Source: Candidatus Iainarchaeum sp.
GTDB taxonomy: Archaea > Iainarchaeota > Iainarchaeia > Iainarchaeales > JACQJH01
Reading direction: 5' to 3'
NCBI GenBank assembly: GCA_016205145.1
Contig: JACQJH010000002.1
Location: 489,696 to 553,695 of the forward strand
DNA length: 64,000 nt
This document shows, piece after piece, positions 1 through 64,000 of the stretch; positions within the stretch are counted from its first letter, which is position 1; every line of letters begins with the position of its first letter. Below the pieces are notes generated by a model. That model searched no databases. It was not told the DNA's origin and saw nothing but the letters and a program-made list of their open reading frames with translations. Both the position numbers and the translations under genes were made by a program.

Positions 1-414
1 CGGGTCCTTGTTCATGCGCGCGCTGCCGATGTTTATTCCGGCAAGCGTGAAAATCCTTTTCACCCCAAGCTTCTGGCAGGCCCCCACAACGGTTTCCGCG
101 AACTCGTAGTGTTCCTCTGAAAAGCCGCCGGCCATGTCAAGCGACGGCTGAACAGGCCCGGCCAAAAAAATGAAAGCCGTGCCCTTCACGTTTGACGCGA
201 ACATCTCGTCCTTGATGAGCTCGACAATGGAATCCTTTGTGTAAACGCTCGGCGGGAACGAATCGGAATAGATTTCCGCGACCTTCTCGGTTTTCAGCTG
301 CTTCAAAAGGTAATCGACGCAGATTTTTCCGACCAGGCCTATGCCGGGCAGGCCGGTTATCATGACCGCGTTCTTGAATTTTTTCTTTTTCAGGAATTTT
401 ATGACAGTGGCCAT
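1..414 (-). CDS. PAC2-family proteasome assembly chaperone-like protein (3' end truncated by window edge)
   Basis: The reverse-complement translation starts MATVIKFLKKKKFKNAVMITGLPGIGLVGKI..., an N-terminal glycine-rich motif typical of the PAC2/DUF75 family. The ORF is open to the window edge. Confidence 0.55.
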   Translation of the reverse strand, partial: MATVIKFLKKKKFKNAVMITGLPGIGLVGKICVDYLLKQLKTEKVAEIYSDSFPPSVYTKDSIVELIKDEMFASNVKGTAFIFLAGPVQPSLDMAGGFSEEHYEFAETVVGACQKLGVKRIFTLAGINIGSARMNKDP

Positions 415-421
415 TCCAGCA

Positions 422-1189
422 TCACGCCCTCTTGAACTCAAAGCTGCCGTTGGGTTTCACAGCCGACTCGATTGCCGAAGACACCTGCTTCAATGCGTGC
501 TCGGAAACCTTGAAATCATGCGACGTAATCTTCACGGAATACTTGCCGCCGCCCGAATAAAAGAGTTCGACCTGCACGCCTTTCGGGGAAGCGGACTCGC
601 CTTTCAGCATCGCATTCCTGACGACGCTCACGCCGTCAGAATCAAAGCTGTGCAAAACAAAAAATCCGCCGACCGACTTTTTCGGAATCTCAATGCTTTT
701 TTTGACAAGCTCGACAAACTGCTTGCGCACCGATGAATCGACCGATGACGCGGCTTCCTCGCCGTGAATCGCAATCTCAGGCATTGCGTCAAAAAAAGTG
801 CCGTACTCGGCTTCAAGGGGCTTGACGATTTTCAGCTGGGCGTCGGCAATGGAAATCCCCGCCAGCCTTGCAAACTGCTCGAGGAGCTTTGCAGACCTTT
901 TCTCCTGCTTCACGGATTCGATTTTCTGCCTCTGCTGTTCAGTTGAAACCTTTGCGAACGACAATTCGACCTGGCCTTCTACCTTGCCGCGCCCCATGAC
1001 CTTTGCAGCGCGCACCTGGCCTTCCTTGACAAAATTGCGGATATTCTTAATCCAGCTCGTGGCAACCTGGGAAATGTGCACAAAGCCCTCTATGCCGGGA
1101 TACTCTTCGAGTTCCACCATCACGCCGAAGTTCATTACCTTGCGGATCTTGCAGACGACTATTTCGTTGACTTCAGGCATTTTCGGCAT
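422..1189 (-). CDS. eif2a: translation initiation factor 2 alpha subunit (aIF2-alpha)
   Basis: 255 aa. N-terminal S1 domain (PEVNEIVVCKIRKV...GIEGFVHISQVA) followed by the helical and C-terminal alpha-beta domain architecture of e/aIF2-alpha. Confidence 0.85.
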   Translation of the reverse strand: MPKMPEVNEIVVCKIRKVMNFGVMVELEEYPGIEGFVHISQVATSWIKNIRNFVKEGQVRAAKVMGRGKVEGQVELSFAKVSTEQQRQKIESVKQEKRSAKLLEQFARLAGISIADAQLKIVKPLEAEYGTFFDAMPEIAIHGEEAASSVDSSVRKQFVELVKKSIEIPKKSVGGFFVLHSFDSDGVSVVRNAMLKGESASPKGVQVELFYSGGGKYSVKITSHDFKVSEHALKQVSSAIESAVKPNGSFEFKRA

Positions 1190-1237
1190 AAAAACCAGAA
1201 CAAAAGAATTGCAACAAAAACAGTATTTTAAAGGAAT

Positions 1238-1445
1238 ATGTAGCCGTCACGCCCGGCTAGTGCGAACTAAGGCTTATCATGGCAAAATCGCGATTTTGCC
1301 ATGTGCCCGGAATCTTGGGATTCCGGTGCATGCCGCTGCAATAAGCCGAGTAAGCTTTTTGCAAATAAGTGGCGTTGCAACAGCAACGCCACGCAAGGGG
1401 CGTGCGAGGGGCGAAAGCCCCTGCCTGCGCGCTGTTGCGCGTGAC
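1238..1445 (-). repeat. interspersed structured repeat family, copy (inverted orientation)
   Basis: Contains CCGGCTAGTGCGAACTAAGGC (compare copy 35745-35920 in reverse), GAGTAAGC, and the hairpins GGCGTTGCAACAGCAACGCC and GGGGCGTGCGAGGGGCGAAAGCCCC. Confidence 0.6.
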
Positions 1446-1488
1446 AAACCAAACAATAGATGAGACTCGCGAAGGAAGTAGCAAGATT

Positions 1489-2046
1489 TTATTTTTCAAC
1501 TACAAGCTTTCTTGACATAAGCAGTTCCGCGATCTTCTGCGGCAGTGGAATGACTTCGCCCTTCGAAAACGGCCCGTATTCCTTCATGTCGGTTCCGACA
1601 AAAGCAGGCACGTCCTTCAGCACGGAAAACAGTTCGCCGGAAGACGCCTCGGCAATGGAAAAGCTTTGGGTTTCACCGTCAAACAGTTCGGCAAGCGACT
1701 TCCTGTGCTCCGCCATCAGTTTGAGCAGTTCAATGAACGTCGCCTTTTCTTCGGAGGACACTTTCTGCAGGGCAACATCCCCGGTCCTTGACGCCACAAG
1801 CGCGCGGTTCAGGAGCTTTTTTTCGCGCAAGGCAAAGATTTCCTGCACCATTTTCTTGAGGTTCGAAAAATTCCTCGCCTTTGAAGTGGAAATGTCGCGC
1901 AAAGACTTCAGGTATTCCTCTTTTTCGGCTTTCATGAAGGCGTTGAGCTTTTCGAAGAAATCGTCGTCAACTTCGACAAGCTTGGAAGTGTTCTTTTCAA
2001 GCCTGTAAATGCGCCTAAGCTCGTCGTATGAAACGTTCAAAGCCAA
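1489..2046 (-). CDS. GINS complex subunit (Gins15/Gins51)
   Basis: 185 aa. The N-terminal YDELRRIYRLEK...DDFFEKL A-domain signature is typical of archaeal Gins51, and it lies immediately upstream of priS, the conserved archaeal arrangement. Confidence 0.7.
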   Translation of the reverse strand: MALNVSYDELRRIYRLEKNTSKLVEVDDDFFEKLNAFMKAEKEEYLKSLRDISTSKARNFSNLKKMVQEIFALREKKLLNRALVASRTGDVALQKVSSEEKATFIELLKLMAEHRKSLAELFDGETQSFSIAEASSGELFSVLKDVPAFVGTDMKEYGPFSKGEVIPLPQKIAELLMSRKLVVEK

Positions 2047-2094
2047 CCCCGAACAAAGAATGCTACAAAAACTGTTTAATAGATATTGCAGGGC

Positions 2095-3306
2095 CTAAAC
2101 AGGCTTTGCCCTGCCCGAAGCGACCAAAAATATCGCAGCGGACAGCGGAAGTTCCGTTTCAGCCTTGCGCATTTCCGCAAACTTTTCCCCTTTCAGGGAA
2201 AATTCCGGCGAAAAATCCACGAAAACCTTGGCGGGCTCGCGCCCGAAAACAACCGCGTCGGAGAAAGGGTCAAACTGTTTCAGCGCATCCAATGAAACTC
2301 TTTTCGCCTGGAAGCCCGTGCCGCCATGCAAAGTGTCGGGAACGCGCAGGATCTTGCTCTTGTCAAGCGAAGTCTGCCTGTCGACATTGAATGATTCGCA
2401 CAAAACCGTGAAATCGAAAATCTTTGGCCAGAAATCCTTTGTGTTCCTGCCCGAAGGCGAAACGAGGATGCCTTGCGAAAGCTTTTCAAGAAAATTGTCC
2501 CTTCCAGCCAAAAGTTCTTCGGCTTTTTTCTTGCTTATCCCGCCGATTGCCGCGACCTTTTCCGCGTTGCCCGCGCTGAAAAGGCTTTCAATGCCGGACA
2601 GGATTTTTTTCTGCCAGCCGAGGGCAATCTTCTTTTGCGGGCAATGGAATGCCTTGCCGATGCGCACAAATCCAAGTGCAGTGAGGTTGACGGAATGGCC
2701 AGTTAGATAGTCGAGCAGTTCTATGCGCCCGGCATGCGGCAAAGCGTTGATTTCCTCGCCGCGCAAATGCACGTGGTATCCGGCATTGCCCGAGAAGTTC
2801 ACGTCAAAGCCTGAAAACCCGAAGTCTTCCTCAAGCGCTTTGACAAGGCGAAAAACCTGGCTTTTGGTTTCGCCAAGGCATTCGTTGCAGAACATCTGCT
2901 TTACAGAGACAGGCGAACCGCAGGACGTGCAGTTCTCCACTTTTCCCGGGCCGCTGGAAAAACATTTCGGGCACAGCCAATAGTCATGGCGCTGCTTGCA
3001 GTCTGTCTGAATGTCGTCGGCGTCGAATTCATAGACGAGGTCGGCTGAAATGAAGCCTTTTGCTTCAATCGGCCTCGCCGCCGGCATTTTGTATTTTGCG
3101 CCCGAATAGGATACGAACAGCGGCACTTCTGAGCGGAGGAAAGCGTTGAATGCGTCATGGCTTGGAAATGCAAGGTGCCTCTGCGAAATCTTCAGGCCGA
3201 AAATGCCGCAGCCGAACTCCCTTTTCTCCGGTTCGGGCGGCTGGGAAACGAAATTTTTTTCGTAAAACTGCCTGAAATGCTGTTTCAGGAAATCCTCGGC
3301 ACGCAT
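2095..3306 (-). CDS. priS: DNA primase small (catalytic) subunit PriS
   Basis: 403 aa. Catalytic acidic motif (YEFDADD), a zinc-knuckle CPKC...CTSCG and the archaeo-eukaryotic primase fold signature; followed by priL. Confidence 0.85.
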   Translation of the reverse strand: MRAEDFLKQHFRQFYEKNFVSQPPEPEKREFGCGIFGLKISQRHLAFPSHDAFNAFLRSEVPLFVSYSGAKYKMPAARPIEAKGFISADLVYEFDADDIQTDCKQRHDYWLCPKCFSSGPGKVENCTSCGSPVSVKQMFCNECLGETKSQVFRLVKALEEDFGFSGFDVNFSGNAGYHVHLRGEEINALPHAGRIELLDYLTGHSVNLTALGFVRIGKAFHCPQKKIALGWQKKILSGIESLFSAGNAEKVAAIGGISKKKAEELLAGRDNFLEKLSQGILVSPSGRNTKDFWPKIFDFTVLCESFNVDRQTSLDKSKILRVPDTLHGGTGFQAKRVSLDALKQFDPFSDAVVFGREPAKVFVDFSPEFSLKGEKFAEMRKAETELPLSAAIFLVASGRAKPV

Positions 3307-3337
3307 GCAAGCATTCTTTGCCTAAAAGTAATAAAAA

Positions 3338-3425
3338 AGGTGCCGGGCACCCAACACAAAGCAGATGGGTATTGCAATGGCAATACCCGTCGTCGAACCA
3401 GCCGGACGAAACCGGCTTCAGCCGC
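3338..3425 (+). repeat. interspersed structured repeat family, short copy
   Basis: AAAGCAGATGG, hairpin GGGTATTGCAATGGCAATACCC, then CGTCGTCGAACCAGCCGGACGAAACCGGCTT. Preceded by the palindrome GGTGCCGGGCACC. Confidence 0.6.
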
Positions 3426-3642
3426 GCTTTGAGCCTATTATGGACGCAGATGAAAGTATTGCCGCCGACAGCACAACAAAGTTCGCTTCGGGCGAGAAAC
3501 CCAGGAGCTTTGCCGCAATCGAGATTATCGCAAGGTTTATGCCGAATGAAACCAGTCCGACGACCAGAAGCACGAACGCAGTCAAAACCACAAACGCAAG
3601 AGTTCCGACGCCAAGAGAAGCCCAGAAGCCCATCAAAACCAC
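3418..3642 (-). CDS. small hypothetical membrane protein (2 TM helices)
   Basis: 74-aa ORF that is hydrophobic throughout; the opposite-strand ORFs look like translation noise. Confidence 0.35.
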   Translation of the reverse strand: MVLMGFWASLGVGTLAFVVLTAFVLLVVGLVSFGINLAIISIAAKLLGFSPEANFVVLSAAILSSASIIGSKRG

Positions 3643-3690
3643 CCCAAAAAAAGCCGAAGCTTTCAGGAAGAATGAAAAGCGGAAAAATTT

Positions 3691-4857
3691 TTAAACGCTG
3701 TTTTCCGTGCTTTTTGGAAGCGGGGTTGCCGCAGTGCCATCATTGGCTGCTTTTTCCACGCCATTGGCGTTGCCCGTGCCATCCGTGCCGGCCGGGGCTG
3801 GCGGGGCGTTTTTTTTGCCGGAATCCTTTTTCAGTTCGCGCTGGTAAAACGAGACGGGATGGGAAACATTGCAGTCTTTTCCTTTCGGGCAAAAGCCGTA
3901 TTCCCTGACTTTTTTGCACGCCGGCGCGGACATCTGCTTTCCTACAATCCTCTTGACCTGGTATGCGGTCATCTTGCGGCTGAAATTCGGGGTTTTCGAG
4001 TAAAGCTCGACTATGTCCTCTTCGGGCATGCCGATTGACGACAAGAAGGCGGCAATGAAAAACCTGCCCATGTGCGGAACGTTTTTCCCTTCCAGCAAAT
4101 CAGAGTAAAGCGATGCCATGCAGTCCGGAAAAAGGTTGGGGTCGATTTTGCCCGACAGCTTGAGCTCGAAATCGCGTTCGCGCAAAGAGTTGAGGTGCGA
4201 GGAAACCTGCGACGCAATGCGCTTGAACGCGTTCGGCACTGCCGGCTGTTGGCCGGAAACGGATTCGAAAACGTTCCAGTAAACCTTTTCCGCCAGGAAA
4301 TGGCAGAACCCATTCTCGTCGAAAAAAACCCTGCCATCGGAAACCTTCTGGTTGACAAGCTTGAGGCTTTCGTCCCTGAAGCCTATGGACAGAAAATCCG
4401 GCAATGCAACTGAAACGAAAAAATCGGGGGAATCGGAAAGCGATGCGCTTATGCCAAGTTCGCCTGCAAGCTCCTGCGATGCCTTGCCGCGGTCCGGCTC
4501 ATCCTGCAAATTCTTAAACGTGTTTTTTGCGGTCCACGAGGCGAACTTCTTGTCCGCCTGCCCGTTTTTCATCTGCCCGAGAATGATTTTGGCGGCCGGA
4601 AAAGCCATTATTTCGCGTTCAAGGATTTCCTCCGATGAAACGTGTTCCAGGGGCTGCTGCTTGTCCTTCCACGCGCTCACGATCATGAAGACCGCGCGCT
4701 CTATTACGGGCCTGTTCTCGGCGGTTTCGTCAAGCGAAACATTGCTGTCCTTCAGTATGCGCATTGCGGCTGAGGAAAAAGGGTATTTCTGCGCGAACAA
4801 AAGATCCTGCGAAACCGGCATACAGGGAAGAATGCCTGAAAAACAATAAATAACCAT
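3691..4857 (-). CDS. priL: DNA primase large subunit PriL
   Basis: 388 aa. The C-terminal cysteine cluster (PACKKVREYGFCPKGKDC) fits an Fe-S domain, and it is adjacent to priS. The start is uncertain, and an unusual low-complexity Ala/Gly/Thr/Asn-rich tail follows. Confidence 0.75.
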   Translation of the reverse strand: MVIYCFSGILPCMPVSQDLLFAQKYPFSSAAMRILKDSNVSLDETAENRPVIERAVFMIVSAWKDKQQPLEHVSSEEILEREIMAFPAAKIILGQMKNGQADKKFASWTAKNTFKNLQDEPDRGKASQELAGELGISASLSDSPDFFVSVALPDFLSIGFRDESLKLVNQKVSDGRVFFDENGFCHFLAEKVYWNVFESVSGQQPAVPNAFKRIASQVSSHLNSLRERDFELKLSGKIDPNLFPDCMASLYSDLLEGKNVPHMGRFFIAAFLSSIGMPEEDIVELYSKTPNFSRKMTAYQVKRIVGKQMSAPACKKVREYGFCPKGKDCNVSHPVSFYQRELKKDSGKKNAPPAPAGTDGTGNANGVEKAANDGTAATPLPKSTENSV

Positions 4858-4924
4858 CCCGGACGCTAAAAGCTTAAAAGCCGGCAGACGAAAATGCTTA
4901 TGGCCGAAAGGCGAAAACCTGAAC

Positions 4925-5287
4925 GTGGAAGAAATGCCAGCAAGAACAGAGAGAAACGGAAACAGAAACGGGCGGCCGGAAAAGCCAAAGCCGGCAAGAC
5001 TCGGATTTTTTTTGCGAAGGAAAGCGGTTTCCGCCGAAAGAAGACTTTCAGCACAGGTGGCCGATGTTCAACTGCTGGAAAAGCGACTTGCCGGGGAAGA
5101 AAACGACGACAAGCGCAACGCCCTGCAGGCAATGCTTGGCTTGCGCCGGAAACAAGCTGCTTCGGCAATCCGCAGGGAAATGCCCGCACTCGAAGAAATG
5201 GCGGGAAGGCTCGAAGGCCTGCAGTCGGAAGAAGCGGAGCGCATTGCGCAAAAAATCAGGCAAATCATTGAATTCGGGCAGAATTGA
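4925..5287 (+). CDS. hypothetical highly charged coiled-coil protein
   Basis: 120-aa ORF in the priL-PCNA intergenic space. The second half is a plausible charged helix (LEKRLAGEENDDKRNALQAMLGLRRKQ...). The start is uncertain and an alternative Lys/Arg-rich frame (4894..5271) exists. Confidence 0.3.
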   Translation: MEEMPARTERNGNRNGRPEKPKPARLGFFLRRKAVSAERRLSAQVADVQLLEKRLAGEENDDKRNALQAMLGLRRKQAASAIRREMPALEEMAGRLEGLQSEEAERIAQKIRQIIEFGQN

Positions 5288-5303
5288 AAACAAAAAAAAA
5301 CGG

Positions 5304-6029
5304 TCAGAGTATCATGTGCGCCAGGTAAAAGTTTATTTCGGAGTCGCCGATCGGATACGAGATTTTCATCGGCGAATCGGTCTTGAGCTCAAGCAGGATT
5401 TTTTTGTCCGCGTCGGCCTCGCGCACGATGTTCTGCAAAAAATTCAGGGAATACTTGCTTTGGGTGTCGGCCGAGCTTTTCACGGAAACGCTTTTCCCGT
5501 TCGACTGGTCGCTGCGCATAGTTCCCTGGCTGCCCTTCGCCTCGATTGAAAGCTTGCCTTTTTTCACGTTTATGACGGCTGCGCTGCCGAACAAGGCAGC
5601 GTCTTTCAGGACTTCCCTGAAAATGCGCGCATTGATCTCGATGTGCGAGTCGAAGCCCACCTGCGGAACCTTCGGCTCTTCCTCGGAAACGTCTATGAGC
5701 GGCAGGCTGAATTTTCTCACCAGGTCGCCTTCAAAGGTCAAAGCCATCTCGTTTTCCGTAAGGTCGAGAACCATCCTGTCGCCGGGCAGTGCGCGCAGCA
5801 TTATTTTGGACAGCTCGGAAATGTCGACTCCTGCAAAAGCCGGCTCGACAGCATACCTGTCAAAAATCTTTTTGTCAAGGAAAAGGTCGACCAGCACAAT
5901 CTGGCTTGGGTCGATTGCCCTGAACAAAACGCCCTTGTCGGAAAAATGGAAATTGCCCTCCGAAATGAACGATGAAATCGCCTGCACCGCCTTCTGCCAC
6001 GAATCAAGCTTTTTGAGTTCAATCGCCAT
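5304..6029 (-). CDS. pcn: DNA polymerase sliding clamp PCNA (paralog 1)
   Basis: 241 aa, with PCNA-family motifs (FRAIDPSQIVLVDL, ...VRKFSLPLIDVSEEE...) across a two-domain clamp of the right length. Confidence 0.85.
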   Translation of the reverse strand: MAIELKKLDSWQKAVQAISSFISEGNFHFSDKGVLFRAIDPSQIVLVDLFLDKKIFDRYAVEPAFAGVDISELSKIMLRALPGDRMVLDLTENEMALTFEGDLVRKFSLPLIDVSEEEPKVPQVGFDSHIEINARIFREVLKDAALFGSAAVINVKKGKLSIEAKGSQGTMRSDQSNGKSVSVKSSADTQSKYSLNFLQNIVREADADKKILLELKTDSPMKISYPIGDSEINFYLAHMIL

Positions 6030-6071
6030 TCAAGTCAGAGATAAGTAAAGCAAAATATTGTTTAAATTGTT

Positions 6072-6539
6072 TTGCTGGCAACCATCTGCATGAAATCAGG
6101 CGTTTTCGCGTTTTTTATGCTGATGCTGGCACTTTCGGCATGCGTTGCGCCCGCCCAAAACAAATCAACAGCCGCAGGCGCCTGCCTTGAAAACGGGAAA
6201 TGCATTGACATCAGGATTGCGGATTCCGCTCAGGAACGGGAGCAGGGCTTGATGTTCGAAAAAAGCCTGCCGGAAAGCGGAGGCATGCTGTTCGTTTTCG
6301 AAAACGAAGGCCCGCACGCTTTCTGGATGAAAAACACGCTGATTCCCCTTGACATCATCTGGCTTGACACAGAAGGCAAAATAGTTTTCATGAGAGAAAA
6401 CGCTTTGCCGTGCAGGGAAGAGCCATGTGAAACATTTTTCCCGGACGCAAACGCCAGGTTCGTTCTGGAAACCAATTCAGGCTTTGCGGAAAAAAACGGC
6501 CTGGAAAAAGGGCGGAAAATTTCAATCAGCATTGGCTGA
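6072..6539 (+). CDS. DUF192 family protein with lipoprotein-like signal peptide
   Basis: 155 aa. An N-terminal hydrophobic segment ends in LSAC, and a DUF192 core is present (GLMF...LPE..GMLFVF...WMKNTLIPLDIIWLD). Confidence 0.65.
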   Translation: MLATICMKSGVFAFFMLMLALSACVAPAQNKSTAAGACLENGKCIDIRIADSAQEREQGLMFEKSLPESGGMLFVFENEGPHAFWMKNTLIPLDIIWLDTEGKIVFMRENALPCREEPCETFFPDANARFVLETNSGFAEKNGLEKGRKISISIG

Positions 6540-7346
6540 GCCCTGCGCTTTCAGGCACGCGCCTATCGCGGTTGCGATTCCTGCGTTTTTAGGAAAAACC
6601 AGATTTTTGCTGTAATAGCCGGCAACGGTCTGCATGCGTTTCCTGAACCCTTTGACTTCAGGGGTTTTCCCGACAACGACAATTTCATCCAAGCCTGCCG
6701 CGCGGCTGGCAAAAATTATCGAGACCGCGTTCACTTCAGCAACCATCTTCACGAGCGCTGCCGCAGCGTCCTCTTTTTTGGATGATGAAAGCTTCGCAAA
6801 ATTCGAGCCTGTCGCGCCGACCGGAACAACGCCTATGCCTTTGCCCATGATGTCGCCGACTGACAAATCGATTTTTTGCGCTCTGCCTTTTGCCGCAAGC
6901 GCCTCCAATTCAAAAACGTTTTTGGCGCCAAGCAGAAGACTTGCGAGGCCGAGCAGCGTTCCGCCGCCAACTCCGGTGCCGCCAAAATGCCTTGACTTCC
7001 CGTTCCGCATTTCAACTATGCAGGTGCCCGTGCCGAGGCTTGCAACCAAACAGCTCTTTTTGCCCGCAAGGAACGCGCCGCCCAGGCCGATCGCATCGAT
7101 TTCGGAAACGTGCCTGACAGGAACGCCGAAAACCTTTTTGCCGTGCAATTGCATTGACCTTCCGCCGGTGACCGCAACCGCCCGTATTTTTTCAAACGGC
7201 ATGCCGAGCGATTTCAGGAATTTTTGCATGCCGCGCACGGGCATTGCAGGAAAACTCCACGAACGCACGATTTTTCGTTTGCCGAACAGCACTATGTCAG
7301 TCGTCGAAGCGCCGAAGTCAATTCCCAAGACAAATAGTTTGCCCAT
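6522..7346 (-). CDS. type II (Fumble-family) pantothenate kinase-like ASKHA kinase
   Basis: 274 aa. ASKHA phosphate motifs GIDFGASTTD, GTGTCIVE and GGGTLLGLASLL (Fumble GGGT-LGL signature); it clusters with panC and panB. Confidence 0.5.
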   Translation of the reverse strand: MGKLFVLGIDFGASTTDIVLFGKRKIVRSWSFPAMPVRGMQKFLKSLGMPFEKIRAVAVTGGRSMQLHGKKVFGVPVRHVSEIDAIGLGGAFLAGKKSCLVASLGTGTCIVEMRNGKSRHFGGTGVGGGTLLGLASLLLGAKNVFELEALAAKGRAQKIDLSVGDIMGKGIGVVPVGATGSNFAKLSSSKKEDAAAALVKMVAEVNAVSIIFASRAAGLDEIVVVGKTPEVKGFRKRMQTVAGYYSKNLVFPKNAGIATAIGACLKAQGSANAD

Positions 7347-7363
7347 TTATCAGTTTCAGCCCT

Positions 7364-8857
7364 TTACGCATTTTCCTGCACGAACTGCACCAGGAGCCTC
7401 ACGCCGAATCCCGTCGCCCCGACCCAGGAGTATTGTTTCGGCGCCTTTTCGTTCCACGCAGTTCCCGCAATGTCCAAATGCACCCACGGCGTTTCGCCGA
7501 CGAATTTTGAAAGGAAGCCCGATGAGACGATCATGTCCGCAAACATGCTTTTGCCCAGATTTCTTACATCCGCAACGTCGCTTTTCGTCTGCTCCTTGTA
7601 TTCGTCATACAACGGCATTCTCCAGACGCGCTCGAAAATCTCCTGGCCGGTTTCAAACATTTTTTCCGCGAACTTGTCGTTGTTCGAAACCATGCCCGCG
7701 ACAAAATCGTCGAAAGTGCCGATGCAGCTTCCCGTGAGGGTTGCCGCGTCAACAATGAGCTTGGGCTTGATTTTTTCCGACGTGAACGCAAGCGCGTCCG
7801 CGAGAATAAGCCTTCCCTCGGCGTCAGTGTCAGCCACTTCGACGGTTTTGCCGGAATAAGACTTGATTATGCTGCCCGGCTTGTAGGATTTCGCGCCGAC
7901 CGCGTTTTCGACTATCGGCAAAACCGCGACGACGTTCACTTTCGCCTTCAGCTCAGCCAGGGATTTCACCGCCGCAAACATTGTTGCCGCGCCGGCCATG
8001 TCAAGCTTCATGTCCTTCATGTCCCTTGTCTTTATGTCCAAGCCGCCTGTGTCGAATGTTACCCCTTTGCCGACCAGAGCAATTTTGTCCTTTTTTGACT
8101 TGTTGCCGTTGTATTCCAATATGAGCATTCTTGGCGGGAATTCCGCGCCCTTGCCCACTGCAAGAATGAGGTTGAAGCCCTGCTTTGCAAGCTGTTGCGC
8201 CGTGAGTTCCCTGCATGAAACCCTCGCCCTTTTCGCCAAAGCCTTTATCTGCCTTGAAAACGTTTCGGTGTTCTTCTGCCAGGGGCTCTCGTTGACCATG
8301 TCGCGCACAAGGCAGACGTTGCTGCACACTATCGCGGTTTCCTTCACCGCCCTTTGCGCGGCGGCAATGTCCCCGGACTTCAGGATGACGGTAAAGGTTT
8401 TCACGTTGGAGCGCTCCTTCGCATCCTCAAGCAGATATTTGTCGAAACTGTAATGGCCGAGAATGGCGCCTTCAGTGATTGCCTGCAGTTCCTTTCCCTT
8501 TCCCTCGCCGAAGCCCTCAAGCGGGAACGCAACGGACGGATGCTCTATGCCGAGGCTTCTGCATGCCCTTGCAACGATTGCCGAAGCCTTGCGCAGCTTT
8601 TCAAGCGACAGCTCCTTCCTCTTGCCGAGGCCGAGCAAAAAAACGTTTTTTATTTTAGGAAGCGGTGCATTCGGAATGAGAAAGGCCTGGCCGTCCTTTC
8701 CTTCAAAGCCCTTTTTCGGAAGCGCCGCCTTGAACCTTGAAAAAAAGCCGTTGCCGGATTTTTTGAGTTCCTTCAGCTTTTCCTCTGAAACAAAAATTGC
8801 AAGCAGTTCAGTTTCCGCTTTTTCAAAATCCCCGGACTTGACGCGAACCTCGACCAT
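7364..8857 (-). CDS. pepA: leucyl aminopeptidase (M17 family)
   Basis: 497 aa. M17 catalytic signature VADTDAEGRLILADAL and the conserved C-terminal domain. Confidence 0.85.
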   Translation of the reverse strand: MVEVRVKSGDFEKAETELLAIFVSEEKLKELKKSGNGFFSRFKAALPKKGFEGKDGQAFLIPNAPLPKIKNVFLLGLGKRKELSLEKLRKASAIVARACRSLGIEHPSVAFPLEGFGEGKGKELQAITEGAILGHYSFDKYLLEDAKERSNVKTFTVILKSGDIAAAQRAVKETAIVCSNVCLVRDMVNESPWQKNTETFSRQIKALAKRARVSCRELTAQQLAKQGFNLILAVGKGAEFPPRMLILEYNGNKSKKDKIALVGKGVTFDTGGLDIKTRDMKDMKLDMAGAATMFAAVKSLAELKAKVNVVAVLPIVENAVGAKSYKPGSIIKSYSGKTVEVADTDAEGRLILADALAFTSEKIKPKLIVDAATLTGSCIGTFDDFVAGMVSNNDKFAEKMFETGQEIFERVWRMPLYDEYKEQTKSDVADVRNLGKSMFADMIVSSGFLSKFVGETPWVHLDIAGTAWNEKAPKQYSWVGATGFGVRLLVQFVQENA

Positions 8858-8906
8858 CCAATACCACCTTCAAAAAAAGAAAGCCGCACATTTTTAAAAG
8901 CCAACA

Positions 8907-9758
8907 TCATGCGGGAACGGAAACGGCAAGGTTGTCTATGAGCCTTGTCTTTCCGATGCGGCACGCGCAAAGCAAAACAGCCCCGCCTCGGATTTCCTTC
9001 AGCTCCGACAAATCCTTGGCATCGCGCACGGCGAAATACTCGGGCTTTGCCAGCGGCTCTTTCCCAAAAAAGCCTTTTGCAAAACCTTCAACCTCTGCGG
9101 GGCTTTTTTCGCCCGCCAGAATTTTTTCCTTTCCAGCGTTGAGCGCGCGGAACAAAACAGTTGCCGCTTTCCTCTCCCGCGCATCCAGGCGCGCGTTCCT
9201 GCTCGAAAGTGCCAAACCGTCTTTTTCGCGCACTGTCGGGCACACGACAACCGTGACAGGCAGGCTATGCGCGCGGACCATTTCTTTGACAACCAAAAAC
9301 TGCTGATAATCCTTATGGCCGAAGTACGCCTTGCCCGGAGAAACAATTTCGAAAAGCCTTTTGACGACCGCGCACACGCCCGCAAAATGCCCCGGCCGGA
9401 ATTTTCCCTCAAGCGTTTCCGCAACGGCGGGCGGCTTTACATCGGCATTGGTGCCGTGCGGATAGATTTCCTTTTCGGTTGGCGCGAAAACAAAATCAAC
9501 TTTTTCCTTTTCCAGCAGGCCGAGGTCTCTTTGCAAATCGCGCGGATAATTTTTCAGATCGCTCTTGTCGTTGAACTGCATCGGATTCACAAAAATCGAC
9601 ACTACGCAAAAATCGTTTTCCTGCCGGCATTTGCGCACCAATGACAAATGGCCTTCGTGCAAGGCGCCCATTGTGGGAACGAAGCCGACGCTTTTTCCCG
9701 GCTCATTCAGACGGGCGGCAGCCGCACGCATTTCCTGCGCGGATTTTACGACCTGCAT
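8907..9758 (-). CDS. panC: pantoate--beta-alanine ligase (pantothenate synthetase), bacterial type
   Basis: 283 aa. HIGH-like motif PTMGALHEGHLSL and a KMSKS-like region, colinear with bacterial PanC. Confidence 0.85.
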   Translation of the reverse strand: MQVVKSAQEMRAAAARLNEPGKSVGFVPTMGALHEGHLSLVRKCRQENDFCVVSIFVNPMQFNDKSDLKNYPRDLQRDLGLLEKEKVDFVFAPTEKEIYPHGTNADVKPPAVAETLEGKFRPGHFAGVCAVVKRLFEIVSPGKAYFGHKDYQQFLVVKEMVRAHSLPVTVVVCPTVREKDGLALSSRNARLDARERKAATVLFRALNAGKEKILAGEKSPAEVEGFAKGFFGKEPLAKPEYFAVRDAKDLSELKEIRGGAVLLCACRIGKTRLIDNLAVSVPA

Positions 9759-9786
9759 GGAATAAAGCTTGCGGAAAAAGGATTTT

Positions 9787-10554
9787 TTAATAGCTGTATT
9801 TTTTGCTTGGAAATTTCCCGCTTTTTACCTGATTGCCGAATTTTTCCGCTGCGCCGGAAATCTTTCCCCCGAGGTTGTCGAACCGCTTCACGAATTTCGG
9901 CTGGAAATCCGGCAGCAGGCCGAGAATGTCGTGCAGCACCAAAACCTGTCCATCACAGTGCCTTCCCGCGCCGATGCCGATTGTCGGAATGGCAAGGCAG
10001 TTAGTGATTTTTTTTGCGAGGCCGGACGGAACGCATTCCAGAACAAGCGCGAAACAGCCTTCCCTTTCAAGGCAGAGCGCGTCCTGCATAATTTTTTCCG
10101 CTTCTTCGGCATTCCTGCCTTTCACGGAAAAGTTTTCCGCTGTCTGCGGAGTCAGGCCGAGATGGCCGATGACCGGAATGCCGGCATCGCGGATGGCTTT
10201 TGCTATGCCATCGGAAAAGCCTTCAATTTTCACGCAATGGCAGCCTGCTTCCGAGAATTTTTTCGCGTTCTCGCCTGCAAGGTTTGAGTTCGTGAAAGAG
10301 CCGAACGGCATGTCCCCGATCACAAAGGATTTTTTGCACGCCCTTGCGACAGCCGCGGAATGCCGGAGCATTGTTTCCATTGAAACCGTCGAGGTTTTCG
10401 GCTCGCCGTAAACCACGTTGTTCAGGGAATCTCCGACAAGCAGGGCGTCAACCTTCGCGTCGACAAGCCGTGCAAAGGCATGGTCGTAGCAGGCAAGCAC
10501 GGAGATTTTTTCGCCGGACTTCTTCATTTCGGCAAACTTTTCGGAAATGTGCAT
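9787..10554 (-). CDS. panB: 3-methyl-2-oxobutanoate hydroxymethyltransferase
   Basis: PanB signatures (GDMPFGS, GIGAG..CDGQVLV). The likely start is the Met at MHISEKF, 16 codons inside the listed ORF, which avoids overlapping PCNA paralog 2. Confidence 0.8.
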   Translation of the reverse strand: MHISEKFAEMKKSGEKISVLACYDHAFARLVDAKVDALLVGDSLNNVVYGEPKTSTVSMETMLRHSAAVARACKKSFVIGDMPFGSFTNSNLAGENAKKFSEAGCHCVKIEGFSDGIAKAIRDAGIPVIGHLGLTPQTAENFSVKGRNAEEAEKIMQDALCLEREGCFALVLECVPSGLAKKITNCLAIPTIGIGAGRHCDGQVLVLHDILGLLPDFQPKFVKRFDNLGGKISGAAEKFGNQVKSGKFPSKKYSY

Positions 10555-10598
10555 GAAAAGCTTGTGCTGGAACAATTTGAAAAAGCTATTTGTCCCGC

Positions 10599-11345
10599 TC
10601 ACTCTGATTCTATGCGCGGCGCAAGGAAATAGGTTATGTCGGCCTTGCCGACCTTGTAGTTGACCTGGATGGGCGCGTTTGTTTTGAGGAAAACCTTGAC
10701 TTCGGTGTCAGAGGAAGCGGTTTTGAGCATGTCGGAAAGGTAGTCCAACGGGAACATGCTTTTAGCCTCGTCTTTCACTTTCATTTCGGTTATCGCCTTG
10801 TCGTCCTTCTGGGTTTCGCTGTTCAGTTCGCCCTTGCTTGAATGCGCCCTGACAAAAAACTTTTTGTTCTCGATGCCCAACGAAACGTGCGTTGAAATGA
10901 GCGCGGAATCCTTGAGCGCGTCCTGCAGGACCGAAGCCTTCATTGAAAGTTCCGCGTCGAAGTCTATGCGCGGACTCGGCAATTCGGAAGCGGAAATGTC
11001 TATCAAAGGCATGGAAAATTTTCTCACGGAAGAGCCCTTGAACGTGACGCTCAGATAGTTCTTGTCGTCCTCCAATGCCAGGTGCAGTTCGTCGCCGGCC
11101 TTCGACCTGGACATTATCTGGCCCAGGTAATCGAGGTCCAGGCCGAGCTTGGTTTTGCCGTCCAAATCGAATTTTTTGAAGGAATCCTTTTTGAGCGAGA
11201 AGTCGACCATTGAAATCTGGCTTGGGTCGGTCGCCCTCAATGACAAACCATTGGCGTCGAAGATGAATTCGGCCTCGTCGATCAGGACCGCGATTGAGTC
11301 GATGCATTTCTTGAAATCGTCGGCCTTTTCGAGCACTACGTCCAT
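10599..11345 (-). CDS. pcn: DNA polymerase sliding clamp PCNA (paralog 2)
   Basis: 248 aa. PCNA motifs (LRATDPSQISMVDF, VRKFSMPLIDISASE); only about 30% identical to paralog 1. Confidence 0.8.
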   Translation of the reverse strand: MDVVLEKADDFKKCIDSIAVLIDEAEFIFDANGLSLRATDPSQISMVDFSLKKDSFKKFDLDGKTKLGLDLDYLGQIMSRSKAGDELHLALEDDKNYLSVTFKGSSVRKFSMPLIDISASELPSPRIDFDAELSMKASVLQDALKDSALISTHVSLGIENKKFFVRAHSSKGELNSETQKDDKAITEMKVKDEAKSMFPLDYLSDMLKTASSDTEVKVFLKTNAPIQVNYKVGKADITYFLAPRIESE

Positions 11346-11399
11346 GAACAGATTTTACGGGAAGAGGTTTTAAAAAAAGAACTTAACCTCGTGGCAAAA

Positions 11400-11541
11400 A
11401 TCTACCCCGCAGGCACATGCATACTCGGCGTGCCGCACAGCGGCACGCCTTGGCTCCGAACCAGCCGCAGTTGCGAAGCCAGCGCCATGCAATGCATGGT
11501 GCGCGTACCAGCCGGACGAGACGGCTGCGGACGGAAGCGGC
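11400..11541 (+). repeat. interspersed structured repeat family, copy
   Basis: CATACTCGGCGT, hairpin GGCGTGCCGCACAGCGGCACGCC, ...GAACCAGCCG..., hairpin CCATGCAATGCATGG, ...GTACCAGCCGGACGAGACGGCTGCGG. Confidence 0.6.
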
Positions 11542-12315
11542 TCAGCAAATCAGGTCGTAGTCCGCCGGCAGCCTTCCGGTCGAAGCGAGGCCGAGCAGGT
11601 TGTCGAAAATCCAGAGCTTTGCGCAGCCGAGCACAGGGATCTGGAAGATTGCCTTGCCCTGCACTTGAGAGGCGTTGACCGGATAGAGCGTGATGCATGC
11701 CTGCTGTGAAACGCCGTTCACGATTTTGCCGCAGTCCGCGTCAAGAGTGTAATTCTGCTCGCTGTCGCCTTTTGTCAGGAGAAACGTTCCATCATTTGCA
11801 GCGAGTTTTGCCACGACGCGGTGGATTATCGGCCTGCCTGACGGGACAGCCGTGTAAACGACAATCGACCCGGTCTTTTCAACCGGAATTGTTTTGCCGT
11901 CCTTGAAAACGATTTTTTTCGCCTGCGGAATGCCATTCTCCATTTCAAACCTCAGCGACGCGAAATCGGAAAAAGGCGTGTTCGAAAGGCTTTGGCTTGG
12001 CATGGAAACTTCCGTTGCCTTGATGCCGTCCGGTCCGGCGCCGGCAAGCATTATGATGTCGCCGCGATGGTACAACGGTTTCATGGAGCCGGAAACGACT
12101 ATCATGAAAGGCGATTGCGTCTGCAGGATCATGCCCGCAATAGTGTATGCGAGCCAAGCGAAAACGAATGCGGAAACGATGTAAACTATTGTCGAGATTG
12201 CCGCGTTGTTTTTCGGGTTGACTGCCGGCATGACAAAGAGGTCGACGTAGTGGAACGGATCGAGCCATTTCAGCTTCTGCAGGATTGCATGGAATGGGCT
12301 TTGCTTGGCCGGCAT
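11542..12315 (-). CDS. signal peptidase I (archaeal/Sec11 type, S26 family)
   Basis: 257 aa. An N-terminal TM anchor is followed by the catalytic Ser motif VVSGSMKPLYHRGDII. Confidence 0.8.
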   Translation of the reverse strand: MPAKQSPFHAILQKLKWLDPFHYVDLFVMPAVNPKNNAAISTIVYIVSAFVFAWLAYTIAGMILQTQSPFMIVVSGSMKPLYHRGDIIMLAGAGPDGIKATEVSMPSQSLSNTPFSDFASLRFEMENGIPQAKKIVFKDGKTIPVEKTGSIVVYTAVPSGRPIIHRVVAKLAANDGTFLLTKGDSEQNYTLDADCGKIVNGVSQQACITLYPVNASQVQGKAIFQIPVLGCAKLWIFDNLLGLASTGRLPADYDLIC

Positions 12316-12341
12316 TTTTTCACGTCGGGCAGCCGGAAAGG

Positions 12342-12614
12342 CTACTTCGCCTTCTTTATTTCTTTCTTGAATTCGTCAAGCTTTTCGTCGACCCTTTTCA
12401 GGGCGTCGGAAAGCGCCTTTTTCGCCTGCTTGCCTTCCGTCTTCACAATGAACCTGCAGTCGTGGTCCATTGGATGATTGAGGGAATACGCCGCAAAGGA
12501 CACTTTCTCGTCTTCCAGTAGGGCTTCCCTCAGGAGATTGGGGAAAGTGTGCCTTTCGCCCTTGATTATGAATTCGGCAGAATTGTCCGAAGAATTCAGC
12601 ACTTCAAGTTCCAT
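12342..12614 (-). CDS. rpoL: DNA-directed RNA polymerase subunit L (Rpb11 homolog)
   Basis: 90 aa. RpoL signature (GERHTFPNLLREALLEDEKVSFAAYSLNHP); adjacent to csl4, as in many archaea. Confidence 0.8.
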   Translation of the reverse strand: MELEVLNSSDNSAEFIIKGERHTFPNLLREALLEDEKVSFAAYSLNHPMDHDCRFIVKTEGKQAKKALSDALKRVDEKLDEFKKEIKKAK

Positions 12615-12624
12615 TTATCGCACC

Positions 12625-13191
12625 TCATTTCAAAATATAATCTGAAGAAATTTTCCGCTGCTGCGTTGAGCCGCATGACAGGCATTTCAGGCCCTGGCCG
12701 AAAAGATGCAGCGGCTGCCTGCATTCCGTGCAGTAAGCCTTTATCACGCCCAGTGAATCGTCATTCGTGCTCACGTCGATCGCGAAAGGCGAGACCATTT
12801 CGGCTTTCCCCTTGACAAGGTCGCCTATCCTGAAAAAGTCTTTCAGGCTTTTCACGTATTCGCGCGCTACCATCCTGACCGGAATCATTGCAACGCCGAT
12901 GTGAACTGCCTTCTTTTTGCCGTCCTTTTCAGCCGAAATGATGTCAATCAGCACGGATGAGTCCTTGACAAGCCTGACTTTGCCGTAAACTATCGAGCCC
13001 CTGTCAAGCAATGCAACTTCGCGCTTTTTTTCGACGTTGACTTCCTTGAACCTTTGGTCAAACGAGACAAGGCCGATGGAATTGGACAGGATTTCGCCCT
13101 CGCATTCAAAGACGTTGCTGCCGGGAACGAATTCCTCGGCCGTCGACACGGCTTCGCCCGGCACGACGGGCTTTTGAGCATGTTTTTGCAT
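12625..13191 (-). CDS. csl4: exosome complex RNA-binding subunit Csl4
   Basis: S1 domain plus a C-terminal Zn-ribbon (CTECRQPLHLFGQGLKCLSCG). The start is probably the Met at MQKHAQKP, 23 codons inside the listed ORF. Confidence 0.7.
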   Translation of the reverse strand: MQKHAQKPVVPGEAVSTAEEFVPGSNVFECEGEILSNSIGLVSFDQRFKEVNVEKKREVALLDRGSIVYGKVRLVKDSSVLIDIISAEKDGKKKAVHIGVAMIPVRMVAREYVKSLKDFFRIGDLVKGKAEMVSPFAIDVSTNDDSLGVIKAYCTECRQPLHLFGQGLKCLSCGSTQQRKISSDYILK

Positions 13192-13293
13192 TGTATAACC
13201 CCAAAAATGGCGTTTTTGCGTTTTTCGGCCTGACCAAAAAAAACAGCTGAAAAACCGCAAACCGCAGAGAAAACCATTAAAACTGGTTAATAC

Positions 13294-13300
13294 TTTATAG
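13294..13300 (+). promoter_or_regulatory. archaeal TATA-like box for the SpoIIM-like gene
   Basis: TTTATAG lies about 28 bp upstream of ATG 13328. Confidence 0.35.
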
Positions 13301-13327
13301 AAATGGTAAGGAATTTAAAGGAACGGG

Positions 13328-14224
13328 TTGCCCTTGGTTTTGGAATCACTGATAGACACGGCCGCGGCAAAACGGCACCCTTTGGCCATTTTCCTGCTCG
13401 CCCTGGCCCTTTCCTCCGCGGCTTTCTGGATGGCATTTTTCACTTTCCCGGACTCGGCGAGCATACTGGCAATAGCATTCATCACCATAGCATTCGTGCC
13501 CATAATCCACTCCATCCTGGCTGAAACCGAGGAAGAGGAAGCGTTGGTGCCAAGCTGGTCGGTCGGCTTCCTGAGAAGGCATTTCGACGTCATCAAGATT
13601 TACGCCTGGCTTTTCCTCGGCGTTGTCGTAAGCTATTCGTTCTGGTTCGTGATCCTTCCAGGCGACGTGCACGCATCATTCTTCCAGGTCCAGGAAAAGG
13701 AGCTTGGGAAAATCACCACCATGAAGTCCACGCTTTCCGGAAACGCAAGCGGCGTGAAAAGCGTTGCCGAAAAGTGCGGCAGGGAATTCAGCTGCTGGTT
13801 CAACGTCATTTTCGTGAACAATGCGACAGTCCTGTTCTGGGCCGTGCTGTTCTCATTTGCAATGGGCGCCGGCGCGATTTTCCTGATAAGCTGGAACGCA
13901 TCAATAATCGGAGTTGTCATCGGCCGTGACATAATGGCGTTGTCATCGGCTTATTCGAATCTGGGCGAATACAGCCTTGCCGCGGCATTCCTGCACGGCC
14001 TGTTCAATGCAATTGGCTTCATTCCGCACGGCTTGCCCGAGATAACGGGCTATTTTTTGGGCGCAATCGCCGGCGGCATAATCAGCGCCGCGATTTCCAA
14101 GAAAAAGTTCCGGACCCACGAATTTGAAATAGTCGCAAAGGACGCCGCAGTGCTGGTGATGGCCGGAATACTGCTGCTGCTTCTCGGCGCCGCAATAGAG
14201 GCAAGCATAATAGCGGCTGTTTAG
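13328..14224 (+). CDS. SpoIIM-like membrane protein (DUF95)
   Basis: 298 aa, multi-TM. Conserved C-terminal motif LFNAIGFIPHGLPEITGYFLGAIAGG, typical of the stage II sporulation protein M family. Confidence 0.7.
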   Translation: MPLVLESLIDTAAAKRHPLAIFLLALALSSAAFWMAFFTFPDSASILAIAFITIAFVPIIHSILAETEEEEALVPSWSVGFLRRHFDVIKIYAWLFLGVVVSYSFWFVILPGDVHASFFQVQEKELGKITTMKSTLSGNASGVKSVAEKCGREFSCWFNVIFVNNATVLFWAVLFSFAMGAGAIFLISWNASIIGVVIGRDIMALSSAYSNLGEYSLAAAFLHGLFNAIGFIPHGLPEITGYFLGAIAGGIISAAISKKKFRTHEFEIVAKDAAVLVMAGILLLLLGAAIEASIIAAV

Positions 14225-14263
14225 TCTTGCTAAAAAAAAAGATGCAACGCACGTTTTGCAGCA

Positions 14264-15250
14264 TCAGGCATTCGCGTTTTCCAAAGCCATTTTTTTGAGC
14301 TTTGCCTCAACTGCTGAATCCACGGCTTTCTCAAAGGTTTTCTGGAACGGCGCAATCATCTGCTCGATGTCCTTTTCCCCCGCGGTTGAAGCGCCAATCT
14401 TGTCTGAAATGGAGTTGGCAATCCTGCTCAGCTCAAGCGGCAGGACAAATTTCGTGCTCTGGCCCCTTGAAAGCTCTTCAAGCGCCTTGATGTAGTAATA
14501 CGCGACCGTCTTGTCTGAAAGCTCCTTTGCCGCGGCATTGACTGCGCTGATTTCTTCCCTGTGGGCCTCGGCTTTCTGGATGCGCGCCAGTTTCTCCTGT
14601 TCCGCTGCCTTGAAGGCGTTGGTTGCGGCGAGGATTTCCTGCGGAATGTCGACGTCCTCGATTTCGACTTTCACTATCGATATGCCCCAGTCCTTTGATA
14701 TTTCCTCGACCTCGGATTTCAGGGCGCGGTTTATTTCCTCGATTTTTGAAACGACTTCGGGGACTTCCATGTCACCTATGACGTCACGCGTCGCTCCGAT
14801 GACATTCGCAACAACCGCTTCCTCGAAATTCTTGATGTTCACCACAGAGCTTACAACGCTCCCGTCATCCCTGCCCACATTCAGGAAGATTGCCTCCTTG
14901 ACCTTGAGCTCGATGTTGCCTTTTGTTATGACCTCGTACTTGGGCGTGAAAAGCGTTTTCGTGCGCAGGTCGACAATGACAAAGCTTTCAATGAATGGAA
15001 TGACAAAAGTCCAGCCCCTTCCCACCCGGTTCACTTTTCCGAAGCGGAAGATGACGGCGCGCTGGTAGTCCACGAGCAGCAGAAGCACCGGATACTTTGT
15101 GACCGCGAAAAGGAAAACTCCCAGGACAATTATCCACGGCAGGCTTGCCATTGCCGCGTCAAAGTTGACCATGAGCCAGACCGCGGCAAGAAGGAATGCC
15201 GCGAAAGCCCCTGCAATGATGCCGGATTTTACGCTTTTGCCCTCAACCAT
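14264..15250 (-). CDS. SPFH/band-7 (stomatin/prohibitin-like) membrane protein
   Basis: 328 aa. An N-terminal TM segment, then the band-7 domain (YQRAVIFRFGKV...), then a coiled-coil tail. Confidence 0.75.
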   Translation of the reverse strand: MVEGKSVKSGIIAGAFAAFLLAAVWLMVNFDAAMASLPWIIVLGVFLFAVTKYPVLLLLVDYQRAVIFRFGKVNRVGRGWTFVIPFIESFVIVDLRTKTLFTPKYEVITKGNIELKVKEAIFLNVGRDDGSVVSSVVNIKNFEEAVVANVIGATRDVIGDMEVPEVVSKIEEINRALKSEVEEISKDWGISIVKVEIEDVDIPQEILAATNAFKAAEQEKLARIQKAEAHREEISAVNAAAKELSDKTVAYYYIKALEELSRGQSTKFVLPLELSRIANSISDKIGASTAGEKDIEQMIAPFQKTFEKAVDSAVEAKLKKMALENANA

Positions 15251-15290
15251 GCCAATCAGCCGATACGGTTAATCAGTTAATACAGTATAC

Positions 15291-15298
15291 TTTATATA
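15291..15298 (+). promoter_or_regulatory. archaeal TATA box for the DUF373 gene
   Basis: TTTATATA lies about 30 bp upstream of ATG 15328, and the region just upstream of the TATA is purine-rich (BRE-like). Confidence 0.45.
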
Positions 15299-15327
15299 TT
15301 TCATGCAAAAATTTATTAATAAGCGCG

Positions 15328-16566
15328 TTGGCTTTTTGTGATAGCATGGCTGAAGAAAAAATCCTCGTCATCTGCGTTGACCGCGACGACGACCTTGGAA
15401 GGAAAACCGGGATACAGGGGCCGGTCATTGGCAGGGACGCAAACATCAAGGCCGCGACAAGGCTCATTCTCAAGGACCCCGAAGAAAACGATTCCAACAC
15501 AATGTTTGCGGCCGTGAAAAAATTCGACGAGGTAAGGAAATCAGCCGCTGCATGCGAGGTGGTGACGCTCACGGGCTACGGCAAGGCCGGCTTCAAGTCC
15601 GACAGGATTGTGGCGCAGCAGCTTGACGCCGTGCTCGAAAAATTCCCGGCCAACGGAATAGTGCTTGTAACCGACGGCGCCGAAGACGACCAGGTCATTC
15701 CCATACTGCAGGGCAGGGCAAGAATCATTTCAAAGGAAACAGTCATCATAAAGCAGGCGCAGGCAGTCGAATCAACGTTTTACACGATAAAAGAGGCGCT
15801 GAAAGACCCTTTCATTGCAAGGATTGCATTCGGAATTCCCGGACTGCTGTTATTGCTTTTCGGCCTGCTCGGCAACCTCAGCTTCCAGGTCATAGCATTC
15901 ATCGGCGGAACATATCTGCTGGTGAAAGGCTTCGGCATCGAGGAATGGGCCATAAGGGGATTCCACAGCGTCACTTCCTCGATTTCCGCGCAGAGAATCT
16001 CCTATCCGCTTTACCTTTCCGTGATTTTCATTCTCGGCTTCGGCGGAATGACCGCTTTCAACAAGTTCAACGAGCTTTCGGGCATAGAGCTTGTTGCAAG
16101 GGCAGTGATCACGGCGCAGTCAACATATCTTTTCATAGCGATTTCCGCTTTGCTCATTGTCGCGGCGAAAAGCGTCGACCTCATCCACCTCAAAAAGGCG
16201 CAGCACCTGCGCAAAATGCTTTTGTACGCGACCTCAACGCTTCTGGCGTGGTTCATACTCGACTCCGCAACACTGGTGGTGTTGGGCAGGGCCGACCTCA
16301 ACTGGTTCCTGTTCAGCGTGGGCTTCAGCATGTTCCTGCTGCTGCTTGCATTCAAGCTCTCCGAGATAATGGAAGTCAACTCGAAAGTGACGAGGCTGCT
16401 CGTCGGCCTGTCTGTTTACGCGAACGACGGAAGGTGGCTGGGCAAGGTAGAAAACGTCGACCGCGAAAAGCAGGAGATACTGTTCAAGGACAACGCGTCA
16501 AAGAAAAGCGTTTCCCTGAAAAAAAAGGAATTCGAAATAACCAAGGGCAGGATCCTGATAACCTGA
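15328..16566 (+). CDS. DUF373 family membrane protein
   Basis: 412 aa. N-terminal signature ILVICVDRDDDLGRK, a multi-TM core and a C-terminal soluble barrel-like domain. A TATA box at about 15291-15298 lies upstream. Confidence 0.7.
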   Translation: MAFCDSMAEEKILVICVDRDDDLGRKTGIQGPVIGRDANIKAATRLILKDPEENDSNTMFAAVKKFDEVRKSAAACEVVTLTGYGKAGFKSDRIVAQQLDAVLEKFPANGIVLVTDGAEDDQVIPILQGRARIISKETVIIKQAQAVESTFYTIKEALKDPFIARIAFGIPGLLLLLFGLLGNLSFQVIAFIGGTYLLVKGFGIEEWAIRGFHSVTSSISAQRISYPLYLSVIFILGFGGMTAFNKFNELSGIELVARAVITAQSTYLFIAISALLIVAAKSVDLIHLKKAQHLRKMLLYATSTLLAWFILDSATLVVLGRADLNWFLFSVGFSMFLLLLAFKLSEIMEVNSKVTRLLVGLSVYANDGRWLGKVENVDREKQEILFKDNASKKSVSLKKKEFEITKGRILIT

Positions 16567-16595
16567 TTCTTTCACATTGCCTGAAATTTAATACA

Positions 16596-16715
16596 AAAAA
16601 AGCAGACGGGTATCGGGCAAGCGGAATCGTCCAACCAATCACGCGCAACAGCGCGCAGCTCCATGCGAATGAAATGAGCATGGGGCGTCGGACCAGCCGG
16701 ACGAAATCGGCTTAA
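16596..16715 (+). repeat. interspersed structured repeat family, copy
   Basis: AAAGCAGACGGGTAT..., hairpin CGCGCAACAGCGCG, hairpin CCATGCGAATGAAATGAGCATGG, GGCGTCGGACCAGCCGGACGAAATCGGCTTAA. It supplies the stop codon of lonB. Confidence 0.6.
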
Positions 16716-18655
16716 TGCGCGGATTTTTGGGAGACCTTTTCAATATTTACGCCGCTAATCGACGGCAGGCTTTTCAGTATTTTTTTGAGCGACAGCAGCA
16801 TTGAATCCTTTTTCCTGGATTTCTCGAAAGCGTTCGCCAGCACGTCGGACAATGTCGAAACGGAAATTATTTTTATTTTGGCGAGTTCGGCTTCAGGCAG
16901 GACTATGTCCTCGCGGTTGGCCTTGGGCACGATGACTTCCTTGAAGCCCGCGCGGATTGCGGCGTGCACTTTTGAAGTAACGCCCCCGACGGGAAGCACT
17001 TCGCCGCGGACGGAGAGGCTGCCTGTCATTGCCAGGCTCTGCTTTACCGGAATGCCTTCAAGCGCTGAAATCACTGCCGTTGCGACGGACACCGAAGCGG
17101 AATCGCCTTCGACCCCTTCATAAGTCTGCAAAAACTGTATGTGCAGGTCGTGCTGGCTTATGTCCTTGCCGGAAATGCGCTTGATTATTGCGGAAACATT
17201 CTGCACGGCTTCGCGCGCAATCTCCCCAAGCTTTCCGGTCGCAATGACCCGGCCCTCGGACTTTGAAGCTGCCGGCGCGATTTCGGCCTCGATCGGCAGC
17301 ACAGTGCCCGCACTCCCGTCACCGGAAACTGCGAGGCCGTTGACCCTGCCGACAACCGCGCCCTCTGAAAGGTAAACTTCGTATTCGCGCTTGCTGTCGA
17401 TTATCTTGTCAACCATCTGCTGTTCCAGCGTTCTTGCGGACATCTTTGCCTCGATGACGTCCTGCGCCTCGACAAGCGAATGGCTTTTCTCCTTTGCAAT
17501 GTCGCCGGCCGCCCTGACAAGGCCGCCCAAATCGCGCAGTTTCAGTGTCAGCCTGACTTTCCTGTCGGCGCGCCTGCGCGCCTCGAAAATTATCAGGTCA
17601 ACGGCTTCCCTTGAAAAGTGCGGAATCTTGCCGTCCTTTTTGATTTCCTGGCAGACGAACTGCACTATCTTTGACCTGTTTTCGGGCGTGTCCGGCATGT
17701 CAATGTTCATGTAAACCTCGTAGCCGTAGCCCCTGATCCTTGAACGCAGGGCGGGATGCACTTTTTCCAAATCACGGTAGTTGCCCGCCGCGACAAGCAC
17801 GAAATCGCACGGCACGGGCTCGGTTCTCGTCATGGCGCCGGAGGACATTTCGCTCTGCCCCGTAATCGCATACTTTTTTTCCTGCATGGCCGTAAGCAGT
17901 TCCTGCTGTGCCTTGTATGAAAGCGTTGCAAGCTCGTCGACAAACAATACTCCGCCCGAAGCCTTGTGAATGAGGCCCGGCTCGACGCGCAGATGCGGGG
18001 GCGTGCCGAGGCCGCCTGACTGTAACGGGTCGTGGCGGACGTCGCCGAGCAGTGAGCCGGCCCTCGCGCCCGTTCCTTCAAAAAACGGCGCAAGCTTTTT
18101 GCCTGCATTGTCAACCAACAGCTTGGGCGTCCTTTTTTCCTCGCGGCTCCTCATCTGGTTGCCGACTGCAAAGCCCACTATCAGGAAGCCGCCCAGAATC
18201 ATCATCGCAGCCACGATCACGTCAGGCGCCCACTTGAAAAAATAGACGACCCAGACAATCAAAAACCAGCCCAGCGGAAACAGCATTGAAACGAGCCTGA
18301 AATTGTCGTCCGCGTGCTGTGCTTCAATCCTTTCCTTGTTCAAAATTTTCTGGCCCTCGCCCGCAGGAACCGGCCTCACCTTGGGATTGTTGGGATCAGT
18401 GTCGTTCGGGTAAATGAGTATGTCGCTCAGCTTCTGCACGGGCAGGACTTCCGACATTGCCAATGCAAGCATGCTCTTGCCTGTTCCGGGCTCGCCCACC
18501 AGAAGAACGTTTCTTTTCTGCGCGGCCGCCTTTCGGATGATGTCAACGCTCGAATCCTGGCCGATGACCTGGTTTATGGTCTTGTCGGAAACCGGGATTT
18601 CGGCTGTGGACCGGAAATTGAGGAAATCGGCCTTGTGCGGGGAAGACTTAGGCAT
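16712..18655 (-). CDS. lonB: archaeal-type Lon protease LonB (membrane-anchored)
   Basis: Walker [13 protein letters not shown], two TM helices inserted in the AAA+ module, and a C-terminal Lon protease domain with catalytic Ser ([16 protein letters not shown]). The start is set at MPKSSPHK; the listed ORF runs 104 codons further upstream into noise. Confidence 0.85.
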
Positions 18656-18664
18656 TAAAAGAGT

Positions 18665-18800
18665 TAGCCAAAAAAACATTAATAAATCAATCGCAGGCCC
18701 GGCGAAAAAACCGGAAAAATACGGCAAAACGCGAAGGCAAAAAAAGCGGAAAAACAGCCGCAAAAAAAAACAGGGCGGATGCGGGTAAAAAAGTCTCAAG
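18665..18800. promoter_or_regulatory. divergent promoter region with helically phased A-tracts (lonB / rnz)
   Basis: ccggcgAAAAAAccggAAAAAtacggcAAAAcgcgaaggcAAAAAAAgcggAAAAAcagccgcAAAAAAAAAcaggg: A-runs recur at about 10-11 bp intervals. Confidence 0.4.
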
Positions 18801-18809
18801 GGTTTTTGA

Positions 18810-19718
18810 ATGAATGCCAAAATAACCGTTCTGGGCACGAGCTGTTCTAATCCCACAAAGGAAAGGAACCTTTCAAGCGTCTGCCTCGAATTTGCAGGCA
18901 AGACGCTTTTGTTCGACTGCCCGGAGGGAACGCAGAGGCAGATGATGCTGGCAGGCGCGTCATACATGTCCGTCGACTATGTTTTCATCAGCCACTTCCA
19001 CGCCGACCACGTGCTCGGCCTTCCCGGAATGCTGGCAACAATGAGCATGCAGGGCAGGGACTGGCCGTTGCACGTCTTCGGGCCGCACGGCATTGAAAGG
19101 CAGATGGAAAAAGTGCTGAGCCTCGGCCTGCTGAAGCAGGGCTTTGAAATAATCTGCCACGAAGCGAAAAACGGCGGGATTCTCGCTGAAAAGGATTTCA
19201 CCATCGAAGCTGTCGGGTTAAGGCATGAAGTGCAGTGCTTCGGCTTCGTTTTCAGGGAAAAAAACAAGAGCGGCGAATTCCAGAGGCAATGGGCGGAAAA
19301 GCTCGGCATACCGGAAGGGCCGTTGTGGAGCAAACTGCAGAAAGGCGAAAACGCCGAGGCGAACGGAAAAACTTTCAGGCCCGAAGACGTGATGGACTAT
19401 TCGAAGGGAAGGAAGGGAAGGAAAATCTCCGTCATCATGGACACTTTGCCGGACGAAAAATATTTCCAGGCGATAATGGATTCCGACCTTTTGATTCACG
19501 AGTCAAGCTTTTTGCAGAAGCATGCGGAAAGGGCGAAGGAAACGAAGCACTCCACTGCAAAGCAGGCCGCGGAAGTCGCAAAAAAAACCAATGCGAAAAA
19601 ACTCCTGCTTTTGCACATCAGCCCGCGCTACCGCGGCGAAAAGGAAATGGAAGAGGAAGCGGAAAAGGTTTTCCCGCACGCGATTGTGGCGAGGGACCTC
19701 ATGCAAATCGAAATCTGA
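18810..19718 (+). CDS. rnz: ribonuclease Z (tRNA 3' endonuclease)
   Basis: 302 aa. Metallo-beta-lactamase motif ISHFHADH and tRNase Z length and architecture. Confidence 0.8.
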
Positions 19719-19753
19719 ACAAAAAAAGTTTCACTTCAAGCGGAAGGCAATTG

Positions 19754-20464
19754 CTATTTCAAATTGAAGGTTTGCCCCGGCGCGAGAATGACCGGCTTTG
19801 TTTTCAGGATGCTTTTCTCTATTTTCTGCCTGAACTCCTGCGGGTCCTGCTTTATGGTCTCGAAAGTGTTGTAGTGCATCGGAATCACATAATCCGGCTT
19901 CATTGTCTTGGTCGCGCGCACAGCATCGACGCAGTCCATTGTCTCGTTGCCGCCGATGGGCAGCAATGCGACGTTCGCCTTTATCTGCGAGAAGGTGTCC
20001 AAAAGCTGGGTGTCGCCGGCATGGTAAACCGTTGTTGTGTCGTCCGAAATCAGGAAACCCATCGGATAGAATGACTGGGGGTGATGCGCGTGCACGGCTT
20101 CGATGTGAAGGCCCCTGCAATTGATTTTTTTCGCAGTGTCAATCGAGTGCATCATCGGCTTCTGGAGCGAAAGCTGGTTCAGGATGGAATCGTGCGCCAC
20201 AACGCACGCGTTCGTCGACCTTGAGAGCCTTTCCACCATCTTCGGCTCGAAATGGTCGAAATGCTCGTGCGTTATGAGTATGACATCGGCCTTTTTCACG
20301 TCTTTTTCGGCGACCGGGCACTTTACGATGCGCTTGAACTCGCTGTTATGCGCGCAGACAAAAAAAGGGTCCACAAGGACGGTCTTGCCGGAAAAGTTGA
20401 GTTTGAAAAAAGCGTGGCCCAAAAACTGTACTTTCAGCGCCAAACAAACCACACCATTAATCAT
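19754..20464 (-). CDS. metal-dependent hydrolase (metallo-beta-lactamase fold, UPF0173-like)
   Basis: 236 aa. Motifs LITHEHFDH and YHAGDT. Confidence 0.7.
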   Translation of the reverse strand: MINGVVCLALKVQFLGHAFFKLNFSGKTVLVDPFFVCAHNSEFKRIVKCPVAEKDVKKADVILITHEHFDHFEPKMVERLSRSTNACVVAHDSILNQLSLQKPMMHSIDTAKKINCRGLHIEAVHAHHPQSFYPMGFLISDDTTTVYHAGDTQLLDTFSQIKANVALLPIGGNETMDCVDAVRATKTMKPDYVIPMHYNTFETIKQDPQEFRQKIEKSILKTKPVILAPGQTFNLK

Positions 20465-20504
20465 ATTGAACCGAGAGGAATATTAATACCTACTTTTCCT
20501 GCAG

Positions 20505-20706
20505 GCAAAAAAAAGCAGATGGTTACTGGGCGAATGCGACGCACCGGAACCCCAAGATTCTGGACACGTCCAAAGCAGATGGGTATTGCATCAGCAATGC
20601 CCCAGAATCCTAAGATTCTGGGCACGTCGCAAAATCCAAGATTTTGCGAAGTACCCGTCGTCGCTCCACGCAGCCGAAACTGCGTCCGGACGGAATCACC
20701 GGCTTG
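20505..20706 (+). repeat. interspersed structured repeat family, long copy with internal triplicated 20-bp motif
   Basis: AAAGCAGATGG, then AAAGCAGATGGGTATTGCATCAGCAATGCCCC, then three copies of C(C/T)AAGATT(C/T)TG(G/C)(G/A)... (ccaagattctggacacgtc, cctaagattctgggcacgtc, tccaagattttgcgaagtac), ...CGTCGTCG..., GCAGCCGAAACTGCG...CCGGCTT. Confidence 0.55.
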
Positions 20707-20755
20707 GAAAACTATTTATACAATAAATGCAGTTGAATTATCTGGGTGGATTGCA

Positions 20756-21571
20756 GTGGAATGTGCTGTTTTGAGCCGGCGGAAACTCTGCCTTGCAGTA
20801 TTGTTGCTTGCCGTCTTTTTCTCCGGGCTTGCGTTTGCCCAGTCCTATGAAATCCAAAAGCACGAAATAGAGATTACGCTCGGCGAAAACGGCGAAACCT
20901 CTGTTGCCGAAAGGTATTACCTGGACTTTCCGAACAGCCTCCAGCTCGAGCGGTTCAAGCAGAAAAGCGAGGAACTCGGCGTCGACCTCCAGAAATGGAG
21001 GGAATTCGACCCGAACATCAGGGTTTTCATCGGCGGCGAGGAGGATGTGAGAAGCGGGGTGCTCAGCTTTGACGGCGCGAAAAAGTTTTTGCAGCTGAGC
21101 TACGGCCTTGAAACCCCGGTCGTTTCAAAGACAAGCGAAACCGGCAGGATAACGACGTTCGAACTCAAAAAAAGCGCGCTCAAGGACTTCCGGACAGGGG
21201 ACACGACTGTCATTCCGGCAGGAACAAGCATAAAAATCAATTTCCCGAAGAATTCGGAAATAATCCAGCCGGTCCAGCCTGCCGCAAAAACAAGCGGCGA
21301 TTCAATCCAATGGACTGGCTATACGCGCTCGAACGCAGTCACGTTGTCATACAGGGTTTTCAAGGAGATTGCGCCGCAGTTCGAGCTGTCCGGCCTGCTC
21401 AAAGGCGCATTCGCAAGCAACGTCTTTCCGCTTGTAGTGCTTTTTGTCATCATCGTGAGCGCGATCGCTTATTCAAGGCGCAGGGCAATCGCGGACCGGA
21501 TCGAGGAATACGTTGTAGAGCACTCCGACTTGGAAGAGGAAACCTTCGAACAGGAAGAGGAAAACCAGTAG
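20756..21571 (+). CDS. hypothetical secreted protein with C-terminal TM anchor and acidic tail
   Basis: The listed ORF 20252..21571 overlaps the upstream hydrolase gene. An in-frame GTG at about 20756 gives a classical signal peptide (MECAVLSRRKLCLAVLLLAVFFSGLAFA-QS). A C-terminal TM helix is followed by EEETFEQEEENQ. Confidence 0.5.
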   Translation: MECAVLSRRKLCLAVLLLAVFFSGLAFAQSYEIQKHEIEITLGENGETSVAERYYLDFPNSLQLERFKQKSEELGVDLQKWREFDPNIRVFIGGEEDVRSGVLSFDGAKKFLQLSYGLETPVVSKTSETGRITTFELKKSALKDFRTGDTTVIPAGTSIKINFPKNSEIIQPVQPAAKTSGDSIQWTGYTRSNAVTLSYRVFKEIAPQFELSGLLKGAFASNVFPLVVLFVIIVSAIAYSRRRAIADRIEEYVVEHSDLEEETFEQEEENQ

Positions 21572-21599
21572 GCCCTGCCTTCAAGACCGCTGCTGAAGT

Positions 21600-21797
21600 T
21601 CAGCTTCCGATTTGTTCCAGTGAAAACGACGCGAAAAGCACGTTCGCCAGTATCCAGAAAAAAGCGACCGCGATTCCAAAACCGGTGAAGGCGGAGCTTT
21701 TCATGAAGCCGTGGCCTGCCCAGCCGAAAAGCACGGCGATTGCGTAAAGCAGCATGAGGAAAAAAAGCGACTGCACTGCGTTGCGTAGAAAGTTCAT
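21600..21797 (-). CDS. small hypothetical membrane protein
   Basis: 65 aa with two hydrophobic helices, immediately downstream of the tandem membrane-protein paralogs. Confidence 0.35.
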   Translation of the reverse strand: MNFLRNAVQSLFFLMLLYAIAVLFGWAGHGFMKSSAFTGFGIAVAFFWILANVLFASFSLEQIGS

Positions 21798-21806
21798 CGG
21801 GCCGCC

Positions 21807-22178
21807 TCAGAAGTTTATCCAGATGTTGTAAACGATTATGAGGAAAATCGCGGAGAATGCCACGACAAGGGGAAGGTAGGGCCTCAGCACGTCCACGTTT
21901 TCCGTGAAAATCGCGGTCGACATCCTTGTCAGGTACATCAGCGACAGGAAGGCGGCGGTGAAATAGACAAAGCCCGTGAAAGTGATGAAGTCGAAGAAGA
22001 CTATGAAAAGGAAGCCGTAGAGGATTGCGCCCATTGCGAAGTTTTTGCCGCTGAAAAGATAGTATGAGCCGGCGAGAAAGCCAAAAACCCAAATAATGTT
22101 GTTGGCGAAGAACAGGAAGATGTAGCCCAGGTCGAAAGCGAGAAGGTGCATCACCAAATCGAGGAAAACGAACGCCAT
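21807..22178 (-). CDS. hypothetical polytopic membrane protein (paralog A)
   Basis: Starts at the internal Met (MAFVFLDLVMHLLAFDLGYIFLFFANNIIWVFGFLAG...). It is a clear paralog of the adjacent 22342..22749 protein; the longer listed ORF upstream is Ser/Cys-rich noise. Confidence 0.55.
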   Translation of the reverse strand: MAFVFLDLVMHLLAFDLGYIFLFFANNIIWVFGFLAGSYYLFSGKNFAMGAILYGFLFIVFFDFITFTGFVYFTAAFLSLMYLTRMSTAIFTENVDVLRPYLPLVVAFSAIFLIIVYNIWINF

Positions 22179-22341
22179 GGTCACACCTTTATCAGCAGGC
22201 TCTCCACAAGCACCAGGAAGAAAACCACGATCAGTCCGGGCAGAGAGAAAAGCGCGTCCGCCACTATCCTGAAGAACAGCGCGTTGATCGCCGCCGCGGC
22301 CGCAAAAATCATTATTGTCCAGATGAGGATGTTGGCGAGGT

Positions 22342-22749
22342 TCATATCCTGATCCACCCCAGGAGCAAGGCGACGTTGAAGAGGATGAAGAAGCCGAAAG
22401 CGAAAACCTCGTTCCAGAGCACAAGGCTGCCGGACATTTCGGCATTGCTTTCAACGAAGTTGAGGAATGAAATCTTGGCCATGTAGTTGAGGAGCAGGAA
22501 TCCTCCGACAAGGAAAACCCAGCCTGAAAGGAAGGCGAAGGAATCCACAAGCGCGATTGAAAGGAAAATCAGCAGGCCTGCATACACGAAATTTTTTCCT
22601 CCGGCAACAAAAAAGGCGAGCGCAAGGAACGCGAAAACCCAGAGAAGGTTGTTCATCATGAAGACGAATAGCCAGCCGAGGTCGAAGGAAAGCAGGTGCC
22701 AAAGGATTTCCAGAAACACGACAACCGTAAAAAAATAGCCCAAAACCAC
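22342..22749 (-). CDS. hypothetical polytopic membrane protein (paralog B)
   Basis: 135 aa. Shares the HLLSFDLGWLFVFMMNNLLWVFAFLA motif with paralog A. Confidence 0.55.
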   Translation of the reverse strand: MVLGYFFTVVVFLEILWHLLSFDLGWLFVFMMNNLLWVFAFLALAFFVAGGKNFVYAGLLIFLSIALVDSFAFLSGWVFLVGGFLLLNYMAKISFLNFVESNAEMSGSLVLWNEVFAFGFFILFNVALLLGWIRI

Positions 22750-22866
22750 CTTAAATAGTTAACTAATTAATCAAATATAGTTATTGGCTGACCTGGCCGA
22801 TTGCCAGAAACCAGCCAAAAACAAAGGCTTAAATTTAGTTATATTGATATAATTATTTGGTTTTTT

Positions 22867-23088
22867 ATGGCTGAAATCACGGCACAGGTAAAGGAATGGG
22901 GGAAGTCTCTCGGCATAATCATACCGAAAAAGTCCGCGGACAGGGAAAAAATAAGGGCCGGCGACAAGGTAAGGGTATTGCTGCTCAGGCAGGCCAATCC
23001 GTTGCAGGAAACTTTCGGCATCGCCAAATTTTCGAAAAGCACGAAGGAAATACTTGACGAAGTCGATAAAGAGGCCTGGGATGCCTGA
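22867..23088 (+). CDS. vapB: AbrB/MazE/SpoVT-type antitoxin (VapB-like)
   Basis: Begins MAEITAQVKEWGKSLGIIIPKK (swapped-hairpin beta-barrel signature). Its stop overlaps the start of the downstream PIN gene. Confidence 0.65.
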   Translation: MAEITAQVKEWGKSLGIIIPKKSADREKIRAGDKVRVLLLRQANPLQETFGIAKFSKSTKEILDEVDKEAWDA

Positions 23089-23443
23089 AAACCTTTTCTT
23101 TTTCGACACCTACGCGTTCTTTGAAATTCTCGCGGGCAATCCGGCTTACAAAAGGTTTGAGTCGGCCGACGCCATAACCACTATTTTCAACCTCGCCGAA
23201 CTGAACTTTGCCCTGAAAAGGGAGGGCAAGGGCTTTGCAGACAAGATAACCAAAAAATACGAAGTCCTGCTTGTGGACGTCACAGCCGAAGACGTCTGCG
23301 AAGCAATGGACTTGCGCATGAAAAACAGAAAACTGTCCATTCCCGACGCAATCGGCTACACCGTGGCAAAACGGCATGGCGCAAAATTCCTGACCGGGGA
23401 CATGCAGTTTGAAAAAATGCCCGACACGGAATTCGTGAAATGA
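23081..23443 (+). CDS. vapC: PIN-domain ribonuclease toxin VapC
   Basis: Begins MPENLFFFDTYAFFEIL with the conserved acidic residues of a PIN domain. Its start overlaps the vapB stop by 8 nt. Confidence 0.65.
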   Translation: MPENLFFFDTYAFFEILAGNPAYKRFESADAITTIFNLAELNFALKREGKGFADKITKKYEVLLVDVTAEDVCEAMDLRMKNRKLSIPDAIGYTVAKRHGAKFLTGDMQFEKMPDTEFVK

Positions 23444-23444
23444 C

Positions 23445-23867
23445 TCAGGCTTGGGCGCGCTTTTTGCCGAAAACCCGGAGCTTTTTGATTTTGCCCTGGA
23501 AGGCAGGTTCAAACGGCAGTTTGAGCAGTTTCAAAAAGTTCTGCACCAGAAAGTCGTCCGTGACGACAGAAAAAGAAGCGCCTTCCGCCTTCAAATCCAT
23601 GGCCAGCGCGACAACGCAAAGGTCTGCTTTGCTGAGCTTGAAATAGTTTTTTTCCTTTGCAATCGCAGCCGCCTTCAGCAGGCTTTCTTTTGAAGGGTCG
23701 CGCACAAAAAGGCTGCCCTGCCTCATGCCAGTTTCAGCAACGCTTTTGGCGCGGAAATCCTTAAGTTCGTCAAGGCACACGTTCGCCATCACGTACTTTT
23801 CATTTTCGCGCAACTCGAAGTTCAAATCATTGATTATGGCGGAAGAATCGAGAAGGTAAAGCATCAA
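23445..23867 (-). CDS. PIN domain protein
   Basis: 140 aa. Begins MMLYLLDSSAIIND..., a PIN/Nob1-like fold signature with conserved Asp residues. Confidence 0.55.
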   Translation of the reverse strand: MMLYLLDSSAIINDLNFELRENEKYVMANVCLDELKDFRAKSVAETGMRQGSLFVRDPSKESLLKAAAIAKEKNYFKLSKADLCVVALAMDLKAEGASFSVVTDDFLVQNFLKLLKLPFEPAFQGKIKKLRVFGKKRAQA

Positions 23868-23921
23868 AGAAAGCTTATTAAAAAAAGGCTTTATATTATA
23901 GTGTTTTAACCCGGTGAAAAA

Positions 23922-25394
23922 ATGGAAAGCATCGAAGGCACTGCAAGGGCTTTGAGCGAAATCGAAAGGAAGGCGCTCAAACAGCTTGCCGGCGGAAAGG
24001 AAAAAACCGAGGAAACCGTTTGCTCGGAAGGCGGCATCAACATCGACTCAGTGCGGAGGGCGTTTGCCTGGCTGCAGCAGAAAGGCCTGATTGGGGTCAG
24101 GGAAGAAAAGGCACGCTCGGCCGAACTCACTCCCGCGGGAAAGGACTGCCTTGAAAAAGGCCTGCCCGAAAAAAGGCTTTTGAACTCGGTCCGGAAAAGC
24201 GGCGGAAAGCTTGCAATGAAGGACGCGCTTGCAAAAAGCGGCCTTGGAAAAGCCGAATTCGGATTCGCGCTCGGATGGAACAAGGCGAAAGCGTTCATCA
24301 TGGTCTTGCCCTCGGAGCAGGGCCCGGTGCTCGAACTCACGGAAGTCGCAAAAGAATTCGCGCAAAAAAAATCCGCTGAAGAGCAGGCGCTTGAAGCAAT
24401 TGAAACAGGCAGTATGCCGGAACAGGAAATTCTCGCAGAATTGGTGAAAAGGGGCATCTGCCAGGAGAAGGAAACTACGACGCGCACCGCCAAAATCAGC
24501 GATGCCGGCAGAAAGGCGCTTGAAATAATCGAAGGCAAAAGCGCCGCGGAAAGAACTTACAACATTTTCGACCCTGTGCCGAGAATGCTTGCCGGCAAAA
24601 GGCAGCCTTACATCCAGTTCCTTTCGCAGATCCGCAGGAAACTCGTCGAACTCGGCTTCCGGGAAATGCCCACCCGCTTAGTCGAACTGGAATTCTACAA
24701 TTTCGACGTTTTGTTCCAGCCGCAGAACCATCCCGCGCGCACCTGGACCGACACTTACCAGCTCAAGCGGCCGGTGCAGGGAAAACTGCCGGACAAGAAA
24801 CTGGTTGCATTGGTGAAACAGGCGCACGAAAGCGGCGGAAAAACGAAAAGTGCCGGGTGGAAATACGGCTGGAGCGAACAAATCGCGCAAAGGCTCATGC
24901 CATGCGCGCACGGCACTGCCGCATCTGCAAGGCAGGTTGCAGGCGGAGTGGAAGTGCCGGGAAAATACTTTGCATTGGCGCGCTGTTACAGGCCCGATGT
25001 TGTCGATGCGACGCATTTGAACGAGTTCAACCAGATGGAAGGCTTCATTGTCGACGAGAGCTTCAATTTCAGGCACCTGCTTGGAATGCTGAAACAGTTT
25101 GCAACCGAAATCGCGGGCGCGGAAGAAGTCAAATTTTATCCCGATTACTATCCTTTCACCGAACCATCGGTTCAGCTTTCCGCAAAGCACCCTACGCTTG
25201 GCTGGATTGAATTCGGCGGAGCCGGCATTTTCAGGCCGGAATTCACCGAACAGTTGGGAGTGAAAGGAAAATGCCTTGCATGGGGCCTCGGCATCGACAG
25301 GCTGGCAATGTTCAAGCTCGGAATCAAGGACATTCGCCAATTGTTTTCAACGGATTTGGAATGGCTGCGGAACGAAAAGATGGTGAGAGTTTGA
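23922..25394 (+). CDS. pheS: phenylalanine--tRNA ligase alpha subunit (archaeal/eukaryotic type)
   Basis: 490 aa. N-terminal winged-helix repeats, then a class II aaRS core (motif 2/3 region ...FNQMEGF..., GAGIFRPEF..., GWGLGIDRLAM). Confidence 0.85.
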   Translation: MESIEGTARALSEIERKALKQLAGGKEKTEETVCSEGGINIDSVRRAFAWLQQKGLIGVREEKARSAELTPAGKDCLEKGLPEKRLLNSVRKSGGKLAMKDALAKSGLGKAEFGFALGWNKAKAFIMVLPSEQGPVLELTEVAKEFAQKKSAEEQALEAIETGSMPEQEILAELVKRGICQEKETTTRTAKISDAGRKALEIIEGKSAAERTYNIFDPVPRMLAGKRQPYIQFLSQIRRKLVELGFREMPTRLVELEFYNFDVLFQPQNHPARTWTDTYQLKRPVQGKLPDKKLVALVKQAHESGGKTKSAGWKYGWSEQIAQRLMPCAHGTAASARQVAGGVEVPGKYFALARCYRPDVVDATHLNEFNQMEGFIVDESFNFRHLLGMLKQFATEIAGAEEVKFYPDYYPFTEPSVQLSAKHPTLGWIEFGGAGIFRPEFTEQLGVKGKCLAWGLGIDRLAMFKLGIKDIRQLFSTDLEWLRNEKMVRV

Positions 25395-25831
25395 CGAAGG
25401 AACCTGGCAGGCGAGTCAAACACCTTCCGTCAACGCAACTCAATGCAGAACTTGGCAGGACAGCGCAAACATTGCGAGAATTGAGCGAAGACCCGTTCCA
25501 GGGAAACGGGACAATTGTTGCAGAAAACCTGAGAGCGTTGGCCGAACTGTGGGCGGAGTATAATGCAAGGAACCATGTTGTCAGGATAAGAAACCCGGAA
25601 CTTGAAGCAATGGTTATCAACACGGTCGGCGAAGTTCTGGGAACATATCGCAACACCCGTCAACTGATAGCTTTAGAGAACACTTGGGGAATAAGGTTCG
25701 GGACGCATTCCGACATGGCGAGGGCCACAGAGCAGGCGCAAAACCACGGAGCCGCGCCGCGAAAGTCTTGGAGAGAAAGGCTAAAGCGGGTTGCCGGAAA
25801 AATTCTGCCGCACAGGAACCTGGGGAAGTGA
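25361..25831 (+). CDS. hypothetical protein in the pheS-pheT spacer (uncertain)
   Basis: An uninterrupted 186-codon frame fills the 440-bp pheS-pheT gap. The only ATG (about 25361) overlaps the pheS 3' end. The product is hydrophilic with no recognisable motifs; this could instead be an ncRNA locus. Confidence 0.25.
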   Translation: MAAERKDGESLTKEPGRRVKHLPSTQLNAELGRTAQTLRELSEDPFQGNGTIVAENLRALAELWAEYNARNHVVRIRNPELEAMVINTVGEVLGTYRNTRQLIALENTWGIRFGTHSDMARATEQAQNHGAAPRKSWRERLKRVAGKILPHRNLGK

Positions 25832-25836
25832 AAAAA

Positions 25837-27516
25837 ATGCCCACACTTGAAATCTCAAAATCCGATTTGGAAAGCCTTTGCGGAAAAAAGTTTTCGCCTG
25901 CCGAGCTGGAAGAGGCATTGCTTTGCGTGAAAGGCGAACTGGAATTAGTTGAGGGTGACAGGCTGCGCGTTGACGTCAAGGAAACCAACCGCCCGGACTT
26001 CTGGAGCACGGAGGGAATTGCGAGGCAGGTAAAAGGTTTTTTGGGAAAGGAAAAGGGCCTGCCAAAATTTTCCGTCAAAAAGGGAAGGGTTGAAATCTTT
26101 GTTGACAAAAGCGTTGAAAAAATCCGCCCGAAAATCGCGGGCGCGGTCGTCTGGGACGTGAAGGTAACGCCGAAACTGCTTGAGCAGATGATCCAATTGC
26201 AGGAAAAGGTCACGCTCACTTTCGGCAGGCGCAGGAAAGAGGCTGCGATCGGATTGTACGATTTTGACAGGATGAAGCCGCCAATACATTACAAGGCATT
26301 CCATCCGAGAAAGCTGAAATTCACTCCGCTTGACTTCAAAAACGAATTGGACTTGGACGAGATTCTGGAATTGCACCCCAAAGGCAGGGAATACGCGCAC
26401 CTTCTCAAGGACTTTCCTGCTTATCCGATTGTCATCGATTCCGCGAAAAATGTTGCAAGCATGCCGCCGGTAATCAACTCCGATTTCACGGGCAAGGTCA
26501 CTGAAAATACAAGAAACCTGTTTGTCGAAGTTACAGGTTCCGACCAGAACGCGGTGAACGTCGCGTTATGCGTGATGGTTTCCGCCTTGGCGGACAGGAA
26601 AGGCATTGTTGAAAGCGTTTCCGTGAAATACGGGAACAAAAAAATCGTTACACCTGACTTTTCCCCGAAAAAAATTCTGATAGGGCTGGATTACATCAAC
26701 GATATTTCCGGCCTCGAACTTTCGCAGAAGCAGGCAATCGAACTGCTCAAAAAAAGCCGCGTGGACGCGAAACCGAAAGGCAAAAGCATCGAAGTTTCGT
26801 ATCCTTCTTTCAGGCAGGACATACTGCATCCGGTCGATGTGGCAGAGGACATAATTGTTGCGTTCGGATACAACAAAATAAATCCGCTGCCGGTGAATGT
26901 TCCGACGATTGGCGCGGAAATGCAGGAAGCGAAACTGCATGAAATTGCCAGGGAAATTTGCGTCGGATTGTGCCTGCAGGAAGTCCTCACGTTTACCTTG
27001 ACGTCAAGGGAAAAGCAGGAGAAACTGATGGGGCTCAAGGGCGAAAGCTTTTCGGAAAAGCTTGCAAAAGAGGCCATGGGCGAAAGCTTTGTCGAAATCC
27101 TCAACCCGGTTTCCGAAAACTGGGCCGTTTACAGGAAAATGCTTGTGCCGGAACTGCTCGACTTCCTGGCAAAAAACAAGAACGTCGAATACCCGCAGAG
27201 GATATTTGAAATCGGAAAGGTTGTCAGCGAAAACCCGGAGAACGACAACGGAGTCGAGGAAAGAAATGTTCTGGCGGTTGCGATTGCAGGCCGCAAAACC
27301 AATTTCACTGAAATAAAGTCACTGCTCGAGGCAGTATGCTCAAACCTGGGCGTGAAGTGCCGGCTCGCGGAATCAAAAAGGGGGTTCCTCAGGAAGGGCA
27401 TGTCCGCGGAAATAACGGTTGAAGGAAAAAAAGGGTTTTTAGGCGAAGTCTCGGAGGAAACCCTGAAAGCCTTCGGGTTGGAGATGCCGGCAACGGTACT
27501 GGAAATGGAAATCTAA
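25837..27516 (+). CDS. pheT: phenylalanine--tRNA ligase beta subunit (archaeal type)
   Basis: Starts MPTLEISKSDLESL. B3/B4 and B5 domains followed by the catalytic-like domain, 559 aa. Confidence 0.85.
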   Translation: MPTLEISKSDLESLCGKKFSPAELEEALLCVKGELELVEGDRLRVDVKETNRPDFWSTEGIARQVKGFLGKEKGLPKFSVKKGRVEIFVDKSVEKIRPKIAGAVVWDVKVTPKLLEQMIQLQEKVTLTFGRRRKEAAIGLYDFDRMKPPIHYKAFHPRKLKFTPLDFKNELDLDEILELHPKGREYAHLLKDFPAYPIVIDSAKNVASMPPVINSDFTGKVTENTRNLFVEVTGSDQNAVNVALCVMVSALADRKGIVESVSVKYGNKKIVTPDFSPKKILIGLDYINDISGLELSQKQAIELLKKSRVDAKPKGKSIEVSYPSFRQDILHPVDVAEDIIVAFGYNKINPLPVNVPTIGAEMQEAKLHEIAREICVGLCLQEVLTFTLTSREKQEKLMGLKGESFSEKLAKEAMGESFVEILNPVSENWAVYRKMLVPELLDFLAKNKNVEYPQRIFEIGKVVSENPENDNGVEERNVLAVAIAGRKTNFTEIKSLLEAVCSNLGVKCRLAESKRGFLRKGMSAEITVEGKKGFLGEVSEETLKAFGLEMPATVLEMEI

Positions 27517-28919
27517 AAGAGCTTTGTCTGCTTTCCGGTTTCTTCTTCCGGCGCAGCCTGTTTTTCTTCCGCTTTTTCTGCCGGCTCGGGCACTTGCGTT
27601 TTTTGCAGGAATTTTCCGTCTACTCCCGCAAGGGCAGTCCTTTTTTCCAATAAGGATTTTGCCCTGATTTCCTGCGCCTGCTCCAGAATTGTTTTCACTT
27701 TTTTTGTTTCCGGTTTCGTTTCAAGCATGAAAGCGATTTCGTTTTCGTCCAGGTCGAAAGCCGCGGCGAGCCTTGGCGCAAACTCCTTGTTTTCGAACAG
27801 CATTTTGATGAAGGCGAGGTCGTGCACCATCACTTCTTTCGACGACGAATGCATTTTGCCGCCGATTTTTTTGCACATTCCCGCCTTGAGGGCCTTTTCA
27901 GCGCGGCCCGAGGAAAGCGTTCTCAGCAGCCTTGGGAACTGGTATTTTGCCCAGCCATGGTAGTCGTTGCTCCGCGAAAGCGCAACCCCCGCAGTGGAAA
28001 GGTCGGCGGCGTATTTCATCAGCACGTAATTCTGGCGCCGGAAAATCCTGCCGTTGAAAATGCTTGCCTTCGACAGGCAGTCGAAGCCCGCGGCCAGGTC
28101 TTCCTGCTTGGTGAACTCAACGGGAATGTTTTCCTCGACCCATCTTTCAAGCAGGTCCTGCGGAACCTCGCTTTCAAAGCGCGCACTCTGGCACTCGGCA
28201 AAGGTTTTCGCGCGGAAAATGCGCTGGAGAACGCTGAAAATGTTGTCCTGCCTGTTCCTTGAACCGAGGCCTTTCACGCTTTCCATTGAAACCCCGTCTG
28301 CGAGTGCCTGCAAATCAAGCAGTGCCGAGCGCAAATCACCGGCAGAGTTCTTTGCAAGCTCTTTCAGGGCTTCGTGGTCGAATGGAATGCTTTCCTTTTC
28401 GCAGATCTCGCCAAGGCGCTTTGCAATTGAAAGGTAATTTATTTTCTTGAACTGCACCAACTCCGCGGCCTGGCGCACAGGCCCGAGCTTCTGGTTCTCG
28501 TAAATGTCGTTTGCCGTGAGAATGACCGGGTTCTGCGATTCGCGGATGATTGAAAGGATCGCCCCAGCGCCGCCCCTGTCAACTGATTGCAGGCCGTCGA
28601 TTTCATCCAGCAGCACAAGCCGTTTCTGCCCTGAAAGGCTTGAGCCCTGCGAAGCCGCGCCTGCAAGCTTTTCGATTACGTCCTTCGAGCGCAGGTCGCT
28701 TGCATTCATTTCAAAGACCGACCAGCCGGAAAGTTTCGCGGTCAGCAGTGCAAGGCACGTTTTTCCCGTTCCGGTTGAGCCATACAAAAGCAGTGCCTTG
28801 CCTTTTTTGCCCGCATTCCAGTCGTCAGCCCATCTTCGCACGAATGAAACGGCTTCGGTGTTGCCCACGAATTCCGGAAAGGTTTGCGGTAAAAATTTGT
28901 CTGTGAAAAGCTCAGACAT
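27513..28919 (-). CDS. rfcL: replication factor C large subunit
   Basis: AAA+ clamp-loader motifs (LLYGSTGTGKT, DEID, sensor regions) and a charged C-terminal tail with a PCNA-binding-like end (...QTKLF). The start is set at MSELFTDKF. Confidence 0.8.
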   Translation of the reverse strand: MSELFTDKFLPQTFPEFVGNTEAVSFVRRWADDWNAGKKGKALLLYGSTGTGKTCLALLTAKLSGWSVFEMNASDLRSKDVIEKLAGAASQGSSLSGQKRLVLLDEIDGLQSVDRGGAGAILSIIRESQNPVILTANDIYENQKLGPVRQAAELVQFKKINYLSIAKRLGEICEKESIPFDHEALKELAKNSAGDLRSALLDLQALADGVSMESVKGLGSRNRQDNIFSVLQRIFRAKTFAECQSARFESEVPQDLLERWVEENIPVEFTKQEDLAAGFDCLSKASIFNGRIFRRQNYVLMKYAADLSTAGVALSRSNDYHGWAKYQFPRLLRTLSSGRAEKALKAGMCKKIGGKMHSSSKEVMVHDLAFIKMLFENKEFAPRLAAAFDLDENEIAFMLETKPETKKVKTILEQAQEIRAKSLLEKRTALAGVDGKFLQKTQVPEPAEKAEEKQAAPEEETGKQTKLF

Positions 28920-28980
28920 GAAACAATCTTGCCGGCAAAAGGGTATTATTTGTTTTGCAGGCAAAAATTGTGCGATTTGC

Positions 28981-30171
28981 ATGCTGTCAGGCATTGTCGG
29001 AAAACCGAATTCGGGCAAGAGCACTTTTTTCTGCGCTGCAACAATGGTTGACGCGGAAATCGGCAACAGGCCGTTCGTAACGATAAAGCCGAACCACGGC
29101 GTCGGCTACGTCGTTTCGGAAAATCCCGGAGTCGAAAGCCACAAGGTTCCGCAGCCCGTGAATTACAAATTCGAAAACGGCAAAAGTTATATTCCCGTGA
29201 AACTGCTTGACGTTGCCGGCCTTGTCGAAGGCGCCTGGCAGGGAAAAGGATTGGGCAACCAGTTCCTCAACGACCTGATACAGGCGGATGCCCTCATCCA
29301 CGTCCTTGACGCCTCCGGCTCCACCGACGCGGAAGGCAATGCAGTCGGCGCGGGAAACCACGATCCCGCGAAAGACGTGCTGTTCCTTGAGCGCGAAATG
29401 GATTACTGGATCAAAAGCATCCTGACGAAAAACTGGCAGAAGATTTCCAAGCAGGCGACCGTCACGAAAAAGGCCGCGGAAATCCTCGCATTGCAGCTCA
29501 CGGGTTTGGGCATAACCGAGGATGACATAAAAGAGGTGCTGAAAAAGGAAAATTTTTCCGCAGTGCCGGATGAATGGAACGAGGATGAAATTCTTCGGTT
29601 CAGTTCGAAGATTCGCGAAAAAAGCAAGCCCATGCTTATAGCCGCGAACAAGATGGATTTGCCGGCCGCGCGCGAAAACCTTGACAGGCTCAGGCACGAT
29701 TTTCCCGGCAAAATTTTCGTGGAATGCTGTGCCGAAGCCGAGCTTGCACTGCGGAAGGCGGACAGGGCCGGCGTGATAAAATATCTGCCGGGCGCAAAAG
29801 GCTTTGAAGTGCTCAAGGACCTGCCCGAAAAGCAGGTGAAGGCGCTTGACTTCATCAAGGCGGCTGTTCTCGAAAAGTTCGGTTCGACCGGCGTGCAGGA
29901 CTGCCTGAACAAAGCGGTTTTCGAACTGCTGGACCTGATAGCAGTATATCCCGTGCAGGACCAGAACAAATGGGTTTCAGGCAAGGGAAATTGCCTGCCG
30001 GACGCGTACCTTCTGAAGCGCGGCTCGAAGCCGAAAGACCTTGCGATAAAGATTCACACCGATTTCGGGCCGAAGTACATCGGCGCAATCGACTGCAAAA
30101 CGGGATTGAAGCTGGGAGAGGACGCGGAACTGAAGCACAACGACGTCGTCAAGATACTGCTCAAGAACTAA
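28981..30171 (+). CDS. Obg-like ATPase / YchF-family GTP-binding protein with C-terminal TGS domain
   Basis: Starts MLSGIVGKPNSGKSTFF (G1), G3 motif DVAGLVEGAWQGKGLGNQFL, and a C-terminal TGS-like domain. Divergent from rfcL. Confidence 0.75.
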   Translation: MLSGIVGKPNSGKSTFFCAATMVDAEIGNRPFVTIKPNHGVGYVVSENPGVESHKVPQPVNYKFENGKSYIPVKLLDVAGLVEGAWQGKGLGNQFLNDLIQADALIHVLDASGSTDAEGNAVGAGNHDPAKDVLFLEREMDYWIKSILTKNWQKISKQATVTKKAAEILALQLTGLGITEDDIKEVLKKENFSAVPDEWNEDEILRFSSKIREKSKPMLIAANKMDLPAARENLDRLRHDFPGKIFVECCAEAELALRKADRAGVIKYLPGAKGFEVLKDLPEKQVKALDFIKAAVLEKFGSTGVQDCLNKAVFELLDLIAVYPVQDQNKWVSGKGNCLPDAYLLKRGSKPKDLAIKIHTDFGPKYIGAIDCKTGLKLGEDAELKHNDVVKILLKN

Positions 30172-30277
30172 ACAGGAAAAAAAAGAACTAAAAAAAAGCA
30201 AAAAAAAACAGGAAAAGAAAAAAAAAGAAAATAAGAAAGAAACCGGGAAAGAAAAAACCCGGCAAATGAAAATCTAT
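30172..30277 (-). terminator. oligo-T (A-rich on + strand) tract downstream of the H1-like/coiled-coil gene
   Basis: About 100 bp that is more than 75% A on the + strand, so the minus-strand transcript is poly-U-rich, which is the archaeal intrinsic termination signal. It contains the CCGGG(n10)CCCGG mini-hairpin. Confidence 0.4.
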
Positions 30278-31969
30278 TCACTGGTTTTCTTTCTTGAACT
30301 TCTGCGCCTTTATTTCAGATTCGATCATTTCCGGCGTCACTGTCTGGTGGGCCAGAAGCTTGTTGCGCACGAACTCGTATGCCTTTACCGTGTCTTCCAG
30401 GTCAAGCTTGCGCTTGAAGCCGAGGCGCGCGATTTCCCTGAAGTACAGGTCGACAATGTCGTGCGCCACTTCGTCAACGCTTTTCTTTGCGATTGTCACT
30501 GTTTCCGGCTGCACTACAACCTTGGAGTCAATGACTTCCTTCAATTGCTGCTTGACTATGTCGAGCTCGTCGAAAATCCTTTTTTCGGTGAGCTTTGCCC
30601 TGTCATCATCCGATTGTGACAGGAACCTGTCCTCGAACTCGAGCATTTTGCGCCTGAGGTCGTCAACCTGCCTTGGCGAAGAATAGTCAGCCGGCAGAGC
30701 CGAAACCTTTTCTTCAAGGTCCGAGACTTTCAGCCTGATTTCCTTGACGCTTTCCGCTGAACCTGCTGTTGCAGAGGCTTCGCCGAGCTCGCTTTTCAGC
30801 CGGTCAAGCTTTTCGAAAATCCTCGCTTCGATGCCGTCGACCCTCTCATTGCTTGGCAGGCCAGCAACCTTTTCTTCAAGGCCGGAAACCCTTGCCTTCA
30901 GGTCGTTGACAGTGTCGTGCAAAGCTATTTCCTTGCTTGTCGGCGGAGCCGGCAATGGAATCGCTTCCGCAACTGCTTCCGGCTTTTTAGGCTCGGTTAT
31001 TTCGGTTTCGTTAACGGATGGCTTCGCTTCAGCCAGCACGGCAGGCCTTGCTTCGGCAACAACCGCAGGGGTTGGCCTGGCTTTTTCTTCAACCGGCGCT
31101 TCAAGCCTGTCGAGCCTGCTTTCGATTTTGCCGATCCTTATGCCGTGCACTTCCAGAGCAGAGGAAAAGTCGACAAACTTGCCCCGGATCAAAGTCTTTA
31201 TTTCCTCGACCGTGCCCTTCGTTTCCTCAGGCGGCCTTGAAACAAGCGCCTTGATTTCTGTCAGGCTCCTGGTGTTGGCTTCGACTACTCTTTCAACCTC
31301 GCCGAACTTGTCGGAGAAGCCTTTCAAATTATTTTTTGTCTGTGTTTCAAGCTTGTTGAGCGTGGTGGAAACCTTTGAAACCTTCAAAATTTCCTTTTTC
31401 AGCTTTTTCAGGGAACCGGCCTGCCTTTTTTCGCGCTTCAATGCAGCCTTCTTGTTGGCGTCAATCGTTTTTTTGACTGAGCCGACCCTTACAGCGAAAA
31501 TCTTCGAGCTGACCGGAAGCGGCTTCCTTCTCTTCACCGGCTTTTTCTGCGCGGGCCTTTTTGCAACCGCCGGCTTTACGACAGCAGGCTTTATTGCCCT
31601 TGCTTTCGCCGGCCTTGCAATCTTTCCTGCAGCCCTGGCGGGCCTTGGTTTTGCAGCAGCCCTTTTAACAGCCCTTTTAACAGAAGCTTTCACGGGCCTT
31701 GCAGTTCTTATGGCGGGTTTTTTCGCGGCCTTTCGCCTTGAAGCTCTTTTCGGCACGGCCTTTGCGACAGGCTGCCTTGCAACACCCTTTGTCTGCTCAA
31801 GCTGTTTCAGCGCCTTTTCCGCCGCCTTCCCGGCTTCAACGGCTTCCTTCACAACCGGCTTGATGTTTTCAATAGCTACCTTTTTTCGGATAAGAGCTCT
31901 CTTCGCCAAAACACCACCCCAACAAAAATTATAACATGAAGTATAGCGCATGTTTATGTTTAAAAACAT
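30278..31969 (-). CDS. histone H1-like basic (Ala/Lys/Pro/Arg-rich) N-terminal region fused to a long coiled-coil; hypothetical chromatin or structural protein
   Basis: 563-aa ORF. Residues about 60-150 are KAVPKRASRRKAAKKPAIRTARPVKASVKRAVKRAAAKPRPARAAGKIARPAKARAIKPAVVKPAVAKRPAQKKPVKRRKP. The rest is coiled-coil with an internal repeat of about 50 aa (RVSGLEEKVAGLP... / KVSDLEEKVSALP...). The true start may be a TTG about 75 nt inside, downstream of a TATA-like box at about 31925. Confidence 0.7.
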   Translation of the reverse strand: MFLNINMRYTSCYNFCWGGVLAKRALIRKKVAIENIKPVVKEAVEAGKAAEKALKQLEQTKGVARQPVAKAVPKRASRRKAAKKPAIRTARPVKASVKRAVKRAAAKPRPARAAGKIARPAKARAIKPAVVKPAVAKRPAQKKPVKRRKPLPVSSKIFAVRVGSVKKTIDANKKAALKREKRQAGSLKKLKKEILKVSKVSTTLNKLETQTKNNLKGFSDKFGEVERVVEANTRSLTEIKALVSRPPEETKGTVEEIKTLIRGKFVDFSSALEVHGIRIGKIESRLDRLEAPVEEKARPTPAVVAEARPAVLAEAKPSVNETEITEPKKPEAVAEAIPLPAPPTSKEIALHDTVNDLKARVSGLEEKVAGLPSNERVDGIEARIFEKLDRLKSELGEASATAGSAESVKEIRLKVSDLEEKVSALPADYSSPRQVDDLRRKMLEFEDRFLSQSDDDRAKLTEKRIFDELDIVKQQLKEVIDSKVVVQPETVTIAKKSVDEVAHDIVDLYFREIARLGFKRKLDLEDTVKAYEFVRNKLLAHQTVTPEMIESEIKAQKFKKENQ

Positions 31970-32005
31970 TTCACCGCGCAGAGTTAATCTGGGGGAGGCG
32001 TTTTT

Positions 32006-32386
32006 ATGGTTTTGGACAAGCAGGAACTCGCTTTGGAGATAACAAAAATCTACTATTACAATCTCGCATCAAAGGGCGCCAAGGAAAGCATCAACGCCGA
32101 AAACATCCTTGACACTTACAATTACGCATTGCTTTTGCTCAACGAAAAGTTGCAGGAAAGAAAGGAAACTGCAAAAGCCGCAACGGAATTGAAACTGCCG
32201 GCGGCGCCGCAGGTTTCCGAAAGCGGTTTTTCGTACACAAACCAGAAGGGCATAACATATTATCTGCACCAGAAGGGCAGGCTGTTTTACTTCTCAAAGG
32301 ACAGCAGAAGCTCAATCGTTGTCCCGCAGGGCTACCGCATAAAGGAAAACCCGCGCACCGGCCTGCCGTTCATAACGAAAAAGTGA
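32006..32386 (+). CDS. hypothetical protein
   Basis: 126-aa ORF divergent from the H1-like gene, with no recognisable motifs. Confidence 0.45.
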   Translation: MVLDKQELALEITKIYYYNLASKGAKESINAENILDTYNYALLLLNEKLQERKETAKAATELKLPAAPQVSESGFSYTNQKGITYYLHQKGRLFYFSKDSRSSIVVPQGYRIKENPRTGLPFITKK

Positions 32387-32389
32387 GGG

Positions 32390-33244
32390 CTATTCGCCAA
32401 TTGACTTTGTCAGGTCGGGCCTCACAAGCCTTCCGAGCACGTTCAGGCGCCTGAGGCTTTCAAGCAGCTGTTCCCGTGAAATGCCCAGGCGCATGACATG
32501 CGGCTCGGAAAACAGGCCGTCAAGTGTTTCAATGCCTTCCGTGCGGCACGCGCGCAAAACTTTCAAATCCTGCATTGCCTTATGCCGCGCCGGGTCGTTT
32601 GTTTCAAGCGAAAACACTGCATGGCTTTTCGGCTCCGGCCGACCGGAAGCAAACGGGCCTTCCCTGACAAGCAAATCGAATTCCCTTTTGTTCCAGGACG
32701 CGCCATAAGCGCGCGCAATCACAGCCAGTACATTCCGTTCAAATCCAACATTATCCGGATTGGAAATAACTATTTTTGCCCCTTTGCGGTTCAGAAGGCT
32801 GCGCAACAACGACAATGGCAGGCCACCGCCCCAATACAGCGGAAAAGGCTCGAATGAAACGCTCCAGTCAAACCTGTTTTTGGAAAGTGGAATCCTTGAC
32901 GCTTCACGCGTCCTGAACGAACGGATGCGCGTGCCCTCAGGATTCTGCTCCTGCAAAAGCCTTGCACGCCGCACCATGCCGGCGGAAGCGTCCGTGAAAT
33001 GGACTTCCGCCTGTTCCGCCAAAGCCTTTGCCCAATTGCCGGTGTAGCCGGCGAAAAAAAGAATTTTGCTGCCAGGCTCAATGCCGAGATGATGTAAAAG
33101 GCGCGGATCCGCAGGCACTGTTGCCTGGGCCGCTCTCACGCTCGGCACAGACCAAGGATCCGCATCAGCAAAGATTTTCACCTCGTGCGGAACAAGAAAA
33201 CGCCGTCGCCTTGCACGCGGTGGTTCCGAAGCCAAACCAATCAC
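32390..33244 (-). CDS. hypothetical protein, possible Rossmann-fold SAM-dependent methyltransferase-like
   Basis: 284 aa, Arg-rich and relatively GC-rich. Weak motif-I-like segment GSKILFFAGYTGNWAKALAEQAEVHFTDAS; immediately downstream of orc1/cdc6. Confidence 0.4.
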   Translation of the reverse strand: MIGLASEPPRARRRRFLVPHEVKIFADADPWSVPSVRAAQATVPADPRLLHHLGIEPGSKILFFAGYTGNWAKALAEQAEVHFTDASAGMVRRARLLQEQNPEGTRIRSFRTREASRIPLSKNRFDWSVSFEPFPLYWGGGLPLSLLRSLLNRKGAKIVISNPDNVGFERNVLAVIARAYGASWNKREFDLLVREGPFASGRPEPKSHAVFSLETNDPARHKAMQDLKVLRACRTEGIETLDGLFSEPHVMRLGISREQLLESLRRLNVLGRLVRPDLTKSIGE

Positions 33245-34416
33245 GCCTTTTTCTGCGCGCCGGCAACATTCGGGGAATTTCCTGCCGCGTGCAGCTTTTT
33301 CATTTCCTCTGAAAGCAATGCTGAAGAAACCGCGAGTGAAATCTTGCGGGACTTGCCATGCATTCCGCTTTCAACGAGCGGCGCGCTGACAAGGTTCAAA
33401 TGCTCAAGCTTTGAAACAATGTCGCGAAATCTCCTCAATGAAAGCTTTTGCCCGGACTTCTCCGAAAACGCCTTGAAAAGCTCGCCTGACAGCGCATCGT
33501 CATGCGAACAAAGCAATTGCAAAACCAGGAGTTCGGAATCATTCAGCGAGGGAAGGACTTTTTTGAACGGGTGCTCGTCGACAAGCGCGAACGCCTTTTT
33601 CAGGTGCAGAATGGAAACCTTCTGCGAATTCTCCTTTTCAGCTTCCTTGCCCGCGCGCCACAAACATTCAATCGCAATCCTCGCGTCCCCGCCAAGGCGC
33701 GAGGCATGGCCGGCCGCGACGTTTATGACTTCATCGTCAAGGCTTCCCGGCAGGAACGCATACTTGCACCTTTCCGCAAGTATGTCCTTCAGCTGCTTCG
33801 GTGAATAGGGGTTGAAGGCAATGTCCTGCACGTGCAATGAACTTCTCACGCGCTCGTCAAGCCTTGAAACCAGTGCGGGGTCGTTTGAAATCAGTATGAG
33901 GCCGAAGCGCTTGTCGCAAAACTCTATGACGCGCAGGAGGTCATAGAAAACCTTGGCCTCTTCCGGCTCGGCAAGCAGCTGTTCCGCCTCATCCAGCACA
34001 ACTATCGGAGCAAAATCCGCTTTTTTGAGCATTTCAAGGATTTTCGAATACACCTCGTCGGTTGCGATCCCGCGCCTCGGCACAGCCGCCTTCAAAAAGT
34101 TTGCGATTGCCGACAGGATCGAGTGGCGGGAATTGTACTCAAAGCAGTTCAGGTAAAGGCCTTTCGCCCTGTCCGAAAATTCCTCAAGCTCGTTCAAAAC
34201 GAATTTGACGCTCGCGGTCTTTCCCGTTCCGGTTTTCCCGAAAACAAAAACGTGCTGCGGCTTCTTGCCCTCTGAAACCGGTTTCAATGCAAAGACAAGC
34301 GCGTCGATTTCCGCATCCCTGTGCGGCAGGACAGCCGGCACATGCTCAGGGTACAGCACTGCCTCGCTGCGGAAAACCTGAGCTTCCCTGCCCTTTCTCT
34401 CGAAAACATTCGGCAT
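33241..34416 (-). CDS. cdc6: Orc1/Cdc6 replication initiator
   Basis: 391 aa. AAA+ Walker A VFVFGKTGTGKT, Walker B VVLDEAE, and a C-terminal winged-helix domain. Confidence 0.85.
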   Translation of the reverse strand: MPNVFERKGREAQVFRSEAVLYPEHVPAVLPHRDAEIDALVFALKPVSEGKKPQHVFVFGKTGTGKTASVKFVLNELEEFSDRAKGLYLNCFEYNSRHSILSAIANFLKAAVPRRGIATDEVYSKILEMLKKADFAPIVVLDEAEQLLAEPEEAKVFYDLLRVIEFCDKRFGLILISNDPALVSRLDERVRSSLHVQDIAFNPYSPKQLKDILAERCKYAFLPGSLDDEVINVAAGHASRLGGDARIAIECLWRAGKEAEKENSQKVSILHLKKAFALVDEHPFKKVLPSLNDSELLVLQLLCSHDDALSGELFKAFSEKSGQKLSLRRFRDIVSKLEHLNLVSAPLVESGMHGKSRKISLAVSSALLSEEMKKLHAAGNSPNVAGAQKKA

Positions 34417-34449
34417 GCAGAAAAGATATTGCTTAAAACGGATAAAAAT

Positions 34450-34630
34450 GCATCGGGCGGCGGTTTCGTCCGCAGCCGGTTCCGTCCGGCTGGTTCGGAA
34501 CCAAGGCGTATCACTGTTGTGATACGCCGAGTAAGTAACATTAAAGTTTTCGGGGGCGTGCGAGACGCGGAGCTCCCTGGTCGGGATTAAGGCTTATTGC
34601 TGCTACAATAAGCCGGGTAAGCGACAGTAA
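34450..34630 (-). repeat. interspersed structured repeat family, copy or copies (inverted orientation) upstream of orc1/cdc6
   Basis: CAGCCGGTTCCGTCCGGCTGG, GGCGTATCACTGTTGTGATACGCCGAGTAAG, GGGGCGTGCGAGACGCGG, GGCTTATTGCTGCTACAATAAGCCGGGTAAGC. Confidence 0.55.
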
Positions 34631-34730
34631 AAAAAATTTGGAGCTGCAGTAAAAGTACCCGCTGCGCGAGAGCCCGTCTGCCCGCAAAAAAAAAACAAGC
34701 TTTTAATACAACCTGAAACAAGATTATTGG

Positions 34731-34900
34731 CATGAGGTTCGGCGAAGGCATTTTTGACAGGGTTTCGGCTGAAAAAATCATGCTCGGCATCGTTCTGCTT
34801 ATTGCAATAATCGCCTTGCTCGCAATAATCGCGAATTCCGCGAACACCACGGTTTCAAGCGCCTCGCATTCGGTTTCCGCGATTTCCGGCGGCCTCAACA
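34731..34900 (+). CDS. small hydrophobic peptide (56 aa), hypothetical
   Basis: ATG at about 34731; product MRFGEGIFDRVSAEKIMLGIVLLIAIIALLAIIANSANTTVSSASHSVSAISGGLNKLA. It sits between orc1 and nfo, below the ORF-track length cutoff. Confidence 0.25.
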
Positions 34901-34915
34901 AGCTTGCGTGATTGC

Positions 34916-35743
34916 ATGGCAAAACAGGGACTTTTGTTTGGCACGGCGGGAATGCCCCTCTCCTACAAAGGCAGGAGCGAGGGCGCAATGCCTTTCATCA
35001 AAAGCCTCGGCCTGGATGCAATGGAAATAGAGTTCGTGCGCGGCGTTTACATGAAAGAGGCGCAGGCGGAGGCATTGGGAAAGGCGGCGGAGGAAAACGG
35101 CATCACTTTGACGGTGCACGCGCCATATTACATCAACCTGAATTCGGAAAAAAAGCAGACTGTCGGCATGAGCAAAAGCTTCGTCTTTGAAAGCGCGCGC
35201 ATCGGCGCGATAGCCGGCGCAAAATCCATCTGCTTCCACGCAGGCTATTACGTCAAGGCGACGCCGGAGGAAACGTACGCGAACATAAAAAAGGCGGTCT
35301 CGGAAATACTTGACAAAATGAAATCGGAGGGCGTGAAAACCGTTCTCGCGCCGGAAGTCAGCGGAAAGAAAAGCCAGTTCGGGTCGCTCGAAGAAGTCAT
35401 TGCTTTGGGAAAGGAACTGGATGGCGTGCAGCCTTGCATCGATTTCGCGCACCTGCACGCGCGGACCGGCGGCAAAATGACTTCGCTGCAGGAATTCGAA
35501 GCAGTGCTCAGGCAGTTGCCCAAAAAATGGCTCGATTTCCTGCACGTCCACATGTCAGGCATGAATTTCGGCGAAAAAGGCGAAAAAAACCACCTCGTTT
35601 TCGGCGACCCCGGCAACAGGTTCCACTTCGAGCCGGCAATCCAGGCATTCAAAAAGCTCGGAGTGAAAGGCGTTGTGGTCTGCGAATCGCCGAACGTCGA
35701 GGAAGACGCATTGAAAATGAAAAACTGTTATTTACAGAAATAA
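34916..35743 (+). CDS. nfo: apurinic/apyrimidinic endonuclease, endonuclease IV family (xylose-isomerase-like TIM barrel)
   Basis: Begins LLFGTAGMP...; metal-binding motifs HAPYYINLNS and SICFHAGYY; about 275 aa. Confidence 0.65.
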   Translation: MAKQGLLFGTAGMPLSYKGRSEGAMPFIKSLGLDAMEIEFVRGVYMKEAQAEALGKAAEENGITLTVHAPYYINLNSEKKQTVGMSKSFVFESARIGAIAGAKSICFHAGYYVKATPEETYANIKKAVSEILDKMKSEGVKTVLAPEVSGKKSQFGSLEEVIALGKELDGVQPCIDFAHLHARTGGKMTSLQEFEAVLRQLPKKWLDFLHVHMSGMNFGEKGEKNHLVFGDPGNRFHFEPAIQAFKKLGVKGVVVCESPNVEEDALKMKNCYLQK

Positions 35744-35744
35744 T

Positions 35745-35920
35745 CCAGCCAAGCCGGATTTCGCCACCAGTCCGGCCTATGCGAGCAGGGCAGTGCCTTG
35801 CAAACCCCTTGCGTGGTATTGCTTGCGCAATACCACTTATGCACAAACAGCATACTCGGCGTATTGCAACAGCAATACGCCTTAGTTCGTACCAGCCGGA
35901 CGAGACGGCTGCGGGCGAAA
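35745..35920 (+). repeat. interspersed structured repeat family, copy
   Basis: Hairpins GTGGTATTGCTTGCGCAATACCAC and GGCGTATTGCAACAGCAATACGCC flank CATACTCGG, then TTAGTTCGTACCAGCCGGACGAGACGGCTGCGGGCG. Confidence 0.6.
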
Positions 35921-35964
35921 CCGCCGGGAAATATATATAAACATGGCCGCGAAATAATTATTCT

Positions 35965-36243
35965 ATGCACTATTCGCCAGGCAGCCCGGCTGACCGGTGG
36001 TATAACCGGCTTGGGGCATGGATAACGAGGAGCATCCAGCGCTTTGTCGGGTTCCTGTTCCTGCTGCTTGCAGCCGGCATAATCATCGGCGTCTTTGTCG
36101 CGACAAACAGGCCCCAGTACATAATCCCTGTTGTTCTCGCGCCAATCCTTATCGCATTGCTGTCCTATTATAGCAGGGGCATCGCAATCCTGATTTTTAT
36201 ACTGTTCATTCTGGGCTTTTTCGGTTTCTTTGCAGTACTGTGA
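35965..36243 (+). CDS. small hypothetical membrane protein
   Basis: 92 aa with two hydrophobic helices, immediately upstream of the ArsR-like regulator. Confidence 0.4.
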   Translation: MHYSPGSPADRWYNRLGAWITRSIQRFVGFLFLLLAAGIIIGVFVATNRPQYIIPVVLAPILIALLSYYSRGIAILIFILFILGFFGFFAVL

Positions 36244-36253
36244 GCGGAGCAAA

Positions 36254-36814
36254 ATGGACGTAACATTGTCGCACAGCGATTTCAAGGCGTTGTCCTCGGG
36301 CACGCGCGCGAAAATCCTGAAGCTGCTCGCGGAACGCAATCACACTATGTCCGAGATTTCAAAAAAGCTCGGCCTTGCAGCGCCCACAGTGAAACAGCAC
36401 CTTGACATGCTGTCCGGAGCCGGGCTCATAGAACCGGTCGGGGAAAACAGGAAATGGAAGTATTATGCTCTGTCAAGGAAAGGCAGGGGCATAATCCAGA
36501 AAAACGACTCTACAAACATCCTCATTGTAATGGCGGCAACGTTCGTTGCATTGGTTGTCATGCTTTTCAATCTTGTCGGCCAGTTCGGCAGAACTGCCGT
36601 GCCATTGCAGGCAATGCAGAAGACCGCCTCCGAAAGCGGCATTGCCGGAAGCGCCGCCGATGCCCTTCGGACGGAAACTGCCACAGTGCCGCAGACGATT
36701 CCTGCACCGGCGGGCTTCGACCCAATTGTCCTGAACGCCATAATAGTCATTGCCCTTGTGATTGCCCTGGCATATCTTCTTTCGCGATTGTCGAAAAAAG
36801 GCGAAGGAATTTAA
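36254..36814 (+). CDS. ArsR/SmtB-family winged-HTH regulator with C-terminal transmembrane segments
   Basis: HTH region (SDFKALSSGTRAKILKLLAERNHTMSEISKKLGLAAPTVKQHLDMLSGAGLI) and two predicted TM helices. The start is set at MDVTLSHSD. Confidence 0.65.
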   Translation: MDVTLSHSDFKALSSGTRAKILKLLAERNHTMSEISKKLGLAAPTVKQHLDMLSGAGLIEPVGENRKWKYYALSRKGRGIIQKNDSTNILIVMAATFVALVVMLFNLVGQFGRTAVPLQAMQKTASESGIAGSAADALRTETATVPQTIPAPAGFDPIVLNAIIVIALVIALAYLLSRLSKKGEGI

Positions 36815-36835
36815 GGTTGGCCTTCCGGCAATCCT

Positions 36836-37417
36836 TTGATGCGCGGAAAAGGCTTTTTCGCTTTTGTTCTGGTAATTTTCTTCCTGCTCGCCGCAACGGA
36901 GTCGGCGGGCAGGCAATCCTCCTCGTTCCGCTCGTTCTCCGAAGCGCATCGCATTGCAATGGAGCTTGAAAGCCAGAACATGCTCCGGTCGAACGTTGAA
37001 AACAACCTCGATTTTGTCGTGGAAAAAACAATGCGCAGGCAGATTCTCCTCGGAAGCACGGATCCGGCGCAATTGAAGCTTGCGCTGGACGAAAAGGTTT
37101 TTTCCTTTTTCCTGGAAACGCAAAAAAATGCACGGCCGCGAAACCTCGAATTCTCCGGAGCAACGGTTTACGGAAACCGGTATTCTGAAAACGCCGGCGC
37201 GGCGGCGCAGGAAAAACTTTCAATGGAATTCATTGGCCGGAATTCGGTTGCGTTCGTGGAACTGGCCGGCGGGGCATGGATTGCGGAATACCATTTTTCC
37301 GGCGGGCTTTACAGGAACAGCGCAGTGATTGGCCGGATTGTCTCCGAAGACAATGAAACCATGACGGTTTTTTTCCTGCCTGCAGGGTACTCTAAAACAG
37401 TTGTGGTGGTCGGTTGA
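36836..37417 (+). CDS. type IV pilin-like protein (class III signal peptide)
   Basis: The N-terminus MMRGKG-FFAFVLVIFFLLAATE has a basic residue plus Gly followed by a hydrophobic stretch. It is first in a block of four overlapping + strand genes. Confidence 0.45.
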   Translation: MMRGKGFFAFVLVIFFLLAATESAGRQSSSFRSFSEAHRIAMELESQNMLRSNVENNLDFVVEKTMRRQILLGSTDPAQLKLALDEKVFSFFLETQKNARPRNLEFSGATVYGNRYSENAGAAAQEKLSMEFIGRNSVAFVELAGGAWIAEYHFSGGLYRNSAVIGRIVSEDNETMTVFFLPAGYSKTVVVVG

Positions 37418-37755
37418 GCAATGGCCAGGCAAGCGTGGAAGCGATGGCCGCGATTGCGCTGATTCTTTCCGCTGCGGCGTTTTTCCTGTCCGGGCAGGCG
37501 CTTTTGGAGAACGCGGTTTCCGAAGCCGAAAAAAAGCTTGTCGCGAAAGCCGAAGCGCAGTCATGCGCGATTGTGGCGGACGCGGTTTTCAGCAATTCCC
37601 TCGGCTTTTCCGGAAAATACGGATGCGCTCCAACCGCCGGGGGAGTTGAAGGAATGGCTTTCGGAAAAACCGCTTCGGAAAAAACCCTGTCGGAAAAGTC
37701 CGCGGCATCAGGAGATGGGGGCCTTGAAACAATGGCACCGGAACATTATGCCTGA
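37414..37755 (+). CDS. type IV pilin-like protein (class III signal peptide)
   Basis: N-terminus MSNGQASVEAMAAIALILSAAAFF, with the characteristic GQ(A/S)..E motif cleaved by prepilin peptidases. Confidence 0.6.
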   Translation: MSNGQASVEAMAAIALILSAAAFFLSGQALLENAVSEAEKKLVAKAEAQSCAIVADAVFSNSLGFSGKYGCAPTAGGVEGMAFGKTASEKTLSEKSAASGDGGLETMAPEHYA

Positions 37756-38215
37756 ACAAAACCAGGGCGGGGCATTCTTTTCCGCCGACCTGGCGATAGC
37801 GTTCGTGAGCCTTGCGTTCCTGTTTTTCCTGGTTTCCGAAACGCGCATTTCAGGCCTCAACGAAAAAACCGCGGAAAGCGAAAGCGTTTCCATGCAGAAA
37901 ACCGCGTTTTTCCTCGCCGACTCCATGGTGAAAAACCGCGATGAAAACAACGCATTGCTTGGAATGGCTGCATTCAATGCCGGGGCGGGGCGCGTTGAAA
38001 GCAATGCCCTGCCTGAAAGCCTTGAAGGCATGCGGTTTGCGCAGTTGCGCGGAAGCATTTTTGTCGAAAGCGTTTCAATCGCGTATTTTGACGGGAACTC
38101 CGTGGAAATATTCCGTGATGCGCGTGCCGGCGCGAAAAACTGCATTGCGACCGAAAGGCTTGTTCTCAGAGGCATGAAAAAGGCGCTTCTCAGGGCAAGG
38201 GTTTGCGGTGAATGA
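37748..38215 (+). CDS. type IV pilin-like protein (class III signal peptide)
   Basis: Start at the internal Met (MPEQNQGGAFFSADLAIAFVSLAFLFFLV). It overlaps the previous stop in an ATGCCTGA arrangement. Confidence 0.5.
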   Translation: MPEQNQGGAFFSADLAIAFVSLAFLFFLVSETRISGLNEKTAESESVSMQKTAFFLADSMVKNRDENNALLGMAAFNAGAGRVESNALPESLEGMRFAQLRGSIFVESVSIAYFDGNSVEIFRDARAGAKNCIATERLVLRGMKKALLRARVCGE

Positions 38216-38588
38216 ATTGGGGAAAGGATTTTACCTGTCAATGGAGGCCGCAGTGAGCCTCCTGCTGTTTTCGGCTGCGGTCCTGGCACTCCAGCCGCCG
38301 CCCGCCAAAAGCCTCTCTGATTTATACGTGCTGCAGAAGGAAAACGACTTGCTGAAAATCTGGGTTAAAGAGGCAAAATTTGAAATTCAGGAAATGGAAA
38401 AAGATTTCCTGTTTTCCTTTCCCGGCCGCCATGGTTTTGTCTCAATCAACGGGAAAACATTTGAAGCAGGCACGCCTGAGAATGCCCGGGAATGCGGGGA
38501 TTTTGCCGTGTCTCAAGCGTTTTTCCTCGACGAAAATCTCAAAAAAACCGTGTTAAGGGTCGGCGTTTGCGCGGACAACGCCGCCTGA
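38208..38588 (+). CDS. type IV pilin-like protein (class III signal peptide)
   Basis: N-terminus MNELGKG-FYLSMEAAVSLLLFSAAVLAL (KG then a Glu at +5, classic prepilin). Confidence 0.6.
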   Translation: MNELGKGFYLSMEAAVSLLLFSAAVLALQPPPAKSLSDLYVLQKENDLLKIWVKEAKFEIQEMEKDFLFSFPGRHGFVSINGKTFEAGTPENARECGDFAVSQAFFLDENLKKTVLRVGVCADNAA

Positions 38589-38972
38589 CTTTTCAAGCGC
38601 CACAACGGATTTTGGCGGAAGAAAAAAATCAAAGTCTTCCATCCGGCCCGAAAGTTCAGTTGAAAGTGTTTTGGAGAATTCTTCCCCGCTGCCGGACGCC
38701 GCGTTCAGGGAAATTTCGAGCATTCCTGCATTTGAGGATGCGCGCCATTCAGCCGAGTTTTGCGCGGCAATCGTTTTCCTTGACCCGTCCGCCAGGACAG
38801 CGAGTTCCATTGAAGCTGCCGAAAGCCTGTCCGCGAACGACCTTGCCTTGGCGGTTTCAGAAGAAGCCTGGGCAAGCCAGAGCGTTTTGTCCCACGCAAA
38901 GGCAAAAACAGCGAGAAGTGCAAGGCCTGCCGCAAGCAGGAGCAGGAATTCCATGCTCGCCTGCCCCTGCAT
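38553..38972 (-). CDS. type IV pilin-like protein (class III signal peptide)
   Basis: Internal start MQGQASMEFLLLLAAGLALLAVFAFAW. Convergent with the + strand pilin block. Confidence 0.55.
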   Translation of the reverse strand: MQGQASMEFLLLLAAGLALLAVFAFAWDKTLWLAQASSETAKARSFADRLSAASMELAVLADGSRKTIAAQNSAEWRASSNAGMLEISLNAASGSGEEFSKTLSTELSGRMEDFDFFLPPKSVVALEKSGGVVRANADP

Positions 38973-39036
38973 GCCCTGCCCGCGTTTTGCGGGGAGAATG
39001 GCCGTTGTCTCACACGCAGCCACGCCAAGCACCACT

Positions 39037-39228
39037 TCAGATTTCGTCTATTTTCTTGAAAATTTCGCCGGTCTTCTTGTTTATGACCTTTGCGCCCTCG
39101 CTGCCAGTTTCCTGCAATTGCGAGACGAGCAGCAAAACCATTGCGACCACCGCGGCCAAAACTATTATGAGTTCGACGGAAATCTGGCCGTGCTCTTCGG
39201 AAAAAATTTGCGAAAGTGCCCGAAACAT
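39037..39228 (-). CDS. short type IV pilin-like protein (63 aa)
   Basis: ...HGQISVELIIVLAAVVAMVLLLVSQL, a prepilin-type signal with a short mature domain. Confidence 0.5.
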   Translation of the reverse strand: MFRALSQIFSEEHGQISVELIIVLAAVVAMVLLLVSQLQETGSEGAKVINKKTGEIFKKIDEI

Positions 39229-39348
39229 GACGGAACCGTTTGCGGAAAAGTTTTAAAGGCAACGCAGGAATTCGACGATTGCCATACCGCGCCGGCGGTA
39301 TTGGAAAAAAAACGGGAAAAAAGTTATTAATGGTTCGATGCAATATCC

Positions 39349-39990
39349 TTGCCTATGGAAGCCAAATTAAGCGTATTCGACTGGCCGTCGCTGATTGATG
39401 ACAGGGAAAAACGGGATTTGCTTATTGCGTGGGTTGCCTTGTCAATCGCGTTCGGATTGAGCTTTGCCCGTAACGGCGGCCTGCTGTTTTCCTTTGCGAC
39501 AAGCTTTCTCGCGGTCGGCACCGGCTTCATTTTCCATGAGCTCGGCCACAAGTTTGCCGGCATACATTACGGCGCAAGCGCGGGCTTCAGGAAATGGGAT
39601 TTCGGCCTGGGCCTGGCCTTGCTGCTCGGCGCGATGTCTTTCTTCACGGGCTTCGGATTCATTTTCGCGGCTCCCGGCGCGACGTACATCTATTCCGAAA
39701 GCATTTCAAGGAAGCAGAACGGCTTAATCTCGCTTGTCGGCCCGGCAATCAACATTGCCCTGGCGCTAGCGCTTTTCCTGTTGAGCATTTTTTCCGCGAT
39801 GTTTTTCCCTTCCGGGCTCATTGCCGGCGTCCTGCTGTTTGCCGCGATAATCAACCTCTACCTTGCGTTTTTCAACATGCTGCCGATTCCGCCGCTTGAC
39901 GGCAGCAAGGTCATAGTCTGGAACCCGGTAATCTGGGGCGTTGTTTTCGTGCCGCTGCTTTTCCTGTTCTATTTTTCGGGCATACTTTGA
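39349..39990 (+). CDS. site-2 protease family (M50) intramembrane metalloprotease
   Basis: 213 aa. HELGH zinc motif, a multi-TM core and the LPIPPLDGSKV motif. Confidence 0.8.
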   Translation: MPMEAKLSVFDWPSLIDDREKRDLLIAWVALSIAFGLSFARNGGLLFSFATSFLAVGTGFIFHELGHKFAGIHYGASAGFRKWDFGLGLALLLGAMSFFTGFGFIFAAPGATYIYSESISRKQNGLISLVGPAINIALALALFLLSIFSAMFFPSGLIAGVLLFAAIINLYLAFFNMLPIPPLDGSKVIVWNPVIWGVVFVPLLFLFYFSGIL

Positions 39991-40137
39991 AATCAGAATT
40001 AGAAATTAATCGTGCAGAATTTATCTGACGTAAAAACTATCTGACATAGCTCGGCCTGAAATCAAAACTATGGCAGGGGGCTCCGCCCCCTCGCACGCCC
40101 CTGGAAAAAAAACTATCTCACGTAGCTTGGCCTGAAA
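39991..40137. repeat. tandem degenerate repeats at the convergent M50/cdc48 gene ends, including a recoded duplicate of the last 8 codons plus stop of cdc48
   Basis: Three copies of (C/T)TATCT(G/C)AC(G/A)TA and three of TGAAATC(A/C)(G/A)AA(T/C). The segment 40035-40062 on the minus strand reads gat ttc agg ccg agc tat gtc aga tag (DFRPSYVR*). That matches the real cdc48 terminus at about 40112-40138 apart from 4 synonymous changes. A GC hairpin GGGGGCTCCGCCCCC lies between the copies. Confidence 0.55.
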
Positions 40138-42506
40138 TCCGAATAGTGGTCTTCGAAGCTTTCGTAGGCTTCCTCGGTTTCTTCGTTGACGGATGGCCTG
40201 ACTTTTTTGAGCGCATCCGCAAAGTCTTCCGGAAGAACCTGCTTTGCCTTCATCTTGTTCTTGTCCAGGGAAATCAGCGCGGCTTCCCTCACCAACCCTT
40301 CCAGGTCGGCGCCGGAAAACCCTCTTGTCTGGCCGGCAATGGCCTCAAGGGAAACTTCCTTTGACAGTGGAACGTTTCTTGTGTGGATTTTCAGGATTGC
40401 AAGCCTGCCTTTCTCGTCCGGAGCATTCACCTTTATGAGCTTGTCAATCCTGCCCGGCCTGAGCAAGCCCTGGTCGATTAAATCCGGCCGGTTCGTCGCG
40501 GCGATGAAGACGACGTTTTTCAGCGCCTCCACTCCGTCAAGCTCGGTCAAAAGCTGGTTCACCACTCTTTCGGTCACTCCGGAATCCGTTACCGAGCCGC
40601 GCCTTGATGCAATCGAATCGATTTCGTCGAAGAAAACTATGACGGGCGCGGTCTGCCTCGCCTTCCTGAAAATCTGCCTTATGCCCTTCTCGCTTTCCCC
40701 CACCCATTTGCTTATAAGTTCGGGGCCTTTCACTGAAATGAAGTTGGCCTCGCTTTCCGTTGCGACCGCCTTCGCCAGAAGCGTCTTTCCCGTTCCGGGC
40801 GGGCCGAACAACAATACTCCGGTCGGAGGCCTTATCCCCATTTTCTTGAAAACATCAGGGTATTTGAGCGGCCATTCGATTGCCTGCATCAGTTCTGCTT
40901 TGACTGCGTCAAGCGCCCCGACCTGCGACCATTTCACGTTCGGAATCTCGATTGTTATCTCGCGCAAGGCGGATGGCTGCACGTCCTTCAGTGCGTCCTG
41001 GAAATCGCGTTTCATTACTTCCATGCTTTCAAGCAATTCAGCGGGAATCGTGTCCTCGTTGAGGTTGATTTTCGGAAGGTAGCGGCGCAATGCCTTCATT
41101 GCCGCTTCCTTTGTCAGGCTTTCAAGGTCAGCGCCGACAAAGCCGTGCGTTATCCCCGCATAATAGTCGAGGTCGAAATCGTTTTCCTTGACAAGCTTTT
41201 CCTCGACAAGCGTTTTCAGGCACGGAAAATACGTTTCATCGAACGCCTTGTCCCGTTCCCTTGCATTCAGCTCTTTTTCGCGCAATGCCCTCTTCAACTC
41301 GTCCTTTTCAAATTTGGAGTTGGAATTGAAGGCGTCAAGGATTTTTTCCTCGGTTGCGGAAAGCCTGCGCTTGGACTCGTTGCCGTGCGAAAAGAATTTC
41401 GCCAGGGGCATGCCGCGCGTGTGGATCTGCAGAATGTTCTTGCGCGAGTTCCTGTCAGGGACCCCGAACTCTATTTCGCGGTCAAACCGCCCCGGCCTGC
41501 GCAGTGCCTCGTCAATCGAGTTGACCCGGTTTGTGGCGGCAATCACGACAACGTTCCCCCGCGCCTCGAGGCCGTCCATGAGTGAAAGGATTTGCGCCAC
41601 AACCCTGCGCTCCACCTCTCCAATGACCTCGTCGCGCTTGGGCGCAATCGCGTCGATTTCGTCGAAAAATATTATCGAAGGCGCGTTTTCCTCGGCTTCC
41701 TTGAAAATGTCCCTGATCCTTTCCTCGGCCTCGCCGACAAACTTGCTCATTATGCTCGGAGAGCTCACTGAAATGAAATGCGCGTTGGTTTCATTTGCCA
41801 CGGCTTTTGCGAGCAGTGTCTTTCCGGTTCCGGGCGGGCCGAACAACAGCACTCCTTTTGGCGGAATGATGCCGAGCTTGCGGAAAATCTCAGGATGCTT
41901 CATCGGCAGTTCTATGAGCTCGCGCACCTTGGTTATCTGCTCGTCCAATCCTCCGATGTCCTCGTATGCGACCTGCGGAATCCCCTCCAGCTCGCCTTTC
42001 ACCGGCTTGTCTTTCAGCACAAGCTGCGTAAAATCAGTTATTTTGACAATGCCTTTCGGCGCGGTTTCAATGACCTTGTAGACAAAGCCGGAGCCGAAAG
42101 CCGAAACCCAGACGCTGTCGCCCCTTACAACCGGCCTGCCGAGAAAGCTTTTTTTGAGTATGCGGTCGTAGCCTGACGCGATTATGCGGACTTCCTGAGT
42201 CGGGGCAAGGGTTATTTTCTGCGCCTCCCTTACCTCAGCCTTGCGCACTGAAACCTTTTCGCCCAGGCCTACCCCCGCATTGCGCCTGATGTAGGAGTCC
42301 ATGCGGATAACGCCCTTGCCTTCATCCTCGGCGCGCGCCGGCCAGATGACTGCGGCGGTGCGCTTTGAGCCCTCGATTTCAACGATGTCGCCGGAAGTGA
42401 CGTCAAGAGACTGCTTTGTCACCCTGTCAAGCATGACAATGTTGCGGCCGACGTGAGTGGGGTCGGCTTCCTCGACTTTCAGGACAATTTCCCTGCTTTC
42501 AGGCAT
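40113..42506 (-). CDS. cdc48: Cdc48/VCP-like AAA+ ATPase (N domain plus two AAA modules)
   Basis: 797 aa. Two Walker A/B sets ([17 protein letters not shown] twice; DEID twice) and the C-terminal motif DFRPSYVR. Confidence 0.9.
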
Positions 42507-42557
42507 AAAAGCTCCCGAAAAAGATAGAACATGAAAAGGATTAAAAAACGGAGCCGG

Positions 42558-43391
42558 TCAGTTCACTGTTTTCACTTCGATGCCGCCGTTCGGAAGCATT
42601 GACATTATCTCGTCAAGGGCAACGCATTTCCTGCCGAACTTTTTTTCGAATTCGGACAGGATTTTTTTAGCGCAGTCGCTTTTCTGCATTGCGCCCTGCC
42701 TGAGCAGTACGGAAAAAGCCGCGTGTTTTTTCACCGCCGCACCAGGCCCGGAAACAACGCGCAGCCCTCCATCGGTCTTTTCCACGCCGATTGAAAGGCC
42801 GATGGGCGTTTTCCTGAACCACTGCCTGTCGCCGTAAACCATGAACGCGCCTTTTCCGATGCTTTCCCCTGATTTCGCGGACTTTGAAACCTGTTCCGGG
42901 GAAGCCGAATAGACGTCGACGCTGGAAAGCTTCTGCTCCCATGCCTTTGAAAAGGATGCCGCGAAAATTGCCGCTTCCTCAAGCGTCTGCCGGGGCGCAT
43001 TGCCGCTTTCGCATTTCACTATGCAGTGCGGGGCGCCGAAAACCTCGGCGTGGAAAAAAACGTCGGCCGGAAGCATGTGCTTTTTGATTGCTGTTTCATT
43101 GCTTTTCGCGTCCCTTCCGCCGATGACAAGAAAGTTGTCGCTTGAAAAAAACCAGTGGAAGGCCTCGAACCATTCCTTTTTGCGTTTCCTTGAAGGCACC
43201 AGCCTGCCTGACTCGGCTGAGAGGCCCAGCGTTTTTTTCTCGAGGGCTGCAATCCTGTCCCTTATCGCGCTTTCGGCTTCCGCCAGCCCTTCAAGCTTTT
43301 TTTTGGCGGCCTTGCCCCTGCCGAAATAATCGGATGCGTTCTGCTGCAAAGACTTTGAAAGGCTTAGTTTCAGGCGCATGTTCTCACTCAA
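42558..43391 (-). CDS. NFACT-R (DUF814) domain protein, short RqcH/NEMF-like
   Basis: 277 aa. Coiled-coil, then WFEAFHWFFSSDNFLVIGGRDAKSNETAIKKHMLPADVFFHAEVFGAPHCIV (NFACT-R core), then a C-terminal domain. It lacks the N-terminal half of full-length NEMF/Rqc2 homologs. Confidence 0.6.
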   Translation of the reverse strand: MSENMRLKLSLSKSLQQNASDYFGRGKAAKKKLEGLAEAESAIRDRIAALEKKTLGLSAESGRLVPSRKRKKEWFEAFHWFFSSDNFLVIGGRDAKSNETAIKKHMLPADVFFHAEVFGAPHCIVKCESGNAPRQTLEEAAIFAASFSKAWEQKLSSVDVYSASPEQVSKSAKSGESIGKGAFMVYGDRQWFRKTPIGLSIGVEKTDGGLRVVSGPGAAVKKHAAFSVLLRQGAMQKSDCAKKILSEFEKKFGRKCVALDEIMSMLPNGGIEVKTVN

Positions 43392-43908
43392 GGCCGCGCT
43401 TCAGTTTGACAAGCTGCACTATCGACTTGGTGCGTGAAACGTTTTTATAATGCGGTTCCGTCGCGTAAATAATCTGCTTGTCCTTTATCAGGTCGTACAT
43501 TCCGGGGATCTGCTCGTAATAGCGCTGCATGTTGTGGTGATAGCTTTCAACGTCCTTGTAGATGTGCCTCAGCATCAGGTTCCACGTGCCGGAACCGATT
43601 ATCGGGGAGACGCGATAAATGTGCGGGTCCTTCTGCGCCATTGCCTGCAATTTCGCAAAAACGTCCTTCTTGGACAAGTCAGCCTGCACTATTTCCATTG
43701 TCTCGAGATTGTAGCCCATTTTCCTGAAATTGAATTTCGGGCCGAAGCCTTCAAGCATGCCCTGCGCTTTCAAAAAGTCAATCGAAGACACAATCGTTGC
43801 CTTGTGGAAGCCCGTGAGCCGCTTTATTTCACTCAGATTGGGCGCAACTGCATTCTTCGAAAGCAGAGCCTCAAGAATCTTTATCCTGACGTCGTCGTCA
43901 AACCGCAT
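43384..43908 (-). CDS. Lrp/AsnC-like transcription regulator (HTH plus RAM-like domain)
   Basis: Start set at MRFDDDVRIKILEALL; winged-HTH followed by a small alpha/beta domain. The upstream region is AT-rich. Confidence 0.55.
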   Translation of the reverse strand: MRFDDDVRIKILEALLSKNAVAPNLSEIKRLTGFHKATIVSSIDFLKAQGMLEGFGPKFNFRKMGYNLETMEIVQADLSKKDVFAKLQAMAQKDPHIYRVSPIIGSGTWNLMLRHIYKDVESYHHNMQRYYEQIPGMYDLIKDKQIIYATEPHYKNVSRTKSIVQLVKLKRGLE

Positions 43909-44029
43909 CCCGGTAGGCAAAAAAACACCTCTTTTATATCCAATAAGCATAGTAGAACTTATTATTAATGTAATTTTATTGCATGCAAAAACGGACAATA
44001 CTTATTAATGCAGACACCGAGTATTTTAT

Positions 44030-44170
44030 TGTGAATTACTAAGGGGGGATCAAATCCTAAATCAACAGAATTCACAACTGAAACAAAAAAGGGACAGGTA
44101 GGGAACGCTCACCAGGCGGTTTGGAACAAGTGTCCATTTGAAGGCTCCCTACCTCTGTCTCTTAAAATCT
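44030..44170. other. two stem-loops in the topA/lrp-like intergenic region (possible terminator, regulatory element or small RNA)
   Basis: Inverted repeat TTGTGAATT(...30 nt...)AATTCACAA, and the long hairpin GGGACAGGTAGGGAAC(...about 40 nt...)GGCTCCCTACCTCTGTCTC. The flanks are AT-rich. Confidence 0.4.
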
Positions 44171-44191
44171 TTTAAAAAAAACAGCCCATTT

Positions 44192-46276
44192 TTAGCTTTT
44201 GTCCGCCGCATTTCCGGGTGCAGCTTTGCTTTTATCTGAATTGTCGTCCTTCTTTTTCCAGTCCTTTTTCGAGACGCACCCCATGTTCAGGCACATCGTG
44301 TAGGAAAAGCGCTGCGACAAAACCTTCACCATGGGCGCATTGCATTCCTTGCAGAACTCGTTCAACGGGGTTATGCTGCCCTTCTGCGGTAAAGGATACG
44401 AATTCGTGCACTTCGGGTAATTGGAGCAGCCCACGAACCTTTTCCCGGTTTTGCCGTGCCTCAAAATGAGGTTGCCGCCGCAACCATCCTTGTTGCAGGC
44501 GCTGACAATCGAGTCGTCGCGCAAGGCGCTTCTTAAGCCGGCCGCGATGCTGTCGCGGTGCTGGAGCAGTATTCCGAGGTTGGCGAGCAGTGAATCAGTG
44601 CTTTGGTCCACGACCTCCGCTTTCGTCTTCTTTCCCGCCGCAATGAAATCCATTTCGGTTTCAAGGTCGGCAGTGAATTTCGGCCTCACTATTTCCTTGT
44701 CGTATTTTTCAATCGAGTCGATGACCGCAAATGCTATCTTGTTTGGAACAATCGATGACTTGCCGGAAACGTACTTTCTCTGGAACAGCTTCTGGATTAT
44801 CGCGGGCCTTGTCGATTTCGTGCCGAGGTTGTGGCTTTCCATCAGCGAAATGAGCGAGCCCTCCGAATACCGGCCGGGCGGCTCGGTCTGCTTTGAAAGC
44901 AGGTCGAGCTTTTTCAGCAGCACTTCATCTCCTTCGGCGAGCGGCGGCAGTATAACCTCGCTTGCCTTTGAATAAGGATAGAATTCCTTCCAGCCCTTTT
45001 TTATGAAAACCTGGCCCCTTGCGACAAAGGGTTCGTCTTTCATGAGGATTTCCACTGAAAGGTTTTCCGTCTGGGCGTCCTCGGCGAGGGTTGCGAAAAA
45101 GTGCCTGCATACAAGCTCGTAAACCTTCCACTCGTCAGCCGAGATTTTTTCGCGCTGGCACGCCGAAACCGGGTGGATTGGCGGGTGGTCGGTTGTTTCC
45201 TTCGGCCCGCGCGACGGAACAGGCTCTTTTTTTGCCAGAAGCTGTTCTGCCATTGAATGGAATTCGGAAACCTCGCGCAAGGCCTGCAATATCTGCCTCA
45301 GGTCGAGGTTTTTGGGATAGACCGTGTTGTCGGTCCTCGGATACGAAATGAAGCCGTTCGTGTAAAGGCTTTCCGCAAGCGACATTGCCCTGCTTGCGGA
45401 AATGCCGATGCCCGTGGCGGCGCGCAAAAAGCCAGTGGTGTTGAATGGAATCGGCCTGCTAAGCGTCTTTTTCGTCTTTGAAACCTTCGAGACAACGCAT
45501 TTTTCCTGCCTTTTCGCCAGAACCTTTTCGGCTTCCTCCCTTTTCAGGAACCTGCCCTTCTTGTGCGAGGCCTCGAACCCCTTTTTGTCCTTTTCAAACA
45601 ATGCCAAGAGCTCCCAGTAAGGGGTTGACTCGAATTTCATTCTCGCCTTTTCCCTTTCGACTATTAGCCAGAGGGTGGGGCCCTGCACTCTCCCCATTGA
45701 CAGGAATTCCTTGCCCATCCTGCCCGCCATCAGCGAAAGAAATCTTGTGAGAACGGCGCCGAATACAAGGTCTATTTCCCTGCGCGCATCCGCGGAATCC
45801 GCAAAATTGTAGTCTACGTTGCCGAGCCTGGAAAAAGCCTCCTTTATGTCCTTGTCGATTATCGCGGAAAAATTGGCGCGCTTTATTTCGGCCTTGCCGT
45901 TTTTTTCCTTCACAAAGCGCAACGCCTCCACTCCGATGCTTTCGCCTTCCCTGTCGGAATCGGTTGCGACAATCACCGTGTCAACCTGCTGGCCGGCCCT
46001 GCGCAGCAAATCGCAGATGCGCTTTTCCGTTTCAACGTAATCAATCGGCGCCTTCGCCAGCTGCTTCAGGTCGGTGCCAAGCCAGCTTGAAAATTTTTTC
46101 GGGAAGTCCACGTCGACAATGTGGCCGCGCAATGGAACGACCACTGCCTTCCTGCCGGAATAATCGAATTCAAAAAGCTGGGCCATTCCTTCAATCTTCG
46201 TGGCAACCCTGCCGCCGGCAAGGATTTCCGCAATCCTCTTGCCGGCAATGGCCTTTTCGGAAATAATCAGTATCAT
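44192..46276 (-). CDS. topA: DNA topoisomerase, type IA (Topo I/III family) with C-terminal zinc ribbons
   Basis: Start at MILIISEKAIAGKRIAEIL; TOPRIM motif IVATDSDREGE; C-terminal Cys4 ribbons (CNKDGCGG...CSNYPKC, CKECN...CLNMGC). The listed ORF extends 26 codons further upstream. Confidence 0.85.
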   Translation of the reverse strand: MILIISEKAIAGKRIAEILAGGRVATKIEGMAQLFEFDYSGRKAVVVPLRGHIVDVDFPKKFSSWLGTDLKQLAKAPIDYVETEKRICDLLRRAGQQVDTVIVATDSDREGESIGVEALRFVKEKNGKAEIKRANFSAIIDKDIKEAFSRLGNVDYNFADSADARREIDLVFGAVLTRFLSLMAGRMGKEFLSMGRVQGPTLWLIVEREKARMKFESTPYWELLALFEKDKKGFEASHKKGRFLKREEAEKVLAKRQEKCVVSKVSKTKKTLSRPIPFNTTGFLRAATGIGISASRAMSLAESLYTNGFISYPRTDNTVYPKNLDLRQILQALREVSEFHSMAEQLLAKKEPVPSRGPKETTDHPPIHPVSACQREKISADEWKVYELVCRHFFATLAEDAQTENLSVEILMKDEPFVARGQVFIKKGWKEFYPYSKASEVILPPLAEGDEVLLKKLDLLSKQTEPPGRYSEGSLISLMESHNLGTKSTRPAIIQKLFQRKYVSGKSSIVPNKIAFAVIDSIEKYDKEIVRPKFTADLETEMDFIAAGKKTKAEVVDQSTDSLLANLGILLQHRDSIAAGLRSALRDDSIVSACNKDGCGGNLILRHGKTGKRFVGCSNYPKCTNSYPLPQKGSITPLNEFCKECNAPMVKVLSQRFSYTMCLNMGCVSKKDWKKKDDNSDKSKAAPGNAADKS

Positions 46277-46350
46277 CGGAAACAAAGCAAATTCAAGAGC
46301 AAAAGGAATAAAAACCGGAAAGAAAAAACGGCGAACCGCGAAGCCAAAAG

Positions 46351-47097
46351 TCAAAGCCGGGCATTTCCGGAATTAAATTCTATGACCTTATTCCACAGTA
46401 TAGCACCATTTTTGTTACAAAAATCGTTAATGAACTCTCCGGTAAACTTGTTTATAACTTCGCTCTTGCGTTGTCTGAAAGAATCATTGAGTTTTTTAGA
46501 TCGATATCCTATCGGGTCAACTATCAGAATATAGAAATCCTTGGTTCCGCTTATCCTATTCCAGAAATTCTGACCGCACATTTGGGTTATGAAACCTTTC
46601 TTCACCAATGTTTTCTGATTTCCATACGATATGCCCAAAATGCACTGAACATCAGATATATTCCTGTTCTGCTTCACTATACGCATTGCGGTTTTGAAAT
46701 CATTTTCCAATGCTTTCCATTGGCTGCTATTGCCCCAATTCAATCCAGACTTTACAGATACCAGATGTCTCGTTTTCTTTGTTTGAAATTCAAAATCAAT
46801 CCCTGATGCAGAAGATTTCGTTGCGTTAAGGGTTTTTTCCGCGACAAAAATTGCCAAGTGCTCCAAAAATTCTCCAAAAATCTCTTCCTCTGATGAAGAT
46901 AACTTGGCGTCCAGTATAGATGTAACTAGCTCGCTTGCGGTTACAAGATTTTTCGCCCTATATAAGTAAGGATTCTTCCGCTTCAAGAGTTCTTTGAGGC
47001 TTGTTTTTTCCAAACTCTGTAGGCGTGCGGTGTGAAATTCTGCTATGTGTTCTTTCACAAAATCTTCCACTTCGTCCAATTGGATTTTTTTCATCAA
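46351..47097 (-). CDS. putative type II restriction endonuclease (hypothetical, AT-rich)
   Basis: 248-aa ORF immediately downstream of, and overlapping, a DNA methyltransferase in a sharply AT-rich segment. No family-diagnostic motif was recognised; the call rests on context. Confidence 0.45.
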   Translation of the reverse strand: MMKKIQLDEVEDFVKEHIAEFHTARLQSLEKTSLKELLKRKNPYLYRAKNLVTASELVTSILDAKLSSSEEEIFGEFLEHLAIFVAEKTLNATKSSASGIDFEFQTKKTRHLVSVKSGLNWGNSSQWKALENDFKTAMRIVKQNRNISDVQCILGISYGNQKTLVKKGFITQMCGQNFWNRISGTKDFYILIVDPIGYRSKKLNDSFRQRKSEVINKFTGEFINDFCNKNGAILWNKVIEFNSGNARL

Positions 47098-47992
47098 ATA
47101 ACCTCTTTTCTGCTACCTTTTTATATTCTGACAATATGTCAATCATAAGGTAATTTCTGTTGAGCCTAAGGCATGCTACTCCCGTAGTCCCAGAACCTGC
47201 AAAAGGGTCCAAAACCAAATCATTTTCTTTTGTAAATAGGCGGATAAACCACGTCGGGAGGTCAACCGGAAACACAGCACTATGGTTCTTGTTGCCGCAT
47301 TCCGTCGGCATGTGCAGAACATTTGAAGGATAAACTTTGGATTTACCGACCCAGTTTGCTATCTTCTTGCCAAATCCGCTGCCAACCTTTGAGGTGGCGC
47401 GTCTCAAATCACTGGCGCTTAAATTCGCGAGACGCGTTTTGGACCATTCCCCAACAGGCACCATGACCTCTTCCTGATACATTCTGAACTTTTTTGATTT
47501 GTTGAACTGCAGGCACCGTTCCCAAGCATCCCTAAACCTGTTCGGCCACTTGCCAGGGTGGGTATTCTTCTTGTGCCAAATGAACTCTTCAGTCCATAGC
47601 CAACCCTGAGTCTTTAACTCTTTTATCAAATCCAAGACGTAAGTATGGCGTTCCCCGTTTTCAACCCTTTCTTTGATATTAAGAATAAATGTGCCTGTGG
47701 GCTTCAAAACCCGCAAAAATTCTTTTGATTTAGGCAAAAACCATTCCACATATTCATCCGGTGCGATGCCCCCATACGTGTTTTTCCTGCTGTCGGCATA
47801 TGGGGGGGAGGTCACAATGAGATTCACTGAGTTATCGGGAACTTCTTTTAGCATTTGCCCACAGTCGCCAGTGAGATACTGGTTTACGAATGCATTGGGC
47901 GCGTTTTTACCCATATTTTCTATTATGCCGGATTGTCCTATTAAAGCATAGTTATCAGGATAAACCGTTTTTGTTTCAGAACTACCCAACAT
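46958..47992 (-). CDS. DNA methyltransferase, N6-adenine/N4-cytosine class (beta group)
   Basis: 344 aa. Motif IV (N)LIVTSPPY precedes motif I DPFAGSGTTGVA (beta-class order), with a ParB/N-terminal-like target-recognition region. Confidence 0.8.
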   Translation of the reverse strand: MLGSSETKTVYPDNYALIGQSGIIENMGKNAPNAFVNQYLTGDCGQMLKEVPDNSVNLIVTSPPYADSRKNTYGGIAPDEYVEWFLPKSKEFLRVLKPTGTFILNIKERVENGERHTYVLDLIKELKTQGWLWTEEFIWHKKNTHPGKWPNRFRDAWERCLQFNKSKKFRMYQEEVMVPVGEWSKTRLANLSASDLRRATSKVGSGFGKKIANWVGKSKVYPSNVLHMPTECGNKNHSAVFPVDLPTWFIRLFTKENDLVLDPFAGSGTTGVACLRLNRNYLMIDILSEYKKVAEKRLFDEKNPIGRSGRFCERTHSRISHRTPTEFGKNKPQRTLEAEESLLI

Positions 47993-48088
47993 TATCCACC
48001 CATAAAAAATTGCAAAAGTGATTTTTAAATGCTTGCATGGCGGATTTCCGCTCAGATTAAATAAACCGATTGGCGCGGCTACCGCGGA

Positions 48089-48571
48089 CTACAATTTTTT
48101 CTGCAGGCTCTGGCTCGGCAGGATTGCGGTCTTGGAAATTTCCGACATTACGACAAGGGTTTTCACGTCGATTATGCCGTCGACCAGGCCGACCTTGTTT
48201 ATGAGCGATTCCGCGCTTTCAAGGTCGGAAACGACTATTTTTGCGAGAAGGTTGTATTCGCCCAGGACCTGGTAAAGCTCGACAATGGAATCCATTGCCA
48301 GCAGTTTTTTTATCACGTCGCGGTTCTTGGAGATTTCGGAGCGCATCTGCACGTAAATCGGGTTTTCGAAGCCCAGCGCCTTGAAGTTGAGGTTGGCCGT
48401 TATCGATGAGACGATTCCGCGCTTTTTGAGCATTTCAACGCGCTTCTTGATCGCGACGTCCGTCAGCTTCGCCTGGCGGGCAATCGCGGAAAACGACGCC
48501 CTGCCATCCGAAAGCAGCGCTTCCAAAATGATGCGGTCTATCCTGTCAAGCTCGACGCGCCTCAAAACCAA
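48089..48571 (-). CDS. lrp: Lrp/AsnC family transcriptional regulator
   Basis: 160 aa. HTH (DRIDRIILEALLSDGRASFSAIARQAKLTDVAIKKRVEML) plus a RAM domain. Confidence 0.8.
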   Translation of the reverse strand: MVLRRVELDRIDRIILEALLSDGRASFSAIARQAKLTDVAIKKRVEMLKKRGIVSSITANLNFKALGFENPIYVQMRSEISKNRDVIKKLLAMDSIVELYQVLGEYNLLAKIVVSDLESAESLINKVGLVDGIIDVKTLVVMSEISKTAILPSQSLQKKL

Positions 48572-48698
48572 CCCCGTTAACTATTCTAACTACAAGTGCT
48601 TAAAAATTTAGCTTTTCTAAATGCGCCAGCCGGCTTCGGGGGATAGCAAACCAAAAAGCCCGCTGGTGTTTAATCTGTTTGCTGGCAGGATTTATTGT

Positions 48699-50321
48699 AT
48701 GCCGGGCGAAAACGTCGTCATCGACGAAATAATCGAGAAAATCGCAAAGGAATGCGAGGAAGCCAAGGCGACAAAATGGGACATAATCAGGATTGTGAAG
48801 GAACTCGAAAGCGAGAAAGGCGCGGACATGGAAAGCATGCGCCAGAAGGCGCTTGAAATCCTTGAAAGGCTCAATCCGGAAGCGGCGAGGATTTACGCCT
48901 CATTCTACAGGATGTCCGTGCACAACTCCCAGCAGGAAATAAGGCCTTTTGACCGCGGCAACATCGTGAAGTCATTGCTGCGCGAAACAAAGATTTCGAG
49001 GAGCGCGGCCGAAAAAATCGGAAGCGAAGTCGAGGACAGGCTCAAGGACCACAAAATAGCCTATCTTACAACCTCGCTCATCAGGGAAATGGCGAACGCA
49101 AAGCTCCTCGAATACGGCCTTGAAGACGTGCGCAACGAGTACGCGAGGGTCGGGCTGCCGGTGTTCGACTTGGAAAAAAAAATACTCAAAAACGAGACAG
49201 GCCTGGAGGAAGCGTTCGAGGAATTCAGCCTTGTCAGGGCAATCCCAAAAGAGCTCAGCGAACTCCATTTCAATTCCGAAATTTTCATAGACGACCTTGC
49301 GGGCTTCGCGAGCAGGGCGCTCGCATGCTCCGTTTCAGTCGGCAGGCAGAAAACCGCCTTGCACGCGCTCAGGGAATTTTCGATGAAAAGCAGGCAGCTT
49401 GACGGCCTTTTCCTGCACAACGCGTGCTTCGATTCGTTCAACCATTCGTTTTCCGGAAGCCCTGACTGCCAGCAGGCATTCGTTGCGGCTGAAACCTGCC
49501 AGTCGCTGCTGCAGAGAAACGGTTCCAGGGGCTGCATCGGCCTGTCCCTGTTCGCGCCCCCGGAATTGAAGCTCAAGGACGCGGAAAAAAAGGCCGCGGC
49601 AGATTTTGCCGAGGCCTTCGCATCCGAATCCGCGAAAAATCCGCAGGACTGCTTTTCATTGAAGGCATCTGTTGACGACCAGTTCAAGCACAAGCTGTTG
49701 AGCGATGGCGCGAAAAGGAAAATCACGTTCATCAACTGCACCGAACGCAACAACCTTGCGTTCTGCAACGACCTCTGCTCGGAAAAAAACGCAATTCTCT
49801 GCTCGGTTTCAATCAACCTGCACAGGATTTGCCTCGAAAGCCCGCGCAACGAAACAGTGTTTTTTGAGGGCCTGACGGAAAGCATGGCGGCCGCAAAACA
49901 ATTATGCGAACTCAAGGCGGGGCTGCTCGCAAAAAAGCCGGATTTTGAGAAATTCTCGTTCCAGCCCGACGGAATGGAAAAAATAGTTGCCTTGTCGCCG
50001 CCAACCGAGGCGGCCGGCATTCTTGCAGAAAATGCGGATGCCCATGAGCGGGTGGCGTTGGCGGAAAAAATCGTGAAACATGCGATGGCGGAGTTCCCGG
50101 AAGCGCAAATAAGGCCCCTGCATTCCCAGGAAGCCAGGAAGAGATTCCAGAAGGCCTGCAGGGAAAAATTCGGGTTCGAGGCGGAAATGGATGACCGGCC
50201 ACAGCTTTGCCAGAAAAGCGGGTTCCTGGCGAAAAACTTTGTTGCCGTTGCACAGGCGAGGAGCGTCAATGAATTCGAAGAACTGCTGAAAAAAGGCGTG
50301 CCGCTTATAAGGCTCGTTTAA
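48699..50321 (+). CDS. ATP-cone domain-containing protein, uncharacterized (540 aa)
   Basis: Residues about 95-175 match the ATP-cone pattern (RPFDRGNIVKSLL...YLTTSLIREMANAKLLEYGLEDVRNEYARVG). The remaining about 370 aa are Cys-rich with no glycyl-radical or P-loop motif. The start is set at MPGENVVIDEII. Confidence 0.6.
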   Translation: MPGENVVIDEIIEKIAKECEEAKATKWDIIRIVKELESEKGADMESMRQKALEILERLNPEAARIYASFYRMSVHNSQQEIRPFDRGNIVKSLLRETKISRSAAEKIGSEVEDRLKDHKIAYLTTSLIREMANAKLLEYGLEDVRNEYARVGLPVFDLEKKILKNETGLEEAFEEFSLVRAIPKELSELHFNSEIFIDDLAGFASRALACSVSVGRQKTALHALREFSMKSRQLDGLFLHNACFDSFNHSFSGSPDCQQAFVAAETCQSLLQRNGSRGCIGLSLFAPPELKLKDAEKKAAADFAEAFASESAKNPQDCFSLKASVDDQFKHKLLSDGAKRKITFINCTERNNLAFCNDLCSEKNAILCSVSINLHRICLESPRNETVFFEGLTESMAAAKQLCELKAGLLAKKPDFEKFSFQPDGMEKIVALSPPTEAAGILAENADAHERVALAEKIVKHAMAEFPEAQIRPLHSQEARKRFQKACREKFGFEAEMDDRPQLCQKSGFLAKNFVAVAQARSVNEFEELLKKGVPLIRLV

Positions 50322-50328
50322 GCGAAAA

Positions 50329-51078
50329 CTAATGCCTGACGTTGCGCGGCCTCAGCTTCTCGTGGTGCTTTATTATCTCAAACTTCATCATGTAAACGTA
50401 GGTTTTCAGCATTTCCGTGAACGGAACAATGAAAACCAGCACCAAAAACAGCGAAACGAATTTTCCCAACAGCAAAAAGGAGTCGAAGGCGAATTCCAAA
50501 ACCAATGCGGCGGCCATCAGCGCGGTCGGCACAACCAGGGAAACAAGGAACAGCCTCGGGTTCCTGAGCGCGAACTCCGCGCTGCTGTAAACCGAGTTCT
50601 CGACTGATTCCTCGTCCACGACAATCGCCTGCGGCACGAAAAAAACCGCGGATGAAACCAGGAAAACGATTATTGCCGCAACCCAGACCGGAAGGCCCGC
50701 GAAAACAATCCCGAAGGAGACAAGAGAAAGGAAAACCGTGTAGAGAAGGAAAAACGCGAAAAGCTTTGACGAGAACTTCTGCACCATTTCGGACAGGTAG
50801 TATTCGACGCGCATGGAACTCAATTCCTTGCGCACCGAGAAAACCGTCAGGGAAACGAAAAAGGCGAAGACCGCGGTGAAGATTGCGAGAGCCGCGAACT
50901 CAAGTATGAGGATTTCAGGCGAATATGCGTTGAAATTGTAGTCGAAAAGCAGGCTTCCGGATGAAATGAAAACATTGGGAAACAGGGAGAAAACGAATGC
51001 GAAAACGAGGAGGATGGCAAATGCCAGTGCAACCTTGAAGTTCTTTTTGTAAAGCTCGAAAACGTCCGACAAAACCAT
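50329..51078 (-). CDS. hypothetical polytopic membrane protein
   Basis: 249 aa with about 6 hydrophobic helices and no recognisable family motif. Confidence 0.55.
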   Translation of the reverse strand: MVLSDVFELYKKNFKVALAFAILLVFAFVFSLFPNVFISSGSLLFDYNFNAYSPEILILEFAALAIFTAVFAFFVSLTVFSVRKELSSMRVEYYLSEMVQKFSSKLFAFFLLYTVFLSLVSFGIVFAGLPVWVAAIIVFLVSSAVFFVPQAIVVDEESVENSVYSSAEFALRNPRLFLVSLVVPTALMAAALVLEFAFDSFLLLGKFVSLFLVLVFIVPFTEMLKTYVYMMKFEIIKHHEKLRPRNVRH

Positions 51079-51236
51079 GCGAAAACCGGAACAATAATAG
51101 CATCAAAAGGGAATAAAAAACGTGTTGGATGGCTTTCATGGCATTCCAGCCGGATTAACGCGAAGGCCAGAACGCAGCATGCCTTCAACGAAGGCCTTCT
51201 GGCAGGGAACAAAAAAAAGCCGGATTCCCGCGAGGG

Positions 51237-51839
51237 CTAGAAGAAGCCTTTTTCTTCAAGTTTCGCGATTATTGCAGCCGAAGCCCATGCAAGGATGCCG
51301 GACCACATGAACAGCGCGAACGGGCTTGACTGGAAGCGTTCGGAAAAGTTTTCAACCATGAACTGCTTGCCCTGGCTTGCAAGCGATTCGCGCAATGCGT
51401 TGCAGTGGTCGTTTGAAAAGCAGAATGCCTGGCCCTGCGCGCCGGAAAGCTCGACAATGTTCTGCACGTACCAGAAAAACGCGATGTAAAATGCAAGAAA
51501 GCAAAGTATGACAAGGGCGATTGGAAAAACGGGGGAGAGGCCCTGCTTTGTCTCGAAGTAATCGTCGTACCAGCCTATGAAATAATATGCGAGGAAAAAT
51601 CCTGCCAGCGGAACGAGCCAGAACATGAGGCTCTGGAATTCCATGAGCGGCAGAAGGAAGTTGAGCGGCGGAATGTTCTGCACAACCGCGCGGAGGGAAT
51701 CGCGCGCCATGGAAAAGCCCACGAGTATGCCGTAAGAGAAAAGGAAAAGGCAGGCAAAGACTATTTTCCTGCTGGCGGAGCCGCCGCCCTTCTTTTCATT
51801 TGATTCGCCTTTTGACATGCCATCACAAAAAAAAGTCAT
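51237..51839 (-). CDS. hypothetical polytopic membrane protein
   Basis: 200 aa with 4-5 hydrophobic helices and aromatic-rich loops. The start is uncertain (MSKGESNEKK is an alternative). Confidence 0.5.
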   Translation of the reverse strand: MTFFCDGMSKGESNEKKGGGSASRKIVFACLFLFSYGILVGFSMARDSLRAVVQNIPPLNFLLPLMEFQSLMFWLVPLAGFFLAYYFIGWYDDYFETKQGLSPVFPIALVILCFLAFYIAFFWYVQNIVELSGAQGQAFCFSNDHCNALRESLASQGKQFMVENFSERFQSSPFALFMWSGILAWASAAIIAKLEEKGFF

Positions 51840-52180
51840 TTAGCCTTTTCAAGCTTTACAGCCGTGCCGTAAACAAGGAATTCCACGCCGCCTGGAACAA
51901 CTACTGAGGAGACAAAGCGCACGTCAATGATTGCGTCAGCGCCGACAAGCTCAGCGTTCCTCCGCAGCTTTTCAATGGCGTTGTGCCTGACCTCGTCGAA
52001 AAGCGAGGCATATTCCTTTATTTCGCCGCCCCCAAGAAAGCGGAACATCGCCACTATGTCCTTGAAAATTGACCTTGCGCGGATGTCCGAACCCCACACC
52101 AATCCGAGCACTTCGGAAACCCTTTGGCCAGGCAAAGCGCTTGCCGTTATTATCGGCAGGAAATCCTTTTCGTTTTCCAT
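51836..52180 (-). CDS. YbjQ/UPF0145 family protein
   Basis: 114 aa. Family pattern ...GLVWGSDIRARSIFKDIVAMFRFLGGGEIKEY...AELVGADAIIDVRF...VYGTAVK. Confidence 0.7.
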   Translation of the reverse strand: MENEKDFLPIITASALPGQRVSEVLGLVWGSDIRARSIFKDIVAMFRFLGGGEIKEYASLFDEVRHNAIEKLRRNAELVGADAIIDVRFVSSVVVPGGVEFLVYGTAVKLEKAK

Positions 52181-52271
52181 TGCACCACCAAGATATTGGT
52201 CAGGTGGAGTTTTTAATTGTTATCCAGAAGAGTTTTAGATTAGCCCTTGGTGCGGCAAAAAGGTTTTTGGC

Positions 52272-53237
52272 ATGACGATTGAACTGCCCTGGATTGAAAA
52301 ATACAGGCCGACCACGCTGTCCGAAGTAGTGGGCCACGAGGAAATAACCCGGCGCCTGAAAAGCTACGTTGACAGGAAAAACGTGCCCAACCTCATGTTT
52401 TCCGGTCCGGCGGGGGTGGGAAAAACCTCCGCAGCAGTCTCCCTTGCAAAAGAGCTTTACGGAAAAGAATTCGAGCGCAACTTCCTTGAGTTAAACGCGA
52501 GTGATGAAAGGGGCATTGATGTCGTAAGGAACACAATCAAGGACTTTGCGCGGACGCTTGCGTTTGACGCGAACTTCAAAATCATTTTTCTCGACGAAAG
52601 CGACGCCCTGACAACCGATGCGCAGCAGGCCCTTCGCAGGACAATGGAACGGTATACGAGAACGTGCCGCTTCATCCTGTCATGCAACTATTCAAGCAGG
52701 CTGATAGAGCCGATACAGAGCAGGTGCGTTGTTTTCAGGTTCACGCCTTTGCCTGCAACGCAGGTAGCGAACAAGCTTAAGGAAATAGCGGAAAAGGAAA
52801 AAGTTGAAATCGAGGAAGACGCTGTCAAGGCCATGATTTACGTCAGCGAAGGCGACCTGCGAAAGGCGATAAACATTCTGCAGGCGTCGGCAAGCCTTGA
52901 GGGAAAAGTGAAAGAGGAAACAGTTTACAGCGTTTCAAGCCGCGCCAAACCAAAAGAAGTGAGGGAAATGATTGCATTCGGCCTGGAAGGAAAATTCAAG
53001 GAAGCGCGGGAAAAGCTCGACACGCTCATGTTCCAGCACGGAATGTCGGGCGAGGATGTCATAGGCCAGCTTTACAAGGAAACAATGGCTTTGCCGGAAG
53101 AGGAACTGCCAAGCAAAACAAAAATCGAGCTTGCAAACATCATAGGCGAATACAATTTCAGGCTGGTTGAAGGCGGGAACGAGCGCATACAGCTTGAAGC
53201 GCTCCTGGCGCAGTTCGGAAAATTCGCGAAAAAATAG
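52272..53237 (+). CDS. rfcS: replication factor C small subunit
   Basis: 321 aa. The RFC box starts PWIEKYRP, then Walker A SGPAGVGKTS, DEAD-like FLDESD, the SRC motif (SCNYSS) and sensor 2. Confidence 0.9.
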   Translation: MTIELPWIEKYRPTTLSEVVGHEEITRRLKSYVDRKNVPNLMFSGPAGVGKTSAAVSLAKELYGKEFERNFLELNASDERGIDVVRNTIKDFARTLAFDANFKIIFLDESDALTTDAQQALRRTMERYTRTCRFILSCNYSSRLIEPIQSRCVVFRFTPLPATQVANKLKEIAEKEKVEIEEDAVKAMIYVSEGDLRKAINILQASASLEGKVKEETVYSVSSRAKPKEVREMIAFGLEGKFKEAREKLDTLMFQHGMSGEDVIGQLYKETMALPEEELPSKTKIELANIIGEYNFRLVEGGNERIQLEALLAQFGKFAKK

Positions 53238-53273
53238 CTGTTTTTAAATATGCGTTGTAATACAATGTATTAC

Positions 53274-53567
53274 ATGGAAACCGTTTCTTTGAGGCTTGAC
53301 CCGGCTCTGGCGAGGCGCATCGAAAAGGAGATGGCCTCCGCAGGATATTCCACTAAAACCGAATTCATCCGTGAGGCAATACGGAACCGGCTCTCGGAAA
53401 TCGAAGAGCGCAGGAAAGCCGAATGGGAACGGCTGGCGGCAATGCGCGGCATCCTGAAAGGCAAGGGAAAAGCCAAAACGGATGAGGAATTCAGGAAAAT
53501 AAGAATCGAGGCAGCCGAGAAATACATTAATGAATTGGAAAAAAAGTTTGAACTCAATCAAAAATGA
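53274..53567 (+). CDS. ribbon-helix-helix (CopG-like) protein, putative antitoxin
   Basis: Starts METVSLRLDPALARRIEKEM...TKTEFIREAIRNRL, an RHH DNA-binding signature, with a charged C-terminal tail. Confidence 0.55.
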   Translation: METVSLRLDPALARRIEKEMASAGYSTKTEFIREAIRNRLSEIEERRKAEWERLAAMRGILKGKGKAKTDEEFRKIRIEAAEKYINELEKKFELNQK

Positions 53568-53976
53568 CTTCTTCCGGCAAAAGCACTTCAACAATTCCCG
53601 TCAGGCTTTGAAAATGCCCGTCCCTTGAAACCATGACCGCCCTGTTATCCCTCGCGACAAGTGCGTGAAGGATATCGGCATAATGCGCCCCTTTTATCTC
53701 CAGGGAAAGCCTTTTTGCTTCGGAAATCTGCCCCGCGGAAATTTCAAGCCGCAGGATATTCTCATTGAAAGGGGCAAACATTTGCCCAATCCGCTCGCTT
53801 GAATAATCGTGCCCAAGCTCCATGACAACCAAATCAGAATACAAAATAAGCGAATCGTTTTCAACGCACTGTTTCAAAAAATCAAAAGCGAACATTCCAA
53901 GCGGCCTCAACCCGTCACTTCTGTCCTCAAAGTAGTCGCGCCAGACGGAAGTGTCAACGTAAAAGCGCTTTTCCAT
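53554..53976 (-). CDS. PIN domain protein (VapC-like)
   Basis: Start at MEKRFYVDTSVW with conserved PIN acidic residues. It converges on and overlaps the RHH gene by 14 nt. Confidence 0.55.
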   Translation of the reverse strand: MEKRFYVDTSVWRDYFEDRSDGLRPLGMFAFDFLKQCVENDSLILYSDLVVMELGHDYSSERIGQMFAPFNENILRLEISAGQISEAKRLSLEIKGAHYADILHALVARDNRAVMVSRDGHFQSLTGIVEVLLPEEVIFD

Positions 53977-54052
53977 GACCGCTTTGGCAGGCAACACGCA
54001 TTAAAAGGCTTGGTGAATTTCGGCGATTGCAGAAGCGCATTGCCGCAAAAAG

Positions 54053-55306
54053 TCAAACCCATTGAAGGATTTTCTTCTGGTGTTTCAGGGCGTCGTACAA
54101 AACGCTTTTTTTCCTGTAAGTTTCAATGGGCACGACAAGCTTTGACTTCAGGAAAGCGAATGCCAGGTCAATGCCGGAAAATGCAAGCGGTTTTTTCTGC
54201 AGGGCGTGGCGCACGTTCTCGCGGATTTGCCAGGTTCCAAGAGGAACGTCGTAGCCCTTGCCTATTTCCCTGAAAACAATCGCCGCGCCCTGCCTTTTCT
54301 CCCTGCGCAAATACTCGCAGACAGCAAGCCTCGCCGAATAGTATGCGCCCGTAATGTTGTCGGCATAGTTTTTCCTGCCCGAAAAAAACTCGAAATCGTG
54401 CGCGACGTGGAAATCGGTTGCGTTCGGCGTCCACACCCCGCCCGGCATCCATGTTTCCATCATTTCAAACGACCATTCATTCGGCAGAAGCATCACCCAG
54501 AAATTGTTGTCAAGGTAATTGGAATTGAACAGCCTGATTTCGGAAAGCTGGGGAAGATATTTGACTTTTTCAAGCAGCTGTTTTGAAACCGTGTCGTCCA
54601 CTGCAGTGATCGACCACCTGGTCGGGACGAATTTCCTGTTCTTTTTCACGCCCAGGGTGCCGGCGGACAAAAGCTTGTAAAGGAAATGCACCGGCAGGCC
54701 GTCAGTATAGAGTTCCTGCATTGCGGTCGTTGATTTTGCATCCGTGTCCGAGACAAGGTAGTCGACTTTTGTCGGAATGCTTGGGTTTGATTCGAACGAA
54801 AATTTTTCCATGGCGGCTGAGGGGCCCATCGGCGCGAAAAGGTCGGAAAAGGAAGAGCCGAGTTTCGGCTTGTCCTTGAGTTTGACGTCAAGGTCAACCT
54901 GTTTTTCGGACATGGCGATTTCCTGTATGGCGGCAACGTCATATGTCGGGTTTGACGCGGAGTGCACGGAAACTTTTTTGTTGGAGCGGAACAGCTGCTG
55001 GCGAAAGCCTAGAATTTCGCTTGACGGAAGCCCATACCATTGTTCGGGATTGTCAAGAAACGCGGCGTCTTCGACGAGTTGCGGCGGAGACAATGGTGCG
55101 ATGTCAACCTGCGGATAGTTTTTCCACGCAACGAAAATTGACGGAGGGGAGGAGCCGACAAACTCCTTGGCATCGAATAGCCTCTGCGTTGCCCGCTTTT
55201 TTTCAAAGCGGTCAAGCAATGGGCAGGACGGAAGATTGCACCACAGCCTGCCCTTGCACGGAACGCAGATGCCCGGCGTTGGCACGAATGAAGGCGAAGC
55301 CTGCAT
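54053..55306 (-). CDS. Nre-family (DUF650/DUF651-like) putative DNA repair protein with N-terminal Cys cluster
   Basis: 417 aa from the internal Met (MQASPSF...). N-terminal CVPCKGRLWCNLPSCP looks Zn-binding, about 400 aa, next-but-one to rfcS. The family call rests on architecture and context. The listed ORF extends 233 codons further into the oppositely oriented spermidine-synthase-like gene. Confidence 0.4.
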   Translation of the reverse strand: MQASPSFVPTPGICVPCKGRLWCNLPSCPLLDRFEKKRATQRLFDAKEFVGSSPPSIFVAWKNYPQVDIAPLSPPQLVEDAAFLDNPEQWYGLPSSEILGFRQQLFRSNKKVSVHSASNPTYDVAAIQEIAMSEKQVDLDVKLKDKPKLGSSFSDLFAPMGPSAAMEKFSFESNPSIPTKVDYLVSDTDAKSTTAMQELYTDGLPVHFLYKLLSAGTLGVKKNRKFVPTRWSITAVDDTVSKQLLEKVKYLPQLSEIRLFNSNYLDNNFWVMLLPNEWSFEMMETWMPGGVWTPNATDFHVAHDFEFFSGRKNYADNITGAYYSARLAVCEYLRREKRQGAAIVFREIGKGYDVPLGTWQIRENVRHALQKKPLAFSGIDLAFAFLKSKLVVPIETYRKKSVLYDALKHQKKILQWV

Positions 55307-55421
55307 GAAATAGTGAAGTTTTGAAGGTTTTTTAAGCCGCTCCAAGCAGGTTTCCCATGAAAGAGGATCTATGGCTGGACACACAACAAATTTAATAATC
55401 GAATAACGCATAGAATATTGA

Positions 55422-57449
55422 ATGAGAAAATCTGACGTTTTCGGCTTGTTTTTGATCAGTTTTTTGACGCTTTTTTTTGAACTGGCCATGATCCGGTGGA
55501 TTCCTGGAACCGTTGCCGCAATCGGATATTTCACCAACCTTATTCTGATTTCAAGTTTTCTTGGAATGGGGCTCGGCTGCCTGCTTGCCGGCAGGAAGGA
55601 TTTTTCGCGCTTTTTGCCGGCACTTTTTTTCGCAACGGTGATTGTTGCAGTGCTGATAAAAAAAATCGGGGTTGCCCCGAGCCAAAACCTGTCGGATTTC
55701 ATTTTCGTGGATTTTTCCGGCCAAGCCCTGCCGTTGATTCTTGTCATGCCGCTTGTGTTTTTCGTCAATTTCCTGTTTTTTGTCCCACTGGGACAAATCC
55801 TGGGCAGGTTCTTTGAAAAATTCCAGCCACTGAGGGCATATGCCATAAACATTCTGGGCGCAATAGCGGGCATAGTGGTTTTCACTTTGTTGTCGTTCCT
55901 GTCAGTTCCGCCGGTCGCATGGTTTTCCGTGGGCGCAGCCTGCACTCTCTGGTTCCTCAGGGGCAAAAAAATCCATTTTGTTTCCGGAATCCTGTTTTTT
56001 GCCATAGCGCTGTCGGTAATCGTAATTGTTGCCGAAAATGAGGTCTGGTCGCCTTACCAGAAGCTTGTCGTGACGCCGGAAACCGGAAACAATTATTTTT
56101 CTTTGACCGTTAACAACAATTATTACCTGAGCGCAACCAAATTCGACCAGCAGACGATAAAAAAATATGAGATAAACAAGGCATGGGCCGAAATATACAA
56201 TCTGCCATATGAATTTGCCCAGCCAAAAGATGTCCTAATCCTTGGAAGCGGCGGTGCAAACGACCTGTTTTTTGCGCTGAAAAGCGGGGCCGAACACATT
56301 GATGCAGTTGAAATTGACCAAAAAATAGTCGAAATATCATCCCAAAAAAGAAAGGACGGTGCATATGGCGATTCCAGAGTCAGCATAATCGTGGACGATG
56401 CCAGGACATACCTTAAAAGCACGGACAAAAAATACGACCTCATAGTCTACGGTTTTCTGGACTCGCACAGGCTGTTTTCCACGATGGCGAACGTCCGGCT
56501 TGACAACTTTGTTTATACTCTGGAAGGAATAAACGAGGCCAAAAAGAGGCTTAAGGACGGCGGGGTGATTTCCCTGTCTTTTTTTGCCAACAGGGAATGG
56601 GTGGCGCAGAAGCTCTTCGACCTGTTAAGCGAAAATTTCGGGCAGAAACCTCTTGTTTTCGAGTCAGCCGCCATGCCATCGGAAAAGGTAATGCTTGTAA
56701 CCAACACGTCCGGCGGGCTATTGAAGGAAAACGTCCCGAATTTCAATGAAACTTCAGGGGCATATGCGAAAAACAGCGGAAAATACAAGGTGCCGAGCGA
56801 CAACTGGCCTTACCTGTACCTTGAAAACAATTTCATTCCGCCGGAATACATAATAATCCTCATCATCATATTTGCTGCAAGTGCGGCGGCTGTTTTCTTT
56901 TCAATCAAATCAGGCGCTGATGCAGGCATCCTTGGCAACCTGCAGTTTTTCTTTTTGGGCGCCGCATTCATGCTTTTGGAGACCAAAAGCATCGTGGAAT
57001 TATCCCTGATTTTCGGAACAAACTGGTTTGTGAACGCCGTGGTCATAACATTCATACTAGTCATGATTTTGGCCGCAAACTTGTTCGTAATAAAATTCAA
57101 TCCTAAAAAAATCCGTTACTTTTACGCATTGCTGTTTTTGACCCTGATTTTCAATTTCATTTTTCCGCCAAAAAACATTCCGTTTGACAATCCGGTGATA
57201 AGGCTTATTGCCCCGGCGTTCATTGCCACGTTGCCCATATTTTTTGCAGGACTGGTTTTTTCCTCGCTTTTCAAAAAAACCAAAAATGCAAGCCTTTCTT
57301 TGGGCCTGAATATCCTTGGCGGGGTACTTGGCGGGTTCCTGGAGTACGCCTCGCTCATTTTCGGCATAGGGCACATCATATTATTGGCGGTTATCCTATA
57401 TGTTCTCTCAATGGCGTTCGCTGGATTGCTGGGTTTCGGAAAAGATTAG
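55422..57449 (+). CDS. membrane-bound spermidine synthase-like protein (polytopic TM domains flanking an aminopropyltransferase/SAM-MTase fold)
   Basis: 675 aa. A central Rossmann region (DVLILGSGGANDLFFALKSGAEHIDAVEIDQKIVEIS...YDLIVYGFLDSH) is flanked by about 7 N-terminal and about 6 C-terminal TM helices. Confidence 0.7.
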   Translation: MRKSDVFGLFLISFLTLFFELAMIRWIPGTVAAIGYFTNLILISSFLGMGLGCLLAGRKDFSRFLPALFFATVIVAVLIKKIGVAPSQNLSDFIFVDFSGQALPLILVMPLVFFVNFLFFVPLGQILGRFFEKFQPLRAYAINILGAIAGIVVFTLLSFLSVPPVAWFSVGAACTLWFLRGKKIHFVSGILFFAIALSVIVIVAENEVWSPYQKLVVTPETGNNYFSLTVNNNYYLSATKFDQQTIKKYEINKAWAEIYNLPYEFAQPKDVLILGSGGANDLFFALKSGAEHIDAVEIDQKIVEISSQKRKDGAYGDSRVSIIVDDARTYLKSTDKKYDLIVYGFLDSHRLFSTMANVRLDNFVYTLEGINEAKKRLKDGGVISLSFFANREWVAQKLFDLLSENFGQKPLVFESAAMPSEKVMLVTNTSGGLLKENVPNFNETSGAYAKNSGKYKVPSDNWPYLYLENNFIPPEYIIILIIIFAASAAAVFFSIKSGADAGILGNLQFFFLGAAFMLLETKSIVELSLIFGTNWFVNAVVITFILVMILAANLFVIKFNPKKIRYFYALLFLTLIFNFIFPPKNIPFDNPVIRLIAPAFIATLPIFFAGLVFSSLFKKTKNASLSLGLNILGGVLGGFLEYASLIFGIGHIILLAVILYVLSMAFAGLLGFGKD

Positions 57450-57500
57450 ATTCAAATGCCAAATCAACATTTTTATGCGTTTCACTGAATAGGTTATACC

Positions 57501-59414
57501 ATGGCCGAAAAGCAGATTGAACTTGAGTTCCCCGACGGCGGCAAAAAGAAATTCGCGAAAGGCATTACCGGCGCGGAAATTGCCAAGGGAATAGGCGAAG
57601 GCTTGGCACGCGCGGCGCTTTCCGTGAAAGTTGACAATGAAGTCCTGGATTTGTCAAGGCCGATTGAAAAAAGCGGGAAGTTTGAGGTTCTCACGGAAAA
57701 AAGCCCCGACGGCCTGAGGACAATGTGGCATTCCACTTCGCATGTCATGGCCGAGGCAGTGCTGGAACTGTTTCCCGAAGCCAAGCCGACCATCGGCCCT
57801 TCGATTGACGAGGGATTCTATTATGATTTTGATGTGAAGCATCCTTTTTCGCCCGAAGACCTGGAAAAAATCGAAGGCAGGATGAAGGAGATTGTGAAAA
57901 AAGACGAGCACTTCGAGCGCAGGGAAATCAGCAGGAAGGAAGCCCTTGAAATGTTCAAAAAAAATTCTTACAAGGTTGAATTGATCAAAGAACTGCCGGA
58001 AGGCGAAACCATTTCAGTTTACCAGGACGGCAAGTTTACCGACCTCTGTTCCGGGCCGCACATTCCAAACACCGGGCGCATCAAGGCGGTCAAGCTTTTG
58101 AAATCGTCCGGCGCGTATTGGCGGGGCAGTGAAAAGAACAGGATGCTGCAGAGGATTTACGGCATCAGTTTCCCCGAAGAGAAAAAGCTGAAAGAGTTTG
58201 TGGCGCAAAAGGAAGAGGCCGCGAAAAGAAACCATTTGAAGCTTGGCAGGGAGCTTGACCTTTTTTCGATGCAGGAAGAGGCGCCCGGCTGCGTTTTTTT
58301 CCATCCGAACGGAATGGTAATCTGGAACGAGCTCATGAAATTCTGGCGCGAAGAGCATTTCAAAGCGGGATATGACGAAATAAAGACGCCAGAAATAATG
58401 AAGCAAAAGCTCTGGGAGAAGTCGGGGCACTGGGACCACTACAAGGACAACATGTATTTCACGAAAATCGACGACGAGGATTTTGCCGTAAAGCCCATGA
58501 ACTGCCCCGGCGGAATTCTTGTATTCAGGTCGAAAAGGCACAGTTATCGCGATTTGCCTTTGAGGCTTGCCGAAGTGGGAACAGTGCACAGGCACGAAAA
58601 GTCGGGCGTTTTGAATGGGCTGTTCCGTGTGAGAAGGTTCACTCAGGATGACGCGCACCTCTACTGCACCGAGGAGCAGATAATGCAGGAAGTCAATGGC
58701 ATCATCGGCCTCATCGACAAGATGTATTCCGTTTTCGGTTTCTCTTACCGCGTCGAATTGTCGACGAGGCCTGAGAAGGCGATGGGTTCGAAGGAGGCAT
58801 GGGACCACGCCGAAGGCGAACTCAAAAAGGCGCTGAACGAGGCGGGCGTGGAATTCAAAATCAATGAAGGCGACGGCGCGTTCTACGGCCCGAAAATAGA
58901 CTTCCACATCCGCGATTCTTTGGGGAGAACATGGCAGTGCGCGACAATCCAGCTCGACTACCAGATGCCCGAAAAGTTCGAACTTTATTATATTGGAAAG
59001 GACGACAAGGAGCACAGGCCGATCATGCTGCACAGGGTTATCTTCGGCTCTGTTGAAAGGTTCATCGGCATACTCATAGAGCATTTCGGCGGAAATTTTC
59101 CGTTATGGCTTTCCCCGGTGCAGGTCAAAGTGCTTCCTGTGAGCGACAAGTTCAACGATTATGCGAAAAAAGTGCATGGACAATTGAGGCAAAATTTTAT
59201 CCGCAGCGAACTCGACGACAGGCAGGAAACCGTTTCCTACAAGGTCAGGGACGCGGAACTGAGGAAAATTCCTTTCACGCTCACTGTGGGGCAGAGGGAA
59301 GAGGAATCAGAAACTGTTGCCGTAAGGGACAAAAGCGGAAAGGTTTCCGTGCAAAAACTCGATACATTCACTGCCGGGCTTGCGGAAAAAACCGGTAAAA
59401 GGGAAAATGCCTGA
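57501..59414 (+). CDS. thrS: threonine--tRNA ligase, bacterial/eukaryotic-type (TGS plus N2 editing domain)
   Basis: 637 aa. N-terminal TGS, editing-domain HxxxH (HSTSHVMAEAV), class II motifs (FRVRRFTQDDAHLY, GPKIDFH..., HRVIFGSVERFIGILIEHFGG) and an anticodon-binding domain. Confidence 0.9.
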   Translation: MAEKQIELEFPDGGKKKFAKGITGAEIAKGIGEGLARAALSVKVDNEVLDLSRPIEKSGKFEVLTEKSPDGLRTMWHSTSHVMAEAVLELFPEAKPTIGPSIDEGFYYDFDVKHPFSPEDLEKIEGRMKEIVKKDEHFERREISRKEALEMFKKNSYKVELIKELPEGETISVYQDGKFTDLCSGPHIPNTGRIKAVKLLKSSGAYWRGSEKNRMLQRIYGISFPEEKKLKEFVAQKEEAAKRNHLKLGRELDLFSMQEEAPGCVFFHPNGMVIWNELMKFWREEHFKAGYDEIKTPEIMKQKLWEKSGHWDHYKDNMYFTKIDDEDFAVKPMNCPGGILVFRSKRHSYRDLPLRLAEVGTVHRHEKSGVLNGLFRVRRFTQDDAHLYCTEEQIMQEVNGIIGLIDKMYSVFGFSYRVELSTRPEKAMGSKEAWDHAEGELKKALNEAGVEFKINEGDGAFYGPKIDFHIRDSLGRTWQCATIQLDYQMPEKFELYYIGKDDKEHRPIMLHRVIFGSVERFIGILIEHFGGNFPLWLSPVQVKVLPVSDKFNDYAKKVHGQLRQNFIRSELDDRQETVSYKVRDAELRKIPFTLTVGQREEESETVAVRDKSGKVSVQKLDTFTAGLAEKTGKRENA

Positions 59415-59442
59415 AAAACACGCGGGCAGTAAATCTTTTTTT

Positions 59443-59853
59443 TCAGGAAACCACTTGGACTGTCACAGGATCATAACCTGTGGTTGCCTTGACCTTTGCC
59501 GCTGTGCCGGAAACAATGTCGGAGCGGATGTCGCTTGGCAGGCCAGCCGGGCTGATGTAGGCTGTTATCGTGATGCGTTTCCCGGAAGCGGGCGGGGCGT
59601 TCGCATGTTCTTGGAAGTCAAGCTTTTCAAGCAGGAAAACCGTGTCGGCTTTCTGCAGCCTTGCGAGAATGTCGGTTTTCGCTGTCAGCAAAGCCTTTGT
59701 CGAATCGTTGATTGCCAGAAAATAGCTTAAAGCGACAAGCGAGAGGCCGATGACGACAACCGCTATAAGCAATGCCTCAAAGCTAATCTGTCCTTTTTTG
59801 TTCAAGAGAGCACCTTCAGATCGGCACGTTAAGCGAAACCCCGCCGGAGTCAT
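59443..59853 (-). CDS. type IV pilin-like protein (class III signal peptide)
   Basis: ...NKKGQISFEALLIAVVVIGLSLVALSYFL. The start is probably an internal TTG just before NKKGQ (about 59808). Confidence 0.55.
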   Translation of the reverse strand: MTPAGFRLTCRSEGALLNKKGQISFEALLIAVVVIGLSLVALSYFLAINDSTKALLTAKTDILARLQKADTVFLLEKLDFQEHANAPPASGKRITITAYISPAGLPSDIRSDIVSGTAAKVKATTGYDPVTVQVVS

Positions 59854-60322
59854 TCTGGATTGCTATGCGCAGGCTTGCGGGACCGGTTATGGGTGCGGAA
59901 ATGTTGCCGCAGGAATTGATATTTTTTATGAACGTTGCCTCGCCCACGCACTTGTTGATGTTGCCCGTGCCGTCATTCTGGCATGCCGGCGGCTCTTTTC
60001 CCGGGCCGAGCTTTGCGCTGAGGCTTGCCTTAAACGTGATTTTTGACGGACTGCATTCTATCGTTGCTTCTGCCGGAATGAAGACGTTGATCGTTTCCTT
60101 CGCCTCGCCAGAGGAAGTGAGGATGGCATTTGTGGCCGAAGCGATTTTGTCCGCGGCAAGCCTCGCCTGCCCGACCCTTGCAACGTCTTTCGCGGATTCA
60201 GCCGCAATAGTGATGTTCGGCTGGACGTAGCCCACGATGTAGACAAGCGAAATGAGCACAATCATTATGAATTCGATTGACGCCTGGCCCTTCCTGTTTT
60301 TCAGAAACCCAAAATTTTCCAC
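59816..60322 (-). CDS. type IV pilin-like protein (class III signal peptide)
   Basis: MENFGFLKNRKGQASIEFIMIVLISLVYIVGY..., followed by a Cys-containing mature domain. Confidence 0.6.
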   Translation of the reverse strand: MENFGFLKNRKGQASIEFIMIVLISLVYIVGYVQPNITIAAESAKDVARVGQARLAADKIASATNAILTSSGEAKETINVFIPAEATIECSPSKITFKASLSAKLGPGKEPPACQNDGTGNINKCVGEATFIKNINSCGNISAPITGPASLRIAIQNDSGGVSLNVPI

Positions 60323-61422
60323 AGCAAATCACCCGCAATGCCAAGCAAGACGAACGCAATCAGGACCGAGGGCGCAAAGGCCGCGCTCTTCTTGACCAGG
60401 ATTTTTTCCGGAATGCGTTTTTCCATGCATAATTTTTTCAGCTCCGAAAGCTCTTCTTCAGTCAGGCCGCGCGCCTTGATGCTCGACGCAATCTCCCTTC
60501 CCTGGGGCTTTAGCTCGGACAGAAGGGATTCTAATTTATTGGCTTTTAAGTGGTTAATAATTGTTTTTATTGAAAGCGGCTCCTTTTCCGCCACATTGCC
60601 GTCGGAAAGCAGGAAAAAGCTTTTCGCGGGAATGTCGCCTTCCGCCAGCTCGCTGACGGGCTTCTCCTCAACCAAAAACCGCTTTGAAACCGCGAAAAGC
60701 TTTAAGAAAATGTAAACAAGCGAAATTGCCGCGGTTGAAGCCAGAAAGCCGGAAAGCGCCGGCAAAAGGCTCTGCCACAATGCAAACGCAAACAATCCCG
60801 CCGACACTGCCGGTTTTGCCTTGGCCGGCAGGAAAGCCGCAATGAAAAGCAGCGGCAGCACCAGAATCTGCGGCAAACCGAACAAAACCAGGACCGCGTT
60901 CAAGCCCAGGGCAAGGGCAATGATTTTTGCAGTCGAAACAACCGTGCCCCTGACGCTTTCAAAGATTTCCCTGCGCGCAACCGCGTCCGATTGCAGGCCG
61001 CGCACGGCAATCATCGCGCCGAAAGGCATGACCGAAAAAACCGAGAAAATGAAAAGCGTGAGCGGAAAAATTGGAAGGGGAATCGCCTGCAGCAGCGGAA
61101 TTCCAAGCAATGCGCCGGCAACCGCGGGATTGAACGGGTTCGCGAAGGCAAGCGCCGTGAACAGTTTCACGTCCCCGCCGGCCCAGACGCCGAGCTTCCA
61201 CAGAAGCCACGAAACGCAAAAAGTCGCAATTCCCAAAGCAATCGAAAACCCCAGAATTGACCAGTCGGATTTCACAAACGATTCGGTTGTTTTGGATGCC
61301 AGCGCAAAAGCAATCAGCGAATACGTCAATTTGTTCGGGATTAGCCTTTCTCTCAAATCAATGATTGACGCAACGGCAAGGACTGCAAGCGAAACAAGGT
61401 AGTTTGCCAGAACAAAAAGCAT
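60301..61422 (-). CDS. prepilin/preflagellin peptidase (A24 family) with C-terminal extension
   Basis: Start at MLFVLANYLV. The two catalytic Asp motifs are present (IIDLRERLIPNKL and WAGGDVKLFTALAF); about 8 TM helices, then a soluble C-terminal domain. Confidence 0.75.
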   Translation of the reverse strand: MLFVLANYLVSLAVLAVASIIDLRERLIPNKLTYSLIAFALASKTTESFVKSDWSILGFSIALGIATFCVSWLLWKLGVWAGGDVKLFTALAFANPFNPAVAGALLGIPLLQAIPLPIFPLTLFIFSVFSVMPFGAMIAVRGLQSDAVARREIFESVRGTVVSTAKIIALALGLNAVLVLFGLPQILVLPLLFIAAFLPAKAKPAVSAGLFAFALWQSLLPALSGFLASTAAISLVYIFLKLFAVSKRFLVEEKPVSELAEGDIPAKSFFLLSDGNVAEKEPLSIKTIINHLKANKLESLLSELKPQGREIASSIKARGLTEEELSELKKLCMEKRIPEKILVKKSAAFAPSVLIAFVLLGIAGDLLWKILGF

Positions 61423-61524
61423 TGCATTCCACACCTGCACAAAAAAAACTTGCCTATTAAAAGAAAGGGCGGCGCAAATAAAAGGCTTATGAAGGCCACG
61501 CAATCATTTTGTGAATAGGCAGGC

Positions 61525-61716
61525 TTACTGCATAAGCGAAGTGATGGTTTCGCTGCGGTAGGTCAGGATGTCAGCCTGCGCCTTGGTTGCAACGGAAACG
61601 ATTGCATTGATTAGAAGCGCGGCTGCAATCGCAAGGAGGATTCCGAACAATGCCGTCAGAAGGTATTCAAAAGCCGTTTGGCCGCGCTCATCCACTGGCA
61701 ACACCTTAAACTCCAT
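61525..61716 (-). CDS. short type IV pilin (63 aa)
   Basis: MEFKVLPVDERGQTAFEYLLTALFGILLAIAAALLINAIV..., a class III signal peptide. Confidence 0.55.
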   Translation of the reverse strand: MEFKVLPVDERGQTAFEYLLTALFGILLAIAAALLINAIVSVATKAQADILTYRSETITSLMQ

Positions 61717-61870
61717 TGACCGTGTTGAGGAAATTCGTCAGCTGCTGGTTTCCCTGCTGCTTGGTCGGCCCGATGAAGTTCGTGATAACCACGATTACAA
61801 CCGCGGCAATCAAAACGGCTGCCGCAATCAGCAGAAGGTATTCCAGTGCGCCTTGACCTTTCGAATCCAT
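61706..61870 (-). CDS. ultra-short Flp-like type IV pilin (tandem copy 1)
   Basis: MDSKGQGALEYLLLIAAAVLIAAVVIVVI... The N-terminus is almost identical to the next two genes, and the C-terminus is variable. Confidence 0.6.
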   Translation of the reverse strand: MDSKGQGALEYLLLIAAAVLIAAVVIVVITNFIGPTKQQGNQQLTNFLNTVNGV

Positions 61871-61884
61871 TGGTTTCACCAAAA

Positions 61885-62061
61885 TCATGCGACGTTCCCC
61901 AAATTTGCAAGACTTGAGTTGTACGTGCCCTGGGAATTTTCAATGCTGCCTTTGCCGCTGCTTGCAGAGCTTGTCAGCAGTATTATGACGACTGCCGCAA
62001 TCAGCACAGCCGCACCAATCAGCAGCAGATACTCCAATGCCCCTTGACCTTTCGAATCCAT
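61885..62061 (-). CDS. ultra-short Flp-like type IV pilin (tandem copy 2)
   Basis: Internal start MDSKGQGALEYLLLIGAAVLIAAVVIILL..., about 58 aa. Confidence 0.6.
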   Translation of the reverse strand: MDSKGQGALEYLLLIGAAVLIAAVVIILLTSSASSGKGSIENSQGTYNSSLANLGNVA

Positions 62062-62123
62062 TTCAACACCACCGGTTTTTTTAAGAATAAAAAAAAGGCC
62101 AGCGAGTGGCCTTCTCTGCCAGT

Positions 62124-62306
62124 TCATGGAGTGAGCTGGTTTTGCAGGTTTGACTGCGCTTCCGTAGCGGTATTAGCCGATGTCTCAGCTGTGGTTTTGC
62201 CCGACTGCCCTATGTTCGTCAGCAGCACTATTACGACTGCCGCAATCAGCACAGCCGCACCAATCAGCAGCAGATACTCCAAAGCGCCCTGTCCATTAGA
62301 ATCCAT
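62124..62306 (-). CDS. ultra-short Flp-like type IV pilin (tandem copy 3)
   Basis: Internal start MDSNGQGALEYLLLIGAAVLIAAVVIVLL..., about 60 aa. Confidence 0.6.
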   Translation of the reverse strand: MDSNGQGALEYLLLIGAAVLIAAVVIVLLTNIGQSGKTTAETSANTATEAQSNLQNQLTP

Positions 62307-62322
62307 TTTTTCAACCTCCAAT

Positions 62323-62487
62323 TTAACCGTTTAAAACCTGTTGCTCCCTGTTGGCGAGTTCGTTCTGAACCGCTTTTGGCACAGATTTTAAGTATAAAGC
62401 AACGACCAAGGCTACGACAATGGCTGCGGCGATCATAAGCAGCACTTCGATTGAGGCCTGCCCGAGTTCCTCCGAAAAAAGGCTCAT
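62323..62487 (-). CDS. short type IV pilin-like protein
   Basis: Internal start MSLFSEELGQASIEVLLMIAAAIVVALVVALYL... Confidence 0.5.
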   Translation of the reverse strand: MSLFSEELGQASIEVLLMIAAAIVVALVVALYLKSVPKAVQNELANREQQVLNG

Positions 62488-63416
62488 ATCACGCCACCAA
62501 ACAGTCCAACCGACAGGATTTTTGCCGCAAAATAACAAACAAACGCAAGTAATAGAAGGATTGGGATGTATATAATACTTTTGCTCATTTTTCCGTCGCG
62601 CATAAGCGAAAGCATGAATCCGACGGCAAGAATTTCAACTGCGATATACGCCTGCATGAGCAGCACTATGAGGTCCTTAACTGCGACTGCCTGCGCCCTT
62701 GCCGCGAGGCCGATGTCAAGGCCCTGTGAGGCCGAAACCACAAGGAACGAAATGATTGTCGAAACGATGCCGAAAATGAGCGGCGCCACAATCGCGCCGG
62801 CGGCAACCATGAACATGACCTGCATCGTGGTTTTCGCCTTGCGCTCCTGCCCTATGCGGTAAATTTCGCGGATGTCGTCGGAAATCTCCTCAAGAACGTC
62901 GGCAAGGCCCGCGCCTGCCTTGATCGAATCGATTATGACGATGATTGACCTGCTTACAAGCCTTGAATCGATGTTTTCGGAAAAGCTTTTCAGGGAATTC
63001 TCAAGGTTTTCGCCTTCCTCAAGCTTCCTCAAAACATTGTTCATCTCCTTTGCCAAAGGCCCGTATTCGGCGTTCGCAATCTCCCGCAAAGCATATTCGT
63101 ATGTGCCGCCCGCGTTAAGCGTGTCAGCCATCTGTTTCAGGGCTTCCGGCAGTGCCTTTTCAATGGCGTCAATGCGCTGCATTGCCTTCAGGTAAGGATA
63201 ACCCAAAAACAGGTCCAATGCGACAATTGGAATGACCGCGACAAAAATCCTGAGCTCGTCGAACAAACCGGCAACGCTGAGGAAAAAGAACGTGAGAACC
63301 GCGAAGATGATTGCGAGCGCCACGGCCATGGCGATGAAAACCCCCGCGTCCACTTTCAGGCCGGCCTGCTTCAAATAGCCCTGGTACTTTTCAACTAGTG
63401 TCTGCTCCTGTTCCAT
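62484..63416 (-). CDS. type II secretion system F-domain membrane protein (TadC/FlaJ-like pilus platform)
   Basis: 310 aa. T2SS-F domain architecture: TM helices, a cytoplasmic helical domain (...LKQMADTLNAGGTYEYALREIA...) and C-terminal TM helices. Confidence 0.7.
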   Translation of the reverse strand: MEQEQTLVEKYQGYLKQAGLKVDAGVFIAMAVALAIIFAVLTFFFLSVAGLFDELRIFVAVIPIVALDLFLGYPYLKAMQRIDAIEKALPEALKQMADTLNAGGTYEYALREIANAEYGPLAKEMNNVLRKLEEGENLENSLKSFSENIDSRLVSRSIIVIIDSIKAGAGLADVLEEISDDIREIYRIGQERKAKTTMQVMFMVAAGAIVAPLIFGIVSTIISFLVVSASQGLDIGLAARAQAVAVKDLIVLLMQAYIAVEILAVGFMLSLMRDGKMSKSIIYIPILLLLAFVCYFAAKILSVGLFGGVI

Positions 63417-63419
63417 ATT

Positions 63420-64000
63420 TCAAGACCTCGGCTGGCTGATTGCAATGTACGCTATGAGAGTTGCAAGCACTATCGGCATTATGACAAGATAAATGACCGC
63501 GATGTTCTCCGGCGCGAGCGGCAGAACCGAGAAAATGCTGCTGCCGCTGCCGATCTGCAAAGGCGTGTTCCTGACTCCGCCGAGAATTGCGATGAAAACC
63601 GGCAGGACAATGGCGATGAAAATGAATATGACCCCGAAAAAGTTGAGCGCTTCCGCAAAGGCCTGGATTCTCGCCCTCAATTCGAACGAAACGTCTTCCG
63701 CGATTGTTTCCATGACATCGGAAAGGTTGCCCCCGGTCTTCAGCGCCCTGATTATGTGCAGCAGGGCACTCCTCAACGCAACGGACTGCGTGCGCAAGGC
63801 GAGGTTCCGCAACGCATCCTTGGTGTCGGTGCCCTCCTCTATCTGCGTGACAACCCACGAGAATTCCTCGGACAAAGCGCCGTAACCTGCGGTTGCAATC
63901 GCCTGGATTGTGCGGTAAAGGCTTATCCCGGCTTTAAGCTCGGTCGCCATGTGCCTCAAAGCGAAAGGCATTTCCCTTGTCACCGCCTCGCCGCGCATCT
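63420..64000 (-). CDS. second T2SS-F domain membrane protein (TadB-like), 5' end beyond window
   Basis: ORF open to the window edge. Contains ...LRHMATELKAGISLYRTIQAIA...LRSALLHIIRALKTGGNLSDVMETIAE..., typical of T2SS-F. Confidence 0.6.
   Translation of the reverse strand, partial: MRGEAVTREMPFALRHMATELKAGISLYRTIQAIATAGYGALSEEFSWVVTQIEEGTDTKDALRNLALRTQSVALRSALLHIIRALKTGGNLSDVMETIAEDVSFELRARIQAFAEALNFFGVIFIFIAIVLPVFIAILGGVRNTPLQIGSGSSIFSVLPLAPENIAVIYLVIMPIVLATLIAYIAISQPRS

Follow-up and report, generated by a model that had tools for sequence, protein, structure and literature searches.

A gene for a site-2 protease lies beside a membrane-anchored ArsR-type regulator and a block of pilin-like genes in the genome of a tiny Candidatus Diapherotrites archaeon (Iainarchaeia, DPANN), which raises the question of whether the protease takes part in the regulation of these genes. 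The sequence-only reading of the locus had proposed that the M50 protease frees the ArsR domain in order to control the pilin operon. The locus covers positions 35965-39990 of the window, i.e. the whole stretch of 64,000 nucleotides that was analysed, and its gene content was as described in that reading, with every gene found.

On the plus strand, the first gene of the putative operon, g1 (35965-36243), encodes a small integral membrane protein of 92 aa with 2-3 hydrophobic (TM) helices according to hydropathy. It is followed after 10 bp by the gene of a 186-aa ArsR-type winged-HTH transmembrane transcription regulator (ArsR-TM, 36254-36814) and, 24 bp further, by four overlapping prepilin-like genes: g3 (36839-37417, 192 aa, the largest), g4 (37414-37755, 113 aa, TTG start), g5 (37748-38215, 155 aa) and g6 (38208-38588, 126 aa, GTG start, with an alternative TTG at 38217). 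On the minus strand, g7 (38553-38972/39035) encodes a pilin with a C-terminal domain, of 139 aa from the ATG at 38972 or 160 aa from the GTG at 39035, and g8 (39037-39228) a short Flp/EpdE-like pilin of 63 aa. A divergent intergenic region of 126 bp (39229-39354) separates g8 from the plus-strand gene of the M50/site-2-protease homologue (39355-39990, 211 aa, no PDZ or CBS domain). Two junctions had been read as ATGCCTGA overlaps, but only g4/g5 at 37748 is of this type in the block; g3 and g4 share TTGA (37414-37417), and g5 and g6 overlap by GTGAATGA (38208-38215). On an identical contig a public gene caller chose internal ATGs for g4 and g6, by which the N-terminal motif is lost; orthologue alignments support the upstream TTG (g4) and GTG (g6) as the probable starts.

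The assignment of class III prepilin-type rather than ordinary signal peptides to all six proteins holds, as N-terminal motifs are kept in orthologues and Pfam PF04021 is matched in the g4, g7 and g8 families. The predicted leaders (slash, presumed cleavage site) read MRGKG/FFAF in g3, MSNG/QASVE in g4 (orthologue consensus KG/QLSLE), QGG/AFFSAD in g5 (consensus KG/FxFSxD), GKG/FYLSME in g6, MQG/QASME in g7 from the ATG start and EHG/QISVE in g8 (EHG/QISVELIIVLAAVV). Prepilin-type motifs were kept in 41-48 orthologues for each of the families g3-g8; the g3 leader, M..KG/FF, is devoid of an acidic residue at +5/+6 (48 orthologues). In a six-frame motif scan of the 64-kb window, class-III-like N-termini were confined to the g3-g8 block and a second block at 59.4-62.5 kb, apart from one false positive in the TadC gene adjoining the latter, and this restriction places the g3-g8 motifs beyond chance. 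PF04021 (Class_IIIsignal) was matched by 41/85 of the g4, g7 and g8 orthologues (best E=1.1e-7), while the window copies of g7 and g8 stay below the threshold (E about 0.03; 0.034 for g7). Profile comparison with hhalign indicates that the g3-g8 families are mutually related (g4 vs g7 96.7%, g4 vs g8 92.7%, g6 vs g4 92.8%, and g5 vs g6 85.7%, the last over the N-terminus). For g3, similarity to known pilins was not detectable, the AF2 model was unusable (pLDDT 42) and an identical protein in a Ca. Diapherotrites MAG is annotated as hypothetical. The positional orthologues of g8 are 55-74 aa long, and g8 is a candidate for the fibre-forming subunit.

The second block (59443-63998, minus strand) is a pilus core with two pilins (59443-60322), an EppA/FlaK-like A24 prepilin peptidase (60301-61503), five short g8-like pilins (61525-62538) and two TadC/T2SSF platform genes (62484-63998), which adds seven more GQ-type pilins to the window. 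In one relative (L032), g3-g6 form one contiguous stretch with the core gene set (TadC, a pilin, the prepilin peptidase and two more pilins). This fusion to the core operon speaks for 35965-39990 as an accessory module of an Epd-like pilus. The genes of the window resemble the Epd pili of Methanococcus maripaludis ('system 1', clade 1; PMC4858521) in several respects: position +1 of the pilins is Q and position +5 is E (G/QxSxE), the A24 peptidase is dedicated, EppA-like and contains an Arc_PepC domain, the platform (TadC/T2SSF) has two genes, the major-type pilins are very short and have no globular domain, and there are several minor pilins, with extra pilin genes beyond the main locus. DPANN are among the hosts of system 1 (bioRxiv 10.64898/2026.04.22.720090). 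In contrast to Epd, g3, g5 and g6 displayed no detectable sequence similarity to named Epd proteins, the peptidase scored far under the NCBIfam EppA cut-off (52.6 vs 450 bits), and the membrane regulator and small membrane protein encoded in the accessory block are undescribed for Epd.

The ArsR protein does possess TM helices of its own, as had been claimed, and they are conserved. It matched Pfam HTH_5 (E=4.6e-13, 49.3 bits vs a cut-off of 22), and the top match of its profile in the PDB was Phr/ArsR 2p4w (9e-12). Hydrophobic helices lie at about residues 87-110 and 154-178, and the predicted order is a cytoplasmic HTH, TM1, an outside low-complexity loop of ~43 aa, TM2 and a short basic tail. 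Of the K+R residues, the N-domain has 15, the loop 3 and the 8-residue tail 2, which fits a predicted N-in/C-in hairpin. The protein contains no cysteine. The architecture of HTH and two TM helices is common to 115 homologues, together with an invariant RKWKYY wing, and the loop is variable and of low complexity. The g1 family (46 orthologues, conserved core ISxFVAFLF...APAxLGLIAYYNR) is encoded directly upstream of ArsR-TM in 43/55 loci; g1 is a candidate co-component of the regulator. A TATA-like ATATATATAAA is located ~25-35 nt upstream of the g1 ATG; the g8/M50 intergenic region holds a separate TATA-like element for each gene and one imperfect palindrome. No motif above chance was common to the g1 promoter and this region, and no operator was found. 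Palindromes upstream of g1 were rejected as operator, being part of a dispersed repeat that is missing in the closest relative.

For archaeal pili and archaella, control by membrane-bound regulators is established (ArnR, arCOG00381; PMC4858521, PMC10269533). Like ArsR-TM, ArnR/ArnR1 of Sulfolobus and arCOG00381 of haloarchaea combine an HTH with TM segments, are encoded beside type IV filament genes and are thought to act at the membrane (PMC4858521, PMC10269533). They differ in the HTH (pfam13463 and pfam11748 vs ArsR/HTH_5), whereas the regulator of this DPANN lineage displays an N-terminal HTH followed by two TM helices and is encoded inside a putative minor-pilin operon together with a small, conserved membrane partner.

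The cassette of g1, ArsR-TM and pilins is kept across dozens of related species. The expected synteny with M50 was also recovered, with ArsR-TM, pilin and M50 genes all present in 32/38 informative Iainarchaeia-type loci. In 36/38 informative loci M50 is found downstream of ArsR-TM at a distance of up to 4.5 kb, and g3 directly follows ArsR-TM (6-257 bp) in 26/31 same-strand pilin-bearing loci. Nevertheless, every pairwise link between ArsR-TM, pilins and M50 is broken in some genome (L032, L026, L090, L091, L093, L055). In L090, L091 and L093 the pilin block stands beside M50 and ArsR-TM is absent; the regulator is dispensable for retention of the pilin block. M50 is absent within 7.8 kb of the cassette in L032, and in AR10/L026 it lies 7 kb off, travelling with Cdc48, NFACT and TopoI. 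All or most pilin genes are lost in L055, L030, L047 and L072 with M50 still beside g1-ArsR-TM, orientation and neighbours being altered as well in L047.

The downstream gene was correctly taken for a true S2P-type M50 protease. It matched Pfam PF02163 (49 bits vs a cut-off of 27.2) and contains the motifs HELGH and NMLPIPPLDG, of which HExxH and NxxPxxxLDG are invariant in the family; M. jannaschii S2P (3b4r) was the top PDB match of its AF2 model (pLDDT 86). The protein is 46% identical to M50 of Methanobrevibacter ruminantium, equal to its identity with other Iainarchaeal M50s, and an HMM made from the latter matched the Methanobrevibacter protein at about 1e-65. Judged by these comparisons, it is an orthologue of a widely conserved archaeal M50 of ~200 aa. 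The Methanobrevibacter gene adjoins Sec61beta and PolD. Two Micrarchaeota genomes display the order TopoI-NUDIX-NFACT-Cdc48-131aa-M50-AP endonuclease with the cassette absent, to be compared with AP endonuclease, cassette, M50-Cdc48-NFACT-x-TopoI in the window, and M50 is at most 2 kb from Cdc48 in 36/36 loci where it lies within 4.5 kb of the regulator. Since the strand orientation of M50 and of AP endonuclease in Micrarchaeota is not that of the window, insertion of the cassette would require extra local inversions, and the cassette may have been either gained or lost at this old neighbourhood. As the synteny reaches unrelated housekeeping genes (AP endonuclease, Cdc48, NFACT, topoisomerase I), it is weak evidence on function, and M50 looks like a housekeeping neighbour by ancestry, not a dedicated partner of the cassette.

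If ArsR-TM were a substrate of the adjacent M50, TM1 would be cut after trimming of the outside loop, and this would either free the HTH, as with SREBP, or destroy the regulator, as with TcpP and YaeL, with g1 as a protective TcpH. S2P substrates require an N-in TM1, which the predicted topology offers. The succession of transcription-factor domain, TM1, short outside loop and TM2 is the hairpin of SREBP, whose S2P family protease likewise has the HExxH and LDG motifs; however, SREBP is eukaryotic and requires a site-1 loop cut and an escort protein, and equivalents of neither were identified at the cassette. The nearest real precedent, by analogy, would be TcpP-TcpH-YaeL(RseP) of Vibrio cholerae, where a TM regulator with a small membrane co-component stands above a type IV pilus regulon and cleavage by Tsp at site 1 and YaeL at site 2, which TcpH blocks, sets the level of TcpP (PMC11323476). 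That system is bacterial, with an OmpR-type DNA-binding domain, a single TM and a periplasmic domain, and its S2P gene is not beside the regulator. The adjacency in 36/38 loci, its persistence in the four pilin-depleted ones, the intact catalytic motifs and S2P-like fold, and the fact that archaeal S2P substrates are unknown (PMC9263693) also speak for cleavage. Against it, the M50 orthologue is broadly conserved in lineages without the regulator; ArsR-TM or g1 was found in 0/30 M50-anchored metagenome loci, and M50 in 0/20 distant ArsR-TM loci; the link is broken in L032 and AR10/L026; the older neighbourhood accounts for the adjacency; M50 forms a separate transcription unit; the cassette holds no site-1 protease candidate; and TM1 has no evident conserved helix-breaking motif. 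The proposed release of the ArsR domain by M50 is therefore unsupported and unlikely. The accompanying statement that no coupling of S2P to archaeal pili has been described holds within the literature searched.

A second alternative questions the role of g3-g6 as pilus subunits: they may form another class III-signal surface assembly (short pseudopilus, bindosome-like structure or envelope anchor), with the ArsR-TM family as a general envelope regulator and the linkage a lineage-specific chance. Archaeal surface proteins that do not belong to pili have class III signal peptides as well, and g3, g5 and g6 had no Pfam, NCBIfam or PDB sequence match. Moreover, pilins and M50 are both missing near 20 distant ArsR-TM homologues (Woese-, Nano-, Micrarchaeota, Altiarchaeales), many of which precede two lipoprotein-like envelope genes. 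This explanation is given little credence in view of the contiguity of g3-g6 with prepilin peptidase, TadC and pilins in L032, their constant association with the bona fide pilin families g7 and g8, and a small size and coupled four-gene layout that recall minor-pilin sets. The bacterial minor (pseudo)pilin sets FimU-PilVWX and GspHIJK comprise four genes, GspK being the largest and without the +5 acidic residue. By analogy, g3-g6 would likewise be four small co-transcribed prepilin-like genes, of which g3 is the largest and, as GspK, without this residue; the archaeal proteins are much smaller, and the likeness is one of gene organisation.

M50 might finally be tied to the pilins and not to the regulator. 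Gaps of >300 bp occur at the pilin-M50 junction in 3/36 loci vs 13/37 for M50-Cdc48 (Fisher p about 0.01, phylogeny-uncorrected), and this tighter junction leaves room for some link of M50 with g8 in function or regulation. The S2P-family protease RseP degrades remnant signal peptides in bacteria. Co-regulation with g8 from a compact bidirectional promoter, or removal from the membrane, in analogy to RseP, of class III signal peptides after their cleavage or of pilin helices that were not assembled, would agree with the divergent g8/M50 or pilin block/M50 pair that persists without ArsR-TM in L090, L091 and L093, but is improbable, as the M50 orthologue has no nearby pilins in Micrarchaeota, Methanobrevibacter and 14/15 informative metagenome loci (pilins in 1/15), M50 did not take part in the relocation of g3-g6 to the pilus core in L032, and the junction statistic ignores shared ancestry, a short bidirectional promoter possibly tolerating insertions poorly.

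Direct observations comprise gene content and motifs, conservation, the connection with the pilus core, and the orthology and contexts of M50. Operon structure, cleavage of the prepilins, their role as minor pilins, autoregulation from within the membrane and the mode of sensing were inferred. The region is probably an accessory module of an Epd-like pilus (archaeal type IV filament 'system 1') whose membrane-anchored regulator acts on its own pilin operon, M50 being housekeeping. One transcription unit would run from 35965 to 38588, with g1, ArsR-TM and the four translationally coupled genes g3-g6, probably the minor-pilin set, and a convergent one from 39228 to 38553, with the short pilin g8 and the larger g7. 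The EppA-like prepilin peptidase (60301-61503) would cleave the g3-g8 products, and their assembly would depend on the platform genes at 62.5-64 kb. The cassette would lie inside the old AP-endonuclease/M50/Cdc48/NFACT neighbourhood, which may explain the adjacency of M50. The regulator would most likely be active while anchored in the membrane, as are ArnR, ToxR and TcpP, its HTH binding the promoter of the operon that encodes it and perhaps also the g8 promoter, and its two TM helices together with g1 may sense a membrane cue, for example the pool of unassembled pilins.

The gene list of the sequence-only reading was confirmed by the ORF map and the translations. On the plus strand, g1 (35965-36243) codes for a small hydrophobic membrane protein of 92 aa and is followed after 10 bp by the gene of the ArsR-type regulator with its transmembrane (TM) helices, ArsR-TM (36254-36814, 186 aa). 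A spacer of 24 bp separates ArsR-TM from four overlapping prepilin-like genes, g3 (36839-37417), g4 (37414-37755), g5 (37748-38215) and g6 (38208-38588). Two of their junctions had been read as one and the same overlap; ATGCCTGA was found at a single junction (37748), the others being TTGA and GTGAATGA. Two further prepilin-like genes, g7 (38553-38972 or 39035) and g8 (39037-39228), are located on the minus strand, and the M50 protease homologue (39355-39990) is again on the plus strand. A TATA-like element was detected 5' of g1, and the divergent spacer of 126 bp between g8 and M50 displays a separate one for each gene. From spacing, overlaps and TATA-like elements we infer the operon boundaries of the cassette. 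A mobile-element origin was considered and rejected, the GC content being flat across the region. The Rfam scan of the whole 64-kb window at gathering thresholds gave no RNA family, and only a chance-level match was obtained in 35700-36000. NCBIfam delivered no names for g1 or g3-g8, and no named relatives of g1, g3, g5 and g6 were found in Pfam and NCBIfam, nor of g3 in a profile search of PDB sequences. An identical contig of 4.2 kb occurs in a Logan assembly, and the g3 protein has an exact match, annotated as hypothetical, on a 637-kb contig of a Candidatus Diapherotrites MAG.

Class III-type N-termini were confirmed for the six prepilin-like proteins, both in the window and in their orthologues. 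All six show the leader, namely a short charged segment, [KR]-G/A and then about 20 hydrophobic residues, and in each family the motif is retained by 41-48 orthologues (alignments from 41-48 genomes). The leaders of window g4 (MSNG) and g5 (..QGG) are weak, while their orthologues have KG. The orthologue leaders read M.xKG/FFCF (g3), KG/QLSLE (g4), KG/FxFSxD (g5), KG/FxLSxE (g6), KG/QLSLEY (g7) and G/QISVE (g8). The acidic residue is E at +5 in g4, g7 and g8, and D/E at +6 in g5 and g6; in g3, the one at about +5 is missing in all 48 orthologues. When the whole window was scanned for motifs in six frames, N-termini of the type G/Qxx[x]E or KG/hydrophobic were detected only in the cassette and at 59.4-62.5 kb. 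Against the Pfam family Class_IIIsignal (PF04021), window g7 and g8 scored 14.6-14.8 bits (cut-off 23.7), and 41 of 85 g4, g7 and g8 orthologues matched at E<=0.01 (best 1.1e-7); no match was obtained for g3, g5 and g6. In profile-profile comparison, g4, g6, g7 and g8 were linked at 92-97%, and g5 to g6 at 86%.

Taken by sequence features, g3-g6 look like a four-member set of minor pilins. Bacterial GspK-type minor pilins are the largest of their set and have no acidic residue at +5, and g3 resembles them in both respects, being the largest of g3-g6. A search with the single g3 sequence returned only three close relatives, indicating a fast-evolving family; the AF2 model made from the three-sequence alignment reached a pLDDT of 42. 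Of the minus-strand genes, g8 seems to encode a fibre subunit and g7 a pilin bearing a head domain. At 55-74 aa, the positional orthologues of g8 are short pilins lacking a globular domain, and they resemble the Epd/Flp-type short pilins of archaeal 'system 1' filaments, known from methanogens and DPANN (bioRxiv 10.64898/2026.04.22.720090; PMC4858521).

Pilus machinery genes are located at the far end of the window (59.4-64 kb). The A24 prepilin peptidase (60301-61503) displays Peptidase_A24 and the archaeal C-terminal domain Arc_PepC, with weak matches to EppA and FlaK in NCBIfam, and two T2SSF (TadC-like) platform genes occupy 62484-63998. In one relative (locus L032), g3-g6 form an uninterrupted run with TadC, one pilin, the A24 peptidase and two further pilins, which ties the pilin block to the pilus machinery. 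The six window proteins are predicted to be substrates of the A24 peptidase and components of a filament. A tandem array of five short pilin paralogues was also found at 61525-62538 (minus strand); they have 60-80 aa and almost the same N-terminus, KG/QGALEYLLLI. Their DNA displays 91-nt direct repeats of 75-90% identity, pointing to a recent duplication of the major pilin gene.

That the ArsR protein carries its own TM helices was borne out by the analysis, since most of the 30 homologues aligned retain the HTH and two hydrophobic helices (about residues 87-110 and 154-178). The HTH_5 match (E=4.6e-13) scored 49.3 bits (cut-off 22), and the best profile match in the PDB was the ArsR-family regulator Phr (2p4w, 9e-12). 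With 48.9, the regulator stayed under the cut-off of 55 of the NCBIfam metalloregulator subfamily. The lysines and arginines (15 in the N-domain, three in the 43-residue loop and two in the 8-residue tail) and the lack of any cysteine, hence of a thiol metal-sensing site such as the CxC of ArsR, predict an N-in/C-in hairpin which is not a thiol-based metal sensor. The positive-inside distribution would place the HTH in the cytoplasm, with TM1 predicted N-in (type II). By its sequence, the regulator is an ArsR-fold DNA binder and not a classical metal sensor. Common to the 115 homologues, most of which are named Diapherotrites or Iainarchaeum, are an invariant RKWKYY wing, TM1 and a variable loop of low complexity. 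TM2 is usually present too; in four of the 30 aligned, a Cys-containing C-terminal domain replaces it. TM1 was rejected as a class III signal, as neither G nor A stands before its hydrophobic stretch.

Many of 20 distant homologues of the regulator precede two lipoprotein-like genes, and the sampled contexts suggest that the regulator family may control varied envelope operons. Such a pair follows the regulator by about 600-2300 bp in L034, L052, L067, L071, L074, L077, L078, L081 and L085, from genomes labelled Woesearchaeota or Nanoarchaeia, some being mislabelled Methanosarcinales. One protein of the pair has about 245 aa and a ...QGSTEFDVAPDLAKV... motif; the other is Cys-rich with about 300 aa.

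The conservation of the cassette was investigated by scanning species-representative genomes with the regulator alignment. Out of 277 relatives, 80 loci were fetched, in which ORFs were called, and family HMMs were built iteratively and then mapped; 77 loci were non-redundant and 57 of these 'Iainarchaeia-type'. In 43 of 55 loci, g1 was the gene immediately preceding the regulator. Within 4.5 kb downstream of the regulator, g3, g5 and g6 were present in 36 of the 41 loci with enough sequence, and M50 in 36 of 38; regulator, pilins and M50 occurred all together in 32 loci. With TM helices, M50 synteny and prepilin N-termini all found, the regulatory-cassette idea survives the refuting conditions which the sequence-only reading itself had set. 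The synteny extends upstream to Obg GTPase, Orc1/Cdc6 and AP endonuclease, and downstream to Cdc48, NFACT and topoisomerase I. The adjacency of regulator and M50 is confined to Iainarchaeia-type genomes, within this wider housekeeping synteny.

Every pairwise link among regulator, pilins and M50 is broken in some genome. Regulator and pilins occur in L032 with no M50 within 7.8 kb. In the complete AR10 genome (L026), g1 and the regulator adjoin an inverted TopoI..NFACT-Cdc48..M50 segment, and pilins are absent. Regulator and M50 are present without pilins in L055, L047 and L072, and only g7 and g8 were kept of the pilins in L030. The pilin block adjoins M50 without the regulator in L090, L091 and L093, among which L091 seems about as distant as Micrarchaeota by Cdc48 identity. 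In the metagenomic L093, the whole block is inverted and a 150-aa cytoplasmic Lrp/AsnC regulator (3136-3588) is located ahead of the pilins, in place of g1 and ArsR-TM; the window harbours a similar gene far off, at 48089-48571 (minus strand). An insert of about 1.4 kb between regulator and g3 was observed in L011 (8574-10008), L017 (4027-5432), L029 (8575-9920), L050 (8619-10016) and L072 (8563-9878). It encodes an Lrp/AsnC-like HTH protein of about 330 aa (minus strand) and a membrane protein of 84-110 aa; in L072, this pair sits between regulator and M50.

The simplest reading of the cassette would be an autoregulated operon, with the regulator acting from the membrane. In this it is likened to ArnR, which works from the membrane on archaella and pili of Sulfolobus, and to arCOG00381, for which membrane action was predicted in haloarchaeal pilus loci (PMC4858521, PMC10269533). 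Binding of the promoter by the membrane-bound regulator is predicted. Given the short, variable and low-complexity outside loop, sensing would probably proceed via the TM helices or g1; speculatively, the signal could be the N-terminal helices of pilins pooled in the membrane. No operator was definable in the g1 promoter or the g8/M50 intergenic region. Nor was an operator shared by the two detected, the best 12-mer match being 10.2 within a genome versus 10.3 between genomes. Two perfect palindromes 5' of g1 (GTATTGC-N4-GCAATAC) were rejected as operators, since they belong to a dispersed repeat and are absent 5' of g1 in relatives. This short repeat was found at about 3340-3440, 16640-16710, 20570-20690 and 35800-35910, with the core AAGCAGATGG-GTATTGC-N4-GCAATAC-CCGTCGTCG.ACCAGCCGGACGAAAC and no match in Rfam. 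Its 18-nt palindrome occurs in exact form at 3369, 35816 and 35861 and with a single mismatch at 20583; two copies of the repeat lie in tandem between AP endonuclease and g1.

The identification of the downstream gene as an M50 protease was upheld by site-2 protease (S2P) motifs and by the core fold. Pfam gave 49 bits (cut-off 27.2), and HELGH and NMLPIPPLDG do not vary among 20 aligned homologues (H61, E62, H65, N174, P177, L181, D182 and G183). The AF2 model (pLDDT 86) had as top PDB match the M. jannaschii site-2 protease (3b4r, probability 1.00, TM 0.42), while sequence searches of the PDB gave no match. Among 1709 homologues, the M50 of Methanobrevibacter ruminantium is 46% identical, equal to other Iainarchaeal copies, and an HMM made from Iainarchaeal copies alone matched the Methanobrevibacter protein at about 1e-65. 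Judged by these similarities, M50 is not a cassette-specific paralogue. In Methanobrevibacter it adjoins Sec61beta and PolD. Two Micrarchaeota genomes show the order TopoI-NUDIX-NFACT-Cdc48-131aa-M50-AP endonuclease with neither regulator nor pilins, and the window the order AP endonuclease, g1-ArsR-g3..g8, M50-Cdc48-NFACT-x-TopoI. The cassette is therefore located exactly between two genes which are adjacent in another DPANN phylum, and the differing strand orientations imply local inversions. The two orders would fit gain and loss of the cassette alike. The 131-aa membrane protein conserved between Cdc48 and M50 in Micrarchaeota (L087, 4602-4997; L092, 4606-5001) obtained no family assignment. 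In L055, the Cdc48 homologue beside M50 is a single ORF of 1781 aa (9488-14833, minus strand) versus about 720-800 aa elsewhere, which may contain inteins.

The sequence-only reading had further proposed that M50 releases the ArsR domain by site-2 proteolysis and so controls the pilin genes, a claim unsupported by the comparative evidence. The synteny is far wider than the cassette, with housekeeping genes on both sides; conserved neighbourhoods of small genomes can hold unrelated housekeeping genes, and synteny alone does not equal functional coupling. M50 orthologues occur widely where the regulator is absent, and ArsR-TM or g1 was near none of 30 strong orthologues in an M50-anchored scan of metagenome contigs. 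Conversely, neither pilins nor M50 accompany the 20 distant regulator homologues (Woese-, Nano-, Micrarchaeota and Altiarchaeales), and the link between regulator and M50 is broken in L032 and L026. A search of the cassette revealed no protease domain, as a site-1 candidate, in g1 or g3-g8. On the other side, M50 remains close to g1 and the regulator in four genomes stripped of all or most pilin genes. Insertions over 300 bp were found at the pilin-M50 junction in three of 36 loci versus 13 of 37 for M50-Cdc48 (Fisher p of about 0.01, counting loci as independent despite shared ancestry). The predicted N-in topology of the regulator is that of S2P substrates, its hairpin resembling SREBP. A bacterial precedent is TcpP, which is guarded by its small partner TcpH and degraded by Tsp and next by the S2P YaeL (PMC11323476). 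The substrates of archaeal S2P are unknown (PMC9263693). Owing to these residual signals favouring a tie to M50, proteolytic control of the regulator is kept as a live minority hypothesis, albeit an unlikely one. A pilin-centred role of M50 is kept for the same reason and considered very unlikely, the pilin block being present in one of 15 M50-anchored metagenome loci with at least 3 kb upstream.

It is likewise very doubtful that g1 and ArsR-TM form a TcpH/TcpP-like pair, whose abundance or release would be set by the neighbouring housekeeping S2P, tuning the expression of pilus subunits. If true, this would provide an archaeal site-2 protease with its first natural substrate, and proteolytic control would be seen for the first time in an archaeal pilus.

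All in all, the observation was confirmed, and the cassette is a conserved accessory pilin operon, so far uncharacterised, in which an ArsR-type transmembrane regulator is embedded. The membrane-anchored regulator and its small membrane partner sit inside the putative minor-pilin operon. DPANN archaea are believed to rely on surface contact with other cells, and in the lineage considered here pili probably mediate cell-cell contact. To our knowledge, nothing is known about pilus regulation in DPANN archaea, and the cassette, being conserved in dozens of Iainarchaeal species, offers a concrete and testable handle on it.

Follow-up and report, generated by a model that had tools for sequence, protein, structure and literature searches.

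A short hairpin element and a long target-site duplication as the probable origin of a duplicated cdc48 terminus in an Iainarchaeia genome

The 64-kb stretch of DNA analyzed here (the window) contains a cdc48 gene and a gene for an M50 peptidase that converge. The order NFACT, cdc48 and oppositely oriented M50 is conserved in Iainarchaeia, and cdc48 is surrounded by M50, NFACT, topoisomerase I, and further genes of the housekeeping kind. The cdc48 product matches MBI4053575.1 ([quoted passage not shown]) at 100%, and the exact M50 product is also encoded on Logan contig L082. The true terminus of cdc48 lies at 40113-40139, where it encodes DFRPSYVR and the stop codon TAG (40113-40115); the M50 gene ends with TGA at 39988-39990. 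The C-terminal tail of Cdc48, F-[KR]-P-[STN]-Y-[VI]-X, is kept in nearly all of the 120 homologues listed. The features of the junction, together with two further copies of the element found there, are as follows.

39355..39990, plus strand: gene for peptidase M50 (site-2 protease family, Pfam PF02163), convergent to cdc48
39991..40021, no strand: residual native spacer between the convergent genes, ~30 nt
40022..40032, minus strand: copy C, 11 nt that partly repeat the terminus, TACGTCAGATA followed by A, reading YVR-TAA
40032..40073, minus strand: copy B, whole; distal, non-coding half of the putative target duplication
40032-40063: copy B, clean 32 nt, AAAAACTATCTGACATAGCTCGGCCTGAAATC
40064-40073, minus strand: copy B, degenerate extension, CCATAGTTTT, compared with CCACTATTCG in copy A and GCATTATTCT in the relative L209
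40074..40107, plus strand: element S, 34 nt, CAGGGGGCTCCGCCCCCTCGCACGCCCCTGGAAA, made of a GC hairpin, the conserved tail TCGCACGCCCC and GAAA
40108..40149, minus strand: copy A, whole; gene-proximal half of the putative target duplication and live cdc48 3′ end
40108-40139: copy A, clean 32 nt, AAAAACTATCTCACGTAGCTTGGCCTGAAATC, comprising 5 T of the terminator run, TAG and 8 codons
40140-40149, minus strand: copy A, probable extension, CCACTATTCG, codons H-Y-S
40113..42506, minus strand: cdc48 ORF, CDC48-family AAA ATPase, 797 aa
34553..34581, minus strand: S2, an older, partly decayed copy of S, 137 nt upstream of orc1/cdc6
1396..1425, minus strand: S3, a copy of S, CAGGGGCTTTCGCCCCTCGCACGCCCC, at one end of a hairpin-rich block of ~245 nt

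Using sequence reading and a repeat search, we identified a 32-nt direct repeat at the cdc48 3′ end, with 29 of 32 positions identical and copies 76 nt apart. Both copies read GAT TTC AGG CCN AGC TAY GTS AGA TAG on the minus strand, yielding DFRPSYVR-stop followed by at least five T, so the initial annotation was right to describe two DFRPSYVR-TAG copies; its positions for them are off by 1-2 nt. The self-comparison score of the repeat is 24.5, against a maximum of 12 among 300 shuffles, and a search of the 64 kb for the 27-mer of the cdc48 terminus with up to 3 mismatches finds two sites, copies A and B, where 0 are expected. Four differences between the copies had been counted, all synonymous. 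We find that the differences are indeed silent, but there are three of them in the 27 coding bases (CCA/CCG, TAC/TAT, and GTG/GTC), all at third positions. The repeat holds just two CpGs, and 2 of the 3 silent differences fall there.

The clean repeats are 44 nt apart, and S makes up 34 of those 44 nt. Next to S, the repeat may continue for another 10 nt, in which copy B matches copy A at 5 positions and L209 at 6. This extension is moderately supported, and the target duplication probably comprises 32 clean nucleotides and 42 in all. The third partial copy noted in the initial annotation is the 11-mer TATCTGACGTA, identical at 10 of 11 positions to A and to B and reading TAC GTC AGA TAA on the minus strand; 0.16 matches with up to one mismatch are expected in the whole window. 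The copies had also been called tandem 12-mers, a description that does not fit their spacings of 16 nt (the offset of copy C) and 76 nt or the empty output of Tandem Repeats Finder. Copy C lies outside the duplication around S and is therefore older than it; it is either a small earlier duplication or native spacer. The residual spacer carries other small internal repeats, such as AATTCTG twice, and L209 has GCGCCAGAT at the position of copy C.

The arrangement is reproduced by contigs L082 and L001 of the Logan assembly of run SRR12113385, which are exact substrings of the window and together span the B-to-S and S-to-A junctions, and it is thus no artifact of a single assembler. Since independent contigs carry both junctions, we rejected a chimera assembled from two strain haplotypes. 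Each of the two contigs stops at a border of S, and their overlap is exactly 40074-40102, the 29-nt core of S, as would be expected where an assembly graph branches at a repeat; S is a repeated node in the graph of this sample.

The GC hairpin that had been noticed between the copies is part of S. It spans 40076-40090 (GGGGGCTCCGCCCCC, GGGGGC-TCC-GCCCCC), and on the cdc48 sense strand S reads TTTCCA-GGGGCGTGCGA-GGGGGC-GGA-GCCCCC-TG. The 12-mer CTCGCACGCCCC of S occurs at exactly three sites in the window, with 0.42 expected even when one mismatch is allowed. The flanks of S2 are two hairpin units of ~45 nt (CTTACYCGGC...GCCTT) that are ~65% alike and have the same geometry as at the other inserts; the position of S2 is conserved in the relative L210. 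The block with S3 at one end (~1243-1488) sits between GINS51 and aIF2-alpha. In the close relative L211, this block is absent from the GINS51/aIF2-alpha spacer and a homologous block lies elsewhere. A further copy of S, in L140, a contig of a relative, differs by 1 nt in 29. S is thus a dispersed, multi-copy sequence, with three copies in the window in addition to those in L140 and L210.

A motif of GGNGCG, 1 to 6 nt, and CGA followed by a perfect GC-rich hairpin matches three times in the 1.2 Mb searched, and the three matches are exactly the inserts in the window, in L140, and in L025. All three share a common geometry, which S2 also fits: a target copy, then 0 to 43 nt with TTTC as the last letters, GGGGCGTGCGA-hairpin-TG, and a target copy. 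S starts with CAGGGG and finishes with CCCCTG(G). These ends form a 6-nt inverted pair, which alternative hairpins use as well and which is inconsistent among S copies, with L140 and S2 ending in CCCCCG; we found no convincing terminal inverted repeats at the ends of S. Superficially, S resembles a T-arm plus acceptor strand.

Junctions that carry no insert are seen in relatives for all three of these inserts. In L209, whose Cdc48 falls in the same 90% cluster and which has the same NFACT-cdc48-M50 order at 81% nucleotide identity overall, the cdc48/M50 junction has a single terminus copy (GATTTCAGCCCAAGCTATGTCAGGTAG), no S, and a 12-nt spacer. The spacer is 122 nt in the window and -4 to 50 nt in 14 further Iainarchaeia with a directly convergent pair. 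No second copy of the C-terminal coding motif occurs within 10 kb on either side in any of 26 relatives, and no inserted material is seen at the cdc48/M50 junction in the relatives compared. Drifted tandem repeats in relatives, the pattern that the initial annotation had named as speaking against its reading, are thus not seen either. The duplication in the window is derived, and the single-copy, short-spacer state ancestral, because relatives have one copy and a very short spacer.

The L140 insert is 72 nt long, ends in S, and is flanked by CGTTGAAGAATGCGTTTTGCTTG and CGTTCGAAGCATGCGTTTTGCTTG, a 23-nt duplication extending across the stop codon of a pilin-like gene. L206/L207, which come from the window's own MAG, as indicated by protein MBI4052699.1 in the accession series of MBI4053575.1, have this junction in its insert-free form with a single copy. 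In L140, the differences between the two copies cluster next to S, and the other of the two matches the insert-free site exactly, which suggests junction-proximal errors made at insertion. An apparent third copy in L140 was dismissed as native sequence, since the insert-free site has it too. In L025, a 59-nt S-like insert with two hairpins is flanked by a perfect 20-nt duplication including the NFACT stop codon, and its close relative L205 has one copy and no insert. At each S-like insert, the flanking repeats are local target sequence, different from site to site and with no common att core; they are therefore target duplications rather than att sites. The lengths are not fixed, ranging over 20 nt in L025, 23 nt in L140, 32-42 nt in the window, and ~45 nt at S2.

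The initial annotation had suggested that the spare copy was once or is still translated. Copy B lies downstream of TAG and a T8 run and is in the +1 frame relative to cdc48 (76 = 3x25+1), and in-frame read-through meets a stop after 14 codons; copy B is not readable in frame with cdc48. If copy B served as an alternative C-terminus or a reserve one, to which read-through, frameshifting, or recombination gave access, this would account for its retention of DFRPSYVR and the stop with silent differences only, and for a tail that is highly conserved in the family. Against it stand the frame and terminator, the absence of a second copy from L209 and from all 26 relatives, and the non-silent decay of copy B in its probable 10-nt extension, with which its encoded 11 residues differ from those of A (5 differences in the 10 nt nearest S, some non-silent). 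We regard this reading as close to refuted and its probability as almost nil.

We consider it likely that S, on inserting directly downstream of cdc48, produced a long target-site duplication, and that the two DFRPSYVR-stop copies are its halves. Before insertion, cdc48 and the convergent M50 gene would have been ~10-30 nt apart, and the duplicated target would have been the last 8-12 codons of cdc48, TAG, and five T of the terminator run. Since the target covered the gene end, the gene-proximal copy A would have regenerated an intact cdc48 3′ end and kept the strongly conserved C-terminal tail, and the distal copy B would have become untranslated spacer. Afterwards, A would have taken silent changes only while B drifted. 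The repeat, the multi-copy S, and the insert-free junctions here and at two other S-like inserts are observed directly, and the spacer is a dispersed element rather than decayed coding sequence. The duplication may have been produced by staggered cleavage and fill-in or by an equivalent insertion mechanism. Inserts at stop codons probably survive through selection in a compact genome and not because the element chooses such targets, and the extra hairpin and T-runs may act as an added terminator between the convergent genes.

Several observations sit less comfortably with insertion of S. No mobilizing enzyme was seen among the ORFs scanned, those of the 64-kb window (the MAG it belongs to includes large contigs of 637 kb and 613 kb, at least two in number), and the duplication lengths are unlike the fixed lengths of most transposases. 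Silent-only change across 27 coding bases is in mild tension with it, at p ~0.03-0.07 for 3 of 3 under a model in which B decays neutrally and A takes silent changes alone. Copy C is left unaccounted for. The insert-free state of L209 could in principle be a deletion between the repeats, although comparison across the wider family points to a short spacer as the ancestral state.

The structure could also have been imported. A diverged, S-bearing strain may have donated the 3′ part of cdc48 together with S by homologous recombination, with the downstream crossover inside the duplication, in which case A would be the donor allele, the clean 32 nt of B the recipient's former functional gene end, and the A/B differences allelic differences between two live gene ends. 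This would suit a repeat with three coding differences, each of them silent, and with five differences, some non-silent, in the 10 nt of B that adjoin S, as well as the mosaic divergence seen elsewhere, where the promoter side of aIF2-alpha is ~100% identical to L211 and the adjacent GINS side ~85%. At five silent A/B differences, the outgroup L209 has the base of B in four cases and that of A in one, but L209 is too distant for this split to mean much (one-sided p ~0.19); its use to polarize the A/B differences was dropped, silent sites being near saturation at 81% identity. Identity to L209 along cdc48 has no clear block boundary near the 3′ end, and L140 has similar clustering beside S with its other copy equal to the insert-free site. 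We therefore judge an import unlikely; it would still need the original S insertion and target duplication, and so would refine that explanation without taking its place.

Integrated elements classically betray themselves by a duplicated 3′ end of a gene or tRNA, and the initial annotation had read the junction as the scar of an integrative element that was excised or decayed. A scar of insertion at the cdc48 3′ end it appears to be, with a repeat that spans the gene end; an integrase-type element carrying its own cdc48 3′ end, with attL/attR and a 44-nt remnant left by imprecise excision or deletion, is not supported because the whole insert is exactly one unit of the 34-nt dispersed element and nothing larger is needed. 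Additionally, no integrase, tRNA, or element remnant lies in the neighborhood, nothing is inserted at the junction in any relative, the other S-like inserts are flanked by their own local sequence, and it is improbable that an island was deleted while the two att sites happened to be spared. We give such a remnant a very low probability. Purely local events, namely slippage or repair-associated tandem duplication with unrelated filler DNA, seem just as improbable to us. They would fit the small local repeats in the spacer (AATTCTG and copy C at its 16-nt offset) and a duplication length that varies by site, as expected of repair products. However, the copies are not head-to-tail, being separated by S, Tandem Repeats Finder detects nothing, and the supposed filler recurs at several unrelated loci and in another genome, unlike random filler. 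Alternative 3′ cassettes, also proposed initially, are not supported, the duplicate being probably a target-site duplication by S.

A number of other candidates were rejected. A C/D-box sRNA or another known RNA in the spacer was considered, but there is no C box, and Rfam over the spacer region gave nothing at the gathering score or at E<=5. A tRNA or tRNA-fragment att site was discarded, ARAGORN finding no tRNA in the window. For a template/variable repeat pair of a diversity-generating retroelement (DGR), the differences (A/G, C/T, and G/C on the sense strand) would have to show adenines at all three positions in one copy, which neither does, and the scanned window ORFs yielded no reverse transcriptase; the same scan showed no integrase, transposase, or Cas1. 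S does not behave as a conserved structured RNA, with folding z-scores of -0.4 to -1.9 and the hairpin broken in S2. The location of S2 upstream of orc1/cdc6 prompted a comparison with replication-origin (ORB) motifs, which was rejected as a general explanation because two copies, that of cdc48 (S1) and that of L140, were inserted recently and at unrelated sites.

In viral and metagenome collections, the 27-mer terminus had no match. S had two chance-like matches in viral contigs, where the inner hairpins of the S3 block had none; among the matches listed in metagenomes, those to S were mostly chance matches in high-GC genomes, apart from L140. The S-like sequence in L085 was set aside as probably unrelated, its ORFs, read by eye, suggesting a bacterial region. 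The surroundings of that sequence, again by eye, contain phasin-like proteins, a tRNA-like stretch, and an integrase-like fragment. A literature search found no described analogue; a paper on Pyrobaculum sRNA mobility contained no such pattern.

For the duplicated terminus itself, these results are deflating, since neither a translated spare C-terminus nor a lost genomic island is left, just a target duplication. They also carry a caution that silent-only differences in duplicated gene termini can arise without selection on the spare copy. The noteworthy part is the cause, a 34-nt hairpin element that is polymorphic between close relatives and surrounded by duplications of 20-42 nt, each spanning a stop codon. 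In compact DPANN genomes with convergent genes ~10 nt apart, an insert can survive because the long duplication rebuilds the gene end. This insertion polymorphism is the basis for regarding S as mobile. Tentatively, and at somewhat less than even odds in our view, S and the L025 insert could belong to a class of insertion elements that has not been described before, ultra-short (34-72 nt), present in Iainarchaeia (DPANN archaea), and with long, variable (20-45 nt) target duplications. Such a class would be characterized by the core GGNGCG..CGA and a perfect GC hairpin, with a fixed end abutting the target copy and the other end variable. If it exists, it would imply unusual integration chemistry, for example cleavage at widely staggered positions by an integrase, whether Cas1/casposase-like or of another kind, or alternatively the copying of a small structured RNA or DNA by target priming, with truncation at the 5′ end, and the long duplications would let elements colonize the stop-codon borders of tightly packed genes while sparing the genes. 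Identification of the mobilizing activity would add a new integration mechanism to the small archaeal list and provide a marker for strain-level dynamics in uncultured lineages.

S shares features with several known systems. As in att duplications by integrases (islands and archaeal integrated viruses or plasmids), a gene 3′ end is duplicated and a functional copy is regenerated upstream of the insert; however, the repeats at S are target-derived and differ from site to site, and the insert is 34 nt long with no element body or integrase beside it. As in MITEs and other transposable elements, local direct repeats flank a short, non-coding, multi-copy insert, and insert-free sites exist in relatives. 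S-like inserts, at 34-72 nt, are nevertheless smaller than typical MITEs, their duplications of 20-42 nt are variable rather than of the usual fixed 2-15 bp, and we saw no clear terminal inverted repeats and, among the window ORFs scanned, no cognate transposase. Cas1-family integration (casposon, CRISPR, and off-target "neo-CRISPR") offers the likeness of roughly spacer-length DNA (34 nt) within a roughly repeat-length duplication (20-42 nt), and casposons insert at gene 3′ ends, with duplications of ~14-15 bp. Unlike spacers, S recurs at several sites, and its inconstant duplication length implies no ruler. We saw neither a cas nor a casposase gene in the window, and Rfam gave no CRISPR repeat at the gathering score. 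REP/REPIN sequences, which are mobilized by RAYTs (IS200/IS605-like Y1 transposases), are described mainly in bacteria, occur in hundreds of copies, and are not known to create target duplications; S has no 5′ GTAG head, and no RAYT was seen in the window. Yet S has the form of a REP, a ~35-nt imperfect GC-rich palindrome with a conserved linear tail, and the location of one, dispersed, extragenic, and typically just 3′ of stop codons and between convergent genes. Elements of the IS1634/IS1549 type are full-length IS of bacteria with a DDE transposase and inverted repeats, and they generate long, variable target duplications, the property that S has in common with them.

The window derives from a Candidatus Diapherotrites MAG (Iainarchaeia, DPANN) in which cdc48 and a peptidase-M50 gene converge, leaving a stop-to-stop spacer of 122 nt that contains a 32-nt direct repeat. 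The true gene end of cdc48 (copy A) is repeated distally (copy B), and the small dispersed hairpin element S lies between the two.

39355-39990, plus: peptidase-M50 gene, convergent with cdc48
40022-40032: copy C, an 11-nt partial echo of the terminus (YVR-TAA), 16 nt from copy B
40032-40063, minus: copy B, reading on the cdc48 strand, 29/32 identical to copy A and 76 nt apart from it
40074-40107: S (S1), between copies B and A, sequence CAGGGGGCTCCGCCCCCTCGCACGCCCCTGGAAA
40108-40139, minus: copy A, the true cdc48 gene end
40113-42506, minus: cdc48 ORF (797 aa), a 100% match to MBI4053575.1 ("CDC48 family AAA ATPase"; 637-kb contig)

On the cdc48 strand, A and B read GAT TTC AGG CCN AGC TAY GTS AGA TAG TTTTT, which is DFRPSYVR followed by the stop codon and a T-run. 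The resemblance is far above chance expectation. Two Logan contigs (SRR12113385), each identical to part of the window, cover the B-to-S and S-to-A junctions, so the arrangement is not peculiar to one assembler. The duplicated terminus described in the initial annotation is real, and its third partial copy is also present, as copy C.

The order NFACT, cdc48 and convergent M50 is kept across ~26 Iainarchaeia loci from species-representative genomes. Nearly all of the 120 Cdc48 homologues listed keep a C-terminal tail of the form F-[KR]-P-[STN]-Y-[VI]-X, so the live copy A is under strong purifying selection. Archaeal Cdc48 C-termini dock to the 20S proteasome via HbYX-type tails; the Tyr is at position -3 here, so that this link can be drawn by analogy only. 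Many relatives have a Cdc48 of ~725-735 aa that aligns to the 797-aa window protein in two segments (46% coverage), and the window protein appears to carry a ~70-aa insert between its two AAA domains. Several homologues of ~1,160-1,280 aa carry the intein Pfam domains PF14890/PF14528.

The cdc48 site without an insert is seen on L209, the contig of ENA protein P0138, a member of the 90% cluster of the window Cdc48, with identical gene order and 81% nucleotide identity overall. Its junction reads ...GAG CAT TAT TCT GAT TTC AGC CCA AGC TAT GTC AGG TAG gcgccagatttt TTA(M50 stop)..., with a single terminus copy, no S and a 12-nt spacer. Spacers of -4 to 50 nt separate the two genes in the 14 other relatives where cdc48 and M50 converge directly, and a second C-terminal coding copy was found in 0 of 26 relatives searched 10 kb either side. 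The larger insert or extra copies to be checked for at related junctions were not seen in these relatives, and their short spacers mark the A-S-B structure as derived. What remains of the window's cdc48/M50 spacer (39991-40021) exceeds its L209 counterpart by ~34 nt. It has two small AATTCTG repeats with 20 nt between their positions, and the M50 stop codon lies within TGAAATCAGAAT, similar at 11/12 positions to the GATTTCA segment of cdc48, a likeness that shuffling shows to be borderline.

A scan of 3,901 ORF ends showed duplication of the 3′ end to be rare. A metagenome scan gave, among the matches listed, an S copy with one loop-base difference in L140 (Ga0209541_10320474), downstream of a pilin-like ORF whose last codon, stop codon and next 17 nt (CGTTGAAGAATGCGTTTTGCTTG) return directly past S as CGTTCGAAGCATGCGTTTTGCTTG. 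The window's own MAG (L206/L207, encoding the 96% identical MBI4052699.1) carries the orthologous junction with a single copy, a 44-nt spacer and no insert. One other clear case, at 8088-8186 of the Iainarchaeon L025, has two copies of the NFACT terminus GCATGTAGCCTCGCCATAAA (20/20 identical) around a 59-nt two-hairpin insert at the stop codon; its close relative L205 (3940-3960) has one copy and no insert. Both the L025 insert and S carry GGNGCG-N(1-6)-CGA and then a perfect GC-rich hairpin, a combination found only in the window, L140 and L025 inserts across the 1.2 Mb examined. These sites show that a tiny hairpin element, present in several copies, is polymorphic for insertion and is flanked by long duplications of its target across stop codons. 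Hairpin spacers with direct-repeat flanks also occur at L016 3119-3227 and L021 8110-8185.

The window contains exactly three occurrences of the S 12-mer CTCGCACGCCCC, all preceded by a CAGGG..GC..CGC hairpin part; S was not found in the other 80 archaeal loci examined (~1.17 Mb). Two Logan contigs stop at the S borders and overlap each other by exactly the 29-nt S core (40074-40102), as contigs from a de Bruijn graph break at a repeat, so sample SRR12113385 probably holds more identical copies. On the strand with the core GGGGCGTGCGA-hairpin-TG, the common layout is a first target copy, a stretch of 0-43 nt with TTTC at its end, the core and a second target copy that abuts the hairpin end, or nearly so, in all cases. 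The window reads A(...GAGATAGTTTTT) / TTTCCA-GGGGCGTGCGA-GGGGGC-GGA-GCCCCC-TG / B. The 10 nt beyond the clean repeat are CCATAGTTTT in B, CCACTATTCG in A and GCATTATTCT in L209; guided by L209, the duplication is probably 10 nt longer, i.e. 42 nt, which would make the whole insert exactly one S unit of 34 nt. The copy beside the hairpin end shows, in L140 as in the window, a cluster of changes within ~10 nt of the junction, possibly a mark left by insertion.

The two further copies in the window, S2 and S3, lie beside other hairpins.

422-1189, minus: aIF2-alpha, neighbour of the S3 block
~1243-1488: S3 block, ~245 nt, hairpin-rich, with S3 at one end
1270-1354: multi-hairpin unit in the S3 block
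1396-1425, minus: S3, carrying the S 12-mer
1489-2046, minus: GINS51, neighbour of the S3 block
33241-34416, minus: orc1/cdc6, with a 487-nt upstream region (34417-34903)
34490-34535 and 34577-34621: hairpin units beside S2, direct, CTTACYCGGC-hairpin-GCCTT
34553-34581, minus: S2, carrying the S 12-mer

S2 has the geometry of the other cases, flanked by two hairpin units of ~45 nt that are ~65% alike and whose stems differ by compensatory changes. It is common to the window and relative L210, and is therefore older. In L210 one flanking unit holds a nested ~55-nt insert with two more hairpins, and a fourth match to the unit motif CTTACYCGGCKTAT, with 1 mismatch (CATACTCGGCGTAT), lies at 35851-35864 (+) in the window. 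The region upstream of orc1/cdc6 is where a replication origin is expected; it has long T/A runs, with T-runs near 34630 and 34690. Besides S3, its block contains a CTTAC unit around two perfect palindromes (CCGGAATCCCAAGATTCCGG, GGCAAAATCGCGATTTTGCC) and a 10-bp hairpin. The block has no Rfam match and is possibly a larger S-family member or the family's parent. In close relative L211 the same spacer has 68 unrelated nt instead, and a homologous block lies at another locus (5200-5319). The aIF2-alpha promoter (1190-1242) and 5′ coding region are ~99-100% identical to L211 1770-1860 and the adjacent GINS51 3′ end only ~85%, a contrast that points to mosaic ancestry through recombination between related strains. 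GC content dips to 0.43 at 46000-48000, versus ~0.52 elsewhere, around an N6/N4 DNA methylase gene (46958-47992, minus) that may have been horizontally acquired.

Several other origins for the repeat were considered. The proposed integrative-element scar holds as an insertion scar, given the insert-free relatives, but not as an integrative island or integrase att site: no integrase, tRNA or element body lies nearby, and the repeats are site-specific target DNA. ARAGORN found no tRNA gene in the 64-kb window, perhaps because tRNAs are truly missing there, perhaps because the tool overlooks those with introns or other atypical features. The repeat is not a pair of alternative 3′ cassettes either. 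The copies are not tandem in the strict sense, and a slippage array is rejected, as Tandem Repeats Finder reports no repeat and the dispersed S separates the copies. A DGR repeat pair is rejected in that A/B differences are not adenine-specific and no reverse transcriptase was found among the window ORFs scanned. Nothing in the window reached the Rfam gathering score, leaving no known RNA family, and weak folding z-scores speak against a strongly structured RNA.

Copy B had also been suggested to be translated; it is not coding. It lies downstream of TAG and T8, an oligo-T run being the archaeal termination signal, and is in the +1 frame; in-frame read-through ends after 14 codons. Of the four synonymous differences originally counted we find three in the coding part, all silent third-position changes. 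The chance of this is 0.03-0.07 if B drifts neutrally and A takes only silent changes, leaving mild tension with neutral drift. Two of the three fall at the only two CpGs in the repeat, and with the 10-nt extension included (11 residues) B shows non-silent decay relative to A. This tension leaves room for one refinement: homologous recombination with a diverged strain may have brought in the S-bearing allele, in which case the clean part of B would be the recipient's former live end. L209 is too distant to decide, and identity to it along cdc48 shows no block boundary.

For the insertion of S itself, the duplication could arise from widely staggered cleavage and fill-in, or from target-primed copying. 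Where spacers are ~10 nt, inserts would persist at stop-codon borders because nothing short of a long duplication restores the end of the adjacent gene. The hairpin and T-runs gained (T8, T4 and T5 on the cdc48 strand) may improve termination between the convergent genes. No candidate mobilising enzyme was found among the window ORFs scanned, and the literature searched yielded no description of this hairpin-insert/long-duplication pattern. Ordinary DDE transposons are unlike S, given its variable duplication length and lack of clear inverted repeats, and REP/RAYT elements, casposons and CRISPR integration fit it poorly on the same grounds. Nothing about the spare terminus is unusual in itself; the element behind it appears to be a new form of small insertion element and is worth genome-wide follow-up.

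Follow-up and report, generated by a model that had tools for sequence, protein, structure and literature searches.

Two genes on the minus strand of a Candidatus Diapherotrites (DPANN) contig, a DNA methyltransferase gene (M) and a presumed restriction endonuclease gene (R) directly downstream of it, run into each other over an unusually long stretch. This raises the question whether the pair is a genuine restriction-modification (R-M) system and, if so, what the overlap between the two genes represents. We analysed the pair (46351-47992) within the surrounding 64-kb stretch of DNA, hereafter referred to as the window. Overall, we consider it quite likely that the locus is a horizontally acquired, C-protein-independent type IIP M-R operon in which M carries a passenger read-through tail. 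In most respects it is an ordinary two-gene R-M defence module; the sole curiosity is its 137-nt overlap, which is found in several related modules as well.

Gene order and neighbours

The features of the locus are collected in Table 1. The initial annotation had placed the pair between topA and lrp, and the domain matches of both flanking genes agree with this. On the minus strand M precedes R. The ORF encoding R comprises 248 aa if a TTG is taken as its start (46351..47097), and 247 aa if translation begins with the ATG at 47094. The intergenic stretch between R and topA is likely to combine the transcription stop of M-R, formed by its T6 and T5 tracts, with the promoter region of topA; oligo-T termination is established in archaea.

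Table 1. Features of the M-R locus and its flanks, in coordinates of the window
Feature	Position	Strand	Basis or remark
M, beta-class DNA methyltransferase, 344 aa	46958..47992	-	ORF and PF01555
R, predicted type II restriction endonuclease, 247 aa	46351..47094	-	ORF and PF14511
M/R dual-coding overlap, 137 nt	46958..47094	-	sequence
GAGG, Shine-Dalgarno-like, for R	47102..47105	-	sequence
A7 homopolymer ATGAAAAAAATCC, directly after the R ATG	47085..47091	-	sequence
Intergenic upstream of M (lrp stop to M start), 96 nt	47993..48088	-	
TATA-like A/T-rich box TTTAAAAA	48029-48022	-	candidate promoter of M, from the sequence alone
Intergenic downstream of R (R stop to topA ATG)	46277..46350	-	T-rich tracts T6 and T5
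topA	ATG 46276		domains Toprim/Topoisom_bac/Zn ribbon
Lrp/AsnC regulator gene (lrp)	48089..48571		

The endonuclease

Profile match and predicted fold clearly assign R to the type II restriction endonucleases of the EcoO109I/PmeII family (PF14511). The Pfam model RE_EcoO109I matches R with 228.3 bits (cut-off 22.5, E 9e-68) over profile positions 2-197 of 198. Using the AF2 model of R (pLDDT 91.3) as query, Foldseek returned EcoO109I (1wtd/1wte) as the top three PDB structures (E 2e-8, TM 0.62-0.68, full length), and these are the only PDB matches at E < 1e-3. The identity between R and EcoO109I is 17-19%, and EcoO109I was detected in the PDB neither by phmmer with the single sequence nor by hmmsearch with a 27-sequence profile. 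As these sequence and profile searches gave no relevant match, it is the Pfam model and the similarity in fold that connect R with EcoO109I. No NCBIfam or PADLOC model matches R.

In total 995 homologues of R were found. Those at 60-62% identity carry the NCBI name 'PmeII family type II restriction endonuclease', and R itself is at present annotated, with a shortened start, as 'cytosolic protein'. Six residues (E69, E70 and E78, which lie in a helix, and D100, E102 and K115) are invariant in the 27 aligned sequences and are candidate catalytic residues; two positions ahead of K115 this alignment has Ser, Ala, Asn or Gly, and never an acid. The downstream ORF had been described as lacking a recognisable family motif, a description that has to be abandoned in view of the PF14511 match and the EcoO109I fold of the model. 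The homology is to a nuclease family and not to a non-nuclease one.

The methyltransferase

M was proposed to be a beta-class N6A/N4C methyltransferase with SPPY before DPFAGSGTTG, and the present results bear this out. Motif IV (SPPY, residues 62-65) precedes motif I (DPFAGSGTT, residues 262-270), which is the beta permutation, and the protein is matched by PF01555 (E 3e-43) and by the PADLOC model MTase_II (5e-47). Its best PDB sequence match is the N4C enzyme M.PvuII (2e-29, with residues 38-301 aligned). Two entries named 'DNA cytosine-N4 methyltransferase' follow at about 1e-22, and m6A enzymes match more weakly (1e-9 to 1e-12). An S-P-P motif is generally taken as the mark of m4C specificity in this family. 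Given the SPPY motif together with M.PvuII as the best match, M is probably an N4-cytosine (m4C) rather than an m6A enzyme; the earlier 'm6A or m4C' can be narrowed to the m4C side.

The catalytic core of M covers approximately residues 37-302, with the C-terminal tail starting at 299 by sequence. In the AF2 model the core is well modelled and the last helix ends at 302; the remainder (residues 306-344, pLDDT 25-28) is predicted to be disordered. At the other end of the protein, an N-terminal extension (residues 5-26) is common to the closest homologues, which favours the ATG at 47992 as the start of M over the Met27 chosen by NCBI.

Pairing of M and R

Of the 94 related loci, 91 have a methyltransferase of the M family immediately upstream of R and in the same orientation, and for this reason the R-M call stands. 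Together with the assignment of R to a nuclease family this upholds the pairing that was proposed at first, and with such a constant gene order M is no orphan methyltransferase. In the operating system M would methylate and thereby protect the sites of the host, and R, as a predicted PD-(D/E)XK nuclease, would cut the unmodified ones. A DPANN genome hereby gains a confidently identified R-M system. The related M-R loci are found in archaea, in many bacterial phyla and on small mobilizable plasmids; one and the same R-M module has been exchanged among DPANN archaea, bacteria and such plasmids.

The start of R

As an explanation of the long overlap it had been suggested that R truly starts at a non-ATG codon further in. 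This candidate was rejected: the Met encoded by ATG 47094 is the common start in all 27 aligned homologues, a GAGG is found 7 nt upstream of it, within conserved 'AEKRL' codons of M, and the N-terminal helices of the model (6-29, 33-39 and 42-47) are confidently predicted (pLDDT 85-94). Purine-rich GGAGG-like elements occur at the matching place in relatives, and the Pfam match of R sets in as early as the second profile position. NCBI places the start at a GTG (Val13, yielding 235 aa), other gene callers arrive at 111-226 aa, and at every long-overlap locus the callers either shorten R or omit M. Gene callers tolerate a same-strand overlap of roughly 60 nt, and the shortened R calls reflect such limits. 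Same-strand overlaps well beyond about 60 nt can be real, and where they exceed this tolerance R will be truncated, or M lost, systematically in the databases.

Reality and distribution of the overlap

The M frame extends 137 nt past the ATG of R and 140 nt past the upstream TTG, so that the overlap of about 140 nt reported earlier is accurate. The shared stretch encodes R codons 1-45 together with the last 45 sense codons and the stop of M, the M frame lying one base upstream of the R frame. The stop itself (TAG, 46960-46958) arises across the conserved Tyr45-Arg46 codons of R (TAT AGG).

The overlap is a real, inherited feature. In two independent Logan assemblies (L095 and L096) the whole locus agrees with the window at 100% identity, and the overlap is consequently no assembly error peculiar to this contig. 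Ten related loci (L081-L084, L086, L092, L099-L101 and L106) also have an overlap of 137/143 nt. An artefact, in which a sequencing or assembly frameshift erased the stop of M or in which R starts further downstream, would fit the way gene callers treat R and M in all long-overlap loci, as well as the presence of an A7 run at the junction. Nonetheless, the independent assemblies are identical, the ten other loci show the same architecture (most of them without A7), and R is conserved from Met1 onwards with confident helices. The artefact reading, including the frameshift considered in the initial annotation, has by now been largely refuted and its chance of being correct is negligible. Programmed frameshifting or transcriptional slippage at A7, giving a +1 M-R fusion, was likewise rejected, as the run is missing in most long-overlap relatives (L081, L082, L083 and L092 lack it). 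Of the three explanations offered for the overlap at first, a possible translational interplay between M and R is the one that is left.

Across the family the median M/R overlap is 14 nt and most loci have 4-32 nt; among related loci the lengths are 4, 14-32, 76-95 and 137-143 nt. A tail of equal length is present in 31 of the 113 methyltransferase homologue clusters, and 34 of the 113 have at least 80 residues after the DPF motif, in a match list ranked by a score that favours sequences with a tail. In the methyltransferase tree, three or four subclades are dominated by long tails.

What the shared bases encode

Over the 135 nt that the two genes share, identity amounts to 62% in the R frame and to 35% in the M frame (R being higher in 45 of 45 pairs), and the entropy peaks at the third codon positions of R. 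L104/L105, the closest relative (79% identity in R), has the tail of M cut to about 10 aa with R intact, by one change that is synonymous in R. In view of the conservation of the R frame but not of the M frame, the predicted disorder of the tail and its loss in the closest relative, the 46-aa tail is regarded as mainly passenger read-through, poorly conserved and without a functional domain. Synonymous divergence in the lineage of the window is 0.53-0.58 both inside and outside the overlap, with no drop inside.

Could the tail instead be a functional part of the methyltransferase, that is, a basic, disordered extension that would bind DNA or interact with R? Arg, Lys, Ser and Thr are abundant in it, its length is kept in the 31 clusters mentioned above, and in L081/L082/L083/L092 synonymous divergence is mildly lower inside the overlap (0.31-0.34 vs 0.51-0.55, p 0.02-0.06). 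Against this stand the unequal identities of the two frames over the same bases, the very low pLDDT, the fact that tails in this family usually measure 0-30 aa, and the loss of the tail in the closest relative. Moreover, M.PvuII and the other solved relatives stop at the end of the core. We regard a functional tail as highly improbable.

The passenger reading may nevertheless be incomplete. Using an exact dynamic-programming calculation with synonymous resampling over 45 codons, the probability that the M frame is open was estimated at 0.03-0.08 for the clade of the window, 0.004-0.04 for L099-L101 and 1e-4 for L086. An open frame is thus somewhat less probable than expected under neutrality, and with the long-tail-dominated subclades this leaves room for more than a pure passenger. 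Selection may act to keep the frame open, or the overlap may have a part in translational control.

Expression and control of R

C-controlled systems have a small HTH controller gene upstream of R, usually overlapping R. No HTH ORF was found either in the 96 nt that separate lrp from M or at the junction of M with R. The Lrp/AsnC gene next to M belongs to the conserved host synteny and is also present in relatives without the R-M pair. A search for an RNA hairpin hiding the ribosome-binding site of R gave a minimum free energy of -16.4 kcal/mol (z -0.83), which resembles that of shuffled sequences.

In our proposed scheme R would be translated from its own ATG, with both this codon and the GAGG inside the 3' end of M. 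The M frame, which has no early stop in the clade, would be read for 45 codons over the N-terminal helices of R up to the Tyr-Arg TAG. Because ribosomes on M would cross the initiation site of R and terminate far downstream, initiation of R is probably independent and partly occluded, which may keep the output of R below that of M.

In a stronger version, selection would have favoured the long overlap as a means of translational control: occlusion of R initiation by M ribosomes, combined with an open M frame that blocks termination-reinitiation coupling, would fix R at a low level relative to M without a C protein. Selection would then act on the position of M termination and not on the tail peptide. 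Consistent with this, the frame stays open in several lineages with synonymous sites largely randomised (0.53-0.70 of identical-residue codons differ), at neutral probabilities per lineage of 1e-4 to 0.08, though the long-overlap loci were partly picked for length and these probabilities are conditioned on the outcome. The dominance of long tails in the methyltransferase subclades points in the same direction, yet the ranking of the match list favours tails. At-risk sites (a T-ending codon before an AA/AG/GA codon) have 0 T inside the overlap against 7-44% outside, an absence that follows from the definition of an open frame. An unconstrained tail sequence fits selection for frame openness only, and the window is without a C gene.

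Other type II systems, such as Cfr9I, are known to use M/R overlap or hairpins to control translation (review PMC12707154), whereas the C/R gene overlap of PvuII, the one system in which such an arrangement was tested directly, had no regulatory effect (PMC2997769). In the present family overlaps of 4-32 nt suffice for most members, the closest relative does without the tail and keeps an intact R, and the junction has no accompanying RNA structure. Weighing these points, we think it unlikely that selection keeps the 137/143-nt overlap to set the R:M ratio without a protein regulator in a clade of EcoO109I/PmeII-family R-M modules that occur largely in DPANN archaea. Should this be the case, the overlap would throttle initiation of the nuclease and take the place that C proteins, antisense RNAs or promoter methylation have in the control of other type II systems.

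Probable horizontal acquisition

The region 46351-47992 has a GC content of 41.5% (M 43.3%, R 38.3%), against 51.6 +/- 1.9% in the other 592 segments of that size (z = -5.4), none of which is so low. The AT-rich contrast that first drew attention to the locus is therefore real, even though the figures given for it (38-40% against 55%) were somewhat overstated. GC3 is 0.42-0.45 in M and R versus 0.68-0.73 in topA, lrp and the nrdD-like gene. In L097 and L098, the only syntenic relatives at hand, the order (nrdD-like)-lrp ... topA-179aa-NFACT-CDC48 is kept; these relatives are distant (topA 61% identical). Their lrp-topA slot holds a Na+/H+ exchanger, with or without flavodoxin-like genes, and no R-M pair. 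Horizontal acquisition of the M-R pair is supported because of the GC and GC3 contrast together with the other genes in the slot of both relatives. The qualification 'recent' is plausible from the unameliorated GC3, which sets no date. As to the flanks, for which a check for direct repeats or integration scars had been suggested, only short, imperfect direct or inverted repeats of chance length surround the pair, no tRNA is present in 38-54 kb of the window, and no integrase, transposase or other mobility gene lies beside M-R.

Comparison with known systems

EcoO109I (1WTD/1WTE) and R belong to the same Pfam family and have the same fold over their full length; EcoO109I is a type IIP PD-(D/E)XK nuclease, as is predicted for R, and each measures about 250-270 aa. 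EcoO109I recognises RG^GNCCY. [quoted passage not shown] AvaII (GGWCC) is described as structurally related to EcoO109I (PMC7337904), and the site of PmeII is GGWCC (bioRxiv 10.1101/2021.02.10.430591). All three enzymes share recognition of a GGNCC core and cleavage with a 3-nt 5' overhang, and PmeII and AvaII are partnered by m5C methyltransferases (bioRxiv 10.1101/2021.02.10.430591; PMC7337904), in which they differ from the nuclease in the window with its N4/N6 beta-class partner. The likeness of PmeII to R runs via the NCBI name of the 60-62% identical homologues, and AvaII is not among the significant Foldseek matches of R in the PDB.

R probably recognises a GGNCC/GGWCC-type palindrome, which is a lead and not a result. 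Palindrome avoidance was uninformative on the recognition site: in the 64-kb window GGWCC has an observed/expected ratio of 0.63 and GGNCC of 0.71, and many unrelated palindromes are at least as depleted (GATC 0.37, CTAG 0.24).

M.PvuII (PDB 1BOO) and M have the beta-class motif order in common, with SPPF in M.PvuII and SPPY in M. M.PvuII ends at the core, whereas M adds the read-through tail and an N-terminal extension of about 35 aa. PvuII also differs in its nuclease and in being under C control.

Counterparts of the whole locus are uncharacterised modules on small mobilizable plasmids of 5-7 kb (Citrobacter pCS36-4CPA and plasmids of Acinetobacter, Salmonella, Klebsiella and Aeromonas). 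In these, members of both families are arranged and oriented as in the window, and their genes overlap. Their M is 63% and their R 38-42% identical to those in the window; the hosts are bacteria, and the annotated overlaps are 8 and 53 nt against 137 nt. Such a plasmid module has been proposed as a probable R-M system (PMC5935869). In Cfr9I (M/R) and PvuII-like (C/R) systems, too, a single transcript carries both genes, and the nuclease gene starts within or beside the end of the one that precedes it. Those overlaps stay within about 20 nt, whereas the one in the window is too long for ordinary termination-reinitiation and has no hairpin. The graded series of overlap lengths in the family, from 4 through 14-32 and 76-95 up to 137-143 nt, forms a natural set for asking whether length tunes the expression of the nuclease.

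Locus layout

The pair consists of M, a predicted beta-class DNA methyltransferase, and R, a predicted endonuclease; the M reading frame runs past the ATG of R for 137 nt. Two independent Logan contigs match the window at 100% identity throughout the M-R locus.

Features of the M-R locus and its neighbours (window positions)
Feature	Position	Strand	Product	Remark
M ORF	47992 to 46958	minus	344 aa	
R ORF	47097 (TTG) or 47094 (ATG) to 46351	minus	248 or 247 aa	
A7 run	47085-47091	minus		R codons 2-4, within the dispensable M tail
topA	ATG 46276		694 aa, identical to database entry P0241	downstream of M-R; the ATG is the real start
Lrp/AsnC regulator gene	48571..48089			upstream of M-R
Divergent ATP-cone/NrdD-like gene	48621-50321	plus	566 aa	beyond the Lrp/AsnC gene

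Identity of the two enzymes

The initial annotation left R without a recognizable family. R nonetheless matches PF14511 (RE_EcoO109I) with 228 bits over the whole profile and has 995 homologues, several of which bear the NCBI name 'PmeII family type II restriction endonuclease'. EcoO109I was not reached from R by sequence or profile searches of the PDB, but its structures (1wtd/1wte) are the only significant PDB matches of the AlphaFold model of R (pLDDT 91.3; E 2e-8, TM 0.62-0.68, full length). Pfam family and fold match both place R in a nuclease family, not a non-nuclease one. The sites of PmeII (GGWCC; bioRxiv 10.1101/2021.02.10.430591) and EcoO109I (RG^GNCCY; PMC7337904) make a GGNCC-type sequence a sensible lead for the R site, nothing more, and palindrome depletion within the 64-kb window did not discriminate the recognition site. 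In the same window GATC is far rarer than expected (61 observed against 166 expected, ratio 0.37). CTAG is also under-represented (7 against 29), and GANTC and GTNAC are likewise low, a hint that the source genome has further restriction systems or is under other restriction pressures.

M matches PF01555 (E 3e-43) as well as PADLOC type II methyltransferase models, and its motif order (SPPY, then DPFAGSGTT) is the beta permutation. In a PDB sequence comparison its top solved relative is M.PvuII, an N4-cytosine enzyme (2e-29, full length); two 'DNA cytosine-N4 methyltransferase' entries are also among the best, with m6A enzymes far behind. Given that N4-cytosine enzymes match best and that, in beta-class methyltransferases, m4C is associated with a motif IV of the S-P-P-aromatic form, m4C is a better prediction for the M product than m6A.

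Pairing and spread of the module

An R profile scan of species-representative genomes yielded 80 loci and a metagenome scan 14 more. In 91 of these 94, R is immediately preceded on the same strand by a methyltransferase belonging to the same family, which rules out an orphan methyltransferase and upholds the call of a type II restriction-modification (R-M) pair. The exceptions are L009 and L052, with no methyltransferase match upstream of R (in L052 the R start is 157 nt away from the end of the contig), and L090, where the R start is off the contig. Mobilizable plasmids of 5-7 kb from Acinetobacter, Salmonella, Klebsiella, Aeromonas and Citrobacter also carry the module (identity to the window proteins 63% for M, 38-42% for R); for one plasmid, pCS36-4CPA, carriage of an R-M system has been called probable (PMC5935869). 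Judged by homology, the window pair is a standard type IIP module of a known, widely mobile family, itself newly described and uncharacterised.

Two relatives differ from the intact pair. In a metagenome contig (Ga0209211_10003865, L092:3001-3744) an R homologue of 75% identity has lost the near-invariant Gly of LG[IV]SYG to an in-frame stop and has Trp instead of Gly in the conserved SG motif. M with its long tail is intact there, so that the locus looks like a nuclease in decay next to a methylase that survives. In P0220, a methyltransferase homologue of 335 aa, the core continues in frame into the last ~35 nuclease residues (…NRFTKMFLTDYCDEAGNINWDRLVEFNSGN…), apparently the result of an R deletion, with an orphan methylase left behind whose C-terminus derives from R.

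A genuine and unusually long overlap

Met1 of R is invariant in 27 homologues aligned from residue 1, residues 1-47 form three confidently modelled helices (AlphaFold), a GAGG lies 7 nt 5' of the ATG, and the Pfam match begins at profile position 2. On these grounds the R start further downstream that the initial annotation had considered was rejected. A frameshift was likewise rejected, given the identical Logan contigs and relatives sharing a 137- or 143-nt architecture: the 137-nt overlap is genuine.

It is also unusually long, as noted initially, and stands out within the family: the median over 91 junctions is 14 nt (modes 4, 14, 20, 23 and 32 nt). Junction geometry is fixed, with the ATG of R within the M codons right after a conserved 'AExRL' and the R frame at +1 relative to M. 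Consequently, an M-frame stop arises only where an R codon with T at its third position is followed by one starting with AA, AG or GA. Overlaps of 137 or 143 nt occur in six metagenome loci (L081-L084, L086 and L092), in L099-L101 (found via methyltransferase homologues) and in L106; a tail of exactly the window length, or two residues longer, is present in 31 of 113 methyltransferase homologue clusters. All long tails end at a stop made by the conserved NPYL(Y/F)(R/K) codons of R.

Since gene callers cannot handle the long overlap, the family (window 46351-47097, L095, L099-L101, L106) is mis-annotated in databases. R is labelled 'cytosolic protein' and shortened to 235 aa (from a GTG at Val13, NCBI), or is called as 111 aa (Logan, L095:1130-1465) or 197-226 aa elsewhere, and the methyltransferase gene is uncalled in L106.

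The A7 run was rejected as a recoding signal: it is missing from most long-overlap relatives and therefore probably incidental. A +/-1 slip there would abolish R and spare the M core.

Is the tail functional?

The Pfam domain of M stops at residue 296 and the final helix of its AF2 model at 302, followed by a predicted disordered tail (residues 306-344, pLDDT 25-28). Comparing ten lineages over the same 135 nt gives an identity of 62% in the R frame against 35% in the M frame (R higher in 45/45 pairs), and variability is highest at R third codon positions, which are M first positions. R of the window and R of its relatives differ at synonymous sites to an equal degree within the overlap and beyond it (0.53-0.58). 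In the closest relative (Micrarchaeota archaeon CG08, L104/L105:3097-4744, R 79% identical), a lone Val GTT before AAA, synonymous in R, creates an M-frame TAA ten codons into the tail and leaves an overlap of 29 nt; beyond it the frame is still open and recognizably homologous. Here the long tail was lost recently and R stayed intact.

The tail is probably in the main a passenger, but 'pure passenger' may be an incomplete description: open M frames are more frequent than expected under simple neutrality. When calculated from the codon usage of the respective R gene, the exact probability that 45 successive codons lack a stop is 0.03-0.08 for the window subclade, 0.004-0.04 for L099-L101 and 1e-4 for L086, figures conditioned on loci picked for long overlap. 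Three or four subclades of the methyltransferase-core tree are dominated by long tails, the match list favouring tailed proteins, and in one subclade synonymous divergence is mildly lower inside the overlap (p 0.02-0.06). Because of both biases, we regard selection keeping the M frame open across R as possible, with a low probability, and the evidence that the long overlap has a function as weak at most.

Expression

The M-then-R operon is conserved, the R start and its SD-like element are internal to M, and the tail reads through R codons. We propose that M and R would share a bicistronic transcript on which R is initiated independently, and that ribosomes translating M would cross the R start and terminate 137 nt downstream. 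Given that distance, termination-reinitiation coupling is unlikely and partial occlusion of the R start likely; such occlusion would give M the advantage over R. RNA folding gave no hairpin at the junction. In PvuII, direct tests gave the C/R overlap no regulatory role (PMC2997769), so such a role should not be assumed here. An ORF scan of the locus found no C gene. In a long-overlap relative (L100:2684-2911) a 75-aa ribbon-helix-helix gene (PF26688, RHH_12) directly upstream of M could encode a regulator; the window has nothing comparable.

Probable acquisition in a variable slot

The segment 46351-47992 has 41.5% GC, compared with 51.6 +/- 1.9% across the remaining windows of equal size (z -5.4, none as low). 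The contrast noted initially thus holds, but the percentages quoted (38-40% against about 55%) overstate it. GC3 is 0.42-0.45 in M-R against 0.68-0.73 in neighbour genes, and the module is 5-9 GC points under its flanks in four other related loci. Two long-contig relatives (L097 and L098; topA 61% identical) share the flanking synteny of lrp, topA, a ~180-aa gene, NFACT-R and CDC48. Between lrp and topA (L097:2261-4916, L098:2364-3578; window counterpart 46277-48088) they carry a Na+/H+ exchanger without the R-M pair, so the interval is a variable slot in the source lineage; in L097 it also holds flavodoxin-like and unidentified genes. The variable slot and the unameliorated GC3 support horizontal acquisition of the pair, in line with the initial annotation. 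The integration scars it had suggested looking for did not appear: a repeat comparison of the flanks, a tRNA scan of 38-54 kb and the neighbouring genes gave no flanking repeats, tRNA or mobility genes around the pair.

The NrdD-like gene upstream of lrp is also present in L097, and relatives keep the homologue of its product beside lrp (543 aa in L097). In the window this protein scores below threshold for both the ATP-cone (24.5 bits, cut-off 25.8) and anaerobic ribonucleotide reductase NrdD (22.9, cut-off 26.2). It may represent an NrdD-like protein that has diverged or degenerated.
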